A DNA stretch of 64,000 bases, from positions 1 through 64,000 of the forward strand of contig JANQJS010000063.1 in the NCBI GenBank assembly GCA_028281535.1. The letters are read 5' to 3'. Below, piece after piece: positions 1 through 64,000 of this stretch (the first letter of the stretch is position 1; the number at the start of each line of letters is the position of its first letter). This stretch comes from Sedimentisphaerales bacterium. Lineage in GTDB: Bacteria > Planctomycetota > Phycisphaerae > Sedimentisphaerales > SM23-30. Both the position numbers and the translations under genes were made by a program. A model generated the notes under the pieces. The model was not told the origin of the DNA. It worked only from the letters and a program-made list of their open reading frames with translations, and did no database searches.

Positions 1-617
1 TTAATATATACGATATCATTCGTAATCGCTTGAACAACCTCTTGATCATGACTCACCAATAAAATCGGTAATTGTTTTTCCTCTGCAACATGTTTCAGAT
101 GCTCAACAATTCTAACTTTCAACGCATGATCTAAACCCGTAAATGGCTCATCCAAAAGCAACATCTCAGGACAACTCAACAACGCACGCCCCAATGCTAC
201 TCTTCTAGCTTGGCCTCCACTTAACGATTGCGTACGCCTCTGTAATAAGTCTCCTATTTCCAGTAAATCAACGACCTTCTCTAAAGAAAATTTCGAAGAC
301 TTGTTTCGTATAAAGCCAAAGTTAAGATTTTCTTTAACGGTTAAATGTGGAAACAAAAGACTTTTTTGAAATACAATACCAAGTCGCCTGGCTTCAGGTG
401 CTAAAAATTCCTTTGCGGAAATATCTACAAATACCTTTTCGTGAAACTTGATATGCCCCGATTTCGGACGAATTAAGCCACCTATTAAATTAACAAGAGT
501 TGTTTTTCCACTACCAGACGGTCCACATAATGCCGTAATACCATCATGACACTTAACGTTCACATCTAAATAAAACATACCTGGATACTGAAATTGACAG
601 TGGACCGACAAACTCAT
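1..617 (-). CDS. modC: Molybdate ABC transporter ATP-binding protein ModC; start codon at 615-617 overlaps the modB stop by 4 nt (ATGA); the C-terminal part runs off the window edge
   Basis: Manual translation of the minus strand from 617 gives MSLSVHCQFQYPGMFYLDVNVKCHDGITALCGPSGSGKTTLVNLIGGL (Walker A). It continues with LSGGQARRVALGRALL (ABC signature) and LLLDEPF (Walker B). It lies in an operon with modB and modA. Confidence 0.85.
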   Translation of the reverse strand, partial: MSLSVHCQFQYPGMFYLDVNVKCHDGITALCGPSGSGKTTLVNLIGGLIRPKSGHIKFHEKVFVDISAKEFLAPEARRLGIVFQKSLLFPHLTVKENLNFGFIRNKSSKFSLEKVVDLLEIGDLLQRRTQSLSGGQARRVALGRALLSCPEMLLLDEPFTGLDHALKVRIVEHLKHVAEEKQLPILLVSHDQEVVQAITNDIVYI

Positions 618-1339
618 ATTAATTCCCTCCCCAACAATCGCTGCTCGCGGCGTAAAAACCATTCGGAGGCTGCCAACGCCGCCAAAGAAATCAGTATCGA
701 CATCACCACAATCGGAGCAGCAGATTCAATACCACCCGGTGTTTCCAGTTGATTAAAAATGTACAGCGGAATCGTTTGTGTTTGCCCTGGTATACTTCCG
801 GCAATCATAATCGTTGCGCCAAACTCTCCCATGCTCCTGGCAAAAGCCAATACGCAGCCAGCAATAATCCCATGTCGAGCTAAAGGCAAACTAATGGAAA
901 AAAAACAGTCCAATGGCCTTGCCCCTAAGCTTCGTGCAGCCCCTTCCAGACGATGATCAACCGTCGTAAATGCCACACGTATGGTTCTCACCATCAACGG
1001 AAAAGCAATTACACCACTAGCAAGAGCGGCGGCTTTCCATGTAAAAATGATCTCGATACCAAACCAGGCGTAAAAATAGCGACCCAACCAACCGTTATTA
1101 CCAAATGTGACTAACAAGAGATATCCCGTTACGACAGGTGGCATGACTAGAGGAAGATTGATCAACGTTTCCAGAATAAATTTTCCCCGAAACTGTCTAC
1201 GAGCCAAAACCCAACCCAATCCAATCCCAAATGGCAAACTCAAGGCCACGGCCATGATCGCCACAAATAGGCTTAATTTAATGGCTTGCCACTCAGCGAT
1301 CGAAAATCCAGCAAAACTTTCTGAAATCATATAAATCAT
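614..1339 (-). CDS. modB: Molybdate ABC transporter permease ModB
   Basis: 241-aa multi-TM protein with a typical ModB/CysTW-type sequence, including the EAA-like loop region (EGAARSLGARPLDCFFSISLPLA). The start overlaps the modA stop. Confidence 0.9.
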   Translation of the reverse strand: MIYMISESFAGFSIAEWQAIKLSLFVAIMAVALSLPFGIGLGWVLARRQFRGKFILETLINLPLVMPPVVTGYLLLVTFGNNGWLGRYFYAWFGIEIIFTWKAAALASGVIAFPLMVRTIRVAFTTVDHRLEGAARSLGARPLDCFFSISLPLARHGIIAGCVLAFARSMGEFGATIMIAGSIPGQTQTIPLYIFNQLETPGGIESAAPIVVMSILISLAALAASEWFLRREQRLLGRELI

Positions 1340-2121
1340 TTGAGTTGATCATACCGCAAAAACCCATGTTTTTCAAAAACCTTTAATGCAGGCGGACTAA
1401 GGAGAAACTCATGAAAGTCTTCAACCTCTTTGAGTCGATCTGAATTTTGCAACATCACTATGGGATAAATAATGGGATCATGATCGCTCGATGAAAATTC
1501 ATGGACTATGTAAACATCCTGACTGGCATGAGCATCACTAGCATACACAATCCCAACCTGAGCTTCACCGGTTTGAATAAAATTTAATGCCATACGGACA
1601 CTTTGGCCCCGTACGATTTTACCCGACTCAATCAGCTTTTGATAACATTCGATACCTTGAAGCGCTTGCTGAGCGTATTGTCCAGCGGGTACATTCTGGC
1701 CAGCCAAAGCAATCCGTTGAATGGAAGGCTGTAACAGATAATCAGCTATATCCATTTCCAGTATCTCTTTGGTATTGGAAATCACGACCAGTTGATTGCT
1801 TAATAAAGGCTCAGGTGAAAACGATAGCTCTTTTTCGTAGAGAAGTTGAGTCCATTTAGGATTAGCACTAAAAAAAAGATCCGCCGGCACACCAGCAAGA
1901 ATCTGCTGAGCCAGGGCATTAGACGCTCCGGATGAAATGACAACGCGCTGGCCAGACCTTTGATAATATAAATCCGCAATTTCCTGACAGGCATCTACCG
2001 TGCTGGATGCGGTTAGAAATAAAATGGATGTCGCATTGTTTTTTGAATCTTGGGAATCAACAAAAAGAAAACTCAAAAATAGTATTGTGACCCAAAAAAT
2101 AACTAGAATGGAATATTTCAT
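1336..2121 (-). CDS. modA: Molybdate ABC transporter periplasmic substrate-binding protein ModA
   Basis: 261 aa with an N-terminal signal/TM segment. ModA-like length and sequence (SSGASNALAQQILAGVPADLFFSA), at the first position of the modABC gene order. Confidence 0.85.
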   Translation of the reverse strand: MKYSILVIFWVTILFLSFLFVDSQDSKNNATSILFLTASSTVDACQEIADLYYQRSGQRVVISSGASNALAQQILAGVPADLFFSANPKWTQLLYEKELSFSPEPLLSNQLVVISNTKEILEMDIADYLLQPSIQRIALAGQNVPAGQYAQQALQGIECYQKLIESGKIVRGQSVRMALNFIQTGEAQVGIVYASDAHASQDVYIVHEFSSSDHDPIIYPIVMLQNSDRLKEVEDFHEFLLSPPALKVFEKHGFLRYDQLK

Positions 2122-2154
2122 AGACCAGCTACTTAATTCATCAAGACATCTTGA

Positions 2155-4374
2155 TTACAATCGCACATCAGCAGAAATGAAACGCAACAGAGAATCACGT
2201 CCCCATTGAAATAAAGTGCTTTTGCCGCAATCAATTCTAACGCGACCTGACATATAGCTTCGTGCTGAAGATACCAGGGTCTCTGGATCTAATTGAATCG
2301 TCACTTCATAGGCTGTTTCAACGGGTTTTTCCTGTTGAGTGATCGGATCATATTCTGTTAAAACTTCGCCACCAACCTTATTACTTAGGGCCATTTTTTC
2401 ACCAAACTCACCCATATCTTCCTGCTGGTGAGGACTGACCTCAACAACTTGACCACTAAATCGATCAGCAGGAAATGCATATAACATTAACTCTGCATTC
2501 TGGCCTAATTGATCAGACTGTTTAAAGATTCGCGTGTAGGTTTTTTCTGGAACCCATACTTTTGCCTCCAGACGAGTGGGATCTGCTAAAAACAAAAGAG
2601 GTGCCCCTTGTGGTTGAAACTGTTTTTCCATCTGTCGCAATTGTAATTCATCAGTAAAGACCTGAGCCTTAAACGGCACTTTGATTTTTAAAGCCGCCAT
2701 CATCTCATCCAATCGCTGCTGGTCTCGTTGTAATTTTTCTAAATAGTCATCGATTTTCATGACATTACTGCTAACACCCGATTGACGCATCACACGCTTA
2801 TCAATCATGGCCTGTTTAACACTTTCGGTCAAACGCACTTTCTCATATGCCAATCGCCCATTAGATAGCTCCACGGCAAGGCCATCATTCGTTTCCGGAT
2901 CAACCCAATGCCCTTCCGAAATATCATCTTTCCAGTTTAACACACCACCAACCTCGCTACGAATATAGCTTTTCTGATGCGGCTCAAGAACAAAGTTTAA
3001 TACGACATGCTGTTTCATAGGCCAGAACATCACAACACCTAGAAGTGTTACAATACCAGCAAGCAATACCATTAATCGAACATTGGTGATTCCATAGACC
3101 TGACGTTTCTTGATAATCATATCTCCCATTTTATAGGTAGGAATTAATAACATCGTTAAAGCACAAAAAACCACTAAAAGAGTTCCCACCCACTCCAAAC
3201 GAACCTGGCTTAAATAATTGTAGAGTAAATATAAAATCATTATCATAATAAACCAACGGTACGCTACTGCAGCAACCGAAAATATAGGAAACATAAAACG
3301 GTAGCGATGTTCTTCTCGCATCTCTTCGGCATAACCACCCATAACATACCTGACAAAAATACCTGTCATATATCGGCTAGCTCGTTGACGCAAATTGGGA
3401 ACTTCAATCAAATCCATCAACATGTAATAGCCATCATATCGCAATAGTGGATTGGCATTAAATAAGATAGTGGATATGGAGCAAGCGACCATCACATTAA
3501 ATGCAATCGTATGTATAAACGAAGGAGCAGATGTAAAGTACCAGACAATCGCTGCTACGGCCGCAAAAAAGACCTCGGTCATGATACCGCCTGCCGTGAC
3601 CAAAAAACGATGTCGCTTATTGGTAAAGGTCCAGGAATCTGTCACGTTACAATAGAAAAAAGGCATAAACACCAGGCATAGATACCCCATTTCATGTACT
3701 TCCCCTCCATAATGTTTACACATCAATCCATGACCAAATTCATGAAACCCCTTAATAATCCAAATCACTGCAAACAATATTGGGATATTATAAATGGTGA
3801 AAAAATTCGATTTGAACATCACGGAAAATTCACTCGCTTTGTCGGCCACCAAACCAATTGCAACAATAATAAGTAAAATGTAAAATAGGATAAATGGCTT
3901 TGACCAGAGCCAACTCATTCGAGCATGCATTTTATCTAATATTTTATCAGGATCAAAAAGCGGTATTCTGAAAAACATGAAGTTAAAAATCTGTTTTTTA
4001 AACTTTGACTTCCATGCATTCTGACGGGCATCATACAACAGTTGGTCACGATGAGGTTGATGTGCCATCACTAGATTTTTCTTTAATAGATCACTGACAA
4101 ACAATCCGATTTCCTGATTATCCAAATCATCACTATTAAATTCGTTTAGATAAGCCTGCTTGACCGATTCAACCGTTGAAGGCTGTCGCAATAAATCCAA
4201 TACAAAATATTCTTCGCGATTGAAACGATAATACTTTAAGGAAAGTGGATCTTTGATAACAAAATATCGCTGGCCATCATAAATCTGCTCGGTCACTTCC
4301 AGTTCCTGGCGCAAGACCGGCAAGTCATGATCATCCAGGGTAAAATTATTTGCGTCAATATTTTGTGCCATCAA
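2155..4374 (-). CDS. Membrane metalloprotease of the peptidase M50 / site-2-protease type, with a C-terminal HlyD-like membrane-fusion (barrel-sandwich/coiled-coil) domain fused to it
   Basis: 739 aa. An HExxH motif (GFHEFGHGL) sits in a TM helix and a downstream NPLLRYDGYY (LDG-like) motif in a later TM helix, as in S2P/M50 enzymes. After the last TM segment there is a ~270-aa soluble region with coiled-coil (LEKLQRDQQRLDEMMAALK) and beta-rich HlyD-like sequence. The stop lies only 33 nt upstream of the modA start. Confidence 0.7.
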   Translation of the reverse strand: MMAQNIDANNFTLDDHDLPVLRQELEVTEQIYDGQRYFVIKDPLSLKYYRFNREEYFVLDLLRQPSTVESVKQAYLNEFNSDDLDNQEIGLFVSDLLKKNLVMAHQPHRDQLLYDARQNAWKSKFKKQIFNFMFFRIPLFDPDKILDKMHARMSWLWSKPFILFYILLIIVAIGLVADKASEFSVMFKSNFFTIYNIPILFAVIWIIKGFHEFGHGLMCKHYGGEVHEMGYLCLVFMPFFYCNVTDSWTFTNKRHRFLVTAGGIMTEVFFAAVAAIVWYFTSAPSFIHTIAFNVMVACSISTILFNANPLLRYDGYYMLMDLIEVPNLRQRASRYMTGIFVRYVMGGYAEEMREEHRYRFMFPIFSVAAVAYRWFIMIMILYLLYNYLSQVRLEWVGTLLVVFCALTMLLIPTYKMGDMIIKKRQVYGITNVRLMVLLAGIVTLLGVVMFWPMKQHVVLNFVLEPHQKSYIRSEVGGVLNWKDDISEGHWVDPETNDGLAVELSNGRLAYEKVRLTESVKQAMIDKRVMRQSGVSSNVMKIDDYLEKLQRDQQRLDEMMAALKIKVPFKAQVFTDELQLRQMEKQFQPQGAPLLFLADPTRLEAKVWVPEKTYTRIFKQSDQLGQNAELMLYAFPADRFSGQVVEVSPHQQEDMGEFGEKMALSNKVGGEVLTEYDPITQQEKPVETAYEVTIQLDPETLVSSARSYMSGRVRIDCGKSTLFQWGRDSLLRFISADVRL

Positions 4375-4412
4375 TCTTCATTCAATGATTTGATATTTAT
4401 TATTAACCAACA

Positions 4413-5372
4413 TTAATTGTCAGGAATATTATCTAATTCGACACGAGCTTCCATTCCTTCACGAAACAGGTAAGGATATTCGCCTTTAGCCGCATCTTTC
4501 TTAGGTGGATTTTTAAGTTCAACTTGAATTTCAAACTCGTTAATAACCACGGTTGGACTAATGTAAACCACTTTAGCCAGTACCGGGGTATCTTCATAAT
4601 CTCGAACGTAAACAATCGCTTCCTGGCCTAATTTTACAGAGTTAACCTGAGAAGCTGGCACTTGATGGCTTAATTTGAAACGATCCACTTTCATAACCAC
4701 CATGACTTCCTGGCCGGTTCTGACGGCTTCACCTACCTCTGGTTTTTTTAAGCTTCTCTCACGCATAGATGGAATCGTATTAAACGAAACCACCACTCCA
4801 TCAATCGGAGAAACGACTTTATGTTTTTTCAGGTTCACTTTCTGAGTCTTTAGATCATTTTCCATCAATATTTTTTCGAGCTTGGCTTCCTGAACATCCA
4901 GATCTGCGATTTCTTTGGCCTGCTTTGCTTCTCTTAATTCTTTTTGAGAAACAGCAGCAATATTGGTATTTCCAATTTTTTCTTCAGCCAACCCTTTCAA
5001 TAAATTATAGGTATCCGTTCGATATTCCTGGTTGACAAGTGCCTTTTTAAATTTTGTTCCCATCTGCAATTGCTCTTCGATCCGCTCAACTTGAAGTTCG
5101 ATCAACTCAGCATCAAAATCGATTAAGACATCCCCTTTCTTGACAAAATCCTGAGCTTTGTGGTGAATCTTTTTAATCACAGCGACCACTTCGGAACTTA
5201 AGATTACGACTTTATCGGCTTGCAAAGGGACGTAACCCGCATTGTCATCGATGTTGAAACTGCTGGTATCAAAATTGCTATCCTGACTTCGTAAAATTCC
5301 TGTCACACCTGAGCAACATATAAAGAAACAAATGAGAACCATCCATTGTTTTCGATTGAGATTCATCTTCAA
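4413..5372 (-). CDS. HlyD-family membrane-fusion / periplasmic adaptor protein
   Basis: 319 aa with an N-terminal signal/anchor (MVLICFFICCSGVTG) and a biotin-lipoyl-like segment (VVILSSEVVAVIKKIHHKAQDFVKKGDVLIDF). It also has a long coiled-coil and a C-terminal beta domain. Confidence 0.75.
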   Translation of the reverse strand: MKMNLNRKQWMVLICFFICCSGVTGILRSQDSNFDTSSFNIDDNAGYVPLQADKVVILSSEVVAVIKKIHHKAQDFVKKGDVLIDFDAELIELQVERIEEQLQMGTKFKKALVNQEYRTDTYNLLKGLAEEKIGNTNIAAVSQKELREAKQAKEIADLDVQEAKLEKILMENDLKTQKVNLKKHKVVSPIDGVVVSFNTIPSMRERSLKKPEVGEAVRTGQEVMVVMKVDRFKLSHQVPASQVNSVKLGQEAIVYVRDYEDTPVLAKVVYISPTVVINEFEIQVELKNPPKKDAAKGEYPYLFREGMEARVELDNIPDN

Positions 5373-5416
5373 TCCTTTCCTTTCCTACAGATTGAAATTT
5401 ACCGGCCAGTTGATTT

Positions 5417-7399
5417 TTAGAAAAAGGCCACTCGAAGAAAATCCATAAATTCGTGCGTATATGCAAAATAGAGACTTCGCTCACCACACTCTACCGAGAC
5501 TTTGCCTTCCAGGCCAACACGTGGATCAACGATCGATCGGAGATTCTCTGGCTGAGCAACTAGAATTTCTATGACATTTTCATATTTTTGATCGCCCGTT
5601 GAATCCACATAAGCTCGCGGTGAAACCGAAATAACATGAGATTCAAACTTGGTATCAGGATACGCATTTAAGATAATATTCGCTTTGAGGGTCTGGCCTT
5701 CATCCAAAGCATCAAACGCTTTCAGTAACTGCCCTGATTTGGCCTCTGGAATCTTTACCGTCAAATCCCAGGTCGATTTATTGGGAACAACTTCGATAAT
5801 AGCATCGCCACGATTGACAGGCTTGGAGAGCATTTGACGTAACTCACTTTCACGTGTGATCAATTGGCCCGTCAGCGGTGCACGAATTAAATATTTCTCA
5901 AGATCCAACTGAGCTTTTTTCAGCTGAGCCGTTGAACTGATAAGTTGACTTTGATAACGCGCCACCATCGGCTGATTATTGCGGCTTTTAGATTCATGCA
6001 GGTTAATGCGCGTTTCGTTGATCACGTTCGTGATACGATCAATTTCTGCATCTATGATTTTTGTATCCAACCGAGCTACGATATCGCCTTTTTGAACTTG
6101 CCGATCTTCAGGCACATCGATTCTTTCAATCAGTCCTTCCTGGTTGGCATAGGCCACTCGGGCATCCATGGGCGTCAGCTCCGCAGTGCCTTTCACCTTG
6201 ACCTGCTTACTGAAAACCATCGGTAAGATAAACAAAATCGCCCAGAAAACCAACCAAACCCATCGCCGCCCAGCATGCATTCGATAGACCTTATCACGCA
6301 ATTTTGCTGCAGGTCGTAAGATCGGTGCCATGGGCATCGTACGATAAGCAAGACCATTCGATAATGCACTACCTGCTTCGACAAGCAAATTATCGATTTG
6401 CTCACGTTCATGCTGCTCTATAGGCTGCTCTTTGGCTTTTTCAATCACCAAAGCACCCACTACAATATTGTCAAAAACAATGGGAAAGACACCCATGGTT
6501 TGTGATTTTGCTTCCAGCATATATAAACGGGCTTCCAGAATTAAGTCATCGCTTTTTTCTGTCCGGCTTAATGCAGCGTTTGGATTATCTACCAGTAACA
6601 CTTTATTATTTTGACAGACCTGGCGAGCCACTTTGGAAATACTTTTGATAAAATTACTCTTCACAGCAACCGATTCCAATCCTGAAACCGATTCCATGCG
6701 AAATTTTCCTGCACTGTTGTATGTACCAGCCAGACAGCGGTAGACACCCAACATTTCCTGAGCATAATTGGCCAGGGCATAACAACTTCGTCTGGGATCC
6801 AAGCTGCTGTGAAGGGAACTGACATACTGGCGAAAACGATCTGACCGTGATAATTGCTGGTTCATTTCGCTCATACGCAGGCGTTGTAAAAACAAACTGG
6901 CCTTGCGGCACAAACCAGTTAAATATTCCGTAAAACCACGTATCGCACGAGGGTCAATATCAGGCGGTGTCAGGACCAAAAGAATCTTTTCCAATTTCTC
7001 CGAAGCAACGATTGGCACAAATACCATCGTATGTTGGCTTCGATTAACGGCATCTTTACCTAAACCACCATCGTACAAATTTGAGCCATCGCTGGCTGGC
7101 AAAATGACTGGTTGATTTGTTTCCGAAATACGAATAAAGGCTTTTCCCAGGAGATCAAATTGGCTGCCATTCTTTTCTAAGCCAGCAAGCTGAAGATTGA
7201 TGTGATGTTGCGTATCAATGGCATTATTCGCCTTGACCGTCCAGACACCCCCACCGACGCCAAGTACAGTGACAATACCTTCTAAAAATCGCTTAAAGAA
7301 TTCCTCATCCGAATCGATGGTATGACTTAGCTCATCGATTTGGACATTTAGGACAGCTAAATGATCCTGAAACTCCTTTTCCTGGACATCTGTAGACAT
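5417..7399 (-). CDS. Bitopic membrane protein: cytoplasmic tandem GAF-like domains, a single TM helix, and a periplasmic HlyD-like membrane-fusion domain
   Basis: 660 aa with a TM helix near residue 390 (RRWVWLVFWAILFILPMVF). The C-terminal half has lipoyl-like (VQKGDIVARLD), coiled-coil and beta-barrel MFP signatures. The N-terminal 380 aa look like two GAF-like alpha/beta modules; this is inferred from the sequence pattern and needs an HMM check. Confidence 0.6.
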   Translation of the reverse strand: MSTDVQEKEFQDHLAVLNVQIDELSHTIDSDEEFFKRFLEGIVTVLGVGGGVWTVKANNAIDTQHHINLQLAGLEKNGSQFDLLGKAFIRISETNQPVILPASDGSNLYDGGLGKDAVNRSQHTMVFVPIVASEKLEKILLVLTPPDIDPRAIRGFTEYLTGLCRKASLFLQRLRMSEMNQQLSRSDRFRQYVSSLHSSLDPRRSCYALANYAQEMLGVYRCLAGTYNSAGKFRMESVSGLESVAVKSNFIKSISKVARQVCQNNKVLLVDNPNAALSRTEKSDDLILEARLYMLEAKSQTMGVFPIVFDNIVVGALVIEKAKEQPIEQHEREQIDNLLVEAGSALSNGLAYRTMPMAPILRPAAKLRDKVYRMHAGRRWVWLVFWAILFILPMVFSKQVKVKGTAELTPMDARVAYANQEGLIERIDVPEDRQVQKGDIVARLDTKIIDAEIDRITNVINETRINLHESKSRNNQPMVARYQSQLISSTAQLKKAQLDLEKYLIRAPLTGQLITRESELRQMLSKPVNRGDAIIEVVPNKSTWDLTVKIPEAKSGQLLKAFDALDEGQTLKANIILNAYPDTKFESHVISVSPRAYVDSTGDQKYENVIEILVAQPENLRSIVDPRVGLEGKVSVECGERSLYFAYTHEFMDFLRVAFF

Positions 7400-7628
7400 C
7401 CCATTCTCCTTACAGGTTTTATAAACGTCCTAATATCATATCAAAACCCTAGCTTCTCACAAGAGCCTTTTTTATCCACTTTATGATTTTCCTCACTTAT
7501 TTCGAGAAAATAAGTAATTCAAACATACAGACTTATAGATATTTAGGGCTAGAAATCGTTTCTGGCCCTGATCCTGGCCATACTATTCGAAAACGAATCT
7601 ATCTGTGTTATCATCGCAATACAGGCAT

Positions 7629-7663
7629 AAAAAAAGCCCGATCTCGTATGAGACCGGGCTTTT
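7629..7663 (-). terminator. Rho-independent terminator (bidirectional hairpin) downstream of the giant gene
   Basis: GCCCGATCTC-GTAT-GAGACCGGGC hairpin. It is flanked by A7 on the plus strand (a T7 run on the minus strand) and TTTT. Confidence 0.7.
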
Positions 7664-7700
7664 GACGAACTTAATCGCTAATTTAAGAGTTCCTCTTAAA

Positions 7701-10700
7701 TTAGATAACTTCAGTACGATCAGTGATAACTTCACCATTGATGGAAGATGAGCTGAATCGTCCGAAGATCGTTGCATCAGAGACACTACCAAGGAACTGA
7801 CTGTTCGTTGCATTACCTGCGATGAATAGTGAGTTCGTGGTGCCTTGTACGAAGACATTACTAATGCTTGATGCATTGAAGTTCATGACATTGCCAAGAA
7901 CATCAAAGTTACGGATGCGACCAGATGACAAGTAGTCAACGTTACCACCGACAAAACCTTTTTGCAGTGATTCCGCTTTGATTAAATCGGCATCACCAGC
8001 GATGGCCACACCGCGAAGTGCAGAAGTCGTTTCGACTGAATCCAGGCTACCTTCAACAATCAAGTTTTTGACTTTCAGCTTGCCATGAACATCAACATGA
8101 CCAACGTTAGCACCGTTAGATCCGACAACACCATTCTTAGAAGCTTTCATAATGGTTTTGAAACCTGCTTCATCAACAGTTCCACCTGCAGCAGCCAAAG
8201 CAGCACTACCTTTTCCTGTCGTACTGGTGACATCAATATCAGTGACTTTACCGAAGATTGAACTCCAGGCAGCTGAAACATTTTTGCTACCTTTGAGGTA
8301 TAGACTCTGAGTAGTTGCACCATTGTATTCCACAGTTTGCAGTGAGCTGGTTTTGCTCAATGTACCACTGTCAGTGATACGATCAGTAGGATCATTGATA
8401 TCACCATCTGTGAACAGGTCACCGAAGTTGTTTGCTGTCAAGTCTGCGGTTGAACCATCGATGTCACCATCGTCTGTTCCAAACTCACGAACGTTGATCA
8501 AATCAACATCACCCAAGACTGGTGGGTCTGAATCGTTATTAGAAGAAGTTGTACCTTCAATTGACAAGTCACCAGCCCAGTCACCCCAGATGTTGATTTC
8601 AGTCACATCACCAACGATGTCAACTTCAGCACCTGCGTCATCTAGACCAACAATATCAAGCTGTTCAATAATGTAGTCAGTACTATCATTGTTATCAATA
8701 ATACCCGCAGCACCACCACTGACTTCAACTGAAATCGAGTCTTGGCTGAATGGGTTATTTTCAGAAACGATGGTTTCACCATCAATGGCTTTCAAGCCGA
8801 TGTTCACATCAACATCAGACAGACCAGTGATTGCTCCACCTGCGTTTGGAACGATCATACGGCTAATGAAACCAGCGACAGTCATGTTGCCAATGTTTTC
8901 AGATCCGATTGGAACTTGAAGACCACCAAAGTCACCGAAGATATCGAAGTCACCAGCAATATCACCAGCAAGAACATAAATCGTTCCAGTCGCTGTTCCG
9001 GTTGGTTCTGGAGTACCTAAGCCATCAATCACAACCGTTGGTGCAACAGTGCGGAAGTCAAGTGTACTTGAAACGTCACCCGCTTCGACCAGCACACCAC
9101 CAGTAAACCATGATGGAATACCAGCAGCAACAGCAGCACCATAAGCAGCTGAGATCGTAGCGTTGTCGATGTCACCACCAACAGCACCCGTTCCTTCAGA
9201 TTCCCAGGTACCAGACCAGTCCAAGCTAGAAGCAATTGAACCGAATGAGGTTGCTGTATGAACGGTACCAGAAACTGAACCATTCAGAGATACAACATAA
9301 CCAAGGCTGTCGATATCAGCAGTAACGCTTACATTACCAGAGGCAATGATGTTACCAGCGGTATCAGCATTAATACTTACAGTCAGATCTGTATTTTGAT
9401 CATCACCAATTTCTGCATCAAGTGCAGTTGGTGCTGTATCATCAATCACATCAGCAGTGAAGGCAGTTCCTTCATCAGCATTTGATGCTGCAAGGAAGTT
9501 CGCAGCCAATGTGTTAGAATCTAATGCGGTTGCATTGTCTGCAGCAACGATGTTGCCCAGTGTACCTGAAACAGTAACACCGAAACCATCACCATCTTCT
9601 TGAAGAAGAAGGATTTCATCAACACTAACAGGTGCACCATCACTTGCTGTCGCAGAAACAGTATCACTATCAGCAAAGATAATCAATTGATCGACGGTCA
9701 AGCCGTTTGCATCCAAGCCGGTATCAGCATCAATGTCGATGACTGCTACAGCACCAGGTGTTACTGTGTAAACACGAGGTGTGGTGTCAAGTGAGTCTGA
9801 ACGATCATTAATCGTTACACCAGTTGCACCAGCAGCAACACCAAAGAGCCAGTCACCACTGAAATCGTTACCAGTAATCGCACCAACTGTGCCACCGGTT
9901 AAGATATCAGCAGTCACATCACCTGTTGTTGCTGTGATAGCACCTAAAGTGCCACCAGCCTGGATCAAACCAGAACCGCCAACATTGACTTGAGCTGTAA
10001 CAGTACCAATGTTACCGCCAGCACTCAGTAAACCAGTAAAGCTACCGATTTGAGTCACGGTTCCATCTACATTGGTGACAGAGTTACCAATGGTCACAGC
10101 ACCAATATTGGTTGCAGCGATGATTGAACCCGTTAGGCTACCAGCAATATCAACAGCACCCGTTGAACCGGTTGAACCAGCTACACCAGCGTCGTTGAAG
10201 ATTTGAATGGTACCAGCCATATCGTTACCGGTTCCCGTGAAAGTTCCATCGGTACCAACGGTGATACTATCAATATCATAAGCGTTCAAACCACCTGTTG
10301 AAGTAATAGCACCTGTCACGGTGAAAGCAGCAATATCGTGACCTTCAATGACATAAGTCAGGTCACCATTAATGGTCACTGCACCTGTTACAATCGCGTT
10401 ATCTTCTTGTGAGATTTCAGTGATAACACCACCAGTAACTTCAAGTTCGAACGCGTTGACACCACCACCAGCTTCAAGTTCAATTGGAGTGATGAAAGCA
10501 CCAGCACCATCGCCATGCGTGACACTGATGTCACCACCGGTACTTGCAGGACCGACAGGAACAATGTAATCACCATCAGCAGGAACACCAATCGTGACCG
10601 TTCCTGCATTTGGATGCAAGAAGGCAGAAGTCATATTAGCGGCAGTTGGGTTATCAATACCCAGTACGCTACCTGCTGAGAACAAGCTTACGTTTGTTGT

Positions 10701-13700
10701 AATGACTGGAACAGTCACATCACCTTCAACAATCAAGCTAACCAACGTTCCGTCAGGACCAAGGTTGATACCAGAACCAGTGACGTTACCTTCAACAAGG
10801 ACAGTGCCAAGATCGTTGGTATCGTTTGTGACTGAGTCAGCATCAAAGTCTAGGTTGGTTAATCCGAAACCAGCACCATCAAGAATGGTGGTTGTGCCAT
10901 CAGCATCGGTATCGGTTGTTGTTAAGCTAATGTCAGCTGAAGCAGCTAAAGCAGCTGAGCCAGCATTATCCCAGTTATCGATTGTAATGGCGATGGTTTT
11001 ACCAGCACCATTGAAGACATAGTTATAAATTGGACCAGCGGTTGCATCGAATAAGTACGTTGCACCGTTAACAGCCCAGGTTGTCACAGGAGAACTTGTG
11101 GTTCCTAATGTAGCGGTTGTGTTACCAGTAATGGTTGCACCAGCCACATTATCAACATCACCACCAGCCGTAATGGTTGCTGAGTTAGCACCCGTTAGTG
11201 TTGTATTGGCATCAGCACCATCTGTAACGGTTACGGTATCGATATTACCAATTGTTGCGGTAATTGTACCAGCAATTGGTGTATCAATTGAGCTAACCGT
11301 TCCAATGTTACCACTGGAAGATGTGATGGTTGTGCTACCACCAGCACCGATACCAGCACCCGTTGCATCACCCGTTGCATTAACGGCGGTAATGTTTCCT
11401 TCAGCAGTAACATCGGCATCAACAGCAACACCAGCAACAGTTCCGATGGTTCCGGTTGTTGCGGTCACAGTTAAATCTGTAGCACCATCACCCAATGTAC
11501 CATTCAATGAGGTCACACTGGTAATGTTGGTATTTGCTGTAATGCTTGTTGTACCATTACCAGCACCGATGTTACCAACGGCTGTCACAGAACCAACGCT
11601 ACCATTGGTTGAAGTAATCGTGGTTGATTGAGCAGCATCAGCACCGATTGAGCCACCAACAAAGACGCTGGTGATGTCACCGGTTGAAGCAGTAATTGCT
11701 TCGTTGGCTGTCATGGCATTACCGAGGTTACCAGCAATGTTAACGTTGCCAATGCTCGTTGCTGTGATACTACCGTTAGCATTACCATTAACGATAATGT
11801 CTGCGATCGTACCTGTTGCAGTAATATCAGCACCATCATTAATGTTACCACCAGCACCCAAACCTGAACTACCGATCAGGATGTCACCAGCAGAACCATT
11901 AATGGTTAAGTTGCCACCCAGGTTACCACGAAGAATCAGGTCACCCATCAATCCGCCACCTGTGACGTTAATGGTCAGTGCACCACTGGTTGAACCGAAT
12001 TCAAGTGTTTCGCCAACAGCAGGAGCTACGGTACCCGATACGCCACCTTCAACAGTTACTGCGGAGAATGTCACGTTGGTAAAGCTACCAAGTGCACCAC
12101 TACCTTCAAAGATAATGGATCCGACAGTTACAGAGGAGGTCGCTGTAAATGTATTCACTAAGATTGGAGCTGCGTTCACATCAACATCAGTGTCGTTGAA
12201 TTGTTGTGCAGCACCTGTTTCCTGTTTTGAAGTAATGTAAATGTCAGGTGTCGTACCTGTGGTTGAATCAGCCAGAGAGGTGATATCAATTTGAGGACTA
12301 CCACCATTGGCATTACCATCAAAGACAACGTTTGCCGTCACACCTGTATCAACCGTTGTGGTTGACCCAGTTTCAAAAGCCCAGACAGCGTAGCTGACAC
12401 CATCATGAATGAAGGTTGCTAGCGGTGAGCTTGAAGTTGCGGCAGACGCAGTTACTGCAGCGTCAACACTTGCAGCACCTGCATCAATTAAATCAATATC
12501 AGCATCAGCTGTGATTGTACCGTTGATGTCATCACCAACTGCACCACCACTGCGAACCAAATCAATGTTTTGACCGGTAATGGTTGAGTTAATTCCACCA
12601 CCAGCAACAACACTGGTCACATTACCAGAGCTGTCTGAATCGCTATCAGCAGTAATCGCACCACCAGTGATGCTACCGGTTACTGCAACACTGAGAACAT
12701 CATCTTCAGCTGAGATGGTACCAGCGGTAATGTTACCACCAACAACAACTGAAGTAATGTCACCTGTTCCAGCGGTCACATTTGCGGTCAAGTTACCAGA
12801 GGTTGCTGTCACCGTACCAGAAATTAAACCAGCTGTTGCGACAATGTTACCATCAATGTTTGTACCAGCGGTAATGTTAGCAGCAATGTCACCTGCGGTT
12901 GCGGTAATAGCTCCATCAATGTCTGTACCAGCTGAAATGGTTGCACCAGAAGCGATGCCACCAGCTGTAACGGTTAGACCGCCATCGATGTCACCAGCAT
13001 CTGCTTTGAAGACACCGGTTGCAGCCACACCACCAGCATCAATGGTAAATAGACCTGTGAAGTTACCTGTTATTGCTTGAACAGTACCAGCTAAACCAAC
13101 CGTATCAATATCGATAGTGCTAGCAAAGTTGCCCGTTGTAGCAACCAAGCTACCAGCAGCTAAGATACCATCATCAATTTGAATGGCACCGGTGAAACCT
13201 GTTGCGGCAGTAATGGCTGCGGCCAGGTTACCATCAGCTGTGATAGCACCGATAGAACCTGCACTGGTAATCGCTGCGGTGATGTTACCACCTGCATCGA
13301 TTGAACCAATGTTACCGGTATTGGTTGAAATCGCTGCGGCGATGTTACCTTTACTGGTTCCAGATTCATCAGCATCCACCGTAATGGCACCTGTAATACT
13401 GTCAGCACTAATGGTTGCAGCAGAAGTGATATCACCGTTGGTAGATGTAATTGAAGCAATCGCACCACCCGTTGATTGGATGGTACCTGTAATATCAGTT
13501 GCAGCAGACACAGCACCAATGTTACCGTCAGATACGACAGAACCATCGATGGTGGTTGTTGCTGCAGTCACGGTACCGATTGTACCGTTACCTGTTCCTT
13601 TATTTGCAGTAAATGATGCACCAGAAAGAATACCACCGGCAGATGCACCAATGTTACCAATGGAAGCACCAGTGACAACCAGTGTACCAGTTGTGTCACC

Positions 13701-16490
13701 TAAGTTACCTGTGGTTGCGGTTACGTTACCAACGTCACCCGTATCTGCGGTACCACCATTATTAGCAGTAATCACAACACCACCAACACCACCGATTCCG
13801 GTGCTTGCTGTAATGTTGCCCACATCATCATTACCTTGAATGGTCACTGTACCACCAGTTGCATCAGAGGTGATGCTACCGGTTACACCTAAGGTTCCGA
13901 TAGAACCAAGAGCCGCACTTCCTTGTGCGTCAAATAAGATGTCACCAGCGACTGATGTACCGTCCGTTTGAATGGTAGCTGAAGAAGTTGAGTTTCCAAT
14001 GCTTTCACCTTGGAAGATCACATCACCACCATCATCGGTTGAAGCGACGGTAATACCAGCTAAAGTTAGGGCACCCAGTGCACCGTTGGTTGAACCAATG
14101 GTAATCGCACCGTTAACAGCAACACCTGTGTTGCTGATTAAGCCTGTTGCTGTGAAAGCAGCCATATCACCAGTACCCGTTCCGATACCGATGCTAATGT
14201 CACTATCATTGGTACCACTATTGGTAATAGCACCGGTTGTGGTTGTACCTGCGATACTACCGTTGGTTCCGGTGGTTACCAGGATGTCACCACCACCAGT
14301 ACCACTTGCGGTCAAAGCACCCAAGCTAACAGCACCGGTGAAACCTGTTGTACCACCATTAATGGTAGCTCCACCTGTTCCACTGGCTGTGATACCTGTG
14401 AAAGCTGTGCCACCGACAACACCAATACTGGTTCCGGCAGTCACGCTAAATGCACCTGTACTTGAAATGGTTAATAAACCATCAAGATCTAAAGTGCCAA
14501 TGGTTGTTGTAGAAGTCAGGCTGAAATCACCGCCACCAGACATGGTGTTTGCGGTGCTATCACCTAAGTCAACATTACCGATGACATTACCTTGAATGGT
14601 CACATCAGCATTGGCTGAGGTTGCCAGCATCAAGATAGAATCACCTAAGCTGAAGTTACCCATATCACCAGTGGTTGTACCAATGGTGACTGAACCAACT
14701 ACGTCAGCTTCTTGATCAATGTCAGTTGTAATCGTCACGGTACTTGAGAAATCACCAGTACCTGTTGGAGCAATAGTAATATCTGCATCACCTGATGAAT
14801 CCATATCGATGTCAGCAATAACAACAGCACCAGCGAATCCACCATTGGTGGTTGTACCCACTGTAATGTTACCAGAACCAGAACCGCTTGTGGTAATGGC
14901 ACCCAGTGTCACAGCACCGGTATAACCCGTTGTACCACCATCAATCAAGATATCACCAGACCCCGCAGAGGTAATGGCTGGGACGTTACCGCCACCAATC
15001 ACACCGATTGAGGTTGTTGCATCAATGGTAATTCCACCAGCGGAACTTGCTGCGGTTTGTAATGCTGCGGTTGAATCAATCGTACCAATCGTGGTACCTT
15101 GAATGATAACGTCACCTGTTGCGTTGGTACCATTGATTGTAATACCAGCAAGAGAAACGTTACCTAAAGCAGCACCGCTGTTACCAAATGTCATGGTACC
15201 AGGAGCGTTAACTGCAGTATTTTGAATTAAGCCAGCCGTAAAAGTCCCCATGGCACCCGTACCAGCCGTTGCAATGGTCAAGTCAGCATCAACGGTTGCA
15301 CTATTGGTCACAGTACCAACCGTTAAATTACCCATGCTACCATTTGTAGATGTTGTAATACTAATATCACCACCACCACTCTGAATGATGTTACCTGTTC
15401 CAACCGTGCTGCCGAAACCAGAATCACCACCATTGAAGGTGAAGTTACCAGTGCTACTTAATGTAAGACCACCGAATCCAAGGGCACCCGTCACACCATC
15501 ATCGGTTGCGCCGGTATCAACATCAATTGAGATATTACCAGCACCACCAACGGTCGTTAAACCAGCAACATCCCATGCACCACCGACACCTTCGGTCGTG
15601 ACTGTGAAGTTACCAGCAGCGGTCGTGATGACACCTTCCATATCAAGTGAAGCAATACCTGAACCTGCATCATTGTCAAAAGTCCAAGTGATACCGTTGG
15701 CACCAGGTAAAATATCACCATGCCAATCGATCGCACCAATTTGACCAGCGTCAATTAACGAATCGGTTGAAGTACCACCAATCAGGTCAACATCACCGTC
15801 GGTTGACGTCACGGTACCAATTGCACCTGTACCATTTGTGACGATGTGAGTTTCTACCGTCAGGCCAGTAAAGTTAGTAGCACCAAAGGTAATGTTACCA
15901 ATGGCCTGGTTGGCTGAACCGGTGTACGTCTCACCTGTATTGGCAGGAGCGGCTGAAATATTGGCACCAGCTGAGGTGAAGACAGTCGCCGTATCAGAAA
16001 GACCGTCAACGGTAAAGTCTTGATCATCATCACCAGCAGCATCTTCCGTTGTCGTAATACCAGTACCAATGATCAGATCAAGCTCAGTTGTACCGGCATC
16101 CAAACCACTCAGGTCGATGTTTGCAATATTTAAGTTAGTTACAAGGAAAATGGTCGCCGCACCAGCACCGCCAGTATCCTGAACGGTAATATTCAGCGTA
16201 AATGTATCCGTCGCACCACCATCGCTTAAGTCAGCGACCGTAACACTGTCGATACCCGTACTGGTTGCACCCAGAGCGATAAAACCGTCAGTAGCATTAA
16301 AGGTATTGTCGCCGGTGACATCGTATGCAGTATAATCACCGGGATTCAACACCACTGCAGCAGGAGCAATACGTTCTTCCAGTTCTTCAACTTTCAGACG
16401 CTGCTGATACTGCTGAATGCGATTGGCAAGCAGGGCAGATTTGGAATACCTGCTCGCGTTTCTAAATAATTTGCGAAGCCCATTGGCCAT
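7701..16490 (-). CDS. Giant (2929 aa) Gly/Thr/Ala/Ser/Ile/Asp/Asn-rich repetitive surface or secreted protein, probably a parallel beta-helix / adhesin-like repeat protein. There is no N-terminal signal peptide.
   Basis: Single uninterrupted ORF with a GGAGA RBS 7 nt before the ATG. It carries hundreds of short degenerate repeats of the type ITATTGNIGSIDAGGNITAA. The N-terminus MANGLRKLFRNASRYSKSALLANRIQQYQQRLKVEELEERIAPAAVV is charged and not Sec-like. Strong codon bias creates many spurious antisense ORFs. Confidence 0.85.
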   Translation of the reverse strand: MANGLRKLFRNASRYSKSALLANRIQQYQQRLKVEELEERIAPAAVVLNPGDYTAYDVTGDNTFNATDGFIALGATSTGIDSVTVADLSDGGATDTFTLNITVQDTGGAGAATIFLVTNLNIANIDLSGLDAGTTELDLIIGTGITTTEDAAGDDDQDFTVDGLSDTATVFTSAGANISAAPANTGETYTGSANQAIGNITFGATNFTGLTVETHIVTNGTGAIGTVTSTDGDVDLIGGTSTDSLIDAGQIGAIDWHGDILPGANGITWTFDNDAGSGIASLDMEGVITTAAGNFTVTTEGVGGAWDVAGLTTVGGAGNISIDVDTGATDDGVTGALGFGGLTLSSTGNFTFNGGDSGFGSTVGTGNIIQSGGGDISITTSTNGSMGNLTVGTVTNSATVDADLTIATAGTGAMGTFTAGLIQNTAVNAPGTMTFGNSGAALGNVSLAGITINGTNATGDVIIQGTTIGTIDSTAALQTAASSAGGITIDATTSIGVIGGGNVPAITSAGSGDILIDGGTTGYTGAVTLGAITTSGSGSGNITVGTTTNGGFAGAVVIADIDMDSSGDADITIAPTGTGDFSSTVTITTDIDQEADVVGSVTIGTTTGDMGNFSLGDSILMLATSANADVTIQGNVIGNVDLGDSTANTMSGGGDFSLTSTTTIGTLDLDGLLTISSTGAFSVTAGTSIGVVGGTAFTGITASGTGGATINGGTTGFTGAVSLGALTASGTGGGDILVTTGTNGSIAGTTTTGAITNSGTNDSDISIGIGTGTGDMAAFTATGLISNTGVAVNGAITIGSTNGALGALTLAGITVASTDDGGDVIFQGESIGNSTSSATIQTDGTSVAGDILFDAQGSAALGSIGTLGVTGSITSDATGGTVTIQGNDDVGNITASTGIGGVGGVVITANNGGTADTGDVGNVTATTGNLGDTTGTLVVTGASIGNIGASAGGILSGASFTANKGTGNGTIGTVTAATTTIDGSVVSDGNIGAVSAATDITGTIQSTGGAIASITSTNGDITSAATISADSITGAITVDADESGTSKGNIAAAISTNTGNIGSIDAGGNITAAITSAGSIGAITADGNLAAAITAATGFTGAIQIDDGILAAGSLVATTGNFASTIDIDTVGLAGTVQAITGNFTGLFTIDAGGVAATGVFKADAGDIDGGLTVTAGGIASGATISAGTDIDGAITATAGDIAANITAGTNIDGNIVATAGLISGTVTATSGNLTANVTAGTGDITSVVVGGNITAGTISAEDDVLSVAVTGSITGGAITADSDSDSSGNVTSVVAGGGINSTITGQNIDLVRSGGAVGDDINGTITADADIDLIDAGAASVDAAVTASAATSSSPLATFIHDGVSYAVWAFETGSTTTVDTGVTANVVFDGNANGGSPQIDITSLADSTTGTTPDIYITSKQETGAAQQFNDTDVDVNAAPILVNTFTATSSVTVGSIIFEGSGALGSFTNVTFSAVTVEGGVSGTVAPAVGETLEFGSTSGALTINVTGGGLMGDLILRGNLGGNLTINGSAGDILIGSSGLGAGGNINDGADITATGTIADIIVNGNANGSITATSIGNVNIAGNLGNAMTANEAITASTGDITSVFVGGSIGADAAQSTTITSTNGSVGSVTAVGNIGAGNGTTSITANTNITSVTSLNGTLGDGATDLTVTATTGTIGTVAGVAVDADVTAEGNITAVNATGDATGAGIGAGGSTTITSSSGNIGTVSSIDTPIAGTITATIGNIDTVTVTDGADANTTLTGANSATITAGGDVDNVAGATITGNTTATLGTTSSPVTTWAVNGATYLFDATAGPIYNYVFNGAGKTIAITIDNWDNAGSAALAASADISLTTTDTDADGTTTILDGAGFGLTNLDFDADSVTNDTNDLGTVLVEGNVTGSGINLGPDGTLVSLIVEGDVTVPVITTNVSLFSAGSVLGIDNPTAANMTSAFLHPNAGTVTIGVPADGDYIVPVGPASTGGDISVTHGDGAGAFITPIELEAGGGVNAFELEVTGGVITEISQEDNAIVTGAVTINGDLTYVIEGHDIAAFTVTGAITSTGGLNAYDIDSITVGTDGTFTGTGNDMAGTIQIFNDAGVAGSTGSTGAVDIAGSLTGSIIAATNIGAVTIGNSVTNVDGTVTQIGSFTGLLSAGGNIGTVTAQVNVGGSGLIQAGGTLGAITATTGDVTADILTGGTVGAITGNDFSGDWLFGVAAGATGVTINDRSDSLDTTPRVYTVTPGAVAVIDIDADTGLDANGLTVDQLIIFADSDTVSATASDGAPVSVDEILLLQEDGDGFGVTVSGTLGNIVAADNATALDSNTLAANFLAASNADEGTAFTADVIDDTAPTALDAEIGDDQNTDLTVSINADTAGNIIASGNVSVTADIDSLGYVVSLNGSVSGTVHTATSFGSIASSLDWSGTWESEGTGAVGGDIDNATISAAYGAAVAAGIPSWFTGGVLVEAGDVSSTLDFRTVAPTVVIDGLGTPEPTGTATGTIYVLAGDIAGDFDIFGDFGGLQVPIGSENIGNMTVAGFISRMIVPNAGGAITGLSDVDVNIGLKAIDGETIVSENNPFSQDSISVEVSGGAAGIIDNNDSTDYIIEQLDIVGLDDAGAEVDIVGDVTEINIWGDWAGDLSIEGTTSSNNDSDPPVLGDVDLINVREFGTDDGDIDGSTADLTANNFGDLFTDGDINDPTDRITDSGTLSKTSSLQTVEYNGATTQSLYLKGSKNVSAAWSSIFGKVTDIDVTSTTGKGSAALAAAGGTVDEAGFKTIMKASKNGVVGSNGANVGHVDVHGKLKVKNLIVEGSLDSVETTSALRGVAIAGDADLIKAESLQKGFVGGNVDYLSSGRIRNFDVLGNVMNFNASSISNVFVQGTTNSLFIAGNATNSQFLGSVSDATIFGRFSSSSINGEVITDRTEVI

Positions 16491-17311
16491 GATGAAATCT
16501 CCTTTCGCGTCCTATTATGACCCAAATCCCTTTTTAACTCGTATACGGGGCCATCTAGTCTCTATTTTATTAATCGTTGTATTTTTAAAACAAAAGTTTG
16601 CTGTGCTTTTATTTTTGAACAACAACCTGAATTCAACACTGAATTCAAGCTGTTTATTTCTTATTCATAAGTGAACCTCCATACATTATCTGGACTTATA
16701 CACTTTTTCGCTGTCATATATGTCTGTAATATCCTTACGAATCTATTAATTTTTTAAGATTTTTTTTTACAATTCCTTATTTCTTACTACTTTGCCCCTC
16801 AATAAGTTATCAAATAACAGATGTGCTGTTGACAACTGATGGGACTAAAGCATCTTCACTTATGTTCAGCAGGCTAGCCATACAGATCTTAGATATCAAT
16901 ACTGTAAAGGCGCATTCGTTCCGCTGATGTGATTCTCCCGTTCTAGATATAGCTCCTGATTTTGTATCGCTACATTCCATTGTTTAACAAAGCTCTAACA
17001 ATCCATCGTTTTATAAATCATTCCTGATTGCCTTGCATTAAAGATTAGAAATGCCAGGCAAATTCAGGTTCGGCGCTATTCTGCAAACCAATCGACCATT
17101 GATTGTTTCGCAAAAAAACAATTCTTATTTTGTTGTTATTATCTTCAGCAAGTATTTGTGTCAATAGAAACTTACACTTTTTTTAAAAAAAAGTAACAAA
17201 ACTCATTTTTGTAAAGGTAAGAGAGAGCATAGTTTATTATGCATTGAATGACAAGCGTAGAGGTGAAATGCCAGAGAAATGAGTAAAAAAAAATGATAAA
17301 AAATAACAGGC

Positions 17312-17357
17312 AAAAAAAACTCCCTGAGACTGACCGATGTAAATCAGCACCAGGGAG
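17312..17357 (-). terminator. Rho-independent terminator after the DUF3467-like gene
   Basis: CTCCCTG...CAGGGAG stem followed by a T8 run on the minus strand. Confidence 0.6.
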
Positions 17358-17378
17358 TAAATTACTTAAGCAACTATT

Positions 17379-17744
17379 TTATTTTTTTGCTTCAGGCTGT
17401 GCACTGAGTCGACGTTGCACGTTCAACTCGATCACACCGAAGTTTTGCTCATGACGCATAATGGTCTGTTGCAGAGCAGCAAATAATCTTTTGGCAGTAA
17501 AATGATTTAATACCAGACGATTATCAACTTTTACCTTCTGATCTTGTTGGCTATAAGGGTTTGGATTAAGGGAAAAATCAATAATGACCTCTTCAGGGGT
17601 ACCAGTCACACGGCAAAAATTTGAATAACTGGCTAATACGCCATCGTCATCCAAAGTGATTTTAACTTGAGGCTGATCCGCAGCCGGTTGCTCGGTTACT
17701 TTGGCTTCCTTTTTGGTTTTAGTGTCGTCTGCCATCAAAAACAT
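17379..17744 (-). CDS. Small conserved protein, DUF3467-like
   Basis: 121 aa. The motif YSNFCRVTGTPEEVIIDFS resembles the DUF3467 family. Its own terminator lies downstream. Confidence 0.5.
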   Translation of the reverse strand: MFLMADDTKTKKEAKVTEQPAADQPQVKITLDDDGVLASYSNFCRVTGTPEEVIIDFSLNPNPYSQQDQKVKVDNRLVLNHFTAKRLFAALQQTIMRHEQNFGVIELNVQRRLSAQPEAKK

Positions 17745-18237
17745 CCTTTCGAAAATTGATAATAATAAAATTTCATATGAAAATAGCGACCTGTAAGCAT
17801 CTTGCTACACGAACAGACCATCTACACATTGAAACGTTTGCTGTCACAAAAAAACAAACGTTTCCTGTGAGCTTATTACATAGCAATAGCGCTACAGCCC
17901 TTAACTTTTCAATAATTTTAAATGCACAGCAGCCTATAATATTTTTCAAAGCGGCCAAAGTGTCAAGGGAAAAACTCTTTTTTCCTTAAAAAAAGCGAAT
18001 AGCTTCACTTTTTAATCAATTAATCCACATTATAAAATAAGACATTTATGTAAATTAGTCATGTTATTCGATATTTTATTAGATTACTATATTATGCCTA
18101 AAAGCCCTACTTGACGTAGCGTGCAAATCAGATTATTTTTGTGACAAACATGACCAACGGAGAATAAAAGACTATTTTCCAGATTTAACCAGTCAGGGAT
18201 CCTTACTGAACCTCTTACGAAAGACTGACAAACCTTT

Positions 18238-19797
18238 ATGCCTAAGCAAGACGAAATGACCGAAAAATCAGTTGCCCTGACCATCAAAGAGACCATCGAA
18301 TCGCTGGCGATTGCATTTATCTTAGCATTTGTCTTTCGGGCTTTTGTAGTAGAAGCCTTTGTGATTCCAACTGGCTCCATGGCAGACGGACTGAGAGGAG
18401 CCCACTATCGAATCACCTGTGCGAATTGTAGCCATAATTACAATTACGGCTTTAGTCCCGATTTATGGCACTTGCCAGAAGGGGGTATTCCCTCTAACTC
18501 AATCGAGGTGGTCCCTCCTAAAAGAGTCCCAAAAGGTACGGCTCCACGATGTCAATTGTGCGGCGAAGAACCAGACAAGCGAAGAAAACGTCGCGTCAGT
18601 AATGGCGACAGGATCCTGGTACTTAAATACCTCTATCAATTTATAGAACCCCAAACCTGGGATGTGGTTGTTTTCAAAAACCCTACGAACCCTAAGCAAA
18701 ATTATATAAAACGACTGATCGGATGTCCCGGTGACGAAATAAAAATCATTGATGGTGACATTTACATAGATGGAGTAATACAAACCAAACCCAAGCATGT
18801 TCAAGATCTGCTTTGGCTAAAAATTTATGACAGTGATTTTCAGCCAGCCAACAATGAAAAACGTGTCAATAACGACGATAGGAAAGTTTGGCGACATCCG
18901 TTTGAGCCCAACGATCGAACCCAAACTTTCTGGGAGATTGACCAGAAAAAACGAACCTATCAATTCAAGGGCAGCAACAGCTTAAGCGATTTTGACGAAT
19001 TATATTTCAATCAAGCTCGCATGAAAATGATAACCAAAGCTACCATTGACTACAATGGGCCTAACTATGATCGCCTACCCGTTGCAAGTGATTTAAAATT
19101 TTCCGTGGGAATACTCCCTAAATCAGAACAATCACTGCTTGGTATCACTCTAGGAAAATACCAAAGAGAATATCGTTGCGAATTTACACTATCCGGCCAA
19201 TATAGCATAATCGATTTACAAACGAATGAGTCGCTATTCGAAGGCATGTTTAATCCGCTGGCTCTAGGAAAGGTTACACCGGTTTCTTTCGCGATTTTAG
19301 ACCATCAGTTTATCGTTACCGTTGGCGACAACGAAATGATTCACCAGGGCCCTAATGATTTCATGGATTGGGGATATAACCCCAACCTCTATTCCGTTTA
19401 CCCTAATCCCAACCCAGCGATTGCTACACTTAAACTGTCGGGAGCTGGAGAAGAATTTCAAATCCAAAAAATTCAACTGCACCGTGATATCTACTATACT
19501 AAGAACTCGGCTATGAGCACCGAGGAAGGTCGCGCCACGCACAAACAACCGTTTGAATTGGGACCAGATGAATTTTTTGTATTGGGCGACAATAGCCCTG
19601 CCAGTGCGGACTCTCGCTTCTGGCACCAAATGGGAAAAATCACTGGTAACGATAACCACTATCGTATGGGAACGGTGCCCAGGGATTATTTGATCGGTAA
19701 AGCCTTTTTTGTTTATTGGCCGGCAGGGTACTTACCTTCGATGAATTCTCCACTGGCTTGTATTCCAAATTTTGGTGACATGCGATTTATTAAATAA
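18238..19797 (+). CDS. lepB: Signal peptidase I (S26 family), unusually long, with an inserted Cys4 zinc-ribbon-like segment
   Basis: 519 aa. It has an N-terminal TM segment, box B IPTGSMADGL (catalytic Ser), box D YIKRLIGCPGDEIKI (catalytic Lys) and box E FVLGDNSPASADSRFW. The insert reads CANCSHNYNYG...RCQLCGEEP. Confidence 0.8.
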   Translation: MPKQDEMTEKSVALTIKETIESLAIAFILAFVFRAFVVEAFVIPTGSMADGLRGAHYRITCANCSHNYNYGFSPDLWHLPEGGIPSNSIEVVPPKRVPKGTAPRCQLCGEEPDKRRKRRVSNGDRILVLKYLYQFIEPQTWDVVVFKNPTNPKQNYIKRLIGCPGDEIKIIDGDIYIDGVIQTKPKHVQDLLWLKIYDSDFQPANNEKRVNNDDRKVWRHPFEPNDRTQTFWEIDQKKRTYQFKGSNSLSDFDELYFNQARMKMITKATIDYNGPNYDRLPVASDLKFSVGILPKSEQSLLGITLGKYQREYRCEFTLSGQYSIIDLQTNESLFEGMFNPLALGKVTPVSFAILDHQFIVTVGDNEMIHQGPNDFMDWGYNPNLYSVYPNPNPAIATLKLSGAGEEFQIQKIQLHRDIYYTKNSAMSTEEGRATHKQPFELGPDEFFVLGDNSPASADSRFWHQMGKITGNDNHYRMGTVPRDYLIGKAFFVYWPAGYLPSMNSPLACIPNFGDMRFIK

Positions 19798-19981
19798 ATT
19801 CTATTCATTATTTTGACAGGATAAACAGGATTTATATGATCTTGTTTCATACCATTTAAAAGACAACACAGCCATCGCTCCCATTCTTATTTATCTCAAT
19901 AAAATTTTAAATAAACAGTTAAGGAATTCATTTAAAAGGTCGATTTTCTTTGAGTCCGTAGAGAATGTATTTTCATAGTTT

Positions 19982-20788
19982 TTGAAAGATAAAACGACGA
20001 TGACGAGTCCGATAAATACATCAACAGGTTTTGCTTACACACCGCTGCAACATGGCGACAGGAATGCCGCTGTTTTCGGTGCTGAATCGCCATCAGTGGG
20101 CCTACCGAAAAATGAAGGCTTGCCAACGAACGGTTCAATTAATGAAGATAGCTTTGAGCGTTCTACAAACTCTTCAAAGAATTCAACCGCTGGTATCTAT
20201 AATTCCAAAGGAAAGCTGAACGCCCCAGAAACCAAGAAATCAAATTCATCAGAAAAGATAATGGGGCAAACCGAAGAAAAGAAAGCTGAAAAAGAAGAAG
20301 AGAAAAAAGTTGAAGAGCAGGAAGAAAAGGAAGTTGAGAAACTAAAAGAAAGAGACGCAGAAGTTAAAGCGCATGAGCAGGCTCATAAAAATGCGTTAGG
20401 TCAATATGCCGCGGGTGGCATTTCCTATAGTTATACCACAGGTCCTGACGGACGTCGCTATGCTGTTGGTGGCGAAGTCCCTGTTGATATGTCTTCGGAA
20501 AAAACCCCAGAAGAAACAATCAAGAAAATGCAAACCATTCGACGTGCCGCGATGGCCCCCAAAGAACCTTCATCTGCCGATCGCAGTGTAGCAGCACAAG
20601 CGGGACAAATTGCCGCACAAGCCCAGGCTGAAATGATGCGAGAAAAATCCAAAGGGGAAAATGAAGATCAACTTGATCCCAATAAACCATTTGATTCAAG
20701 TTTACCGATTTCAGAAAACAATAACGACATTTCAAATCCCAATTTTTCGCCTGTTGACCTTGGCCAACTGATAAACATTTCTGCTTAA
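19982..20788 (+). CDS. Low-complexity K/E-rich protein with an HExxH motif (possible minimal zincin-like metallopeptidase); function unknown
   Basis: 268 aa. It has a long EKKAEKEEEKK acidic/basic coiled region followed by AHEQAHKNALGQYAAGGISYSYTTGPDGRRYAVGGEV. No signal peptide. Confidence 0.35.
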   Translation: MKDKTTMTSPINTSTGFAYTPLQHGDRNAAVFGAESPSVGLPKNEGLPTNGSINEDSFERSTNSSKNSTAGIYNSKGKLNAPETKKSNSSEKIMGQTEEKKAEKEEEKKVEEQEEKEVEKLKERDAEVKAHEQAHKNALGQYAAGGISYSYTTGPDGRRYAVGGEVPVDMSSEKTPEETIKKMQTIRRAAMAPKEPSSADRSVAAQAGQIAAQAQAEMMREKSKGENEDQLDPNKPFDSSLPISENNNDISNPNFSPVDLGQLINISA

Positions 20789-20943
20789 CCTCGCATCATA
20801 ATTTTCTATTAGCTCTATCTTACTATTAATCAAATCCCCCACGGCTCCATTACAAAACCAAACGGTTATTATTACAAAATAAAAAACAACCTGCTCTTAA
20901 TTACTTAAAAACAGGTTGTTGTAATTATAAAAAATAAACACAA

Positions 20944-21633
20944 TTAATGTGTTCTTCTACGCTTCAATAAAGCCACACTGCCTAAAACAAGCATCGACAT
21001 GGTCGCTGGTTCAGGTACGGCTATGGGTGATTGACGAATGGTAAAGGATGAAATACCATCAGGCACATCAATGTTAAAAACAAAATAGCCTGCAAAAGTA
21101 AAGTCGGGCATAAGTCCACCTGTCGCAAGGATATCATCTTCTGTTGGATAAGTCACTGTTGGGAAAAATCCTGGTGAGGGATTAAAATTAACAGGTGAAT
21201 CATGATGAGGTGCATCAAAATCCAATCCATCACCTGGTGTCGATTTAACAAAGCCAGCGCCTTGGCCAAATCCCAATTCGATATGATAGCTGCTCCAATC
21301 CAGGCCTGTATTATTTTGCACACCTTCAGTCACCACATACTCGGTAACCCCGCCAGTGTTAATAACATCAAACACCAAATCAACAGGTCCGATACCTACG
21401 TAATCTTTCTGTGTCACAAAAATAGCATTGGGCGACGCTCCAACCACATTATCGTTATTAGGTGCAACAGGCGGTGCCCAACTCGTCCCTGCAACAGAAG
21501 CAACACCTGAATACCAAGTAAATGTAGAAATGGCACCAGCCTGAACATGAGAAATCATCATGGTCAATGTCATCATTGCAACCACACCTAAAACACATTT
21601 TTTTCTATTTAGTCCTAAACACATCATTTTCAA
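20944..21633 (-). CDS. PEP-CTERM sorting-domain protein (exosortase substrate)
   Basis: 229 aa with an N-terminal signal peptide. The C-terminus VPEPATMSMLVLGSVALLKRRRTH is a PEP motif followed by a TM helix and a basic tail. Confidence 0.8.
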   Translation of the reverse strand: MKMMCLGLNRKKCVLGVVAMMTLTMMISHVQAGAISTFTWYSGVASVAGTSWAPPVAPNNDNVVGASPNAIFVTQKDYVGIGPVDLVFDVINTGGVTEYVVTEGVQNNTGLDWSSYHIELGFGQGAGFVKSTPGDGLDFDAPHHDSPVNFNPSPGFFPTVTYPTEDDILATGGLMPDFTFAGYFVFNIDVPDGISSFTIRQSPIAVPEPATMSMLVLGSVALLKRRRTH

Positions 21634-22007
21634 ACCTCCTCATTTAAATGGTTAATCACACCCATTCACATTATGTATGAGCGCATAAAAAAACCCGCTA
21701 GGTAAAATTCTCTCTCTAACGGGTAAAATACTTTAAATCCTTGTAAGATGTATTATAGCTGAAATGATACCAAACTTCAATTAAGATATATAGTCTATTT
21801 AACTTAGCCAATTTACAAAAAAAGTTTAAACCAAACTTAGTGATGTAACAATTTAAATTATAAAAAACAATACAACTGATCTTGACGAAAAAAACAAGTT
21901 TTAGTCTCATCTCACCATCGTTTGTAAACCACTACGCCTTTGTATTTTGTATTGATTTCTCCCCAAGCTATAAGTATGATGTTATTTAAATTTTAAGGAG
22001 ACCACCT

Positions 22008-22292
22008 ATGATCACTGTTGGTATGAACTATCATGTAATTGAAGGTAAAGATATTCTGTTTGAAGAAAAATTCGCTGCCGTTATTGGAGCGTTAAATAGT
22101 GCAGATGGGCATGAAAAGTCTTGCCTATTTAAAGATGTCAACGACCCTTTAAGTTATTTAATCATAAGTGAATGGGATGATGAAAAAGCCTTTGCCAGCT
22201 TTATTCGCAGTGACGACTTTCGTGCTGTAACTGATTGGGGAAAAGAACAAATCCTTAGTGGACGCCCCAGTCACAAAGTGTATAAAACATAA
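22008..22292 (+). CDS. Antibiotic-biosynthesis-monooxygenase (ABM/Dabb) domain protein
   Basis: 94 aa with the typical ABM ferredoxin-like fold length and sequence (LIISEWDDEKAFASFIRSDDF). Confidence 0.6.
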   Translation: MITVGMNYHVIEGKDILFEEKFAAVIGALNSADGHEKSCLFKDVNDPLSYLIISEWDDEKAFASFIRSDDFRAVTDWGKEQILSGRPSHKVYKT

Positions 22293-22361
22293 AACACTAA
22301 GCAAAAGATTCACATCTTGTTTAGATGTCGAAATATAATCAGCCCCTTGGGCTAGAAGTTC

Positions 22362-22745
22362 TTAGTGAGTTTTATCACTATTGAAATCTATTTGACACTG
22401 CCCACTGATGCAATAACGGTTTCTTGCAATCCAACGATAGATTTTTTCAATAGCGTTCATCATCCCAGGTAACTTTGCGATCCAATACAATGGACGCACC
22501 CACCAGATATGTTTAGCAATAAAAACAACTGCTGCTCCTGCCCCAATGGTTTGGTCATCTTGCGTTAATACAATCATTTCGTTAAACTGATCATCAGGTA
22601 ATTTCAATCGGGCTTTGACCCATTCAGTTTCATAGGGAACAAAACGGAAGGGTTTGTTTTTTAACCATCCTCTAAGACGCCTGACCATGTTTTGGCAAAA
22701 CTGACAATGACTATCAAAGATAATCCAATGATGTTGATGGCCCAT
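22362..22745 (-). CDS. DCC-family thiol-disulfide oxidoreductase (DUF393)
   Basis: 127 aa. The N-terminal motif IIFDSHCQFCQ matches the DUF393 DGxCxxC-type motif. Confidence 0.65.
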   Translation of the reverse strand: MGHQHHWIIFDSHCQFCQNMVRRLRGWLKNKPFRFVPYETEWVKARLKLPDDQFNEMIVLTQDDQTIGAGAAVVFIAKHIWWVRPLYWIAKLPGMMNAIEKIYRWIARNRYCISGQCQIDFNSDKTH

Positions 22746-23050
22746 TTATATCACCCATAAATTTTTTGTTCGAATCAATTGAGTTTATCATATCAAGAAA
22801 CTGTGTTTACGCAAAACCTTTCACTCCTGGCTTGTTCATTCACCACTTTAAAGTGTAACAATGATTGTAAAATCGATTTCGCATGTAGAAAATAACATGG
22901 ACGAATAAGCTAATTAGATGAATTAGTTGATGTCACAAATTTAAGGATATGTTGACTTAACGGCTAAACAGACTATAATTCTTGAAATCATTTTTGCAGA
23001 AATCATTATGCTACATTAGCATAATCACATAAATAATAAAGGATTATGTT

Positions 23051-24079
23051 TTGACTAAGACCGTAAAGGCACTCGCCGAGCATGTGGGTGGCGTGGTAGA
23101 GGGCGACGAGACCATTGAAATTAGTGGCGCCAATACACTTGGCGAAGCAACTGAAGGACAGGTCAGCTTTGTCGCTAATCAGAAATATATCCGGGATCTT
23201 AAAACGACTAAAGCCTCTGTCGTGGTCGTAGGCGAAAAAATTGACGCGCAAGGCAAAACCATTATTCGCTGCAAAGATCCTTATTATTCCTTTACACAAA
23301 TTGTCGTTCTGCTGCATGGCTACCGTGAACATAAACCGATTGGTATCAGTCAAAATGCGAGCATCGCAGAAAATGCCACGATCGGTGAGAATGTTGATAT
23401 TCATGATTTCGTGTGCATTTCAGCTGAAGCAGAAATTGGAGATGGAACTAAAATTTATCCAAGCTGCACCATTGGTCCTGGTACCAAAATTGGAAAAGAT
23501 TGTATCATATTTCCGAACGTTACTATTTATGATGGTTGCGAGATTGGCGACCGTGTAACTATTCATGCCGGGAGCGTGGTTGGTCAAGATGGATTTGGTT
23601 ATGCCACACACGAAGGGGTCCACCATAAGATTCCGCAAATCGGTAATGTCATTATTGAAGATGACGTTGAGATCGGTGCGAACTGCTCTATTGATCGGGG
23701 CACATTAGGATCAACGATCATCGGCAAAGGTACCAAATTCAGCAACGGAATTGTCATTGGCCACAACACGGTTTTGGGCGAACATTGTTTACTGGTTGCA
23801 CAAGTCGCTATTGCCGGCTCAACGACAATCGGCCACCATTGCGTTTTTGCCGGACAAGCTGGCGTGGTTGGCCATATCGAAATTGGCGATCAAGTCACAG
23901 TGGGAGCGCAAGCTGGCGTGGTTAATGACGTCAAAAGCGGCGAATCGATTGTTGGCTCACCTGCCATTCCACTGAACCAAGCTAAGAAAAGTGTCTTGCT
24001 AATGAAAAACCTTCCTGAATTCCGAAACAAACTTCGAGATATGGAACGCACCATCCGTAAAATCCTTAAGGGAGAATAA
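23051..24079 (+). CDS. lpxD: UDP-3-O-(3-hydroxyacyl)glucosamine N-acyltransferase LpxD (TTG start)
   Basis: 342 aa with LpxD N-terminal and left-handed beta-helix hexapeptide repeats (IGDRVTIHAGSVVG...IGHNTVLGEHC...). An AAAGGA RBS precedes the TTG. Confidence 0.85.
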   Translation: MTKTVKALAEHVGGVVEGDETIEISGANTLGEATEGQVSFVANQKYIRDLKTTKASVVVVGEKIDAQGKTIIRCKDPYYSFTQIVVLLHGYREHKPIGISQNASIAENATIGENVDIHDFVCISAEAEIGDGTKIYPSCTIGPGTKIGKDCIIFPNVTIYDGCEIGDRVTIHAGSVVGQDGFGYATHEGVHHKIPQIGNVIIEDDVEIGANCSIDRGTLGSTIIGKGTKFSNGIVIGHNTVLGEHCLLVAQVAIAGSTTIGHHCVFAGQAGVVGHIEIGDQVTVGAQAGVVNDVKSGESIVGSPAIPLNQAKKSVLLMKNLPEFRNKLRDMERTIRKILKGE

Positions 24080-24275
24080 TCCGCTTAGACTTATTCTCCC
24101 CAACAACGTCTTCGAAAACACGCCAAACTGCCTAATCCCAATAATGCCATGGTCGTAGGCTCTGGAATACAATTTATAAGCAGCTATTTTATAAGTTATT
24201 TTTAGGTAAATAATTACACAATAACCAACGAAGGTTTTTAGTATCACTCTTAGAAATAACGATTATAATAGTGTC

Positions 24276-25115
24276 ATGAATTCAGATAGTCATATAGTTG
24301 GACTGATTGCTGGCCAGGGCCGTTTGCCTTTTATGGTTGCTGATGGCGCACGTGCGGCAGGAAAGCGTGTTGTTTGCGTTGGGCTAGCGGACCAGGCGGA
24401 TCCAGAACTTGCTAAGCATGTAGATGTGTTTCACTGGGTCGGGCTAGTGAAGCTTGGGCAGTGGATGCGAAAACTCCGCCGCGAGGGTGTGACTGAAACG
24501 ATTATGGTCGGACGTGTTTCCAAGCGACAAATGTATACGCCCATGCGGATCATTCGCTATTTGCCAGACTGGCGTGCTTTACGCTTGTGGTATGGCAGGC
24601 TTCGTGTTAAAGATAAACGCAACGATAGTTTACTATGCGCTTTGGCCGACGAACTGGCCAGCGGAGGAATCATTTTGGACGATTCAACAAAATATTGTCA
24701 GGAACACCTGGCCAAAGAAGGTGTGATGACTCAACGGCAACCGAGCGATTTCGAACATAAAGATATCGAGTTCGGCTGGGAGATTGTCAAACGCATGGGT
24801 GATCTGGATATTGGCCAGGCGATCGCCGTGAAAGAACGTGAAGTCATCGCGGTCGAAGCGATTGAAGGTACTGACGAGATGATCCAACGTGCGGGCAGTC
24901 TTTGTAAAGCGGGTGGTTGGACCTTAATTAAAACAGCCAAACCTAATCAAGACATGCGGTTTGATGTACCGACAGTTGGACCGGGTACGATTGAAAATTT
25001 GAAAAAGAATCATGCAAAATGTTTGGTGATCGAAGCAGGTAAAACGCTGATTGTGGATATGGAAGAGACGATAAAGTTAGCAGACAAATATAAAATTGCC
25101 ATTATCGGGATGTAA
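24276..25115 (+). CDS. lpxI: UDP-2,3-diacylglucosamine hydrolase LpxI (DUF1009)
   Basis: 279 aa with LpxI-like N- and C-terminal domains (GLIAGQGRLPF...DVPTVGPGTIENL). It sits adjacent to lpxD. Confidence 0.75.
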   Translation: MNSDSHIVGLIAGQGRLPFMVADGARAAGKRVVCVGLADQADPELAKHVDVFHWVGLVKLGQWMRKLRREGVTETIMVGRVSKRQMYTPMRIIRYLPDWRALRLWYGRLRVKDKRNDSLLCALADELASGGIILDDSTKYCQEHLAKEGVMTQRQPSDFEHKDIEFGWEIVKRMGDLDIGQAIAVKEREVIAVEAIEGTDEMIQRAGSLCKAGGWTLIKTAKPNQDMRFDVPTVGPGTIENLKKNHAKCLVIEAGKTLIVDMEETIKLADKYKIAIIGM

Positions 25116-25148
25116 ATAAAAGTAAGCAGGAACATAGCCCCGCTTACT
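25113..25148 (-). terminator. Hairpin terminator between convergent lpxI and rtcB
   Basis: AGTAAGC...GCTTACT stem, followed by TTTTATTT on the minus strand immediately after the rtcB stop. Confidence 0.55.
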
Positions 25149-26545
25149 CAATCTTCGGGACGTTCGCCAGCAGGGGCCATTTTTACGATCCTTGGATCGA
25201 AGCGTGCGATAGGGTCTACCAGATCGGATTGGGATTTCATGACCATGTCGATATCTTTGTAGGCCATGGGTACTTCGTCTAATCCGGCGGACATTAATTT
25301 GACATTTCGTTCATCCAAGAATTTTTTGGCTTCGTGCCAAGTAAAGTTTTCTTTGGCTTTTTTACGGCTCATTTTTCGTCCTGCACCATGTGATGCGGAA
25401 TTCAATGAGGCTTCATTCCCCTTGCCTCGTACAATGTAGCCGCTTGTGCCCATTGACCCTGGGATAATACCCAACACGCCATCGCCGGCAGGTGTAGCAC
25501 CTTTACGATGCACGATCAGTTCTTTGCCATCATGGATTTCTTTCCAGGCGAAGTTGTGATGGTTTTCGATATCCAGTAACACATCGACGCCTAAATTTTT
25601 GGCGATATGTTTATGGATCAATGCATGGTTTGCCGCGGCATACTGGCCCATTAGCTCCATAGCCTGCCAATATTCCTGACCATCAGCAGAATCCAAATCT
25701 AACCATGCCAAATGCATCAAATCTTTGGGTAGCTCTGGATGTTTTTGGATCGCCAATTTACTATAATGATCGGCAATAGCCGCGCCGGTTCCACGGCTGC
25801 CGCTATGGCTTAACAGTGCCAGGTAGGTTCCTGCTTCAAGGCCAAGGTCATCCTTCTCTAAAGTCAATTCGCCATACTCAACAAAGTGATTACCACTGCC
25901 ACTGGTGCCTAATTGACTCCAGGCTTTGTCTTTGAGGTTGCGCGTTAAATCGGTAAACGTCCAATCGTCATCCATGACATCATGCTGGCGACGTTTTTTG
26001 AAACTGGCACCGATGCCAAAACGTGTCTCGGTTTCGATAGCGTTTTCCAGTTTACCGGTTTGGCCTTCCAAAGCAGACAGCGGCATATCCAAGACCGTCA
26101 TTTTCATGCGGCAGGCAATATCAACACCAACGGCAAATGGAATCACCGCATTGTCGGTTCCCAATACCCCTCCAATCGGTAAACCATAACCCACATGCGC
26201 ATCAGGCATCAATGCACCAGCAACAGAGACAGGTAATTTGCATGCATTTTCCATCTGTTCGATGGATTGCGGTTCAAAATCGCCGCCCCACTGCTGGTAG
26301 GGTGCTGGCTCTGTGCGATGTTCATAACGCGCACGAGCCTCAACTGAAGCAAGTAAAACGTTTGCTAACGGTGCAAAGATCTTATCATTTTTATATTGCT
26401 CAGGATTTTCTGCTAAGCTACGAATGGTATGGCGAACCTGAGCTTTTGGCAATCGCTCCTTACCTGCAGCCGCGACAACCTCGCGTGCTACAACCATAAC
26501 GTTACCTTTAGGAATGCCTAAATTTAATAATTCACGTGTTTTCAT
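25148..26545 (-). CDS. rtcB: RNA-splicing ligase RtcB
   Basis: 465 aa with conserved RtcB blocks (metal-binding His/Cys positions; C-terminal ...ASHGAGRKMSRKKAKE). Confidence 0.9.
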   Translation of the reverse strand: MKTRELLNLGIPKGNVMVVAREVVAAAGKERLPKAQVRHTIRSLAENPEQYKNDKIFAPLANVLLASVEARARYEHRTEPAPYQQWGGDFEPQSIEQMENACKLPVSVAGALMPDAHVGYGLPIGGVLGTDNAVIPFAVGVDIACRMKMTVLDMPLSALEGQTGKLENAIETETRFGIGASFKKRRQHDVMDDDWTFTDLTRNLKDKAWSQLGTSGSGNHFVEYGELTLEKDDLGLEAGTYLALLSHSGSRGTGAAIADHYSKLAIQKHPELPKDLMHLAWLDLDSADGQEYWQAMELMGQYAAANHALIHKHIAKNLGVDVLLDIENHHNFAWKEIHDGKELIVHRKGATPAGDGVLGIIPGSMGTSGYIVRGKGNEASLNSASHGAGRKMSRKKAKENFTWHEAKKFLDERNVKLMSAGLDEVPMAYKDIDMVMKSQSDLVDPIARFDPRIVKMAPAGERPED

Positions 26546-26664
26546 TTGATTTCCTATTCTATACTAATTCTGACCTTTTAAAAATACTAAATGCATGGAT
26601 TCCTGTGCGTTCGGCGATGCTCAGTGCAGGCTCTTCGCAAGGTTGTCAAACGGCCGACCTTTCT

Positions 26665-27684
26665 TTATTTTGAGAATTTCACCTCAAATATGTTTTTACT
26701 TATGTGTTTCACATCGATAGTTACATCAAGAAACTTTTTAATCACCTCAATATTTGTTAGACTATGTTGTGTTAATGCAACGGTTCGAAAGACGCCTTCG
26801 CCAGCTAATGCTAACGGCAGCAATAATTGATCAGATAAGTATGGCCCTACCGGAACACTTTGATCTAAATACTCTTTTATTTCATCGATCACAGGATAAA
26901 GCACTTTCGGTATCGAAACATTTTTCTGACCGAAAGCAGTAAATATTTCTGTCAGTAATTCGCTAGCGATCTCGAAGGTAATGACATTACCCGGACCTGG
27001 CGAATTATCAAATTCATGTACCTGTAGCTCCTGACCAAACCACCCAAGTTTATCACGTACTTTTTTTAGTTCCTTTTCGGCAATTTCAACGGGTAATTGT
27101 GCAACGCTTGCAGTTGCCAGCTTTGCTGTGATTTTACCACGATCCAATAGCTCAAGGCCTGAAAGCTTCTTTACGGGCTTGACATTTACTAGTAGTTGTC
27201 CACCACCTGCTGGTGCAAAACCAGGTGCAAGCAATTTAGTTTCGATTGTTGAGCCCATTTGATTGATCAAAGGAATATAGGCTTTCTCTAGAAATTCATA
27301 AGGTGGCGCATATGGATTATGCGTACCACCTTCTAACGAAATCGTCGATTCACCTTCTGCCAAAAGCAGTGCAGGTAAAACCGTTTGCAATACCAATGTT
27401 GTACTACCCGCCGTACCAATCGCAAAGTGGAATTTGCCGGCATATAAACCGCTTGGTTTAAACAGCAAACGCTGCGAGCCAATCGCATTACCTTCAACCT
27501 TTGCACACCCCACATCAACTGCGGCATTCACTGCCGTCAAATGTTGTCGCATTAAACCGGGCTTAGGCCGACCGGAACGAATGTTGATAATCTCAAAAGG
27601 CTGCTGAGTTATCAAAGATAACGCCAGCGAACTACGTAATATCTGTCCGCCGCCTTCACCAAAAGATCCATCTATTTGTATCAT
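26665..27684 (-). CDS. rtcA: RNA 3'-terminal phosphate cyclase RtcA
   Basis: 339 aa. The N-terminus MIQIDGSFGEGGGQILRSSLALSLI is typical of RtcA, and the gene overlaps the upstream gene by 4 nt. Confidence 0.9.
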   Translation of the reverse strand: MIQIDGSFGEGGGQILRSSLALSLITQQPFEIINIRSGRPKPGLMRQHLTAVNAAVDVGCAKVEGNAIGSQRLLFKPSGLYAGKFHFAIGTAGSTTLVLQTVLPALLLAEGESTISLEGGTHNPYAPPYEFLEKAYIPLINQMGSTIETKLLAPGFAPAGGGQLLVNVKPVKKLSGLELLDRGKITAKLATASVAQLPVEIAEKELKKVRDKLGWFGQELQVHEFDNSPGPGNVITFEIASELLTEIFTAFGQKNVSIPKVLYPVIDEIKEYLDQSVPVGPYLSDQLLLPLALAGEGVFRTVALTQHSLTNIEVIKKFLDVTIDVKHISKNIFEVKFSK

Positions 27685-28226
27685 TGTTTCATCTCGATTA
27701 ATTGATTAAATATCCTGGTGATATTTCGTGCATCATCGATCCCTCGATGGTGCGTACCTTCCAGGTTCATTTTTAAAAGTTTCAATGCCTGGCCCATACC
27801 TAATCGCGTGACTCTCATGACATCAGAAAATAATTGTTTGATGTTCAAATGTTCACCTTGATAAGGCTCAATACCATGCAGTTTGCAATCACGTTTTAAT
27901 TGACGCAAATCATAACCACCCCAAGAAGCTAACATAAATGGGCCATCTTGATATGCCCAATTCATAAATGCATTAAAGCTCTCAATAAAGCCAGGAGCTT
28001 TATCCACCTGGGATTGTGTGATCGTTGTCAATTGTTTACAAAAATCTGAAAGCTCTGGATTCAACTTCGGTTTTATAAACGTTTGAAACTCATCAGACAA
28101 AATCTGCCCATGACGGTAACGCACCGCACCGATCTCGATAATCTCGCTGGTATAAGTATCTTTATCTTGCCAGCAAGTTGCTTCAAGATCAACGATAATA
28201 AATTGTTTATGTTTTAAATCTTCCAT
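27681..28226 (-). CDS. DEDDh-family 3'-5' exonuclease (DnaQ/ERI-1-like), first gene of the rtcA-rtcB operon
   Basis: 181 aa. Exo I motif FIIVDLEAT (D,E), Exo II WGGYD, Exo III HHRGIDDA (the H of DEDDh). The stop overlaps the rtcA start. Confidence 0.75.
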   Translation of the reverse strand: MEDLKHKQFIIVDLEATCWQDKDTYTSEIIEIGAVRYRHGQILSDEFQTFIKPKLNPELSDFCKQLTTITQSQVDKAPGFIESFNAFMNWAYQDGPFMLASWGGYDLRQLKRDCKLHGIEPYQGEHLNIKQLFSDVMRVTRLGMGQALKLLKMNLEGTHHRGIDDARNITRIFNQLIEMKQ

Positions 28227-28272
28227 GATATTCTCTTTTTCTATTTTAAATTAATTTTCCTTATATTTAAAG

Positions 28273-28288
28273 TGAACAGAAGGTGCCA
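28273..28288 (-). promoter_or_regulatory. Sigma-54-like -24/-12 element upstream of the exonuclease-rtcA-rtcB operon (the -24 is perfect, the -12 is weak); it overlaps a 13-bp perfect palindrome GTGCCAAAGGCAC at 28283-28295
   Basis: The minus strand reads TGGCAC-CTTCT-GTTCA, about 60 nt upstream of the exonuclease ATG. The GC of the -12 element is replaced by TC. Confidence 0.35.
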
Positions 28289-28421
28289 AAGGCACTTTTT
28301 AACGACGCGACCTTTTATTCAGTAACCCGCTCCCGTTGTTCGCTACTTTGTTCCTAGTTTTCTATTCCATTTTGGCCTTTGACAGACAAAGCTGTCACAC
28401 AATTATCCACAATACAACGAA

Positions 28422-28496
28422 TAGCCCTGATAGGATTCGAACCTACAACCATCGGTTTCTAAAACCGGCGCCTCTTGCCAATCGGGCTACAGAGCC
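28422..28496 (-). tRNA. tRNA-like gene of 75 nt that folds as a class-I cloverleaf with apparent anticodon UAG. This is anomalous, because bacterial tRNA-Leu is class II. CCA is not encoded.
   Basis: Manual fold of GGCTCTG-TA-GCC..-D loop-..GGC-G-CCGGT-TTTAGAA-ACCGA-TGGTT-GTAGG-TTCGAAT-CCTAT-CAGGGCT-A. The acceptor has 5 Watson-Crick pairs plus 2 G-U pairs, and the T-loop GGTTCGAATCC is canonical. Confidence 0.5.
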
Positions 28497-28627
28497 AAAA
28501 TGATTAAAAATACTGCCGCGAGTTAACGTGGGTAACCTTTCACGCACCTCACGGCAGCCATGTGAGGTATCATTATCTCTCTAAACATTTGCGACCACCC
28601 GACATCCCTTCCTGGTCGCGTATTGTT

Positions 28628-28667
28628 AAAAAATTATATGATGGGAAGGTAAGGGTGGCACCTTCCC
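28628..28667 (-). terminator. Rho-independent terminator after the SPFH gene
   Basis: GGGAAGG...CCTTCCC hairpin followed by ATAATTTTTT on the minus strand. Confidence 0.6.
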
Positions 28668-28686
28668 ATCGTGCGGAATCAACCTT

Positions 28687-37844: not shown

Positions 37845-38305
37845 GCCCTAGTATTAGATTTAATAATTCCTTCATAATTTTCAATAAATTTTTTGACTGT
37901 TATTTTCTTGATGGTTTTTCCGATTAACTCGAGCGGTAAATTTTCCAGTTTTTTAAAGCGTATGCAGGACTTGCCCATATCAAGTTTTTTACCGCTTTTC
38001 TTAAGTTCACCCATAAACCAATCCATCAAAGACTCATCGGTATAGATACAAAAAAGATACAGGGACATGTAATTTTTCTGGCTGGCAAGATGAACAAAAG
38101 GAAGCGGTTGTTTTTGGTCGCAATGATACCCATCAGGGTAAATTGAATGAGGCACATAATAACCAATCATTCCATACTGCATCCCCTCTTTATATCCTTT
38201 GGGAAGATTTTTTAGAATGACCTGACGAACCACCTCAATGGCCTCACAACGCCCATCAGGAAGCTCTTTAAGATAGTTCTGAACTGTCTTTGCTTCACTT
38301 CGCAT
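37835..38305 (-). CDS. DUF1801 (YdhG-like) domain protein
   Basis: 156 aa with a typical DUF1801-like sequence and length. Confidence 0.5.
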   Translation of the reverse strand: MRSEAKTVQNYLKELPDGRCEAIEVVRQVILKNLPKGYKEGMQYGMIGYYVPHSIYPDGYHCDQKQPLPFVHLASQKNYMSLYLFCIYTDESLMDWFMGELKKSGKKLDMGKSCIRFKKLENLPLELIGKTIKKITVKKFIENYEGIIKSNTRAKK

Positions 38306-38362
38306 TCATATATTATAGTCAAGCAATCGATAGGGTGCAATCTGAATGCGATGAGTGAAAAA

Positions 38363-39247
38363 CTAAGCGGGTTGGCGTTTTTCCTCTGAACTTGAATTAT
38401 CGCCCTTCACTTCCATATCCTTTTTCGAAAAATGCATTTCAGACGGTGGAGAATCCTGACGCTTGGCACCACGCACCAGAAAGTGAAGAATGTGGCTACG
38501 CAATTCAACATATTCTTTCGAATCGATGAGCTCTTCACGTGAGCGTGGACGAGGAATATTCACTTCAACAATCTCAGCCAGCTCCGCATCAGGGCCATTG
38601 GTCATGAGTGCAATTCGATCCGATAGTAAGATCGCTTCATCCACATCATGGGTCACCATAAAAACCGTACTTTTGGTCGCATTCCACATACGCACCAATT
38701 CTTCTTGAATGGCCCCGCGAGTCAAGGCGTCAATCTGGGCAAACGGTTCATCCAGTAATAGAATTTTGGGTTCAACGGCAAAAGCACGTGCCAAGCCGAC
38801 ACGCTGTCGCATACCGCCAGAAAGAAAAGCGGGCTTTTTAGATTCGGCACCACCCAGGCTCATCATATCGATATATTTTTGAGTCCAATCTTTAATACGA
38901 TCAGGACTCCAATCAGGATGAGCGGATTTTACCGCCACCCTGACATTTTCAAAAGTACTGAGCCAGGGCATCAACGCAAAACTCTGGAAGACCACCATAC
39001 GATCAAGCCCAGGTTTAGTAATAAGATTGCCATCCAGTATGACACCACCATTGCTGGGCTCATCAAACCCAGCCATGATATTTAATAAGGTACTCTTACC
39101 ACAACCGGAATGACCAATCATGGTTAAAAATTCACCTTGTTGAATCTCAAAGTTTACTTCTTTAAAAACCGTAAAGGTTTGCCCTTTATCGGGACCATCC
39201 AAAACAGGAAACGTTTTGGACACATGATCAACTTTTAAAAATGACAC
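38363..39247 (-). CDS. ABC transporter ATP-binding protein of the nitrate/sulfonate/cyanate (NrtD/CynD-like) family
   Basis: 294 aa with Walker A GHSGCGKST, signature LSGGMRQRVGLARA and Walker B LLLDEPF. Confidence 0.85.
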   Translation of the reverse strand: MSFLKVDHVSKTFPVLDGPDKGQTFTVFKEVNFEIQQGEFLTMIGHSGCGKSTLLNIMAGFDEPSNGGVILDGNLITKPGLDRMVVFQSFALMPWLSTFENVRVAVKSAHPDWSPDRIKDWTQKYIDMMSLGGAESKKPAFLSGGMRQRVGLARAFAVEPKILLLDEPFAQIDALTRGAIQEELVRMWNATKSTVFMVTHDVDEAILLSDRIALMTNGPDAELAEIVEVNIPRPRSREELIDSKEYVELRSHILHFLVRGAKRQDSPPSEMHFSKKDMEVKGDNSSSEEKRQPA

Positions 39248-39276
39248 CCTATACTCTCCTAACTATAAGTCTTGGA

Positions 39277-39744
39277 TTACCATTTACGGTATGGCAGGAA
39301 TTTTCCATCGTAGGTAATCACAACACGATCGCCTTTGGGGTCTTCTTTTTTACTAATATCAATTTCAAAATCAATGGCACTCATGATGCCATCGCCAAAT
39401 TTTTCATGAATCACAGCCTTCATGGTTGTGCCATAGACCTGGGTGATTTCATGAAAACGATAAATCAATGGATCGGCAACCACGGCATCATCCAGGCTTC
39501 CTTTAAGCGGACAGATTTGCAAAATCTCAGCAACTTCATCCCCTAAACCAAGAAATTCAACTAACGCTTTCGCATTATCTTCTAACATACTATTTTGACC
39601 AAAAATGACGGATGTAACCCAAACTTCATGACCACCCACCGCTTCGGCAATCTCAGCAAAGGTCACGCCTTTTTCTTTTTTGGCTTGTAAAATCAACTCT
39701 GTAGCTTTTTCATGTGTGATACAAGAAAGTGTTTCTGATGACAT
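39277..39744 (-). CDS. cynS: Cyanate hydratase (cyanase) CynS
   Basis: 155 aa, collinear with E. coli CynS (...FAEIA...YRFHEITQVYGTTMKAVIHEKFGDGIMSAIDF...ITYDGKFLPY). Confidence 0.85.
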   Translation of the reverse strand: MSSETLSCITHEKATELILQAKKEKGVTFAEIAEAVGGHEVWVTSVIFGQNSMLEDNAKALVEFLGLGDEVAEILQICPLKGSLDDAVVADPLIYRFHEITQVYGTTMKAVIHEKFGDGIMSAIDFEIDISKKEDPKGDRVVITYDGKFLPYRKW

Positions 39745-39774
39745 TGATTTCTCCTTACTATTTCTAATTAATTC

Positions 39775-40674
39775 TTACATTTCTGGGTAGGTCACCAATT
39801 TGGCCACTCGGCTGAACGCATAATCGAGTACCACACCTACAACCCCAACAACAATAATCGCAAAAATAACCCCGCTAATATCAAGGTTATTCCATTCAAT
39901 CCAACTTAAATAACCAATCCCCAGTTCACCCAACAACATTTCTGCTGGAACCACGGCCACCAGGGCACTGCCAAACGAAATACGCAGCCCAGCAACAATC
40001 GCAGGAGCAGCAGCAGGCAAAACAACTTTAAAAAGCCGACGAAAATATCCCATCTCCAAAAGACTGGCCACGCGCAAATAATCTTTTCGCATCGTGCTGA
40101 CACCGAACGCTGTGTTTGCAACGGTCGGCCACAATGACGCCATAAAGACAACTAATATGGCTGTCCACGTTGGATCCTGAACGCTATACAAAAGTAGCGG
40201 CATCCAAGCCAATGGCGAAATGGGTTTCAGTGTTTGTATAAATGGGTTCAACGCCAGGAATAATTTTTTATTCAATCCAATGATGACACCTAATACCACA
40301 GCAAAAATAGATGCGGCTAGAAAACCAATCGCAAAACGCTTTACGGTATACCATACCAAATGACCAATACCATGATCGTTGGTACCCTTTTTGTGAAAGA
40401 TCTCTTTTAGTTCCGATTTTGTTTTATCGAAAACTTTAGCAGGTCCAGGAATGCCAATCGGTTTATCAGGATTATAAATATAATTGCCAGCGTCATCCTG
40501 TATGATGTCACCATTAAATTCCATGGTCATGAGTTCATTCTCGGATAATCCTGTCGAATCAAAGTCCGGCTGCTGGGTCAACCCATGCCAAACCAATATA
40601 AACACCAGGAAAAATCCCAGCGACATAAACACAGGCCCATAATCGAAACTTTTAATCTTATCAACTAGTGACAT
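39775..40674 (-). CDS. ABC transporter permease (NrtB/CynB-like)
   Basis: 299-aa multi-TM protein with an ABC-2 permease signature region (PLAWMPLL...ALWPTVANTAFG). Confidence 0.8.
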   Translation of the reverse strand: MSLVDKIKSFDYGPVFMSLGFFLVFILVWHGLTQQPDFDSTGLSENELMTMEFNGDIIQDDAGNYIYNPDKPIGIPGPAKVFDKTKSELKEIFHKKGTNDHGIGHLVWYTVKRFAIGFLAASIFAVVLGVIIGLNKKLFLALNPFIQTLKPISPLAWMPLLLYSVQDPTWTAILVVFMASLWPTVANTAFGVSTMRKDYLRVASLLEMGYFRRLFKVVLPAAAPAIVAGLRISFGSALVAVVPAEMLLGELGIGYLSWIEWNNLDISGVIFAIIVVGVVGVVLDYAFSRVAKLVTYPEM

Positions 40675-40690
40675 TACAACCCCTCGATCA

Positions 40691-42124
40691 TTAATTTAAA
40701 TTATTAATTGGGAAACTATTCATATATTCTTCAGGTTTTTTCGGATCGAACTCTTTACCCATAATCACATGTTTACGATAGGTTTTTCCATTCTTACTGT
40801 AACCAAGTTCTTCGATAAGTTCATCACACTCGCTAGCAAGATAGACTTTTTCAGCCACTTTGTGATAATCAAATTCACCTTCAACATGTTTCCAACGTTT
40901 CATCTGGGTCAGAATCCAAACCGCCATGGAGTGCCATGGGAATGGATCAAAATCAATACGATCAGGTACATTCTGAATGCCACCCAAACCATCCGCAAAT
41001 TTACCTGTCAGAACTTGCTGCAAGACAATCTCCGGTTGATTCAAATAATTCTTAGGAGCAATCGCCTTTGCAATCGCTTTTCGATTCTTTGGATCTGAAG
41101 AATAATGAGTCGCATCGACAATGGATTTGAACAAGGCCAGGAAAGTATTTGGATATGTTTTCGTAAACTCTTCCGAGATCGCAAATGCACAACATGGATG
41201 ACCATCCCATATTTCTTTTGTTAACTTATAGATAAATCCAACATTTTCATATATCGCACGCTGGTTAAATGGATCGGGTGCCAAATAACCATCCACATTT
41301 TCTGCTTTCAGGTTAGCAACCATCTCTGGTGGAGGCACAACACGAATTTGAACATCTTTATCAGGATGCACGCCGCCTTCTGCCAGATAATAACGCAGCA
41401 GGTAATTATGCATGGAATACCTAAAGGGAACACAAAAACGAAACCCCTTCATATCCTTTGGACCTTTAACGCCTTTGTGTTTTTTGTGAAGCGTGATTGC
41501 TTGACCATTAATATTTTCAACCGCAGGCATAAAGAAAGGAACCTTCTTAGAGCCAGCCCCCAATGAAATCGATAGTGGCATCGGACTAAGCATATGTGCG
41601 GCATCCACATCTTTGTTAATGGCCCAGTCTCTGACCATCGCCCAACCAGACGCACGCCGCACTTTGGCATTTAAGCCATGCTTTTTGTAAAAGCCCATGG
41701 GCTCAGCCATGATAATCGGCGTGGCACAAGTAATAGGTATAAACCCAATTGATAAGTCCTTCTTCTCAATATTTTTAACCGGATCTGCTGCCAAACTCTT
41801 AGCCATGTCCATCGGAAAGAAACTAGCAATCATGGCTGCGGCAGCACCTTTACCTACCGTACTGATAAATTTACGACGATGAATCGGATTAGGAAAAATG
41901 GCATTCATCACTGCATTTTCAACAACCTGATCCATAATCTCTTCTGTATTGGGACCCGATTGAGAAGACGCTTTTTCAGCAACACTTTCATGCTCACAAC
42001 TTTCATTATGCACATGATCTTTTGTACATTTGCTATGGTCATGCGAAAATTCCAGTCCTTTAAAGTCACTGGATTGATGCGATTCAAAATCTTTTTTAAC
42101 TTCTTTATCGTGACAGTCAGACAT
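40691..42124 (-). CDS. ABC transporter periplasmic substrate-binding protein (NrtA/CynA-like) with a twin-arginine signal. The annotated start adds a ~60-aa His/Cys/Asp-rich N-terminal extension, and an internal start is possible.
   Basis: 477 aa. HRRKFISTVGKGAAAAMIASFF is a Tat-type motif, but it starts only at residue ~80. The upstream stretch MSDCHDKEVKKDFESHQSSDFKGLEFSHDHSKCTKDHVHNESCEHE resembles a metal-binding tail. A GGAGG RBS precedes the first ATG. Confidence 0.75.
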   Translation of the reverse strand: MSDCHDKEVKKDFESHQSSDFKGLEFSHDHSKCTKDHVHNESCEHESVAEKASSQSGPNTEEIMDQVVENAVMNAIFPNPIHRRKFISTVGKGAAAAMIASFFPMDMAKSLAADPVKNIEKKDLSIGFIPITCATPIIMAEPMGFYKKHGLNAKVRRASGWAMVRDWAINKDVDAAHMLSPMPLSISLGAGSKKVPFFMPAVENINGQAITLHKKHKGVKGPKDMKGFRFCVPFRYSMHNYLLRYYLAEGGVHPDKDVQIRVVPPPEMVANLKAENVDGYLAPDPFNQRAIYENVGFIYKLTKEIWDGHPCCAFAISEEFTKTYPNTFLALFKSIVDATHYSSDPKNRKAIAKAIAPKNYLNQPEIVLQQVLTGKFADGLGGIQNVPDRIDFDPFPWHSMAVWILTQMKRWKHVEGEFDYHKVAEKVYLASECDELIEELGYSKNGKTYRKHVIMGKEFDPKKPEEYMNSFPINNLN

Positions 42125-42185
42125 GTTTATCCTCCAAGATATAATTTTAATGGTAGGTATTTAACTAATAATCTAACTAGCTCGT

Positions 42186-42201
42186 TGCAAATGAAGTGCC
42201 A
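42186..42201 (-). promoter_or_regulatory. Consensus sigma-54 promoter (TGGCAC-N5-TTGCA) for the cynA-like/cynB-like/cynS/ATPase operon
   Basis: The minus strand reads TGGCAC TTCAT TTGCA, about 60 nt upstream of the ATG at 42124. Confidence 0.7.
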
Positions 42202-42395
42202 AAAGAAAATAATTTTGGACAGACCAAATCCGCGATTTTTGATTTATGTATAACGGCCAATAGTTTAAGAAGTTAATTATTAGTTAAAAAAAATTCAGGT
42301 GATAAGATGAGTAAATTTTCATCCTACATAAATGGAGTTGTTTATACACTATCACTACTAAACGGTATTGTTTTGAACGTTCTTCTAAAGGCGAT

Positions 42396-42971
42396 TTATT
42401 TTCGTTTTGCAGCATCAACAGAATACGTTGGATCTGCTCCATCCCAATTGACATCTCCACTTGGCCCATAAATCGCCGGAACATGCGAATCACTTAATCG
42501 CAAATACAATTGCATTTGCGTTCTGTGATGCGCGGTATGTAAAACGCGTCGCCAGAAAATCCAAATACGCTCTCGCTCTAAACCGAAAAAAGGTTGTTCT
42601 TCATGCCACCACGCATGATTAGCATTCGCAAGCTGAGGTAATCGATGATGTATTTGTTCTAAATATTTTTCAATATAGTTTTTTACTTCAGGTTTCTCAA
42701 CTTGCGGCAATAACGTCTCTACGTCCATTTCTTGGGTACCTACAAATTGAGCAAAGAAACGTCTTTCGCTTAATAATTGATGCTTCATGATGGTTTGTAT
42801 GTCATTAGACTTTTCATGCGGCTTAAATCCCAAGAGGGAATTTGGCACTGTTCGCCAAATAGAAACCACTTTATTTGCTTCACTGACATAGGTGTCTATA
42901 AGATATTGGTATTGGCTATCTACTGCCTGCGGTATTTGTTTTTCGGCAATAGCGATATAATCATACTGCAT
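42396..42971 (-). CDS. DinB/YfiT-like (DinB_2) four-helix-bundle metal-dependent protein
   Basis: 191 aa with His-containing helices (HQLLSERRF...HAWWHEEQ...HTAHHRTQ). Confidence 0.5.
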   Translation of the reverse strand: MQYDYIAIAEKQIPQAVDSQYQYLIDTYVSEANKVVSIWRTVPNSLLGFKPHEKSNDIQTIMKHQLLSERRFFAQFVGTQEMDVETLLPQVEKPEVKNYIEKYLEQIHHRLPQLANANHAWWHEEQPFFGLERERIWIFWRRVLHTAHHRTQMQLYLRLSDSHVPAIYGPSGDVNWDGADPTYSVDAAKRK

Positions 42972-43523
42972 GATCGTTCTCCAGAATCAAATCCAATTAG
43001 AATTTAAAATTCAAAACACCTCCATTAGGATAGATATAGAATTTATCAAAGTAAATATATTTAAATAATTTTTAAACTTTTAATCATCAGAATTCATTTG
43101 GATACGATCTGTAAAAACTAAAATTGTTAATATTGGTATTTACATAAAAGGGGGCGATCGCCTTGCGAAAGACAATCGCCACAGGACATCCTGTAATAAA
43201 CCATTGGATCTATCACGACTGCCCTTCCCCAACCATCATTTTATTCGACCTAAGAACTCCGACAGCAAACCTCAATGTCCTTGCGACAAGTTGAGGTCGC
43301 TGCCAGGAGGTAGGAAGTTCTTTCATCCATCACGACATTACAAATCCGGTTCCAAAGGAAGCGATTCGTTTCCAATACAACCGCGGCGAATAAAAGCTAT
43401 CTCGACCGACCCGATCCCAAGAGTTCCTATTCCTTGTTATTACCTATCCCTTCACAACATGTAGACGTAGCGCCTCCGGGCTCATAACCATAAATTTGTT
43501 TGAGTTTTTACGTTTCACCCGAC

Positions 43524-43568
43524 AATAAAAAAAGCCTTCCGGGAAGTCTGTTACCCGAAAGGCTTTAT
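43524..43568 (-). terminator. Strong bidirectional rho-independent terminator
   Basis: A10-GCCTTCCGGGAAG...CCCGAAAGGC-TTTAT. The minus strand has a hairpin followed by T7+. Confidence 0.7.
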
Positions 43569-43853
43569 GATCTCAAGTCTATCATAAAAACGTCTCTAAG
43601 CAACTCCTTCCATCATCATACCAATCTGGTGTGATGGTTGAAGCAAACAAGCATTGCAAATCATGCAGCAAAACTTATTCATATGTTGTTGACTTAAATG
43701 GATCATAAATTCCTTTCGACGTTTCTCTCGTAACTTCACTCGAAATCTTATCATATCCAATAATAAAAGTTTGTCAATAGATAATTTTAGTATAAAAAAA
43801 AGGCCCGGCAATATTTTGTTGCCAGGCCTCGTAAATCAAGACAATGATTAAAA

Positions 43854-45332
43854 TTAACAGCCAGGTTCGCTGCAACCTAACCAATCACCTGCAAAGATAG
43901 CAAAATCAGCAACATCGACAAGACAATTCGTATTATAGTCAAGGACGTTATATTCTAAAGCTCCGCATTCGTCTTCTGTGATCGAAACATCTACAGGATC
44001 TGGAGCCGCCGTAAAATCAACATCACCAACTTGTGACAATCCAGTTACTGCAGTGGTTGGTGTAGGAGCGCCTGAACCAGGTTCATCACCACGAAACTCA
44101 TCATCTTGAACCGCGGTTAAGGTAACGGTTTGAGGTATATCCCAACCTGAATTACCAAAAGTCAGAACATTTGGATCAGCTGTAAAGAATGGAGCATTTG
44201 GATCTTCGAATCCATCATCAATTGTAACGGTAATCACCGCCCCTAAAGATGGCTGAGAATTCAATGAATAAACCAATGTTCCTTTGTGTTCTACTTCTGT
44301 ATCCAATTCGTTCAATTCAGTATCGACGGCTTCAACAAACACACATCCTGTTTCATCATCAATGACTTCAACCGTTAATGGACATTGAGCCACACCATTG
44401 AAGTGCGCATCAGACGTTGATGCGACAACCGCTTGAAATGTAAATGATTCAGAACAGGCTTCAAAATTCGTATCGTCAAAGGCATCAACAGCAACTGTCT
44501 GAGGCGTTTCCCAATTCGTATCAGTAAACGTTAACACTTTTGCGACAGTCGCACCATCAAAAGAAATCTGAGTGGTATTTGGGTCCAAAGTCACTGTGAC
44601 AGAGCCTAAGGCTGAAACAGTACCAACACCGGAATCAAGAGCAATAACTAAATTCGTTGCTGTGCCACCTTCGGTTTCAGTGATCGAATCAGGCGTGGCC
44701 GTTGCAACAACATTCAATCCAGGGTTTCCACTGTGCTGTACGTCAATGATAACTTCATCAATACAGGTACTTTCAGGTAATTCTTCCATAAAAACTTGAA
44801 CGGTATCACAACCAGCTCCAGCTTCAACAAACGTTTCAACTGAAATAGTGAAAAATCCATCTCCATGATCTGTTATACCTACGGAAGTTAAGTCGTCACC
44901 TTCGCTACCACCACAAAAGACAAAACTTGGACTCTCGAAAGTTTCAGTGGCCACTTCAATACCAGTAAAAGGTAATTCTGCCATGGTTGAAGTAATTTGA
45001 AAACGAATAATCACACCTTCTTTACCTGTCGCAAGATTAGTCAATGCGAAACGAACAAGTTCTCCGGCAACAACGCCGCTGCGTGAACCAGAAGTGCATG
45101 CATCTTCGCCAAATTCTTCAAGCGTACCGGCGGTCACAGATCCAGAATCAGGTCCAGACGTCACGCCATCATTAAACGTTCCAGAATCATTAAAATCATA
45201 TGTCGCAGTCACGCTACCGGTAGAACCGCGCCATGTTGGAATATATACATCATCAGCATATGCGGGCAAGGCATAAAAGAGACATGCCACACCCAATAAT
45301 ATTGTCATTTTTTTCATGTTATTTATCTCCAA
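43854..45332 (-). CDS. Secreted protein with a dockerin-like C-terminal segment (paralog 1)
   Basis: 492 aa. Signal peptide MKKMTILLGVACLFYALPAYA. The C-terminus DECGALEYNVLDYNTNCLVDVADFAIFAGDWLGCSEPGC is dockerin-like (D.N.D..V...DF). It is a paralog of the next gene. Confidence 0.7.
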   Translation of the reverse strand: MEINNMKKMTILLGVACLFYALPAYADDVYIPTWRGSTGSVTATYDFNDSGTFNDGVTSGPDSGSVTAGTLEEFGEDACTSGSRSGVVAGELVRFALTNLATGKEGVIIRFQITSTMAELPFTGIEVATETFESPSFVFCGGSEGDDLTSVGITDHGDGFFTISVETFVEAGAGCDTVQVFMEELPESTCIDEVIIDVQHSGNPGLNVVATATPDSITETEGGTATNLVIALDSGVGTVSALGSVTVTLDPNTTQISFDGATVAKVLTFTDTNWETPQTVAVDAFDDTNFEACSESFTFQAVVASTSDAHFNGVAQCPLTVEVIDDETGCVFVEAVDTELNELDTEVEHKGTLVYSLNSQPSLGAVITVTIDDGFEDPNAPFFTADPNVLTFGNSGWDIPQTVTLTAVQDDEFRGDEPGSGAPTPTTAVTGLSQVGDVDFTAAPDPVDVSITEDECGALEYNVLDYNTNCLVDVADFAIFAGDWLGCSEPGC

Positions 45333-45430
45333 TTATCGTTTTTCTCCACTCATTGAATTGAGCTATCAAATTCAAATGAGAATGTAACATTATTAACCTT
45401 TAAATACGTTTTAATCTGAACTCATTATGT

Positions 45431-47023
45431 TTATAGACAATTCGCGACATCGGGTTCAGTACAATCAGCCCATTCACCTGCGAAAAGTGAGAAATCTAAC
45501 AGATTCACATAACAATCGAAGTTAAGGTCGTTGGTAATGAATGGAAATTCACCACATTCATCTTCAATCATACTCACTTCAACTTCAGGAACAGGGTTGT
45601 AAGCATTCGGATCAACATCGCCTGAAGATGCGCCAGTAATAAATGGATCCACAAATTCTAAGAATTCTTCATCTGGAATCGCTTTAATGGACACCGTTTG
45701 TGGCACACTCCAGTTGCCTGAATTAAAGGTTAAGGTTTCAGGATCTAGTTCTGAAACAGCATTTTCATCGGTTAATGTAATAACATTATCGCTACCAATT
45801 GGTGGACGATTTAAAACATAGGCTACACTCGCGATTGTTCCATTTGGATCCAATTCGTTTATTTCTAATCCTTCATCAGAAATCACAAAAACACAGCCAA
45901 CTTCGTCATCAATCACTGTTACCAAATCAGCTTCATTCTGTGTAGCTCCATTCAAATCTACATTTGCGTTTGGATCACTTAAACTAACAGAGAAGTTAAT
46001 TGAAAACAGTTCAACACAATTAACGTTAGGTTCAATTTCGACATCATCATTCACTTCAACGGTAACCACTTTAGGTGTATTCCAGTTGCTATCATCAAAC
46101 GTCAATGTGATTGATTCACCAAACCCGCCACTGTTCATTTTAAAATCAGCAGTATCATTAGGATCTGGGGAAATCGTTATTGTCGCAATGGCGCCATTAA
46201 GTGATCCGAGATTTTCATTAGGATCGGTATTCATCTGAACCGTAAATGTATCTGTCACAAGTGGCGTTGCTTCTGAAACAGAGACACCATCGCCAGCATC
46301 AACAACAACAGGAGGTTTTTCAAGTGGTGGAGGAAATTCACCTTCAAAATAAATAACATCGACAATGACTTGATCAATCATTATATCGTCAACAACACCT
46401 TCAAGTCCGATCAAAATATTGGCACATTCAGAGATAGCCGCTTCGGAAGTTGTTATCAAATGAACCGCCGTTGTAAAAAACCCATCGCCATGATCAACTT
46501 CATCTAGAAGCTCGATCGAATCCTCAGCTAACAAAGAAACATTCCCAGTTCCAGCTCCTTCAATAATACCTAAGGCACAAAATTCTTCTTCAATCGTATT
46601 AGAATTTGTCGCTTCCATAAAAACGGCAAAAACATCTTCATTAAGATATTGGGCATTCCATGTGATTTGAAAAACAACAGAAGCACGTTCGCCTTCTTTG
46701 GCCAGGTTCGAAGACAGGAATACTGCAGCACCATTGGTGACGCCAACACCGCTGCGACTATCAGCCGTTACAGCAGTATCACCAGGGCCAATAATACCGT
46801 AGCCCGTGAGAACTTCAGCTTCTTCATCAATCAACGTTTGAGACAATGTGACAACATCAGCCTCTAATGTATCAATGGCAGCCTGGGTATCATAATTCCA
46901 AATCACTCGATAAGAACGACCTGTTGACAAAAAAGCAGGTTCAATAACATCCTCTGCTAATGCGAGATTTGCTGTGCTGACAGTTAATAATGATGCCAGC
47001 AGCAACGACCATATCTTTTTCAT
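45431..47023 (-). CDS. Secreted protein with a dockerin-like C-terminal segment (paralog 2). The likely start is the internal ATG at 47021-47023 (MKKIWSLLLASLL...); the six-frame ORF extends to 47221.
   Basis: The signal peptide begins at the internal Met, which is preceded by a GGAG RBS. The C-terminus EDECGEFPFITNDLNFDCYVNLLDFSLFAGEWADCTEPD parallels paralog 1. Confidence 0.65.
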   Translation of the reverse strand: MKKIWSLLLASLLTVSTANLALAEDVIEPAFLSTGRSYRVIWNYDTQAAIDTLEADVVTLSQTLIDEEAEVLTGYGIIGPGDTAVTADSRSGVGVTNGAAVFLSSNLAKEGERASVVFQITWNAQYLNEDVFAVFMEATNSNTIEEEFCALGIIEGAGTGNVSLLAEDSIELLDEVDHGDGFFTTAVHLITTSEAAISECANILIGLEGVVDDIMIDQVIVDVIYFEGEFPPPLEKPPVVVDAGDGVSVSEATPLVTDTFTVQMNTDPNENLGSLNGAIATITISPDPNDTADFKMNSGGFGESITLTFDDSNWNTPKVVTVEVNDDVEIEPNVNCVELFSINFSVSLSDPNANVDLNGATQNEADLVTVIDDEVGCVFVISDEGLEINELDPNGTIASVAYVLNRPPIGSDNVITLTDENAVSELDPETLTFNSGNWSVPQTVSIKAIPDEEFLEFVDPFITGASSGDVDPNAYNPVPEVEVSMIEDECGEFPFITNDLNFDCYVNLLDFSLFAGEWADCTEPDVANCL

Positions 47024-47507
47024 AGTAATTTCTCCATGACCTGTAAATAAAATTTTCTCCGCTCTCCTGATTGTTACAGGAACCAACCAGACAGAGAATC
47101 TTAACACACCATTTAAAGTGTCAAGACGTACCAAAAAACATAAACAACACACACACATTAGTCTTGTTTCGTCATTTACCTTACGAACTCTACTCTTTGG
47201 AAAATTCCGACCTATACACACTAGTTTTTAATAGGCTTAAGAATATTTCTCCAAGTCTCCGATTTATCTAAAGCATGCTCTGCCAGGCAAAATTAGTGTG
47301 TTGCCCGACAGAGCACTAAAACTCTATGCAAACTAGTTATTCCTTATTCATATCAAACATGAACACCTTTTAAAGGATGTGACATGACGTCCATATCACA
47401 TCCTAGTAAGTAATGTATCTAAATTCATAGATACGAAGTGTGAACCAATTATATGGCAGAACTCTGAATGAACAGAGCCCTGCCGTCGTGTAGAAATATA
47501 TATCCAT

Positions 47508-50500
47508 TTAATTACGAACCTGATAGGCATCAAAGTGCAATTCACCACTGGCCCAGTTCAGGACAACGCTGTGCGTTCCACAACTCAACGTGGTATCTTC
47601 AAATGCCATGAAGCTATCTTGAGATCCACTTGTGACATTGACCGTTTGAGCAGAACCACCATCAATAGAAATCGAAAATGATTGAGCATACTCTTCTCGC
47701 CAGACATAAATACGAAGACCATTGCCATCAATGTTGAAACTCGCCGTAGCACTACCTGCTGAAAAATGAGCATCATTTTGGAAACCACCTGGAGCTGACA
47801 CATTTGTCATACCAGAATAACTGATACCAGAATCGGTATTATTCACCTGAGCAGCCCAGCTAAAACCACAACCACTACCAGCTTGTGTCGTCGCACAAGC
47901 TTGCGTAGAAGCCGTACCAGTGTTACCAACACTGTCACGTGACTGAACGGTGTAACAATACTGAGTTGAGGCCGTCAAACCGCTATCGGTATAACTGGTT
48001 GAAGTTTGCCAACCACTATCTGTACCACCAGGCGTTCCACTAACATGGTCAAAGTTATATTCAACCGGACCAGAAGGATCACTGGCTGTTGTTGCCGTCA
48101 TGCTAATAGCCGTATCGCTATCAGCACTTGGGGCTGATGCAAAGGTCGCAGGATTTGGTGTTGGAGGCGTCGTATCTGGTGGTGCTTGTGTCGTCGCACA
48201 AGACCCGCTAGAAGAAGCTCCCGTGTTACCAAGACTATCACGAGAAGTAACGGTATAGCAATATTGCGTACTTGGCGTCAGTGACGTATCGGTATACGAT
48301 GTTGACGTTTGCCATGAACTATTGCTACCACCAGGATTACCAGAAGTTTCTGTAAAGAAGTATTCTACAGGTCCTGACGGATCACTACCAGTCGTTGCGG
48401 TCATTGCGATCGCCGTAGAGCTTGTCGCCGCAGGAGCAGATGCAAAGGTTGCAGGATTCGGAGTCGGAGGCGTGGTATCAGCACCAGCCTGCGTTGTAGC
48501 ACATGCGGCAGAAGATGCTACACCTGAATTACCAACACTATCACGAGACTGAACTGTATAACAGTATTGAGTACTTGCACTCAATCCATTATCAGTATAA
48601 CTCGTTGAGGTTTGCCACTCACTATCACTGCCACCGGCACCACCACTGGTATTATCGAAATTGTATTCAACAGGACCAGATGGATCACTTGCCGTTGTCG
48701 CAGTCATAGCAATCGCACTGCTGCTCGTTGCTGCTGGGGCTGAAGCAAAGGTTGCAGGATTCGGCGTCGGAGGTGTCGTATCACCACTAACAGAATCTTC
48801 AAAGACAACGTATGCAACCTGTTCACCCGTATGAGCACGTTCAGTATCATTCAATTGATCTTCATCAATCGCCAAGTTGATATTGGTATTGGAAATTGGA
48901 TTCGCACCATAGAAAAGTGCCCAACCACCGTTGCCACCATCCATGGCTGTAAGAGTTGCAATACCGATGGAAGCAGCACTGGATAAACCACTCACGGTTC
49001 TGCCATATGGTGGTGAATTAGTGATTCCAGCAACACCATCACTCGTAACACCTGCAGCATAGTTCACACCATCAATGGCACCATTGCCTGATTCAAGTAC
49101 AATGTAACCAATGGTTTCATTCGCATGAGAATTATCAGGATCTTCGTTGACGGTTTTACCGACTTGAAGAACAGAACTACTTGGTGGGTTCTGACGAGAA
49201 CTGCCGCGAGACCAGAAAGTCACGTGACCAGCATCGTTGTAAGTCATCACCTGCCCGAGAACCACTGGGCTTGTGTAGCTATTGCTATAGCTGCGTGCTT
49301 CGCCAACCCAACTGTTATTGTTAGAAGTAACCGTTGAATTGTATTTCACGGCTTCCATTTTTACACCATCAGTTGCGACCATATAAACACCTTCTTCGAC
49401 AACCATGTAATAAACATCCATAGATGCCGGAGCATTTGGAGAACCATCCACACGAACTTGGAAGCTATTGCCGGTTGCGTTCTGAATACGTACATGCGCG
49501 GGAGCAGAACTATTACTATAACCGGGAGTGGCAACGACGACCATAGAGCTGTAACTGCTACCCAAATTAACAGTGGTCCAACTAGTACCAACGCCGCTAA
49601 CCACACCGGTTTCTAGTAATATATTACTGCTAGGTGCATCTGGTGTTGTCGCATTTTCCGCTGCAGAAGCTGCAGTGGTATTACCCAACGCATCACGAGA
49701 TGATACCATATAACTGTAAGATGTTAATGGACTCAGTCCTGAATCTGTATAGCTAGTGGAAGATTGCCATACGCTGTCTGAGCCGCCCGCATTACCAGTT
49801 TGTTCATCAAAGAAATATTGCACGGGTGCACTTTGTGCATCCAGAGCCGTGGTAGCCACCATCGCAATCTCTGTGGAACTGATGGCATTTGGTACCGTGG
49901 CAAACGTCATAGGATTTGGAATCGGTGCAGCGGTATCAGTACCACCATTGACGGTAATGGCCCCAAACATAAATTCTGGAGAGCCACTACCATGTACATG
50001 ACAGTGATAGTTATAGACATTTGACCCGCCACCATCACCAGCTGCAATATCTAAGAAATTCTGATCAAAGGTAACATTAAAAGTGACTCCTGTAGGATTC
50101 GTTGCATTTTTGTCTACCGTTGATTTAAAAATCGTATTGGCATCTATTTGAGCTTGCCCAAGAAGATAATTATGATTACCTGACAAACCAGCCCAAACAT
50201 TGTGACCTTCTTCAATAAAGGTCCACTGAACGGTGTCACCCACATTGATGGTCACATTGGCTGGGAAGAAATCGGTACCAGGACCTGCGGTAATATCAAT
50301 AAAACCATCTTCCGCTGCAGTCGTTGTACAGGATGTCGCAGAATAAGAACTCACATTAGGTGTTCCCATAGAATCACGTGCACGTACACGGTAGCAATAC
50401 TGGGTACCTGCTGATAATTCCACATCGACATACAAGGTATTTTGCGACCAGCCACTATCGGTGCCACCACTATTTCCGGACGTTTCATCAAATTGATATT

Positions 50501-52424
50501 CGACCGGAGGTGTCTGATCAGATGCGGTCGATGCGGTCATCGTAATAACGGCATCACCTATCGCTGCCGGTATTGAAGCAAAACCAATCGGGCTCGGTGG
50601 ATCAGAATCCGGACCGGCTTGAGTCGTCTGACAAGAAGTGCTGGAATAATTATTTGTATTACCTTGTGAATCACGGCTACGCACTTGATAACAATATTGA
50701 GTACTAGCTGTTAAACCGCCATCAATATAAGAAACGCCTGTTTGCCAGCCACTATCCGTTGCACCACTATTACCAGTGGTTTCATTAAACTGGTATTCAA
50801 CCGGATTGCTACCTTCGGCATCCGTTGAAATGGTTGAGTTCACGGTTAATTGTGTGTCGCTATCAGCAACAATAGAAGAAATACTTGGCTGACTAGGCGG
50901 GTTGGTATCTGCTGGAGGGCCACTGCCATCAATTTTAATCCAAGAAGCAACCGCAGGGATTTTTTCACCACCACCATTGCGATAGATATATAACATATAA
51001 TAGCCAGGAGGTATTAAGTTAGGGTTAGAGGGAATCGTAACATCCACCGTACCATCATTATCACTTCCGGTCCAAATGGGATGGCCAATCATGTTATAGG
51101 TAAAGCTGTGAGTTGCTGAGCCTGGTCGACGCAAAACAACTTCCGTGATCGGACTACTCGACGTGTAATTAATCGAAATATTCTGACCATAACTGGCAGA
51201 CGTTGGTGCCGATGTAATCGCTGGACGTGCACCAGCAGAAAGATAAGGTGGTGTAAAAATCTGAATTTGATCGGTTTCACCAAAACCACCGGAACCACCA
51301 TTATTCTGACCACCTGAGACGATGACTTTACCATCAGGCATTAATATACCAGAGGTATGATAGCCACGAAAAATGGTCATATTGTTAATAAGTGTCCAAG
51401 AATTGGCAACAGGATCATAGATTTCACCATCCTCATCCGGACCATAAACCATAACTTTTCCATCAGCAAGCAACGTCGCTAAAAAGTACATACGTGGATA
51501 AGTCATATTAGCAACAGCGGACCAACTAGGGCTCGCTGCCTGAGGATCCACAATAGAAGCAGAATTTGTTATATTGCTTTCCTCTTCATCAATTGACATA
51601 CCACCCGCAGCAATCACACGCCCATCATGTAAACGTACGTAAATTGCTTGCAAACGTCCGGCAGGTTCGCCACCACTGGCAGGTGGTGTTTGAGAATCTG
51701 TAGGCCCATTGATTACTGTACTGGTATTGGTATCAGTATTGATTTCATAAAACCATGATTGAGCAGCAACACCACAATGAAAAACTCTAAAGACATTGGG
51801 ATTCGTATTTTGAACCGATGTCAAAATTAAACGAGGGTAAGCATTACCAACATCTTGGTATTGCAATACATTTCCGCCACTATTGAGATAAGATAAACTA
51901 TGATCTGAAGGATCATATACTTCAGCGGATAATACATTAGGTGTAACACCACCAATACCAACACCACCAAATGTAATCGCTTTACCATTACCCATGATAA
52001 TGGTTGATGGATACCATCTCAGGTTAGATGTAAGGGTATTACCGACTATAGGAAATGTTTCCTGAACAGGATCAAATCGCCCCAAGTCACCACCAGCCTC
52101 ACCATCTACCATGAGAACGCTTCCGTCCGCTAAGACGGTATGACCGCTGCAAAAAAAGTTACTCGGTGTATTGCCCGTGGTCCCTAGCGTAGGATTGGCA
52201 GGGTCAAAGGCACGATAAGGATATGGCGCAGCACCTTGTCGGAAAGAATAAACAAATATCCTACCAGTATGCAACATCGTCATATGAATCGCTTCGATTC
52301 CACCCGATCCTATCGGTGCAGTCCAGGATCCGACTTGTGCATGCGATTGTGCCGTCGACATACACAAAACCATCATTAGTGCTATTACCCCCGAACTTAT
52401 ACTTCGATTTACTTTGTTTTTCAT
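47508..52424 (-). CDS. Large secreted multidomain protein: galactose/glyoxal-oxidase-like beta-propeller N-terminal region, cupredoxin-like segment, multiple FN3 domains, C-terminal beta-sandwich (carbohydrate-binding-like). The likely start is the internal Met at 52422-52424.
   Basis: The 1654-aa ORF runs to 52472. The signal peptide MKNKVNRSISSGVIALMMVLCMSTAQSHAQ starts at ORF residue 17. A YNYHCHVHGS...M motif suggests a type-1 copper site. There are repeated ~100-aa FN3 units. Confidence 0.75.
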   Translation of the reverse strand: MKNKVNRSISSGVIALMMVLCMSTAQSHAQVGSWTAPIGSGGIEAIHMTMLHTGRIFVYSFRQGAAPYPYRAFDPANPTLGTTGNTPSNFFCSGHTVLADGSVLMVDGEAGGDLGRFDPVQETFPIVGNTLTSNLRWYPSTIIMGNGKAITFGGVGIGGVTPNVLSAEVYDPSDHSLSYLNSGGNVLQYQDVGNAYPRLILTSVQNTNPNVFRVFHCGVAAQSWFYEINTDTNTSTVINGPTDSQTPPASGGEPAGRLQAIYVRLHDGRVIAAGGMSIDEEESNITNSASIVDPQAASPSWSAVANMTYPRMYFLATLLADGKVMVYGPDEDGEIYDPVANSWTLINNMTIFRGYHTSGILMPDGKVIVSGGQNNGGSGGFGETDQIQIFTPPYLSAGARPAITSAPTSASYGQNISINYTSSSPITEVVLRRPGSATHSFTYNMIGHPIWTGSDNDGTVDVTIPSNPNLIPPGYYMLYIYRNGGGEKIPAVASWIKIDGSGPPADTNPPSQPSISSIVADSDTQLTVNSTISTDAEGSNPVEYQFNETTGNSGATDSGWQTGVSYIDGGLTASTQYCYQVRSRDSQGNTNNYSSTSCQTTQAGPDSDPPSPIGFASIPAAIGDAVITMTASTASDQTPPVEYQFDETSGNSGGTDSGWSQNTLYVDVELSAGTQYCYRVRARDSMGTPNVSSYSATSCTTTAAEDGFIDITAGPGTDFFPANVTINVGDTVQWTFIEEGHNVWAGLSGNHNYLLGQAQIDANTIFKSTVDKNATNPTGVTFNVTFDQNFLDIAAGDGGGSNVYNYHCHVHGSGSPEFMFGAITVNGGTDTAAPIPNPMTFATVPNAISSTEIAMVATTALDAQSAPVQYFFDEQTGNAGGSDSVWQSSTSYTDSGLSPLTSYSYMVSSRDALGNTTAASAAENATTPDAPSSNILLETGVVSGVGTSWTTVNLGSSYSSMVVVATPGYSNSSAPAHVRIQNATGNSFQVRVDGSPNAPASMDVYYMVVEEGVYMVATDGVKMEAVKYNSTVTSNNNSWVGEARSYSNSYTSPVVLGQVMTYNDAGHVTFWSRGSSRQNPPSSSVLQVGKTVNEDPDNSHANETIGYIVLESGNGAIDGVNYAAGVTSDGVAGITNSPPYGRTVSGLSSAASIGIATLTAMDGGNGGWALFYGANPISNTNINLAIDEDQLNDTERAHTGEQVAYVVFEDSVSGDTTPPTPNPATFASAPAATSSSAIAMTATTASDPSGPVEYNFDNTSGGAGGSDSEWQTSTSYTDNGLSASTQYCYTVQSRDSVGNSGVASSAACATTQAGADTTPPTPNPATFASAPAATSSTAIAMTATTGSDPSGPVEYFFTETSGNPGGSNSSWQTSTSYTDTSLTPSTQYCYTVTSRDSLGNTGASSSGSCATTQAPPDTTPPTPNPATFASAPSADSDTAISMTATTASDPSGPVEYNFDHVSGTPGGTDSGWQTSTSYTDSGLTASTQYCYTVQSRDSVGNTGTASTQACATTQAGSGCGFSWAAQVNNTDSGISYSGMTNVSAPGGFQNDAHFSAGSATASFNIDGNGLRIYVWREEYAQSFSISIDGGSAQTVNVTSGSQDSFMAFEDTTLSCGTHSVVLNWASGELHFDAYQVRN
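47880..48790 (-). repeat. Three tandem near-identical ~300-bp coding repeats (FN3 units) within the large secreted protein gene
   Basis: The protein repeats TTPPTPNPATFASAPAATSS-AIAMTATT-SDPSGPVEY-F...TQYCYTV-SRDS-GN are more than 80% identical. The DNA repeats are visible (ggattcggcgtcggaggcgt..., gcaggattcggagtcggagg...). Confidence 0.75.
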
Positions 52425-52699
52425 ACTCACAATTCCTTTTTCTATACATCCACTTATTGATACAAAAACCATATGTCACACACACTTTTAATGCAGCAGC
52501 CAAACACTCCTTTCTTAAACTGCGCAAACAGAGGGAATAAATAAGACATTGTCATAATGAACACATTGAGATATAATGAAATGATATTGAGCCTAAGCGC
52601 TAATGCTTGGTTCATCTACGTGAGTCAACGTCTTCTGCCAAGAAATCCCGTTGGCTCACTTTTCAATCTATCTCATACAGCTATATACACACTAGCAAT

Positions 52700-54430
52700 T
52701 TACTCTCTAGCAAGAGAATGCATCTCCTTTATTTCTTTTTCGCTTAAAAGTCGATCATAAAATGCAATTTCATCTAAGTTACCACTAAAGGAATCCTTCC
52801 TGTCAACAGAGCGAGTTTCAATTAGATCCACATAATGTTGCCCCACATACATGATATCCCAAGCCAATAAATCACCCATTAGCCTAAAGGATTTACGCCG
52901 ACTTTCTTCACTATCTATATACATAACTAAATCGCCCTTCGCATCAACAGTCACAACAACAAAATACCATTGGTCTGGATTTAATCGCTGTTGACTAGTA
53001 ATCGAAAACTCAAGGTTTCTTTTCAAAGGAAATTTTTTAACTGAATATTTATCATACACCAAAAAGATCAAATAACCCGTCGTATCAACAAATAATTCTG
53101 CTGATGACATACTATTAATCTGGTCATGTAGCCTTGTCGATAATATAGGTAGACTGTCTCCAACATTATCTGAGTCATACTTCATCCAAAAAGAAAAACT
53201 ATAAACATTCCCAAGTGGCTTCTCAATTTTCTGTGAAACCAAATAACTTTTGTTGTCACGAAGCCTCATTGAATTTTTGAGATTTTTGGCATAAACCGAT
53301 GACTCCACCGATTCAGTTGATGCAACACCAACAATTTCACCATCAAAGGTTTCAGATAAGGGCTGATTAAATGAATAATATTTGATGGGATCTGTTTGAT
53401 GAATATATTGTTCATATTGGCCTGGAGCTGAGTTTGAGACCTGGAAGAAATCTGATGAGAATGTATTTCGAAAACGTTTAACATCCATAACAAGATGTTT
53501 CATTTCTAAACCATCTTTATCGATAGCCATAGCAGCCCCCGCTTTGACCGTCGTGTATCTCCCATCGATAGCATGGATAGGCATCACACCGACTTCTCCT
53601 TCAAAGACATGAACTTCACTATCTCCGTTGCCATCGACACTCACACAAAATCCTGTTCCATAATCAATAATCGATGAGCTAGGCGTATTCACCATAAATC
53701 CCGTCTCGTCATCGTCGCCATAAACATGAGCACTGATCTCACCTTCCTGTAAAAAAGTATTTGTAGGCGATTCAATAACAAATGTAGAAGGTCCCTGAAC
53801 AACCATTTTCGCCATTTGTTTAAATTCAATTTCTATCAACCCACTCAGCAGTTGATATTCCTGCCCTTCCACAATATGATCTGGTTCAAATTCCCATTTA
53901 GCATCAGAAGAATTGATAATCGATACTACAGACAGTCTAGTAAGCTGGTCAGTAAAGACCCAAAGACTGATACCAACGAATAAACAAGCCGCTAACGCAA
54001 CCATTTTTATCTTGTAGTTGGATAAATTAAAGGAACTCTCCTTTGTCCGCTCTTTAGAAGCAGGAGGCTCTGCAATAGAACGATCTTCATTATCCAAATA
54101 ATTTTTCAGTTGAGACAATGCCGTCTTTTCGATCTCTTGACGTTTTTTATCAAGAAGCTTTTCTTCTTCCAAAGCTTCCAGCTGTTCATTCAAAGCAATG
54201 TGATCACGGAAGACCTTTTCAATGGCTTCAGTCGAATCTTCACTTAGCGATACTTGACCATAAGGTGAAAGCTCAGCTGCCAAATCAACAAAACGCTGAT
54301 ACTCCAAAAGGCTCTCAGGTTCATCTGCCATCAACTGATTAAGACGAATTAACTGCTCTTGAGTAATGACACCATCATAAGCTAAAAGCAATAATTCATT
54401 TAATTCAAGTTTCTTTTTATCCAATGACAT
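52700..54430 (-). CDS. FecR-type anti-sigma factor with a C-terminal LamG/concanavalin-like domain
   Basis: 576 aa. It has an N-terminal anti-sigma region, a TM helix (MVALAACLFVGISLWVF), a FecR-like beta domain, and a C-terminal LamG signature (GNLDEIAFYDRLLS). It lies directly downstream of an ECF sigma gene. Confidence 0.75.
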   Translation of the reverse strand: MSLDKKKLELNELLLLAYDGVITQEQLIRLNQLMADEPESLLEYQRFVDLAAELSPYGQVSLSEDSTEAIEKVFRDHIALNEQLEALEEEKLLDKKRQEIEKTALSQLKNYLDNEDRSIAEPPASKERTKESSFNLSNYKIKMVALAACLFVGISLWVFTDQLTRLSVVSIINSSDAKWEFEPDHIVEGQEYQLLSGLIEIEFKQMAKMVVQGPSTFVIESPTNTFLQEGEISAHVYGDDDETGFMVNTPSSSIIDYGTGFCVSVDGNGDSEVHVFEGEVGVMPIHAIDGRYTTVKAGAAMAIDKDGLEMKHLVMDVKRFRNTFSSDFFQVSNSAPGQYEQYIHQTDPIKYYSFNQPLSETFDGEIVGVASTESVESSVYAKNLKNSMRLRDNKSYLVSQKIEKPLGNVYSFSFWMKYDSDNVGDSLPILSTRLHDQINSMSSAELFVDTTGYLIFLVYDKYSVKKFPLKRNLEFSITSQQRLNPDQWYFVVVTVDAKGDLVMYIDSEESRRKSFRLMGDLLAWDIMYVGQHYVDLIETRSVDRKDSFSGNLDEIAFYDRLLSEKEIKEMHSLARE

Positions 54431-54436
54431 AGTAAC

Positions 54437-54991
54437 CTACCGCTCTTCTACCACTAATTTTTTTGCAATGCACTCTTGCAATTGAGTATGAATGCGAGCC
54501 ATAACTTTGTACATCCCCTGAACCGATCGATTCAATCGAATGGCGATTTCTTTTATTGCAATCGATTGATCATATCGCATCTGAATCAATTCTTTGTCAT
54601 TCGCGCTTAACTTTTTGAGGCATCCCTGCACCGCATCAATTTTGTCCTGCTGCGTGGAATGCTGGTCAACCGGAAGATCAGCTAATTTCTCAAAAACAGC
54701 ATCTTCAAATCGTATGGCAGCTTTTTTCTGTTGCTGACGAAATTTCAAGACACGAAAACGAGCGATCTGCATACCCCAGGCTAAAAAATTGGTTCCAGCC
54801 TCAAATCGATCAAACATGCGCCACATCGCCGTGATGGTCTGTTGCATAATATCTTCTGCATCTGCACGATTAGGCACGAGTGTCAATATATATGCAAAAA
54901 TCCGTTTCTGATTTGCAACAAAAAGTGTCAAAAACTGCTCATTCACGGATACTGATTCGGAATGATCAAATTGTTTGGGTTGATGATTCAA
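54437..54991 (-). CDS. ECF-type sigma-70 family RNA polymerase sigma factor
   Basis: 184 aa with sigma-2 and sigma-4 regions (DAEDIMQQTITAMWR...; ...LIQMRYDQSIAIKEIAIRLNRSVQGMYKVMARI). Confidence 0.85.
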   Translation of the reverse strand: MNHQPKQFDHSESVSVNEQFLTLFVANQKRIFAYILTLVPNRADAEDIMQQTITAMWRMFDRFEAGTNFLAWGMQIARFRVLKFRQQQKKAAIRFEDAVFEKLADLPVDQHSTQQDKIDAVQGCLKKLSANDKELIQMRYDQSIAIKEIAIRLNRSVQGMYKVMARIHTQLQECIAKKLVVEER

Positions 54992-55335
54992 ATATCTATG
55001 ACTCCACTGAGAATATTTATTCTTACACTATCAAAGACCCACCAGCATTGAAATTGGAGTTGAAAAATTCGAAAATAAGATATTAATTGTTTTCAAAATC
55101 AATCATATAAACAATATCGTCATTAACCTCATTTTGATTAATAAGTTACGATTATTCTAATACCAATCGCTGCCTTGCGTTTGGGCAGCAATTCATGCTT
55201 TGTATTTAATTAATTTTTGCAAAATAGAAAAACAAGTCAAGCAAGAACAATTCCGATAACCAGAATCAATCTCAAGAATATAAGTTCAGATAAAATAGAT
55301 AAATACATACCAACCAGTCTGTATTTAATAAGGGG

Positions 55336-55376
55336 AAAAATTGGCCGACGGTCGTAAGGACTTACGGCAGCCGGCC
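55336..55376 (-). terminator. GC-rich hairpin terminator downstream of ptsN; a second adjacent hairpin at 55377-55406 is followed by a T-run on the plus strand
   Basis: GGCCGACGGTCGTAAGGACTTACGGCAGCCGGCC is followed by T5 on the minus strand. GAAGCG...CGCTTC plus AATTTTATT is on the plus strand. Confidence 0.5.
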
Positions 55377-55602
55377 GAAGCGCCGCGAAAGGAGAAGTAA
55401 CGCTTCAATTTTATTCTAAGATTTTGACAACCTGTAAGTCAATGACAACCCAATGGAAATAGCTGGAAGGAATGATAAAATGGGAAAATAGCCCCAGAAA
55501 ATGACAATCATGAGGTCTAGTGAAAATAGGCACCTGAATCTCCCCAGCAAGTACTAAAGGAGTAATTATCCTATATCTTGTTATAGGATAATGAGATATG
55601 AT

Positions 55603-56058
55603 TTAACCTTGCTCGACCGTGATGCTCTCGAAAAACTCCTTCGCATCTGGACACCCCCACAACTTTTCCCGAATCTCTGGATTGGTCATGATTCGACTGA
55701 TCCTGGCAAGGGCCTGTATGTGCGGCCCTGTCTGATCGATAGGCGAAACCAGTAGCACGACAATTTTTACAGGTTGCTTATCGATGCTATTAAAATCGAT
55801 CTCATTTTCCAACCGGCCAACAGCCATGACTAACTTTTTGACGGCACTACACTTACCATGCGGAATGGCAAACCCCTGCCCAATACCGGTGCTGCGAATT
55901 GCTTCACGCTCCATAACTGCTCGCTTGGCGATTTCAGGATTGGTCAATTTTCCCTGCTGATCAAGTGTATCAATTAACTCGGAGATCGCCTCGCCCTTTT
56001 CCTGGGCTTTCATAGGAACCACCACACAGCTAAGATCAAGAATTTCAGTAAGTTGCAT
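55603..56058 (-). CDS. ptsN: PTS EIIA-Ntr nitrogen-regulatory protein PtsN
   Basis: 151 aa with the EIIA(Fru/Ntr) fold sequence. The phosphorylatable His lies in GIGQGFAIPHGK. Confidence 0.75.
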   Translation of the reverse strand: MQLTEILDLSCVVVPMKAQEKGEAISELIDTLDQQGKLTNPEIAKRAVMEREAIRSTGIGQGFAIPHGKCSAVKKLVMAVGRLENEIDFNSIDKQPVKIVVLLVSPIDQTGPHIQALARISRIMTNPEIREKLWGCPDAKEFFESITVEQG

Positions 56059-56170
56059 TTTTTCTCAGTGCTCCAGCTCAGCTAATAATTCATTTTAAGT
56101 CGATTATTATAGCCTCAGGGCATATCAGATCAAAATAAATATGTCCTATTCAGTGATTTGTTTGCAGATT

Positions 56171-58345
56171 CTACTTATCGAGCGATTTGAGATGACGCAA
56201 TTCCTGCTTGGCACGCGAATGCTTAGGGGCAATAACTAACGCTTTTTTATACTGAGTGATCGCATCGGTAATTCGAGAGAGCTGGACTAAATACATAGCA
56301 TAATTACAGTAAACATCCGCGTTGGGTTTTATCGCTAATGAGGATTTGAAATATTGTTCAGCAAGTTGAGTCTGGTTTGTATTCACATAAGCAACAGCCA
56401 GTGCATTATGGACATCCGCATTTTGAGGACGTAACTTGATCACTGTTTTGAGCTTTTGAATGGCCCTGGCATATTCCTTACGATTAATCAATTCTGAACT
56501 ATAATCGATTAAGAACTTTTGATTGTTTGGATGATGCAATAACGCCAATTCATACTGTTTCATCGCTTTATCAATTTGCTTGGTTTCCAATAATAAACGA
56601 ATGTAGTTATCATGCGCTTCCACCAAGCTGGGATTCATCTCCAAAGCCTTTTGATAAGCAGCCTGAGCTTCCTGATAACGTTTTAATGAATAATAACAAG
56701 CTCCCAAGTTTGAAAAATTTCGCCCATTATCAGGTTTGAGCTTTAATGAAGCCTGGAAATACTTGGCTGCCTTGAGGTAGTCTTGTTGATCAAAATATAA
56801 CTTTGCAACTTGATCCAATACCGCAACATCTTCACTATTGAAATCTAAATAGCGTTTAAAGTAATCCAAAGCTTTTGCGGACTGTTTCTGTTTGACCAAG
56901 ACATACCCTAATTTTTTCATCACTTCCTTTTTGGTATTATTATACTCGACGGCCAATTCCCAATGATAAACAGCCTTCGCAAAATCACCATCTTGAGAAG
57001 CAAAAGCTCCGAGATGATCATGAGCTAAATCGTTATACTCTGTTACACTGGCGGCATGCTGGTACAAGGTCCTTTCATTTCGCCAGGTTCCCACTTGTTG
57101 GTAACAGAGTTGAGCATATAAAGCCAATACGATCACTCCTCCAAGAAAACTTGGAAGTTTTAATTTAGGCCATTTCTTGCATAGATAGATAAAAATCCAT
57201 GCAACAGCAAATGACAATCCAATAGATGGAACATATGTATATCGATCTGCATATCTCTGAGTACTCAAATGAACAAATCCAATGACTGGCACAAATGTTC
57301 CCAAGAACCATAACCAACCAATGATTAACGCTGGAAATCTTTTCATTAAAAATAACAGTGCGACAGTAATAAAAAATAATCCGACAAACAGTATCCAGAT
57401 GTACAACAAATCCGGCATCTCAAATGGTCTTACGGGTGACTCAAATGGCCTAAATGGATAATAAGCCGCCATGTCATGTGGCCAGAAAAGTTTCTCCAAA
57501 TAGATATAGTAACACTCTATCACATTTTTTAATCGTTGATCAAAACCCAGTACACTTAACGATTTCACGGTCCCTGTTGTTTGCTGTGTTACAAAAGCAA
57601 TGACAGAAAAAATAAACACGACAATAAACAGAGGAATTTTTTCAACACAACATGACAGAAATGGCTGAGATTTTATTGGTGTTGTTTTTTTCAAGCTCCC
57701 AATAGAGTCATCTTGCCATTTTCCAAAACGCCTTAAAGGCCATACGTCCATAAGCAACAAAACAAATGGCAAGGTAACCAGCATTGACTTAGCCATAAGC
57801 CCTAAACATAATAACAATGTCATAAGAGCATACCGCCCCCAATGCGGTTTTGCGACATAAGATAAATATGCATGCATTGTCAGTAGCCAGAAAAATGTAC
57901 TTAACACATCTTTGCGTTCTGAAACCCACGCAACAGATTCAACGTGCATAGGATGAAGAGCAAAAACCCCTGCTATGAATAAACTCACGGGTATATAACC
58001 TGTCATTCGCCTGAATAAAACATAAAGTAATAGCGTATTAAGGAGATGATAAATCACATTGGTTACATGGCACACCATTGCTTTATTTTCAAATTCACAA
58101 TCCAGCATTAACGATAGCCAGGTCAACGGATGCCAGTTAGCGGTATAGCCACTCGTAAAGGCATACTTCACCCCTTCCCAACTGAATCCATCAACGATAT
58201 TCTTGTTGCCATAGACATAGGCGTAGTCATCACGCGTGATAAACTCAAAATCATGCACCTGATAATAGACAGCCACCGTCACGACAACCAAGAGAAGAAG
58301 GCTTATTCTCTCAAAATACTTATTTTTTTGACTCATTTTATCCAT
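56171..58345 (-). CDS. Polytopic membrane protein with a TMTC/PMT-like (GT-C fold, DUF1736-like) N-terminal domain and C-terminal TPR repeats
   Basis: 724 aa with ~10 TM helices in the first 400 aa, followed by 7-8 TPR-like repeats (AKYFQASLKLKPDNGRNFSNLGACYYSLKRYQEAQAAYQKALEMNP...). Confidence 0.6.
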   Translation of the reverse strand: MDKMSQKNKYFERISLLLLVVVTVAVYYQVHDFEFITRDDYAYVYGNKNIVDGFSWEGVKYAFTSGYTANWHPLTWLSLMLDCEFENKAMVCHVTNVIYHLLNTLLLYVLFRRMTGYIPVSLFIAGVFALHPMHVESVAWVSERKDVLSTFFWLLTMHAYLSYVAKPHWGRYALMTLLLCLGLMAKSMLVTLPFVLLLMDVWPLRRFGKWQDDSIGSLKKTTPIKSQPFLSCCVEKIPLFIVVFIFSVIAFVTQQTTGTVKSLSVLGFDQRLKNVIECYYIYLEKLFWPHDMAAYYPFRPFESPVRPFEMPDLLYIWILFVGLFFITVALLFLMKRFPALIIGWLWFLGTFVPVIGFVHLSTQRYADRYTYVPSIGLSFAVAWIFIYLCKKWPKLKLPSFLGGVIVLALYAQLCYQQVGTWRNERTLYQHAASVTEYNDLAHDHLGAFASQDGDFAKAVYHWELAVEYNNTKKEVMKKLGYVLVKQKQSAKALDYFKRYLDFNSEDVAVLDQVAKLYFDQQDYLKAAKYFQASLKLKPDNGRNFSNLGACYYSLKRYQEAQAAYQKALEMNPSLVEAHDNYIRLLLETKQIDKAMKQYELALLHHPNNQKFLIDYSSELINRKEYARAIQKLKTVIKLRPQNADVHNALAVAYVNTNQTQLAEQYFKSSLAIKPNADVYCNYAMYLVQLSRITDAITQYKKALVIAPKHSRAKQELRHLKSLDK

Positions 58346-64000: not shown

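What the first reader, a model, noticed from the sequence alone, without database searches (positions are those of the whole stretch)
2155..4374. Peptidase M50 (S2P-like) membrane protease fused to an HlyD-like periplasmic domain
S2P proteases normally carry PDZ or CBS accessory domains. Here the last TM segment is followed by a ~270-aa coiled-coil/beta domain of membrane-fusion-protein type, and a ~130-aa cytoplasmic N-terminal extension precedes the protease core. Both are read directly from the sequence (HEFGH in a TM helix; NPLLRYDGYY later; LEKLQRDQQRLDEMMAALK coiled coil). The fusion suggests intramembrane proteolysis coupled to a trans-envelope conduit.
Basis: seen in the sequence. Interest (0 to 1): 0.65.

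Follow-up and report, generated by a model that had tools for sequence, protein, structure and literature searches.

The report
Leader-binding membrane protease fused to secretion adaptor
The gene really encodes a membrane zinc protease fused to a periplasmic secretion-adaptor domain; the fusion is a widespread family already noted in 2015, and it probably helps process and export giant surface proteins that carry a short N-terminal "LE-x-R" tag.

Summary
ORF 2155-4374 (-) encodes 739 aa in three modules. Residues ~20-100 are cytoplasmic and have a PqqD-like RiPP-recognition-element (RRE) fold. Residues 159-452 form a 7-TM site-2-protease core with invariant HExxH and NxxPxxxxDG. Residues 453-739 are a periplasmic membrane-fusion-protein (MFP) domain.

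The fusion is not new. At least 3,644 clusters (50% identity) share it. Kamneva et al. 2015 (PMC4452313) described the same gene module (M50/HlyD, HlyD, GAF/HlyD, secondary SecA), with its role unknown.

I found no published mention of the following:
- The N-terminal extension is an RRE.
- A DUF3467 gene is a recurrent partner.
- Giant, acidic proteins without a Sec signal lie next to the cassette in Planctomycetota, Verrucomicrobiota and Alpha/Beta/Gammaproteobacteria. They carry an N-terminal LE-x-R ("LEPR-XLL") motif. The 2,929-aa protein at 7701-16490 is one of them.

Best model (inferred, ~0.5): an ABC-less, type-I-like exporter. The RRE binds the leader, the protease cleaves it, and three MFP paralogues bridge to a TolC-type channel.

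Verdict: a new member of a known but uncharacterised kind, with a testable substrate hypothesis.

The parts
2155..4374 (-). RRE-S2P-MFP fusion protein, 739 aa (the finding)
   Evidence: ORF; domains; AF2 model with mean pLDDT 87.1; fold matches
4075..4317 (-). Cytoplasmic RRE (PqqD-like winged helix, aa ~20-100), beta3-alpha3 layout
3019..3900 (-). Seven-TM site-2-protease (M50) core, aa 159-452
3730..3744 (-). HEFGH zinc-binding/catalytic motif (aa 211-215) in TM2
   Evidence: H211, E212, H215 invariant in 49/49
3430..3459 (-). NANPLLRYDG motif (aa 306-315), with the third zinc ligand Asp314
   Evidence: N306, P309, D314, G315 invariant
2158..3018 (-). Periplasmic membrane-fusion-protein domain (aa 453-739): lipoyl/barrel-sandwich, alpha-hairpin 506-560, beta-barrel
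4413..5372 (-). Short MFP (319 aa) with N-terminal membrane anchor; 38-bp gap to the fusion gene
   Evidence: HlyD_D23/HlyD_3; RND_mfp; one N-terminal hydrophobic segment; conserved between the two larger genes in 57 loci
5417..7399 (-). GAF-TM-MFP protein (660 aa): cytoplasmic GAF, one TM at ~aa 380-396, periplasmic HlyD-like part
   Evidence: found on the same strand as, and close to, the fusion gene in most loci that have enough flank
7701..16490 (-). Candidate substrate: 2,929-aa protein, Cys-free, acidic (D+E 10.4%, K+R 1.4%), G/T/A-rich, with no Pfam domain and no Sec-type signal
16350..16397 (-). N-terminal leader-like motif LKVEELEERIAPAAVV (aa 32-47), preceded by a +7 basic stretch
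   Evidence: Same motif class next to homologous cassettes in L001, L002, L076, L061 and on proteobacterial plasmids
17379..17744 (-). DUF3467 protein (121 aa), a recurrent partner of the cassette
   Evidence: PF11950, 82 bits. tblastn finds it in 25 of the 83 genome loci, mostly flanking the cassette, and in 2 alphaproteobacterial plasmid loci; it is annotated in all 4 alphaproteobacterial plasmid cassettes

Best explanation
The protein is one inner-membrane polypeptide with three modules: a cytoplasmic leader-peptide-binding RRE, a seven-helix zinc site-2 protease whose active site faces the cytoplasmic leaflet, and a periplasmic membrane-fusion-protein domain. This much is shown.

It works inside a conserved cassette with two further MFP paralogues (GAF-TM-MFP and a short anchored MFP). 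DUF3467 is a frequent partner. In many genomes there is also a truncated SecA-like ATPase and a TolC-family channel. The cassette is shown by synteny.

Inferred mechanism: the cassette is an ABC-less, type-I-like export and maturation machine for very large, acidic, Cys-free surface proteins. These proteins lack a Sec signal and carry a basic N-terminus followed by an LE-x-R-x-(LL/AP/FD) motif (NCBIfam 'LEPR-XLL'). The RRE would capture this leader in the cytoplasm. The S2P would cleave at or just after it, by analogy with daptide leaders, whose conserved leader motif (consensus ELExMEAP; E(-8)..P(-1) in MpaA) ends at position -1, where the leader is removed. The three MFPs would form the periplasmic duct to an outer-membrane channel. 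Here the substrate would be the adjacent 2,929-aa protein. The energy source and the inner-membrane pore are not identified in this window.
For: Architecture.

Catalytic competence: HExxH and the Asp ligand are invariant, and the S2P core is the most conserved region, followed by the RRE.

Conserved cassette: the order GAF-MFP / MFP / RRE-S2P-MFP on one strand is the predominant arrangement among 83 loci from Planctomycetota and Chthoniobacter. The same module was published in PMC4452313.

Giant neighbours with the motif:
- window
- L001 and L002
- Chthoniobacter L076, two proteins directly downstream
- L061 and L038
- Pseudosulfitobacter, 12.7k aa, NF012209 hit E 1e-8
- Thalassospira and Pontibrevibacter, annotated as LEPR-XLL proteins
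- Eleftheria
- E. coli IncF plasmid
- B. anthina
Azospirillum and Methylosinus also have a giant gene next to the cassette, but their N-termini were not read.

A TolC gene lies inside the cassette in 6 of 9 proteobacterial loci inspected. A SecA-like gene lies inside in 3 of them.

The nearest sequence models are RiPP leader proteases with the same RRE-S2P layout: daptide MpaP and YydH/LiaK.

The giant protein has substrate-like properties: no Cys, pI-lowering composition, no hydrophobic signal.
Against: - There is no experimental data for any member.
- The NCBIfam LEPR-XLL model does not reach significance on the window's own giant protein, nor on the E. coli and Chthoniobacter ones. The motif assignment there is by eye plus a small home-made HMM trained on these same sequences.
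- In most planctomycete loci no motif-bearing giant gene is adjacent. About 7 of 83 loci have a convincing one; looser N-terminal LE-x-R variants in a few more loci were seen by eye only. A one-machine, many-dispersed-substrates model must therefore be assumed.
- No SecA-like or TolC gene is in this 64-kb window.
- The beta/gamma-proteobacterial cassettes lack SecA and DUF3467, so the motor is unclear.
- S2Ps normally cut membrane-embedded helices, not soluble leaders.
- The Phyllobacterium neighbour (1,412 aa) shows no motif at its annotated start.
- RRE-leader docking could not be modelled.
Confidence: 0.5

Rival explanations
1. Small-peptide (RiPP or pheromone) maturation and export: the RRE-S2P removes the leader from an unannotated short precursor peptide, as in daptide (MpaP) or epipeptide (YydH) systems, and the MFP domains help export the peptide. 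The giant gene would be a bystander.
For: The best sequence models are RiPP leader proteases (NF041824 E 5e-52; RiPP_HExxH_LiaK in homologues). RRE domains are typical of RiPP pathways. JGI names members 'putative peptide zinc metalloprotease'.
Against: The score is well below the daptide equivalog cut-off (177 vs 300). No modifying enzymes (radical SAM, dehydrogenase, aminotransferase, methyltransferase) lie in the cassette or among the conserved neighbours. No plausible short ORF was seen in the intergenic regions. The recurrent neighbours are giant proteins, not short ORFs. The short-ORF search was not exhaustive.
Confidence: 0.12
2. Signalling by regulated intramembrane proteolysis: like RseP or SpoIVFB, the protease cleaves a membrane-anchored regulator in response to a signal sensed by the GAF protein. 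The MFP domains would be periplasmic sensors or scaffolds rather than a conduit.
For: This is the classical role of S2P proteases (established knowledge). A GAF sensory domain sits in the partner protein. Kamneva et al. suggest a regulatory role for the GAF protein.
Against: No sigma/anti-sigma or membrane-tethered regulator is conserved near the cassette. Three true MFP folds plus TolC genes in the proteobacterial cassettes point to transport. An RRE implies a peptide-leader ligand.
Confidence: 0.08
3. The S2P-like membrane domain serves mainly as the inner-membrane pore or scaffold of a SecA-driven type-I-like exporter, as proposed by Kamneva et al. 2015. Proteolysis and leader cleavage would not be essential, and the RRE would act only as a substrate receptor.
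For: Proposal in PMC4452313. No other polytopic membrane protein is in the cassette. A SecA-like ATPase is adjacent in many genomes.
Against: The zinc ligands and the catalytic Glu are invariant, and the protease core is the most conserved segment. That pattern is unexpected for a mere scaffold. A monomeric 7-TM S2P has no known protein-conducting channel.
Confidence: 0.2
4. Ordinary small-molecule efflux adaptor, as the database name 'HlyD family efflux transporter periplasmic adaptor subunit' implies, working with an ABC, RND or MFS pump encoded elsewhere.
For: MFP fold and Pfam/NCBIfam hits; automatic annotations.
Against: No pump gene lies in the cassette in any locus examined. The RRE and a conserved protease have no role in drug efflux.
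Confidence: 0.05

Closest known systems
Secondary-SecA_DEAD / type-I-related module of Kamneva, Poudel & Ward 2015 (PLoS One, PMC4452313)
   Same: Same three HlyD-bearing proteins: Peptidase_M50+HlyD, HlyD/biotin-lipoyl, and GAF+HlyD. Same phyla (Planctomycetes, Verrucomicrobia, Proteobacteria). No ABC transporter. OEP/TolC sometimes adjacent.
   Different: No SecA_DEAD gene in this window. The paper states that the role is 'completely unknown' and does not mention DUF3467, or giant proteins as such, anywhere in its text. PqqD/RRE and LEPR were not among the terms searched in it. These three features are added here.
RRE-fused site-2 proteases of RiPP pathways: daptide MpaP (NF041824) and YydH/LiaK epipeptide proteases (NF058609)
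   Same: N-terminal RRE followed by an HExxH intramembrane protease. E 5e-52 to the daptide model over aa 39-411. The daptide leader motif (consensus ELExMEAP) ends at position -1, where the leader is removed, and it resembles ELEERIAP in the giant protein.
   Different: Below the equivalog cut-off (177 vs 300). No RiPP tailoring genes. Carries an extra ~290-aa periplasmic MFP domain. The putative substrate has thousands of residues, not ~30.
Peptidase-containing ABC transporter (PCAT) type-I systems (C39 peptidase-ABC + HlyD/CvaA-type MFP + TolC)
   Same: The logic is the same: a leader-specific protease is physically coupled to an MFP/TolC conduit, so leader removal and export are linked. 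Substrates lack Sec signals (established knowledge; analogy only).
   Different: A different protease class (zinc S2P vs cysteine C39). No ABC domains. The protease is fused to the MFP rather than to the transporter. Three MFP paralogues. The signal is N-terminal on giant proteins, whereas classical RTX-type T1SS substrates have C-terminal signals.
Classical S2P proteases (RseP, SpoIVFB, M. jannaschii S2P)
   Different: No PDZ or CBS domains. An RRE and an MFP domain are present instead. Seven TM helices with N-in/C-out topology.
Periplasmic adaptor proteins MacA / EmrA / AcrA / MexA
   Different: Anchored by a 7-TM protease instead of a single helix or a lipid. No cognate pump gene.

Membership tests
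Peptidase M50 / site-2 protease | HExxH motif within a transmembrane helix | tested here: met
   HEFGH at aa 211-215 in modelled helix 197-221; invariant in 49/49
Peptidase M50 / site-2 protease | Second motif NxxPxxxxDG that supplies the Asp zinc ligand | tested here: met
   NANPLLRYDG at aa 306-315; N306, P309, D314, G315 invariant
Peptidase M50 / site-2 protease | Pfam PF02163 at or above the gathering score | tested here: not met
   19.1 bits vs 27.2 for this sequence. However, 48/49 homologues hit at E<0.01, best 5.7e-10, and NF041824 gives E 5e-52
Peptidase M50 / site-2 protease | S2P core fold | tested here: met
Peptidase M50 / site-2 protease | Zinc-dependent proteolytic activity | not testable with these tools
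   Needs biochemistry
RiPP recognition element (PqqD-like) | Three-strand, three-helix winged-helix fold | tested here: met
RiPP recognition element (PqqD-like) | Sequence-model hit (PF05402 / TIGR03859) | tested here: inconclusive
   None for the window protein. PF05402 in 5/49 homologues. TIGR03859 E 1.5e-4 in the Pseudosulfitobacter homologue. TfuB1 E 0.089 with the family profile
RiPP recognition element (PqqD-like) | Binds a leader peptide | not testable with these tools
Membrane fusion protein / periplasmic adaptor (HlyD family) | HlyD-type sequence domains | tested here: met
   PF13437, 29.9 bits vs 22.2; HlyD_D23 in 37/49 homologues
Membrane fusion protein / periplasmic adaptor (HlyD family) | Lipoyl / alpha-hairpin / beta-barrel fold | tested here: met
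Membrane fusion protein / periplasmic adaptor (HlyD family) | Periplasmic location | tested here: met
   Positive-inside rule over 49 homologues gives C-out after 7 TMs. This is an inference, not a dedicated predictor
Membrane fusion protein / periplasmic adaptor (HlyD family) | Cognate ABC, RND or MFS inner-membrane transporter | tested here: not met
   None in the window's cassette or in any conserved neighbourhood (plasmid loci)
Daptide biosynthesis protease MpaP (NF041824 equivalog) | Score at or above the curated cut-off (300 bits) | tested here: not met
   177.2 bits
Daptide biosynthesis protease MpaP (NF041824 equivalog) | Daptide gene-cluster context (MpaA precursor, MpaB/C/D/M) | tested here: not met
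   The neighbours are MFPs, a giant protein, DUF3467 and modAB
Secondary-SecA type-I-related module (PMC4452313) | Co-encoded M50/HlyD, HlyD and GAF/HlyD proteins | tested here: met
   Genes at 2155-7399 on one strand with 38-44 bp gaps
Secondary-SecA type-I-related module (PMC4452313) | Secondary SecA_DEAD protein in the neighbourhood | tested here: not met
   No SecA-like sequence in the 64-kb window. The paper notes it can be encoded elsewhere. The rest of the genome could not be examined
LEPR-XLL N-terminal domain proteins (NF012209), for the adjacent giant protein | HMM hit at or above cut-off (17 bits) at the N-terminus | tested here: not met
   No hit for the window's giant protein. The Pseudosulfitobacter neighbour scores 34.4 bits. 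The window motif ELEERIAPAAV is a variant recognised only by alignment with other cassette-linked leaders
Classical type I secretion system | ABC transporter plus a C-terminal or RTX-type signal on the substrate | tested here: not met
   No ABC exporter in the cassette. The giant protein has no Pfam domain at all, RTX included

The most novel reading that the evidence does not exclude
The RRE-S2P-MFP protein and its partners (two MFP paralogues, DUF3467, a truncated SecA-like ATPase, TolC) form a distinct, experimentally unexplored secretion pathway. It would be dedicated to giant proteins that carry the N-terminal LEPR-XLL / LE-x-R leader. The leader would be read by an RRE, a domain so far known only from RiPP biosynthesis, and removed by an intramembrane protease during export. 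[quoted passage not shown]
Probability: 0.4. Interest if true: 0.85.

Novelty: new member of a known kind. Interest (0 to 1): 0.58.

Why it matters
Giant surface proteins with the LEPR-XLL N-terminus occur in many phyla. [quoted passage not shown] I found no published link between that motif and any secretion machinery.

The gene context found here points to a specific and widespread machine, with at least 3,644 clusters at 50% identity. It would combine a RiPP-type leader reader, an intramembrane protease and a type-I-like duct without an ABC transporter. If this is right, it defines a new route of protein export and a new use of the RRE domain.

The cassette also sits on natural E. coli and Citrobacter plasmids and in Azospirillum brasilense Sp7. 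It is present in 24 of 5,426 complete E. coli genomes. The hypothesis can therefore be tested directly in organisms that are easy to manipulate genetically.

Tried and rejected
- Literature search 'M50 + HlyD + fusion' gave only false positives, such as residue M507 and DOIs containing 'M500...'. 'Site-2 protease + HlyD + RiPP' found no paper and 'DUF3467' only one unrelated paper.
- The exact-sequence contig look-up for the database protein P0001, which aligns at 100% identity, found nothing.
- The NCBIfam LEPR-XLL model does not detect the window's giant protein, nor the E. coli and Chthoniobacter leaders. I therefore do not file the window's giant protein as a member of NF012209.
- DUF3467 as a SecB-like chaperone: the AF2 model is only moderate (pLDDT 62.6; four strands plus a helix). 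Foldseek against the PDB (best E 0.59) and a sequence-profile search against the PDB (best E 0.086, chorismate synthase) gave nothing meaningful. The idea is unsupported, not disproved.
- Search for a short precursor ORF in the gaps 7400-7700 and 16490-17379: only low-complexity, unconserved ORFs were seen.
- A leader HMM run over the 83 genome loci recovered only its training sequences plus L038. Adjacency of motif-bearing giant genes is therefore not general in Planctomycetota.
- Promoter and terminator scans were uninformative: counts equal chance, and there is no clear terminator inside the cassette. Rfam found only three tRNAs.
- No SecA, TolC/OEP or ABC exporter was found among the window's large ORFs.
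- The paper on Omnitrophota giant genes (10.1101/2023.11.21.568195) concerns SecA domains inside giant proteins and type II-like loci. It is not this cassette.
Full report
**1. Observation**

A single ORF occupies 2155-4374 on the minus strand (739 aa, TTG start). A database protein that aligns at 100% identity over the whole query is 738 aa. HEFGH is at aa 211-215 and NANPLLRYDG at aa 306-315. In an alignment of 49 homologues at 28-61% identity, these residues are invariant: H211, E212, H215, N306, P309, D314, G315.

Pfam gives HlyD_3 above threshold (aa 564-666). Peptidase_M50 is only sub-threshold for this sequence (19.1 vs 27.2 bits). The protease assignment still stands on other evidence:
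- NCBIfam 'daptide biosynthesis intramembrane metalloprotease' matches aa 39-411 at E 5.4e-52.
- 48 of 49 family members hit PF02163.

**2. The N-terminal extension is an RRE**

Supporting sequence evidence:
- Five of 49 homologues hit Pfam PqqD.
- A proteobacterial homologue hits TIGR03859 PqqD.
- NCBI names some members 'PqqD family peptide modification chaperone'.
- The daptide paper states that the daptide protease is an RRE fused N-terminally to a site-2 protease (10.1101/2023.03.08.531785).

The invariant RRE residues (K41, Y48, R50, E55) and the nearly invariant ones (F92, L96) lie on strand 3 and helices 1 and 3. In solved RRE complexes this is where leaders bind. That last point is an inference from known RRE structures.

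**3. Topology**

Seven hydrophobic helices are predicted. Over 49 homologues the mean K+R counts are:
- loops predicted cytoplasmic: 3.9, 7.5 and 5.2 (the N-terminal region has 25.6)
- loops predicted periplasmic: 1.7, 0.1 and 0.7

This gives N-in, C-out. The HExxH and Asp motifs sit near the cytoplasmic ends of their helices. The MFP domain is periplasmic.

**4. How common is the fusion?**

- The word-indexed search returned 4,826 significant hits from a capped candidate list. The listed ones cover 91-100% of the query, apart from two truncated sequences, down to 29-32% identity.
- The exhaustive search of 1.84 billion cluster representatives found 3,644 clusters at E<=1e-30. Most of the best 150 are 700-760 aa long, and in a majority the match runs from about residue 20 to about 720.
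The best 80 are almost all labelled Planctomycetota (every major class), with Chthoniobacter (Verrucomicrobiota) and one Bacteroidales-labelled MAG as exceptions.
- tblastn against plasmids found homologues in Alpha-, Beta- and Gammaproteobacteria, including E. coli and Citrobacter.

The architecture is therefore a large, old family and not a one-off fusion.

**5. Gene context**

In the window the minus strand carries, in order:
- DUF3467 (17379-17744)
- a 2,929-aa protein (7701-16490)
- GAF-TM-MFP (5417-7399)
- a short anchored MFP (4413-5372)
- the RRE-S2P-MFP gene (2155-4374)
- modA/modB

The gaps inside the three-gene core are 38-44 bp.

Across 83 related genome loci, the order GAF-MFP / short MFP / RRE-S2P-MFP on one strand is the predominant arrangement wherever enough flank exists. 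DUF3467 lies in 25 of these loci, usually directly next to the cassette. A 650-680-aa SecA-like protein directly precedes the cassette in five Pirellulales loci. No ABC, RND or MFS transporter is part of the conserved set.

**6. Prior knowledge**

Kamneva, Poudel & Ward (PLoS One 2015, PMC4452313) described this module while studying 'secondary SecA_DEAD' proteins. It comprises three HlyD-containing proteins (one with weak Peptidase_M50 similarity, one with GAF), sometimes an OEP protein, and no ABC transporter. [quoted passage not shown]

They proposed SecA as the ATPase and the M50 protein as a possible pore. They stated that the biological role is 'completely unknown'.

The held library has no other paper that combines S2P and HlyD. 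It has none on DUF3467 in this context. It has none that links the LEPR-XLL motif to a secretion machine.

**7. Candidate substrate**

The adjacent 2,929-aa protein has these properties:
- no Pfam domain
- no cysteine
- D+E 10.4% against K+R 1.4%
- no hydrophobic signal peptide
- an N-terminus of net charge +7, followed by LKVEELEERIAPAAVV

The same kind of N-terminus is found on large proteins encoded next to homologous cassettes in unrelated lineages:

| Organism or locus | Leader motif | Size and position |
|---|---|---|
| Sedimentisphaerales-type loci L001, L002 | EELE(D/E)RIAPA | adjacent giant genes |
| Chthoniobacter L076 | LEVLEPRIAPA, LEQLEPRIAPA | two proteins directly downstream |
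| Planctomycetaceae L061 | ETLEPRDLLA | after DUF3467 |
| Pseudosulfitobacter | ETFEPRVLLSA | ~12,700 aa; NF012209 LEPR-XLL hit, E 1e-8 |
| Thalassospira | IEPRILLSAD | annotated LEPR-XLL protein |
| Pontibrevibacter | MEPRVLLSAD | annotated LEPR-XLL protein |
| Eleftheria | ALEARLMFDAAA | adjacent giant gene |
| E. coli IncF plasmid | ALESRQLFDGAA | ~4,460 aa |
| Burkholderia anthina | ALEPRVVYDAS | adjacent giant gene |

Azospirillum brasilense Sp7 and Methylosinus also have giant genes in the same position. Their N-termini were not read.

All nine proteobacterial plasmid loci inspected carry a large gene beside the cassette, and eight of these are giants of more than 3,000 aa. In seven loci it sits directly next to the cassette; in Phyllobacterium a ~700-bp gap and in Eleftheria the gene order differ. 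Six loci include TolC. Three include the SecA-like gene, which is variously annotated 'translocase', 'DEAD/DEAH box helicase' or 'prepilin peptidase' although the proteins are 46-50% identical to one another. The exception among the large neighbours is a 1,412-aa protein in Phyllobacterium that shows no motif at its annotated start.

Two cassette flavours appear:
- One has DUF3467, a long GAF-type MFP and a SecA-like protein. It goes with 'LLSA' or 'IAPA' leaders.
- The other, in Beta- and Gammaproteobacteria and Azospirillum, has neither DUF3467 nor SecA. Where the leader was read it is of the 'FDGA/FDAA/YDAS' type.

**8. Mechanism**

Shown: the three-module architecture; conserved catalytic residues; the S2P core and the RRE as the most conserved parts (52% and 34% identity to distant homologues, against 23% for the MFP); and the conserved cassette.

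Inferred:
- The RRE binds the acidic LE-x-R leader. The invariant K41 and R50 could pair with the two Glu residues.
- The protease removes the leader. In daptides the conserved leader motif (consensus ELExMEAP; E(-8)..P(-1) in MpaA) ends at position -1, where the leader is removed. The window's ELEERIAP has the same E, L, A and P positions.
- The three MFPs build a periplasmic duct to a TolC-type channel.

Open points: the inner-membrane pore, and the energy source. A SecA-like ATPase is a candidate where present, but none is in this window.

**9. Weaknesses**

- No member has been studied experimentally.
- The curated LEPR-XLL model does not detect the window's own leader.
- The home-made leader HMM is trained on the very sequences it recovers.
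- Most planctomycete cassettes have no motif-bearing giant gene next to them. One machine would therefore have to serve substrates dispersed around the genome.
- DUF3467 has no recognisable fold relative.

**10. Verdict**

The fusion is a member of a known but functionally uncharacterised family (novelty: new member of a known kind).

Three additions make it a concrete, testable candidate for the export route of giant surface proteins: the identification of the RRE, the DUF3467 partner, and the cross-phylum linkage to giant proteins with LE-x-R leaders. The cassette is present on E. coli plasmids (24 of 5,426 complete genomes), which gives an easy experimental entry point.

Noticed in passing
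window 17379-17744 (-): DUF3467 protein (PF11950, 82 bits), very highly conserved (69-86% identity among relatives, far more than the cassette proteins). It recurs next to the cassette in Planctomycetota and Alphaproteobacteria. The AF2 model is moderate (four strands plus a helix) and has no fold match, so its role is unknown.
   Followed up: partly
window 7701-16490 (-): 2,929-aa protein with no Pfam domain and no cysteine. Composition G 16%, T 15%, A 12%, with only 1.4% K+R. It is probably a repetitive beta-rich surface fibre. Its fold and repeat structure were not analysed.
   Followed up: partly
window 18238-19797 (+): Unusually long signal peptidase I (519 aa; TIGR02227 in three separate stretches), transcribed divergently from the DUF3467 gene. 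A possible functional link to the export cassette was not examined.
   Followed up: no
window 614-2121 (-): Molybdate ABC genes modA and modB start only 33 bp downstream of the fusion gene, with no clear terminator between them. This adjacency is not conserved in related loci.
   Followed up: partly
window 25148-28226 (-), 32107-33696 (+), tRNAs at 28422-30876 (-): RNA-repair cluster: RtcB ligase, RtcA cyclase and an RNase T-like exonuclease in a row, three tRNA genes, and the sigma-54 activator RtcR nearby.
   Followed up: no
window 47508-52472 (-): 1,654-aa protein with galactose-oxidase-like, Kelch, fn3 and cupredoxin-like domains. Next to it is a FecR/LamG protein (52700-54430) and two proteins of 492 and 596 aa with no Pfam match (43854-47221).
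   Followed up: no
window 19982-21633: SprA-related family protein (19982-20788, +) and a small PEP-CTERM protein (20944-21633, -).
   Followed up: no
L084 / NZ_CP081687.1 44829-64580, and 23 other E. coli genomes: E. coli and Citrobacter plasmids (a few copies are chromosomal) carry a full cassette: a ~4,460-aa Ig-like protein with an ALESRQLFDGAA leader, TolC, two MFPs and the RRE-S2P-MFP gene. There is no SecA-like or DUF3467 gene. All copies are >=99% identical, and the cassette is flanked by IS elements.
   Followed up: partly
L097 16171-18087; L091 14088-16073; L085 10093-12075: The cassette-linked truncated SecA-like ATPase (~640-660 aa) is inconsistently annotated in RefSeq as 'prepilin peptidase', 'DEAD/DEAH box helicase' or 'translocase', although the proteins are 46-50% identical to one another.
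   Followed up: yes
L001 12667-14874 (-) and L003 12676-14805 (-): A ~710-735-aa protein with no Pfam hit lies convergently just downstream of the fusion gene in two distantly related loci. It is not present in the window.
   Followed up: no

Follow-up and report, generated by a model that had tools for sequence, protein, structure and literature searches.

The window, as the whole 64-kb stretch of DNA that was analysed is called here, holds a gene cluster of the RtcR-controlled RNA-repair type, in which a tRNA gene with a leucine anticodon lies between the gene of an SPFH/Band-7 protein and those of an exonuclease, RtcA and RtcB. Apart from rtcR, all of the features lie on the minus strand, and they are given below in the order in which they would be transcribed.

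32107..33696, plus strand (divergent): RtcR, with a CARF-type RtcR domain and a σ54 AAA+ activator domain (PF06956, 6.9e-78; PF00158, 3.6e-49)
31933..31947, minus strand: σ54-type promoter candidate TGGCACAGGGATTGT, 160 nt from the rtcR start codon
31510..31863, minus strand: 117-aa ORF, the first after the promoter (no match in the Pfam scan)
30803..30876, minus strand: tRNA-Lys(UUU), in the operon leader, CCA not encoded (ARAGORN; Rfam, 74.5 bits)
30457..30529, minus strand: first unit of a tandem tRNA-like pair, 'anticodon' AAA (Rfam tRNA, 63.5 bits)
30382..30457, minus strand: second unit of the tandem pair (ARAGORN 'Ile(gat)' only; below the Rfam gathering score)
28687..29991, minus strand: SPFH/Band-7 (slipin-like) protein, 434 aa (PF01145, 4.5e-29)
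28640..28670, minus strand: 12-bp hairpin directly 3' of the SPFH stop codon, followed by AUAUAAUUUUUU (consensus scan and fold)
28422..28496, minus strand: tRNA gene of 75 nt with anticodon UAG (Leu type) (ARAGORN, Rfam, family model R1, orthologues)
27681..28226, minus strand: DEDD/RNase T-family exonuclease, 181 aa (PF00929, 1.5e-21)
26665..27684, minus strand: RtcA, RNA 3'-phosphate cyclase (PF01137, 9e-75)
25148..26545, minus strand: RtcB RNA ligase (PF01139, 4.9e-87)

With a further small ORF between the 117-aa ORF and tRNA-Lys, the order starting from the divergent rtcR is σ54 promoter, tRNA-Lys, tandem tRNA-like pair, SPFH, tRNA(UAG), exonuclease, RtcA and RtcB. The SPFH protein has thousands of homologues, with the Planctomycetota predominating, and it was through these homologues that the related loci were fetched. 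When loci L001-L083 were searched by tblastn with the exonuclease of the window, this gene was found to be confined to the window's operon. Judging by a housekeeping signal peptidase encoded elsewhere in the window, the host belongs with Phycisphaerae/Sedimentisphaerales-like Planctomycetota.

It was originally proposed that the tRNA-like element sits between a terminator of the SPFH gene and a promoter of the rtc genes. Instead, the element was found to lie inside one same-strand, RtcR-linked cluster, in which it follows the Band-7 gene at a distance of 190 nt and precedes the exonuclease, rtcA and rtcB. A σ54 motif, TGGCAC-N5-TTGY, was present at 136-160 nt from rtcR in eight of eight RtcR-linked loci, with TGGTAT as a variant in L002 and a TTGA ending in L038 and L057, and in the loci that have no tRNA between SPFH and RtcA this spacer measures just 98-158 nt. 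The constant position of the motif together with the short spacers makes a single RtcR-dependent operon the economical reading, and we infer that its genes are co-transcribed. The hairpin that follows the SPFH stop codon is terminator-like, but its U-run is offset from the stem; in L083 a hairpin was found at the matching place and the U-run was absent. It could act as an attenuator, or as a processing or stability element, and together with the nearby U-run it could also form a terminator ahead of the tRNA. In the stretch from the tRNA to the exonuclease, the sole candidate for a further σ54 promoter, TGGCACCTTCTGTTC at 28288..28274, is without the -12 GC, lies within a hairpin and was not convincing. 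The σ70-like matches in the region were no commoner than in shuffled sequences.

The two units of the tandem pair (30529..30382) abut each other and are kept in all close relatives. In alignments, the first unit was homologous to units of relatives with or without a long arm. The second unit combines a short acceptor stem and a 3' ACACCA with a conserved D-arm, TTAGCTCAGnnGGTAGAGCA. Across loci its D-arm is near-invariant (GGTTAGCTCA..GGTAGAGCA) and its anticodon stem is conserved. Its 'anticodon' took 20 different values in 31 loci, among them 12 with A34, a stop anticodon and one malformed loop (ARAGORN '???', with a 2-nt anticodon). A weak YrlA match was found over the junction of the two units (30501..30413; 28.7 bits, where the gathering score is 69). 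The consistent RNA partner of the Band-7 gene is an element located approximately 370-590 nt upstream of SPFH, which in the window is 30457..30382. The tandem pair is probably the operon's true mimic, of the type published as 'b7a-tRNA', as far as the secondary account of that type reaches. In the same account, loci of this RtcR-controlled repair type are known to carry tRNA-like RNAs, in agreement with the original prediction. The prediction of a tRNA mimic under RtcR control fits the locus, where it would apply to the tandem pair about 2 kb upstream, but it does not fit the element at 28422..28496 for which it was made.

The tRNA gene and the short-arm tRNA-Leu(UAG) family

On the minus strand (28496..28422) the element reads GGCUCUGUAGCCCGAUUGGCAAGAGGCGCCGGUUUUAGAAACCGAUGGUUGUAGGUUCGAAUCCUAUCAGGGCUA. 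A tRNA-Leu(tag) was called by ARAGORN at 28421..28497, and Rfam RF00005 matched 28496..28422 with 52.2 bits, the gathering score being 29 (E = 2.4e-8 over the whole window). The match was full-length, covering model positions 1-71, which places the element among the tRNAs. The 75-nt class-I shape, the UUUAGAA anticodon loop and the coordinates that were first reported were all recovered by ARAGORN and Rfam, the strand being minus. In the Infernal alignment the acceptor stem has 7 bp, including the wobbles G1·U72 and U4·G69, and the D-stem has 3 bp. C13·A22 is unpaired and the anticodon stem carries C27·A43, as was described before. The UAG (Leu) anticodon was likewise confirmed to occur without a long variable arm, as the variable loop is only 5 nt (AUGGU), short of the stem-loop of more than 10 nt that is typical of class II. 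The T-loop has the canonical sequence UUCGAAU, and A73 serves as discriminator; CCA is not encoded, the 3' trailer being UUCG. The minimum free energy fold was not distinctive when compared with shuffles (z = -0.3), as is usual for tRNAs. Folding of the single sequence is thus uninformative, and support for the structure comes from the covariance-model scores and from covariation in the family. A Y RNA had also been considered, since such RNAs are encoded near rtcB in other bacteria. When 25000-32300 was scanned permissively with Rfam, neither Y_RNA nor YrlA matched 28422-28496, even at E <= 10, and the Y RNA identity was dropped.

Relatives of the tRNA were found in several settings. In many other planctomycete SPFH loci (L003-L005, L009, L013, L033 and L053 among them) same-strand arrays of 20-40 tRNAs lie upstream of SPFH in a recurring order. 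The Leu(CAG) of the arrays is a class II tRNA of 82-85 nt. A length of 73-79 nt and a variable loop of just 5-10 nt characterise their Leu(UAG), Leu(CAA), Leu(GAG) and Leu(UAA). When the 14 UAG copies from operons and arrays were aligned, TAG was invariant and compensatory changes were seen in 13 of 17 predicted pairs. A DNA search pattern was derived from the subfamily to which the window copy belongs, using its D-arm and anticodon loop and allowing A or G at position 14; it matched over 120 contigs from metagenomes and 83 viral contigs from IMG/VR. All of the 198 pattern-matched genes were 74-78 nt long. Most belonged to tRNA clusters, and CCA is encoded by about half; A73 was present in 196 of the genes and G1·U72 in 45%. 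In the available flanks, SPFH or Rtc genes were seen at only 4 of about 200 such loci. Eighty diverse phage and metagenome members formed a cloverleaf with 99% of cells paired and a covariation score of 0.88, as compared with 0.20 for shuffles and 0.11-0.17 for slid partners. The pattern itself accounts for part of the invariance of the D-arm and anticodon in this set; it left the stems and position 14 free.

The same tRNA type, annotated as tRNA-Leu, is present in cultured phages, including KVP40 (tRNA-Leu-3) and LPCS28 (tRNA-Leu(tag)), both 78 nt with CCA, and it was also found in several Gordonia, Streptomyces and Mycobacterium phages. A blastn search of phages with the window copy gave few matches, since this query is short and divergent; a family consensus member succeeded as query. 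E. coli leuW (85 nt) and planctomycete class-II Leu, when aligned to the family, proved to share with it A73 and a Leu-type D-arm, which consists of a 3-bp stem, an unpaired 13·22 and an AAUUGGYAGA loop. The D-arm GUAGCCCAAUUGGCAGAGGC has the same architecture as GUGGCGAAAUUGGUAGACGC of leuW, and the difference between the family and class-II tRNA-Leu is confined to the variable region. It was previously established that bacterial LeuRS needs A73 as the major determinant and a tertiary core of U8-A14, G18-U55 and G19-C56, that it does not read the anticodon, and that it tolerates deletion of the variable arm at a cost mainly in affinity (PMC2377443).

The constancy of UAG while all stems covary points to selection for decoding, suggesting that the family consists of leucine tRNAs that shed their long arm. 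A codon reassignment, in which a class-I tRNA would read CUN as another amino acid, was set aside, as A73 and the Leu-type D-arm are kept; the arrays hold the full Leu anticodon set on the same tRNA body. The view of the element as an aberrant, one-off tRNA does not hold, given a large covarying family with an invariant UAG that extends over phages, tRNA arrays and orthologous operons. As judged from its sequence and that of its relatives, the element is a true tRNA gene; it is no isolated aberration, nor is it a mimic of the Y RNA kind.

The slot between SPFH and RtcA and the state of the window copy

The closest operons have the same layout as that of the window, with SPFH proteins 60-68% identical and RtcB about 70% identical. 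The spacer between SPFH and RtcA in these operons contains a variable number of same-strand tRNAs:

L290: 8 tRNAs, short-arm tRNA(UAG) present
L082: 7 tRNAs, short-arm tRNA(UAG) present
L293: 5 tRNAs, short-arm tRNA(UAG) present
L291: 2 tRNAs and a transposase, short-arm tRNA(UAG) absent
L083: 1 tRNA, which is the short-arm tRNA(UAG)
Window: 1 tRNA, which is the short-arm tRNA(UAG)
L292, L294, L295, L002, L072 and L076: no tRNA, short-arm tRNA(UAG) absent

The short-arm tRNA(UAG) was found in this slot in 5 of 14 RtcR-linked loci and, at that position, in none of the array-type loci. Gene content of this kind indicates a mini-array that is subject to gain and loss in the lineage. In both cases in which a lone tRNA survives, that of the window and that of L083, it is the Leu(UAG), which suggests that the tRNA of the window is the survivor of a mini-array. 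In the six operons with an empty slot the tRNA is evidently dispensable.

Since no other Leu tRNA was found by ARAGORN within the 64-kb window, one could think of an ordinary housekeeping tRNA-Leu(UAG) that lies beside the rtc genes by chance. This is very improbable: the relatives of the tRNA are phage and array tRNAs and not chromosomal housekeeping genes, close relatives lack this tRNA at this position, and the window copy carries lesions at core positions. Furthermore, L-arrays are reported to add redundancy and not new anticodons (PMC8421152).

To place the window copy within its family, we used a model (R1) derived from the 80 members that came from phages and metagenomes. Held-out members scored 82-94 bits, KVP40 81.9 and LPCS28 75.6, and among the operon copies L290 scored 91.0, L082 88.4, L293 78.9, L083 74.1 and the window 73.5. 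Non-members scored lower, with generic tRNAs at about 50-60 bits and E. coli leuW at 54.9. The window tRNA belongs to the R1 family, having a score above that of generic tRNAs, a UAG anticodon, a 5-nt variable loop, A73 and the Leu-type D-arm. The copies of the window and of L083 are at the same time the two lowest-scoring UAG members, about 15 bits under typical ones. The low score of the window copy is accounted for by G14, an insertion of one extra base in the D-loop and C27·A43. Position 14 was A in 198 of 198 pattern-matched members, although A or G was allowed there, and 27-43 formed a pair in 80 of 80 members. With regard to the core needed by LeuRS, U8, G18, G19 and the UUCGAAU T-loop are present in the window copy, and position 14 is G, not A. 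In A. aeolicus an A14U change lowered leucylation approximately 40-fold (PMC2377443). G14 and C27·A43 therefore probably make the window tRNA a weakened substrate. The lone copy of L083 has C8, U1·U72 and one broken T-stem pair, so that the U8-A14 tertiary pair is altered in both lone copies, these being two cases only. The two lesions may be chance decay, or they may hint at a loss of chargeability. The earlier description of the tRNA as degenerate is fair to some extent, since G14 and C27·A43 are real departures, whereas the unpaired C13·A22 is normal, because the family and class-II tRNA-Leu have a 3-bp D-stem.

These lesions raise the question of whether the window tRNA is a decaying relic of a former mini-array, non-functional or barely functional and simply not yet deleted. 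The break of a universal U8-A14 pair, the changes in L083, the low family scores of both copies, the six related operons without any tRNA in the slot and another into which a transposase was inserted would all be expected of a relic, and the window copy may be on its way to loss, as in several sister operons. Nevertheless, the window copy retains its four stems, T-loop, G18G19, U33, anticodon and A73 intact, it still scores 52 bits with the general tRNA model and 73.5 bits with the family model, and survival of the same Leu(UAG) in the window and in L083 hints at selective retention. We regard a relic as rather unlikely.

Possible role of the tRNA in the repair operon

We favor, with moderate confidence, the interpretation that 28422..28496 is a genuine, mobile tRNA-Leu(UAG) of the phage and array type, the last of a mini-array in an RtcR/σ54 repair operon, where it would provide spare capacity for CUN decoding. 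The type lost its long variable arm and yet keeps the features that are read by LeuRS, namely A73, the Leu-type D-arm and the G18G19/T-loop core. The interpretation starts from gene order, conservation of the promoter motif, family membership and sequence features, and extends to transcription, processing, charging and benefit as follows. In Salmonella, RtcR is activated by damaged or nicked tRNAs (PMC7790460, PMC10159003), and damaged tRNA might activate the RtcR of the window's operon in the same way. Transcription would then proceed from the σ54 promoter (31947..31933) through tRNA-Lys, the tandem pair, SPFH, tRNA(UAG), the exonuclease, rtcA and rtcB. General tRNA-processing enzymes would cut out tRNA(UAG), to which CCA would be added post-transcriptionally. 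Once charged with leucine, the tRNA could serve as a reserve for decoding CUN codons during repair of the housekeeping pool by the repair enzymes. The analogy is with Anabaena, in which array tRNAs are silent until translational stress and are then strongly induced, mostly aminoacylated, and co-regulated with rtcB (PMC8421152).

A sponge role was also suggested for array tRNAs (PMC8421152), and the tRNA of the window might act outside translation, as a mimic, decoy or cofactor, whether as a partner of SPFH and RtcB in the manner of b7a-tRNA or YrlA, as a sponge or bait for anticodon nucleases, or as a source of RtcR ligand. A tRNA-like RNA is reported from this type of RNA-repair operon in the secondary description given in bioRxiv 10.1101/312249 (citing Burroughs & Aravind 2016), and both single copies are changed at U8-A14, a pair needed by LeuRS. 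However, this pattern comprises two cases only. The anticodon of the family is invariant, as opposed to the varied anticodons of the operon's real mimic (20 in 31 loci), the family is not specific to repair operons, having SPFH or Rtc genes near only 4 of about 200 loci, the tRNA is missing from many orthologous operons and a Y-RNA match was not obtained. We consider a role of this kind distinctly improbable.

A bolder variant of the spare-tRNA interpretation, which we hold to be unlikely, is that RtcR directly drives phage-type spare tRNAs of its own operon that are armless and would evade nucleases, with the U8-A14 changes, which would have arisen independently, making the lone copies a non-chargeable decoy or cofactor. 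As the long variable arm is absent, an armless tRNA-Leu might escape nucleases that recognise the host class-II tRNA-Leu. The lone copies may, if so, represent a tRNA on its way to turning into a mimic such as the b7a-type element nearby.

If the preferred interpretation of a spare tRNA-Leu is right, a sensor of tRNA damage (RtcR), repair enzymes (RtcA and RtcB) and replacement tRNAs are joined in one σ54 operon, and the idea of spare or sponge tRNAs that arose for cyanobacteria becomes testable in a simple operon. Long-arm-less tRNA-Leu is common in phages and tRNA arrays and is not a curiosity, and a 'class-I Leu' call for a sequence of this type should not be taken as an anomaly. This bears on tRNA annotation, on the rules of LeuRS recognition and on the possible evasion of tRNA-targeting nucleases by mobile tRNAs. 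The operon type, the tRNA-like partners of Band-7 and RtcB, the long tRNA arrays and their link with rtcB are already in the literature, as are the Leu labels of the phage genes in sequence records. In a limited literature search no description of the short-arm phage and array tRNA-Leu as a type was found, which is absence of evidence only. What seems modestly new is that short-arm tRNA-Leu forms a large, coherent and mobile family and that it is embedded in RtcR/σ54 repair operons of Planctomycetota.

Comparison with known systems

The tRNA-Leu(UAG) of phages, such as KVP40 Leu-3 and that of LPCS28, shares with the window copy the D-arm UAGCCCAAUUGGCAGAGGC, a YUUAGRA anticodon loop, A73 and the variable loop of 5 nt. 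In phages the gene as a rule includes CCA, belongs to a phage tRNA cluster and has A14, whereas the window copy is located on a chromosome within an rtc operon, is without CCA and has G14 and C27·A43.

The Anabaena-type L-arrays are extra, horizontally spread sets of tRNAs that are linked, functionally and genomically, with rtcB (PMC8421152). Related planctomycete arrays of 20-40 tRNAs adjoin the same SPFH gene and include a short-arm Leu(UAG). In the window, on the other hand, there is one tRNA in the slot between SPFH and RtcA and not a long same-strand array. Control is presumably by RtcR and σ54, as compared with a TrcR-type repressor and direct repeats in Anabaena (PMC8421152).

The systems of SPFH/Band-7, b7a-tRNA and RtcB share the operon type, with Band-7, RtcB and tRNA-like genes, as far as they are described in bioRxiv 10.1101/312249. 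Under the loose definition of b7a in that secondary description, a tRNA-like gene by Band-7 in an RtcB locus, the tRNA(UAG) could be counted among them. It does not, however, show consistent co-occurrence with Band-7, being constant in its anticodon and present in only 5 of 14 RtcR-linked loci.

In the rsr-yrlBA-rtcBA operon of Salmonella, the YrlA and Y RNAs are likewise RNAs of tRNA fold in an RtcR-controlled operon with rtcB and rtcA. YrlA is composed of a Ro-binding stem and a tRNA-like module, whereas the tRNA(UAG) is a complete cloverleaf with an anticodon loop. Pfam domains of the operon ORFs were RtcR, Band_7, RNase_T, RTC and RtcB only, with no Ro/Rsr (TROVE) domain among them.

Finally, class-II tRNA-Leu, represented by the 85-nt leuW of E. 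coli, has in common with the short-arm family the UAG anticodon, A73, the 3-bp D-stem, the AAUUGGYAGA-type D-loop and G18G19. The variable region is 5 nt in the short-arm family, compared with a stem-loop of 13-17 nt in leuW and in the class-II Leu of the arrays, and the window copy further differs from leuW in having G14.

tRNA arrays upstream of SPFH and tRNA-Leu without a long variable arm

Among the related loci (L numbers) that were fetched through homologues of the SPFH/Band-7 protein of the window, arrays of 20-40 same-strand tRNA genes were found upstream of the SPFH gene, which lies at about position 10001 of the locus. Such arrays are carried by L003, L004, L005, L009, L013, L033, L053 (Adhaeretor mobilis) and L030 (Lacipirellula limnantheis), among others, and have the recurring order Phe-Glu-Pro-Ile-Lys...His-[gap]-Trp-Thr-Arg-Arg-Arg-Cys-[b7a-like]-SPFH, in which b7a refers to the Band-7-associated tRNA-like RNA. 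In the array loci RtcR is usually absent within 10 kb, and RtcB or RtcA is sometimes close by (L053, L026, L029). The gap, a recurrent stretch of 650-1200 nt between tRNA-His and tRNA-Trp without tRNAs, may harbour a non-coding RNA or a small gene that is conserved.

Examples of the His-Trp gap
L003 7667-8329
L004 6621-7754
L005 8050-8722
L009 4352-5583

The long variable arm is missing not only from the short-arm tRNA(UAG) but also from Leu(CAA), Leu(GAG) and Leu(UAA) of the arrays in L003-L075, which are 73-79 nt long and have unstructured loops of 5-10 nt in its place (for example L003 6668-6743 and 7091-7165; L075 219-292). In the same arrays the class II architecture has been kept by Leu(CAG), Ser and most Tyr. 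A further tRNA, with the anticodon UUG and Gln-like ends (weak 1-72 pair, G73), was located in L082 (11171-11244) and L290 (5243-5316). Since this Gln-like tRNA(UUG) shares its D-arm with the short-arm Leu family and reaches 70-76 bits when scored with the covariance model of the Leu(UAG) family, the result suggests body sharing, or switching of anticodon and identity, within a mobile tRNA pool. An unusual recurrent feature of the short-arm tRNA(UAG) is the G1·U72 wobble, which forms the first acceptor pair in ~45% of ~200 genes (family-wide set A6) and is also found in the copies of the window (28422/28496), L082, L290 and L293.

Protein genes of the rtc operon

Between tRNA(UAG) and rtcA the window encodes a DEDD/RNase T-family exonuclease (27681-28226, minus strand), the stop of which overlaps the rtcA start. 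When the related loci L001-L083 were screened with this protein, none of them showed the gene at the corresponding place. Relatives encode an RF-1-domain (PrfH/ArfB-like) protein after rtcB, and some (L291-L293) have a GFA-domain protein between rtcA and rtcB, whereas the window operon has neither.

RF-1-domain (PrfH/ArfB-like) protein in relatives
L082 14831-15490
L083 9212-9787
L290 8434-9075
L292 8355-8984
L294 7745-8389

Elsewhere in the window two giant ORFs, and several further large ones, have no Pfam match; such ORFs are typical for planctomycete genomes and are unrelated to the tRNA(UAG) finding.

7701-16490, minus strand, giant ORF of 2929 aa
47508-52472, minus strand, giant ORF of 1654 aa

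Operon leader and tandem tRNA-like pair

From the side of the σ54 promoter candidate towards the SPFH gene, the leader includes the following elements.

30803-30876, minus strand, tRNA-Lys(UUU), 74.5 bits
30530-30802, minus strand, 270-nt spacer with hairpins
30382-30529, minus strand, tandem pair of tRNA-like units, ~390 nt upstream of SPFH

The tRNA-Lys is well formed and lacks an encoded CCA; tRNA-Lys(UUU) is a classic target of anticodon nucleases. The spacer, which separates it from the tandem pair, contains a TGGCAC motif (30757..30743) and gave no Rfam match. YrlA matches weakly across the boundary between the two tandem units. Across the loci compared, the D-arm and anticodon stem of the second unit are conserved, and its anticodon is free to vary, with 20 values in 31 loci and A34 in many of them. 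This second unit is probably the b7a-tRNA known from the literature.

Follow-up and report, generated by a model that had tools for sequence, protein, structure and literature searches.

An NrtABD-family ABC transporter operon that encloses a cyanase gene and has a very probable sigma-54 promoter, in a Sedimentisphaerales bacterium

Sigma-54 control of cyanate utilisation has been established experimentally in Pseudomonas pseudoalcaligenes (oleovorans) CECT5344, where it is exerted on the cynFABDS system through the enhancer-binding protein CynF (PMC6627978). Cyanate induces the Pseudomonas cynABDS genes and ammonium represses them, and CynABD is not the sole route of cyanate uptake (PMC6627978). 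In cyanobacteria, including Synechococcus elongatus PCC 7942, marine Synechococcus and Prochlorococcus, CynABD and CynS likewise serve cyanate uptake and assimilation, whereas the E. coli cynR/cynTSX locus employs the MFS permease CynX, the carbonic anhydrase CynT and the LysR-type regulator CynR (PMC6627978). How does the present locus compare with these systems? Within the window, by which we mean the whole 64-kb stretch of planctomycete DNA that was analysed, a three-component NrtA/NrtB/NrtD-family ABC transporter and a cyanase belong to the same transcription unit and, as in P. pseudoalcaligenes CECT5344, a sigma-54-type promoter element lies before cynA. The features of the locus are the following.

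42329 to 42373, no strand assigned: two 15-nt direct repeats, 30 nt apart, weak candidates for upstream activator sites
42186 to 42201, minus strand: very probable sigma-54 (-24/-12) promoter TGGCACttcatTTGCA, an exact TGGCAC-N5-TTGCA 77 nt upstream of the cynA ATG
40691 to 42124, minus strand: cynA, NrtA/CmpA-family substrate-binding protein of the periplasm (Pfam NMT1_2, E 7e-81)
39775 to 40674, minus strand: cynB, ABC transporter permease (Pfam BPD_transp_1)
39277 to 39744, minus strand: cynS, cyanase (cyanate hydratase), between the permease and ATPase genes (Pfam CYNS_N and Cyanate_lyase)
38363 to 39247, minus strand: cynD, ABC transporter ATPase, GTG start after AGGAG (Pfam ABC_tran)

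The genes run cynA-cynB-cynS-cynD on the minus strand, separated by gaps of 16, 30 and 29 nt; each is preceded by a Shine-Dalgarno sequence and no terminator is predicted inside the operon. A sequence-only reading had placed a cyanase gene within an NrtABD-family transporter operon, in the order binding protein, permease, cynS, ATPase, and the domain and family matches bear out both the embedding and the order, with all four genes on the same strand. The cynA ATG is at 42124 with a GGAGG just 5' of it, and in the encoded protein a twin-arginine motif (RRKF, residues 83-86) follows an N-terminal extension rich in His and Cys. The nearest relatives of CynA with solved structures are the C-terminal domains of NrtC/CmpC, CmpA (2I48) and NrtA (2G29). 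CynS scores 189 bits against the NCBIfam cynS model (cutoff 113) and 209 bits against PRK02866 (cutoff 150). It matches E. coli CynS (1DW9) with an E value of 2e-39 and conserves the residues aligned to R96, E99 and S122, which are reported as catalytic in the 1DW9 structure paper. For the other two transporter components, CynD exceeds the cutoff of NCBIfam TIGR01184 ntrCD (308.7 bits against 291.8) and CynB falls below that of ntrB (171 bits against 209). Upstream of cynA lies a DinB-family gene on the same strand, at a distance of 271 nt. Downstream, a DUF1801 gene (38305-37835) was considered as a fifth member of the operon and rejected: it has no Shine-Dalgarno sequence, carries its own TTGCAC-17-TATAAT directly before its ATG and is conserved beside the cyn cluster in no other surveyed locus.

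Several features set the locus apart from its described counterparts. Compared with Pseudomonas cynFABDS, cynS stands between cynB and cynD rather than last, a divergent cynF is lacking and the host is a planctomycete. The Pseudomonas-like layout is also found in Halomonadaceae and alphaproteobacterial loci (L040, L044, L064, L069-L071 and others) of our survey, in which 83 orthologous loci represent about ten lineages of bacteria; the window lacks the triple TACGA-N4-TCGTA boxes of the surveyed proteobacterial loci, and its CynA is just 55-60% or so identical to proteobacterial binding proteins. In cyanobacterial cynABDS clusters cynS comes last or is separate, unlike here. All three transporter components are of the same families as their counterparts in cyanobacterial NrtABCD and CmpABCD; however, an ATPase of the NrtC/CmpC type, fused to a regulatory binding domain, is lacking, and the window's binding protein falls in a distinct, highly conserved subfamily that always occurs with cynS. 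The cyanase is of the same family as that of E. coli, while CynX, CynT and CynR are all missing from the locus. Cyanobacteria are not known to have sigma-54, and their nitrogen control is exerted by NtcA at sigma-70-type promoters. The earlier claim that the arrangement differs from E. coli CynR control and from the control reported for cyanobacteria holds. The regulatory novelty that it implied does not: control through CynF and sigma-54 is known in Pseudomonas (PMC6627978), and sigma-54 promoters occur before such operons in many phyla.

What is the evidence for the promoter? The perfect TGGCAC-N5-TTGCA that had been noticed at a suitable distance from the operon was confirmed as an exact match at 42201-42186, 77 nt from the ATG. 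Its GG lies at 42200-42199 and its GC at 42188-42187, 10 nt apart, and 11 of 11 specified bases agree with TGGCAC-N5-TTGCW. TGGCACttcatTTGCA is the sole exact match on both strands of the 64 kb (shuffle mean 0.10) and is intergenic, in the sense orientation, following the DinB-family gene. When the 500 nt upstream of each orthologous cluster were searched for TGGCAY-N5-TTGCW with the GG and GC intact, a sense-strand element was found at 47 of the 83 loci, against 2.8 expected from the background rate, and an antisense-strand element at three. Among the nearest relatives the element stands 78-102 nt before the ATG: TGGCAGcgcgaTTGCA at 78 nt in L087, TGGTATttatcTTGCT at 90 nt in L082 and TGGCACgtcgaTTGCG at about 102 nt in L003. 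Given this recurrence before orthologous clusters, well beyond what chance would produce, the -24/-12 element of the window is very probably a functional sigma-54 promoter, and the earlier proposal of such a promoter before the operon gains support. By its position transcription would start near 42176, so that the leader would measure about 50 nt. A 69-nt leader folds no better than shuffled sequences (z -0.96), and Rfam yields no riboswitch, its matches in the window being tRNAs only. Since about 40% of the orthologous loci have no recognisable -24/-12 element, with an ANTAR regulator instead in at least one of them, sigma-54 control is common in the cyn family without being universal. Judged from the survey sequences, sigma-54 promoters precede the cyn operon in many phyla.

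The survey also informs gene content and order. CynA orthologues are 55-80% identical, and among 80 genome loci with binding proteins of 55-79% identity cynS lies in the cluster at 72; the remaining eight are cut by contig ends, so that the binding protein and cynS are linked in every untruncated locus. The order A-B-S-D is common to the five loci in which CynS is most similar, namely the window (L001), L082, L086, L087 and L003, the last four of which have CynS proteins 68-79% similar to that of the window. The canonical A-B-D-S order is not that of the window, and further variants (S-A-B-D, A-S-B-D) are seen elsewhere. On this sequence comparison the position of cynS between the permease and ATPase genes is a clade-specific order.

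Which activator might act at the promoter? A gene for a sigma-54 enhancer-binding protein adjoins the cluster at 21 orthologous loci, mostly in divergent orientation, and loci with such a gene carry triple palindromic upstream boxes. Neither the window nor any of its four closest relatives has an activator gene beside the cyn operon. RtcR is the one enhancer-binding protein that the window encodes, with a Sigma54_activat domain, an intact GAFTGA motif and a Walker A motif; its gene is 8.5 kb from the cyn operon, is paired with rtcBA and has a TGGCAC-N5-TTGTT element divergent from it. The rpoN gene was not found within the 64-kb window; RtcR is indirect evidence that the genome may have one. 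A search for activator-binding inverted repeats had been suggested for 42205-42395; none was detected there or, with a 6-nt seed, anywhere in 42150-42420, and the region yielded just a weak direct repeat. In gene sense its two copies are AAACAATACCGTTTA and AAACAACTCCATTTA, and the -24 element lies about 130-170 nt downstream of them. The 8-mers shared upstream of the five A-B-S-D loci are mainly A/T-rich noise, and only TAAACAAC stands out, recurring in the window and in L087 at nearly equal distances (-135 versus -139). Because their statistical support is marginal, we treat the repeats at 42329-42373 as a lead only. The TACGA-N4-TCGTA box, which we derived from the surveyed loci with PAS-type activators and not from the literature, has no match with up to two mismatches in 42202-42400, in agreement with visual inspection, and its matches across the whole window are at chance level (22 against 17.8). 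Nitrospirales-type activator boxes are likewise absent from the cyn promoter of the window.

Based on these observations, we consider it likely that the locus is a four-gene cyanate-utilisation operon of a Phycisphaerae-type planctomycete, transcribed from a sigma-54 promoter and gated by an activator. CynA, probably exported by the Tat pathway, would act with the permease and the ATPase to import cyanate, which the cyanase would convert with bicarbonate to ammonium and CO2, serving both nitrogen assimilation and detoxification. Transcription of the cyn genes would begin at the sigma-54 promoter 77 nt upstream of cynA. Promoters of this class are silent until an enhancer-binding protein, bound upstream and hydrolysing ATP, remodels the closed complex, so by default the operon should be tightly shut off. 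It would be switched on by an activator sensing cyanate, nitrogen limitation or both; as no activator gene lies beside the operon, this protein would have to be unlinked. Gene linkage and family membership suggest that the transporter is specific for cyanate. Promoter use in vivo, like the activator's identity and the signal that induces expression, is inferred.

Could the operon be driven, or the transporter used, in some other way? It seems to us very improbable that the -24/-12 match is due to chance and that the genes are really transcribed from a promoter of sigma-70 type or one specific to planctomycetes, or else by read-through out of the DinB-family gene. When the window is shuffled 100 times, 9 of the shuffles do contain an exact match somewhere; the DinB-family gene is followed by no predicted terminator, and at 42305-42276 the same strand has a sigma-70-like site, though a weak one (TTATCA-18-AATAAT, 9 of 12 matches). 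The element nevertheless sits in the right intergenic region, orientation and distance, for which we estimate a chance of about 2e-4 in the 271-nt gap, and its recurrence among the orthologues, with nearest relatives at like distances from the ATG, speaks against accident. Sigma-70-like matches in the region are no commoner than in shuffles (13 against 15.5) and the lone upstream candidate is weak, so a sigma-70 promoter was rejected as the main driver. Scarcely more probable is that the transporter is mainly an NrtABD/CmpABD-type importer of nitrate/nitrite or bicarbonate, with cynS a passenger that detoxifies internal cyanate. The family models matched carry nitrate-transport names (ntrCD above its cutoff, ntrB below), the closest solved structures to CynA bind nitrate or bicarbonate, and substrate ranges overlap in characterised systems, cyanobacterial CynABD also carrying nitrite and Pseudomonas nitrate/nitrite transporters being able to import cyanate (PMC6627978). 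Against this reading stands the tie of the binding-protein family to cynS at each untruncated locus across many phyla, together with the finding that, within the window, the cluster is not flanked by genes for nitrate or nitrite reductases. Moreover, L002, L005 and L006 have a second NrtA-like transporter nearby, about 30% identical, which suggests a separate role for the one linked to cynS.

NtrC-family or nitrogen-status control had been proposed from the sequence alone. The activator may indeed be NtrC, so that the operon would belong to the Ntr regulon and answer nitrogen limitation rather than cyanate; we regard this as unlikely, if the most serious of the alternatives. That no dedicated activator gene adjoins the operon, here or in the four closest relatives, fits such an assignment, as does a PtsN-like EIIA(Ntr) gene at 55603-56058, which hints at nitrogen-related regulation in the host. 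In Pseudomonas, moreover, the operon is subject to ammonium repression and basal cyanase activity is seen when nitrogen is lacking; yet CynF is essential there even under nitrogen limitation (PMC6627978). Every activator linked to an operon in the survey is also a one-component enhancer-binding protein of the PAS, GAF or short-N-terminus type, not a receiver-domain NtrC-type response regulator, and neither an NtrC gene nor an NtrC-type palindrome was identified in the window. A broader reading, which we put forward tentatively and as somewhat short of an even prospect, is that sigma-54 control is an ancient trait shared across phyla in which the promoter has been kept while the activator and its boxes have been swapped repeatedly, the A-B-S-D clade using an unlinked activator, possibly through the repeats at 42329-42373. 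This reading draws on the pairing of TACGA-N4-TCGTA boxes with PAS-type activators in Proteobacteria, on boxes of the GACAAA type in Nitrospirales and on activators of the GAF type in Tectomicrobia; the candidate site pattern at 42329-42373 consists of AAACAAY-N3/4-RTTTA repeats. If this reading is true, the unlinked activator of the clade would be a novel sensor of cyanate or nitrogen within Planctomycetota.

What are the implications of a probable activator-gated cyanate operon in this organism? Since the control scheme is known from Pseudomonas and is widespread, the locus is an ordinary fresh example of it with a slightly shuffled gene order, and our understanding of cyanate regulation is unchanged, the principle having been set by the Pseudomonas CynF system. 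In aquatic and sediment communities cyanate is known both as a source of nitrogen and as a substrate for cross-feeding. Through this locus a Sedimentisphaerales/Phycisphaerae-type planctomycete joins the organisms that appear equipped to import and use it, with a prediction of tight, sigma-54-dependent expression. The comparative result is the more useful one: sigma-54 promoters in many phyla, accompanied by lineage-specific activators and upstream boxes, provide a natural set of variants in which to study how a conserved promoter may be rewired to different sensors.

Four closely spaced genes lie on the minus strand of the window between 42124 and 38363, in the following order of transcription:

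cynA, minus strand, binding protein of 477 aa (Pfam NMT1_2, E 7e-81)
cynB, minus strand, permease of 299 aa (BPD_transp_1; NCBIfam ntrB at 171 bits, under the cutoff of 209)
cynS, minus strand, cyanase of 155 aa (CYNS_N and Cyanate_lyase; NCBIfam cynS at 189 bits vs a cutoff of 113)
cynD, minus strand, ATPase of 294 aa (TIGR01184 ntrCD at 308.7 bits vs a cutoff of 291.8)

The intergenic gaps are 16, 30 and 29 nt in gene order, each gene is preceded by a Shine-Dalgarno sequence (GGAGG, GAGGGG, AAGGAG and AGGAG, respectively), and no terminator was predicted within the operon. Aligned with E. coli CynS (1DW9; E 2e-39), the cyanase has conserved counterparts of R96, E99 and S122, which are catalytic in that enzyme. 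Among solved structures, CynA is closest to NrtC and CmpC, in their NrtA-like C-terminal domains, followed by CmpA (2I48) and NrtA (2G29). Permease, ATPase and cynS all accompany a CynA-type binding protein in 72 of 80 genome loci, the remaining eight being interrupted by contig ends, which identifies the binding-protein family as the CynA component of a cynABD-plus-cynS module. On this comparative sequence evidence, the window operon probably serves to take up cyanate and to break it down with cyanase. Within the CynA subfamily, identity is 70-80% among Planctomycetota, Verrucomicrobiota, Binatia, Myxococcota, Tectomicrobia and Nitrospirota, and 55-62% towards proteobacterial members. Residues 1-83 of the window CynA (41876-42124) form a long N-terminal extension ahead of the twin-arginine motif (alignment A1), with many His and Cys residues (HDHSKCTKDHVHNESCEHE). 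The extension of most relatives starts with a conserved L-x-DPFDP-x2-SL-x-H motif, which the window protein lacks. Metal binding and an unusual Tat n-region are possible roles for this segment.

Is the internal cynS a recent insertion or a new architecture? Among the orthologous cyn loci (L-numbers) the commonest order is A-B-D-S, with variants S-A-B-D (for example L015, L017 and L020) and A-S-B-D (L004 and L005). The window order, A-B-S-D, recurs in L003, L082, L086 and L087; these four and L001, the window's own contig, carry the five CynS most similar to the window's. The cyanases of the four relatives are 68-79% identical to the window CynS, and in each relative all four cyn genes have diverged to a similar extent. 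The clade-shared order and even divergence rule out both possibilities: cynS came to its internal position through an old rearrangement of a known module that is specific to this clade. The closest genome locus for the cyn cluster is L003, a Phycisphaera sp. MAG; the best named homologues of the window LpxD come from Sedimentisphaerales, Phycisphaerae and Planctomycetota MAGs (63-69% identity). The source of the window, whose G+C is ~41%, is thus most likely a planctomycete of the class Phycisphaerae.

Regulation and gene content differ among close relatives: in L084 a Response_reg-ANTAR (NasT-like) gene (4384-4974) lies directly 5' of cynA and there is no sigma-54 element; L085 (1836-4756) has a divergent activator gene and a second NMT1_2 binding protein; and in L086 a 23S_rRNA_IVP gene (5213-5560) sits between cynS and cynD. 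The flanks of the window operon are a DinB-family gene on the 5' side (42396-42971, minus) and a DUF1801 gene on the 3' side (37835-38305, minus). A DinB homologue, 59% identical, is found directly 3' of cynS in a Pirellulaceae MAG (L007, 9961-10524), and the family may be functionally linked to cyn in Planctomycetota. The DUF1801 gene has no Shine-Dalgarno sequence and a TTGCAC-17-TATAAT promoter-like sequence ending 6 nt ahead of the ATG, and is thus probably a separate, leaderless transcription unit. A hairpin at 37816-37833 (GGGCGGATACGTCCGCCC) has a T-run on the plus strand only and would terminate the glycosyltransferase gene there.

The sigma-54 element TGGCACttcatTTGCA (42201-42186, minus strand) is 77 nt 5' of the cynA ATG. 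It is the sole exact match to the consensus in the window (0.10 expected), and falls inside a 271-nt intergenic region, in the sense orientation and ~50 nt 5' of a strong ribosome-binding site, a placement with a chance of ~2e-4 by our own estimate. A scan of the 500 nt preceding the leading gene in every orthologous cluster, with up to two mismatches and GG and GC required, recovered a sense-strand element in 47 of 83 loci, against 2.8 expected from the background frequency elsewhere in the loci; antisense elements occurred in these 500-nt stretches in only 3/83. The consensus of the matches is TGGCACG-N4-TTGCT, and the lineages bearing them include Phycisphaera and Pirellulaceae MAGs, Binatia, Tectomicrobia, Nitrospirales, Nitrospinota, Myxococcota and Alpha-, Beta- and Gammaproteobacteria. 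The other members of the A-B-S-D clade have the following elements:

L087, TGGCAGcgcgaTTGCA, 78 nt before the ATG
L003, TGGCACgtcgaTTGCG, ~102 nt before the ATG
L082, TGGTATttatcTTGCT, 90 nt before the ATG
L086, only a degenerate TGGTAT-N5-TTGTA

The leader RNA has no significant structure, and an Rfam search gave no match in the cyn region. RtcR, a sigma-54-dependent activator with Walker A and GAFTGA motifs, is encoded at 32107-33696 on the plus strand, and an element, TTTTGGCACagggaTTGTT, lies at 31947-31932, divergent from rtcR and ahead of the rtc genes; this sigma-54-like sequence, read on the minus strand as TGGCACagggaTTGTT, has GT rather than GC at -12. From RtcR and this element it follows that the source organism very probably has sigma-54; rpoN is not in the 64-kb window. 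Position, conservation and sigma-54 machinery together make it very likely that the cyn promoter is functional.

Several tRNA genes are embedded in the region 25148-33696, an RNA-repair locus under RtcR control whose layout resembles Salmonella rsr-yrlBA-rtcBA with its tRNA-like RNAs. After the rtc element come a 117-aa ORF without a Pfam match and tRNA genes at 30876-30803 and 30529-30457, probably followed directly by a third; farther along are a Band_7/SPFH gene, a tRNA gene (28496-28422), an RNase_T exonuclease, RtcA and RtcB. Elsewhere in the window, a PTS_EIIA_2 gene (PtsN-like, EIIA-Ntr; 55603-56058, minus) stands alone, not beside rpoN, with a TPR/PMT_2 protein as upstream neighbour; two minus-strand ORFs, very large or secreted-looking, have no Pfam match (7701-16490, 2929 aa; 45431-47221, 596 aa); and an ECF sigma/FecR-LamG pair occupies 52700-54991.

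The sequence-only reading had described the genes, their order and the promoter accurately, as the domain matches and the single exact motif attest. Its interpretation, a sigma-54-controlled cyanate operon, holds in substance, but such control was already known. According to PMC6627978, the cyn cluster of Pseudomonas pseudoalcaligenes CECT5344 has a putative RpoN site 5' of cynA, its expression requires CynF, a divergently encoded sigma-54-dependent activator, and similar clusters occur in other alpha-, beta- and gammaproteobacteria. By setting the operon against E. coli CynR and cyanobacterial NtcA only, that reading overlooked this third, established mode, of which the window offers a planctomycete example.

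Which activator serves the window promoter? A sigma-54 enhancer-binding protein gene lies immediately 5' of the cyn cluster in 21 loci, mostly divergently. Its sensory part consists of PAS domains in Alpha- and Gammaproteobacteria and of GAF domains in Tectomicrobia and Thiobacillus; the Nitrospirales proteins have short N-termini without a Pfam-recognised sensory domain. At the PAS-activator loci (proteobacterial L040, L044, L046, L064, L065, L069-L071, L073, L075, L078 and L081), three tandem TACGA-N4-TCGTA palindromes lie ~70-130 nt 5' of the -24 element, in the interval that separates the divergent activator gene from the sigma-54 promoter. This triple box is a clear candidate for the CynF operator; the searched text of PMC6627978 yielded no mention of it. 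Four Nitrospirales loci (L010, L012, L013 and L014) have three GACAAA-N2-TGTC-like boxes (cGACAAAATTGTCg, gGACAAAGATGTCg, tGACAAAGATGCgc) ~85-135 nt 5' of the -24 element, then a conserved A/T-rich CAAACTTCAATAATATTCAATA, then TGGCAT-N5-TTGCT; among them the activator gene adjoins cyn in L013 only. Neither kind of box was found in the window's cyn upstream region, and the operon has no enhancer-binding-protein gene on either flank. The sole repeat in that upstream region consists of two 15-nt copies in direct orientation, 30 nt apart (42329-42373); its core, TAAACAAC, also occurs in L087 at the same distance, which lends marginal support to it as a candidate activator site. The activator may be a dedicated, unlinked cyanate sensor, or it may be NtrC. 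The window operon extends the known sigma-54-controlled cynABDS kind to a new phylum; its gene order is clade-specific, and its activator is unlinked. The comparative result most worth following is a conserved sigma-54 promoter served by lineage-specific activators and boxes.
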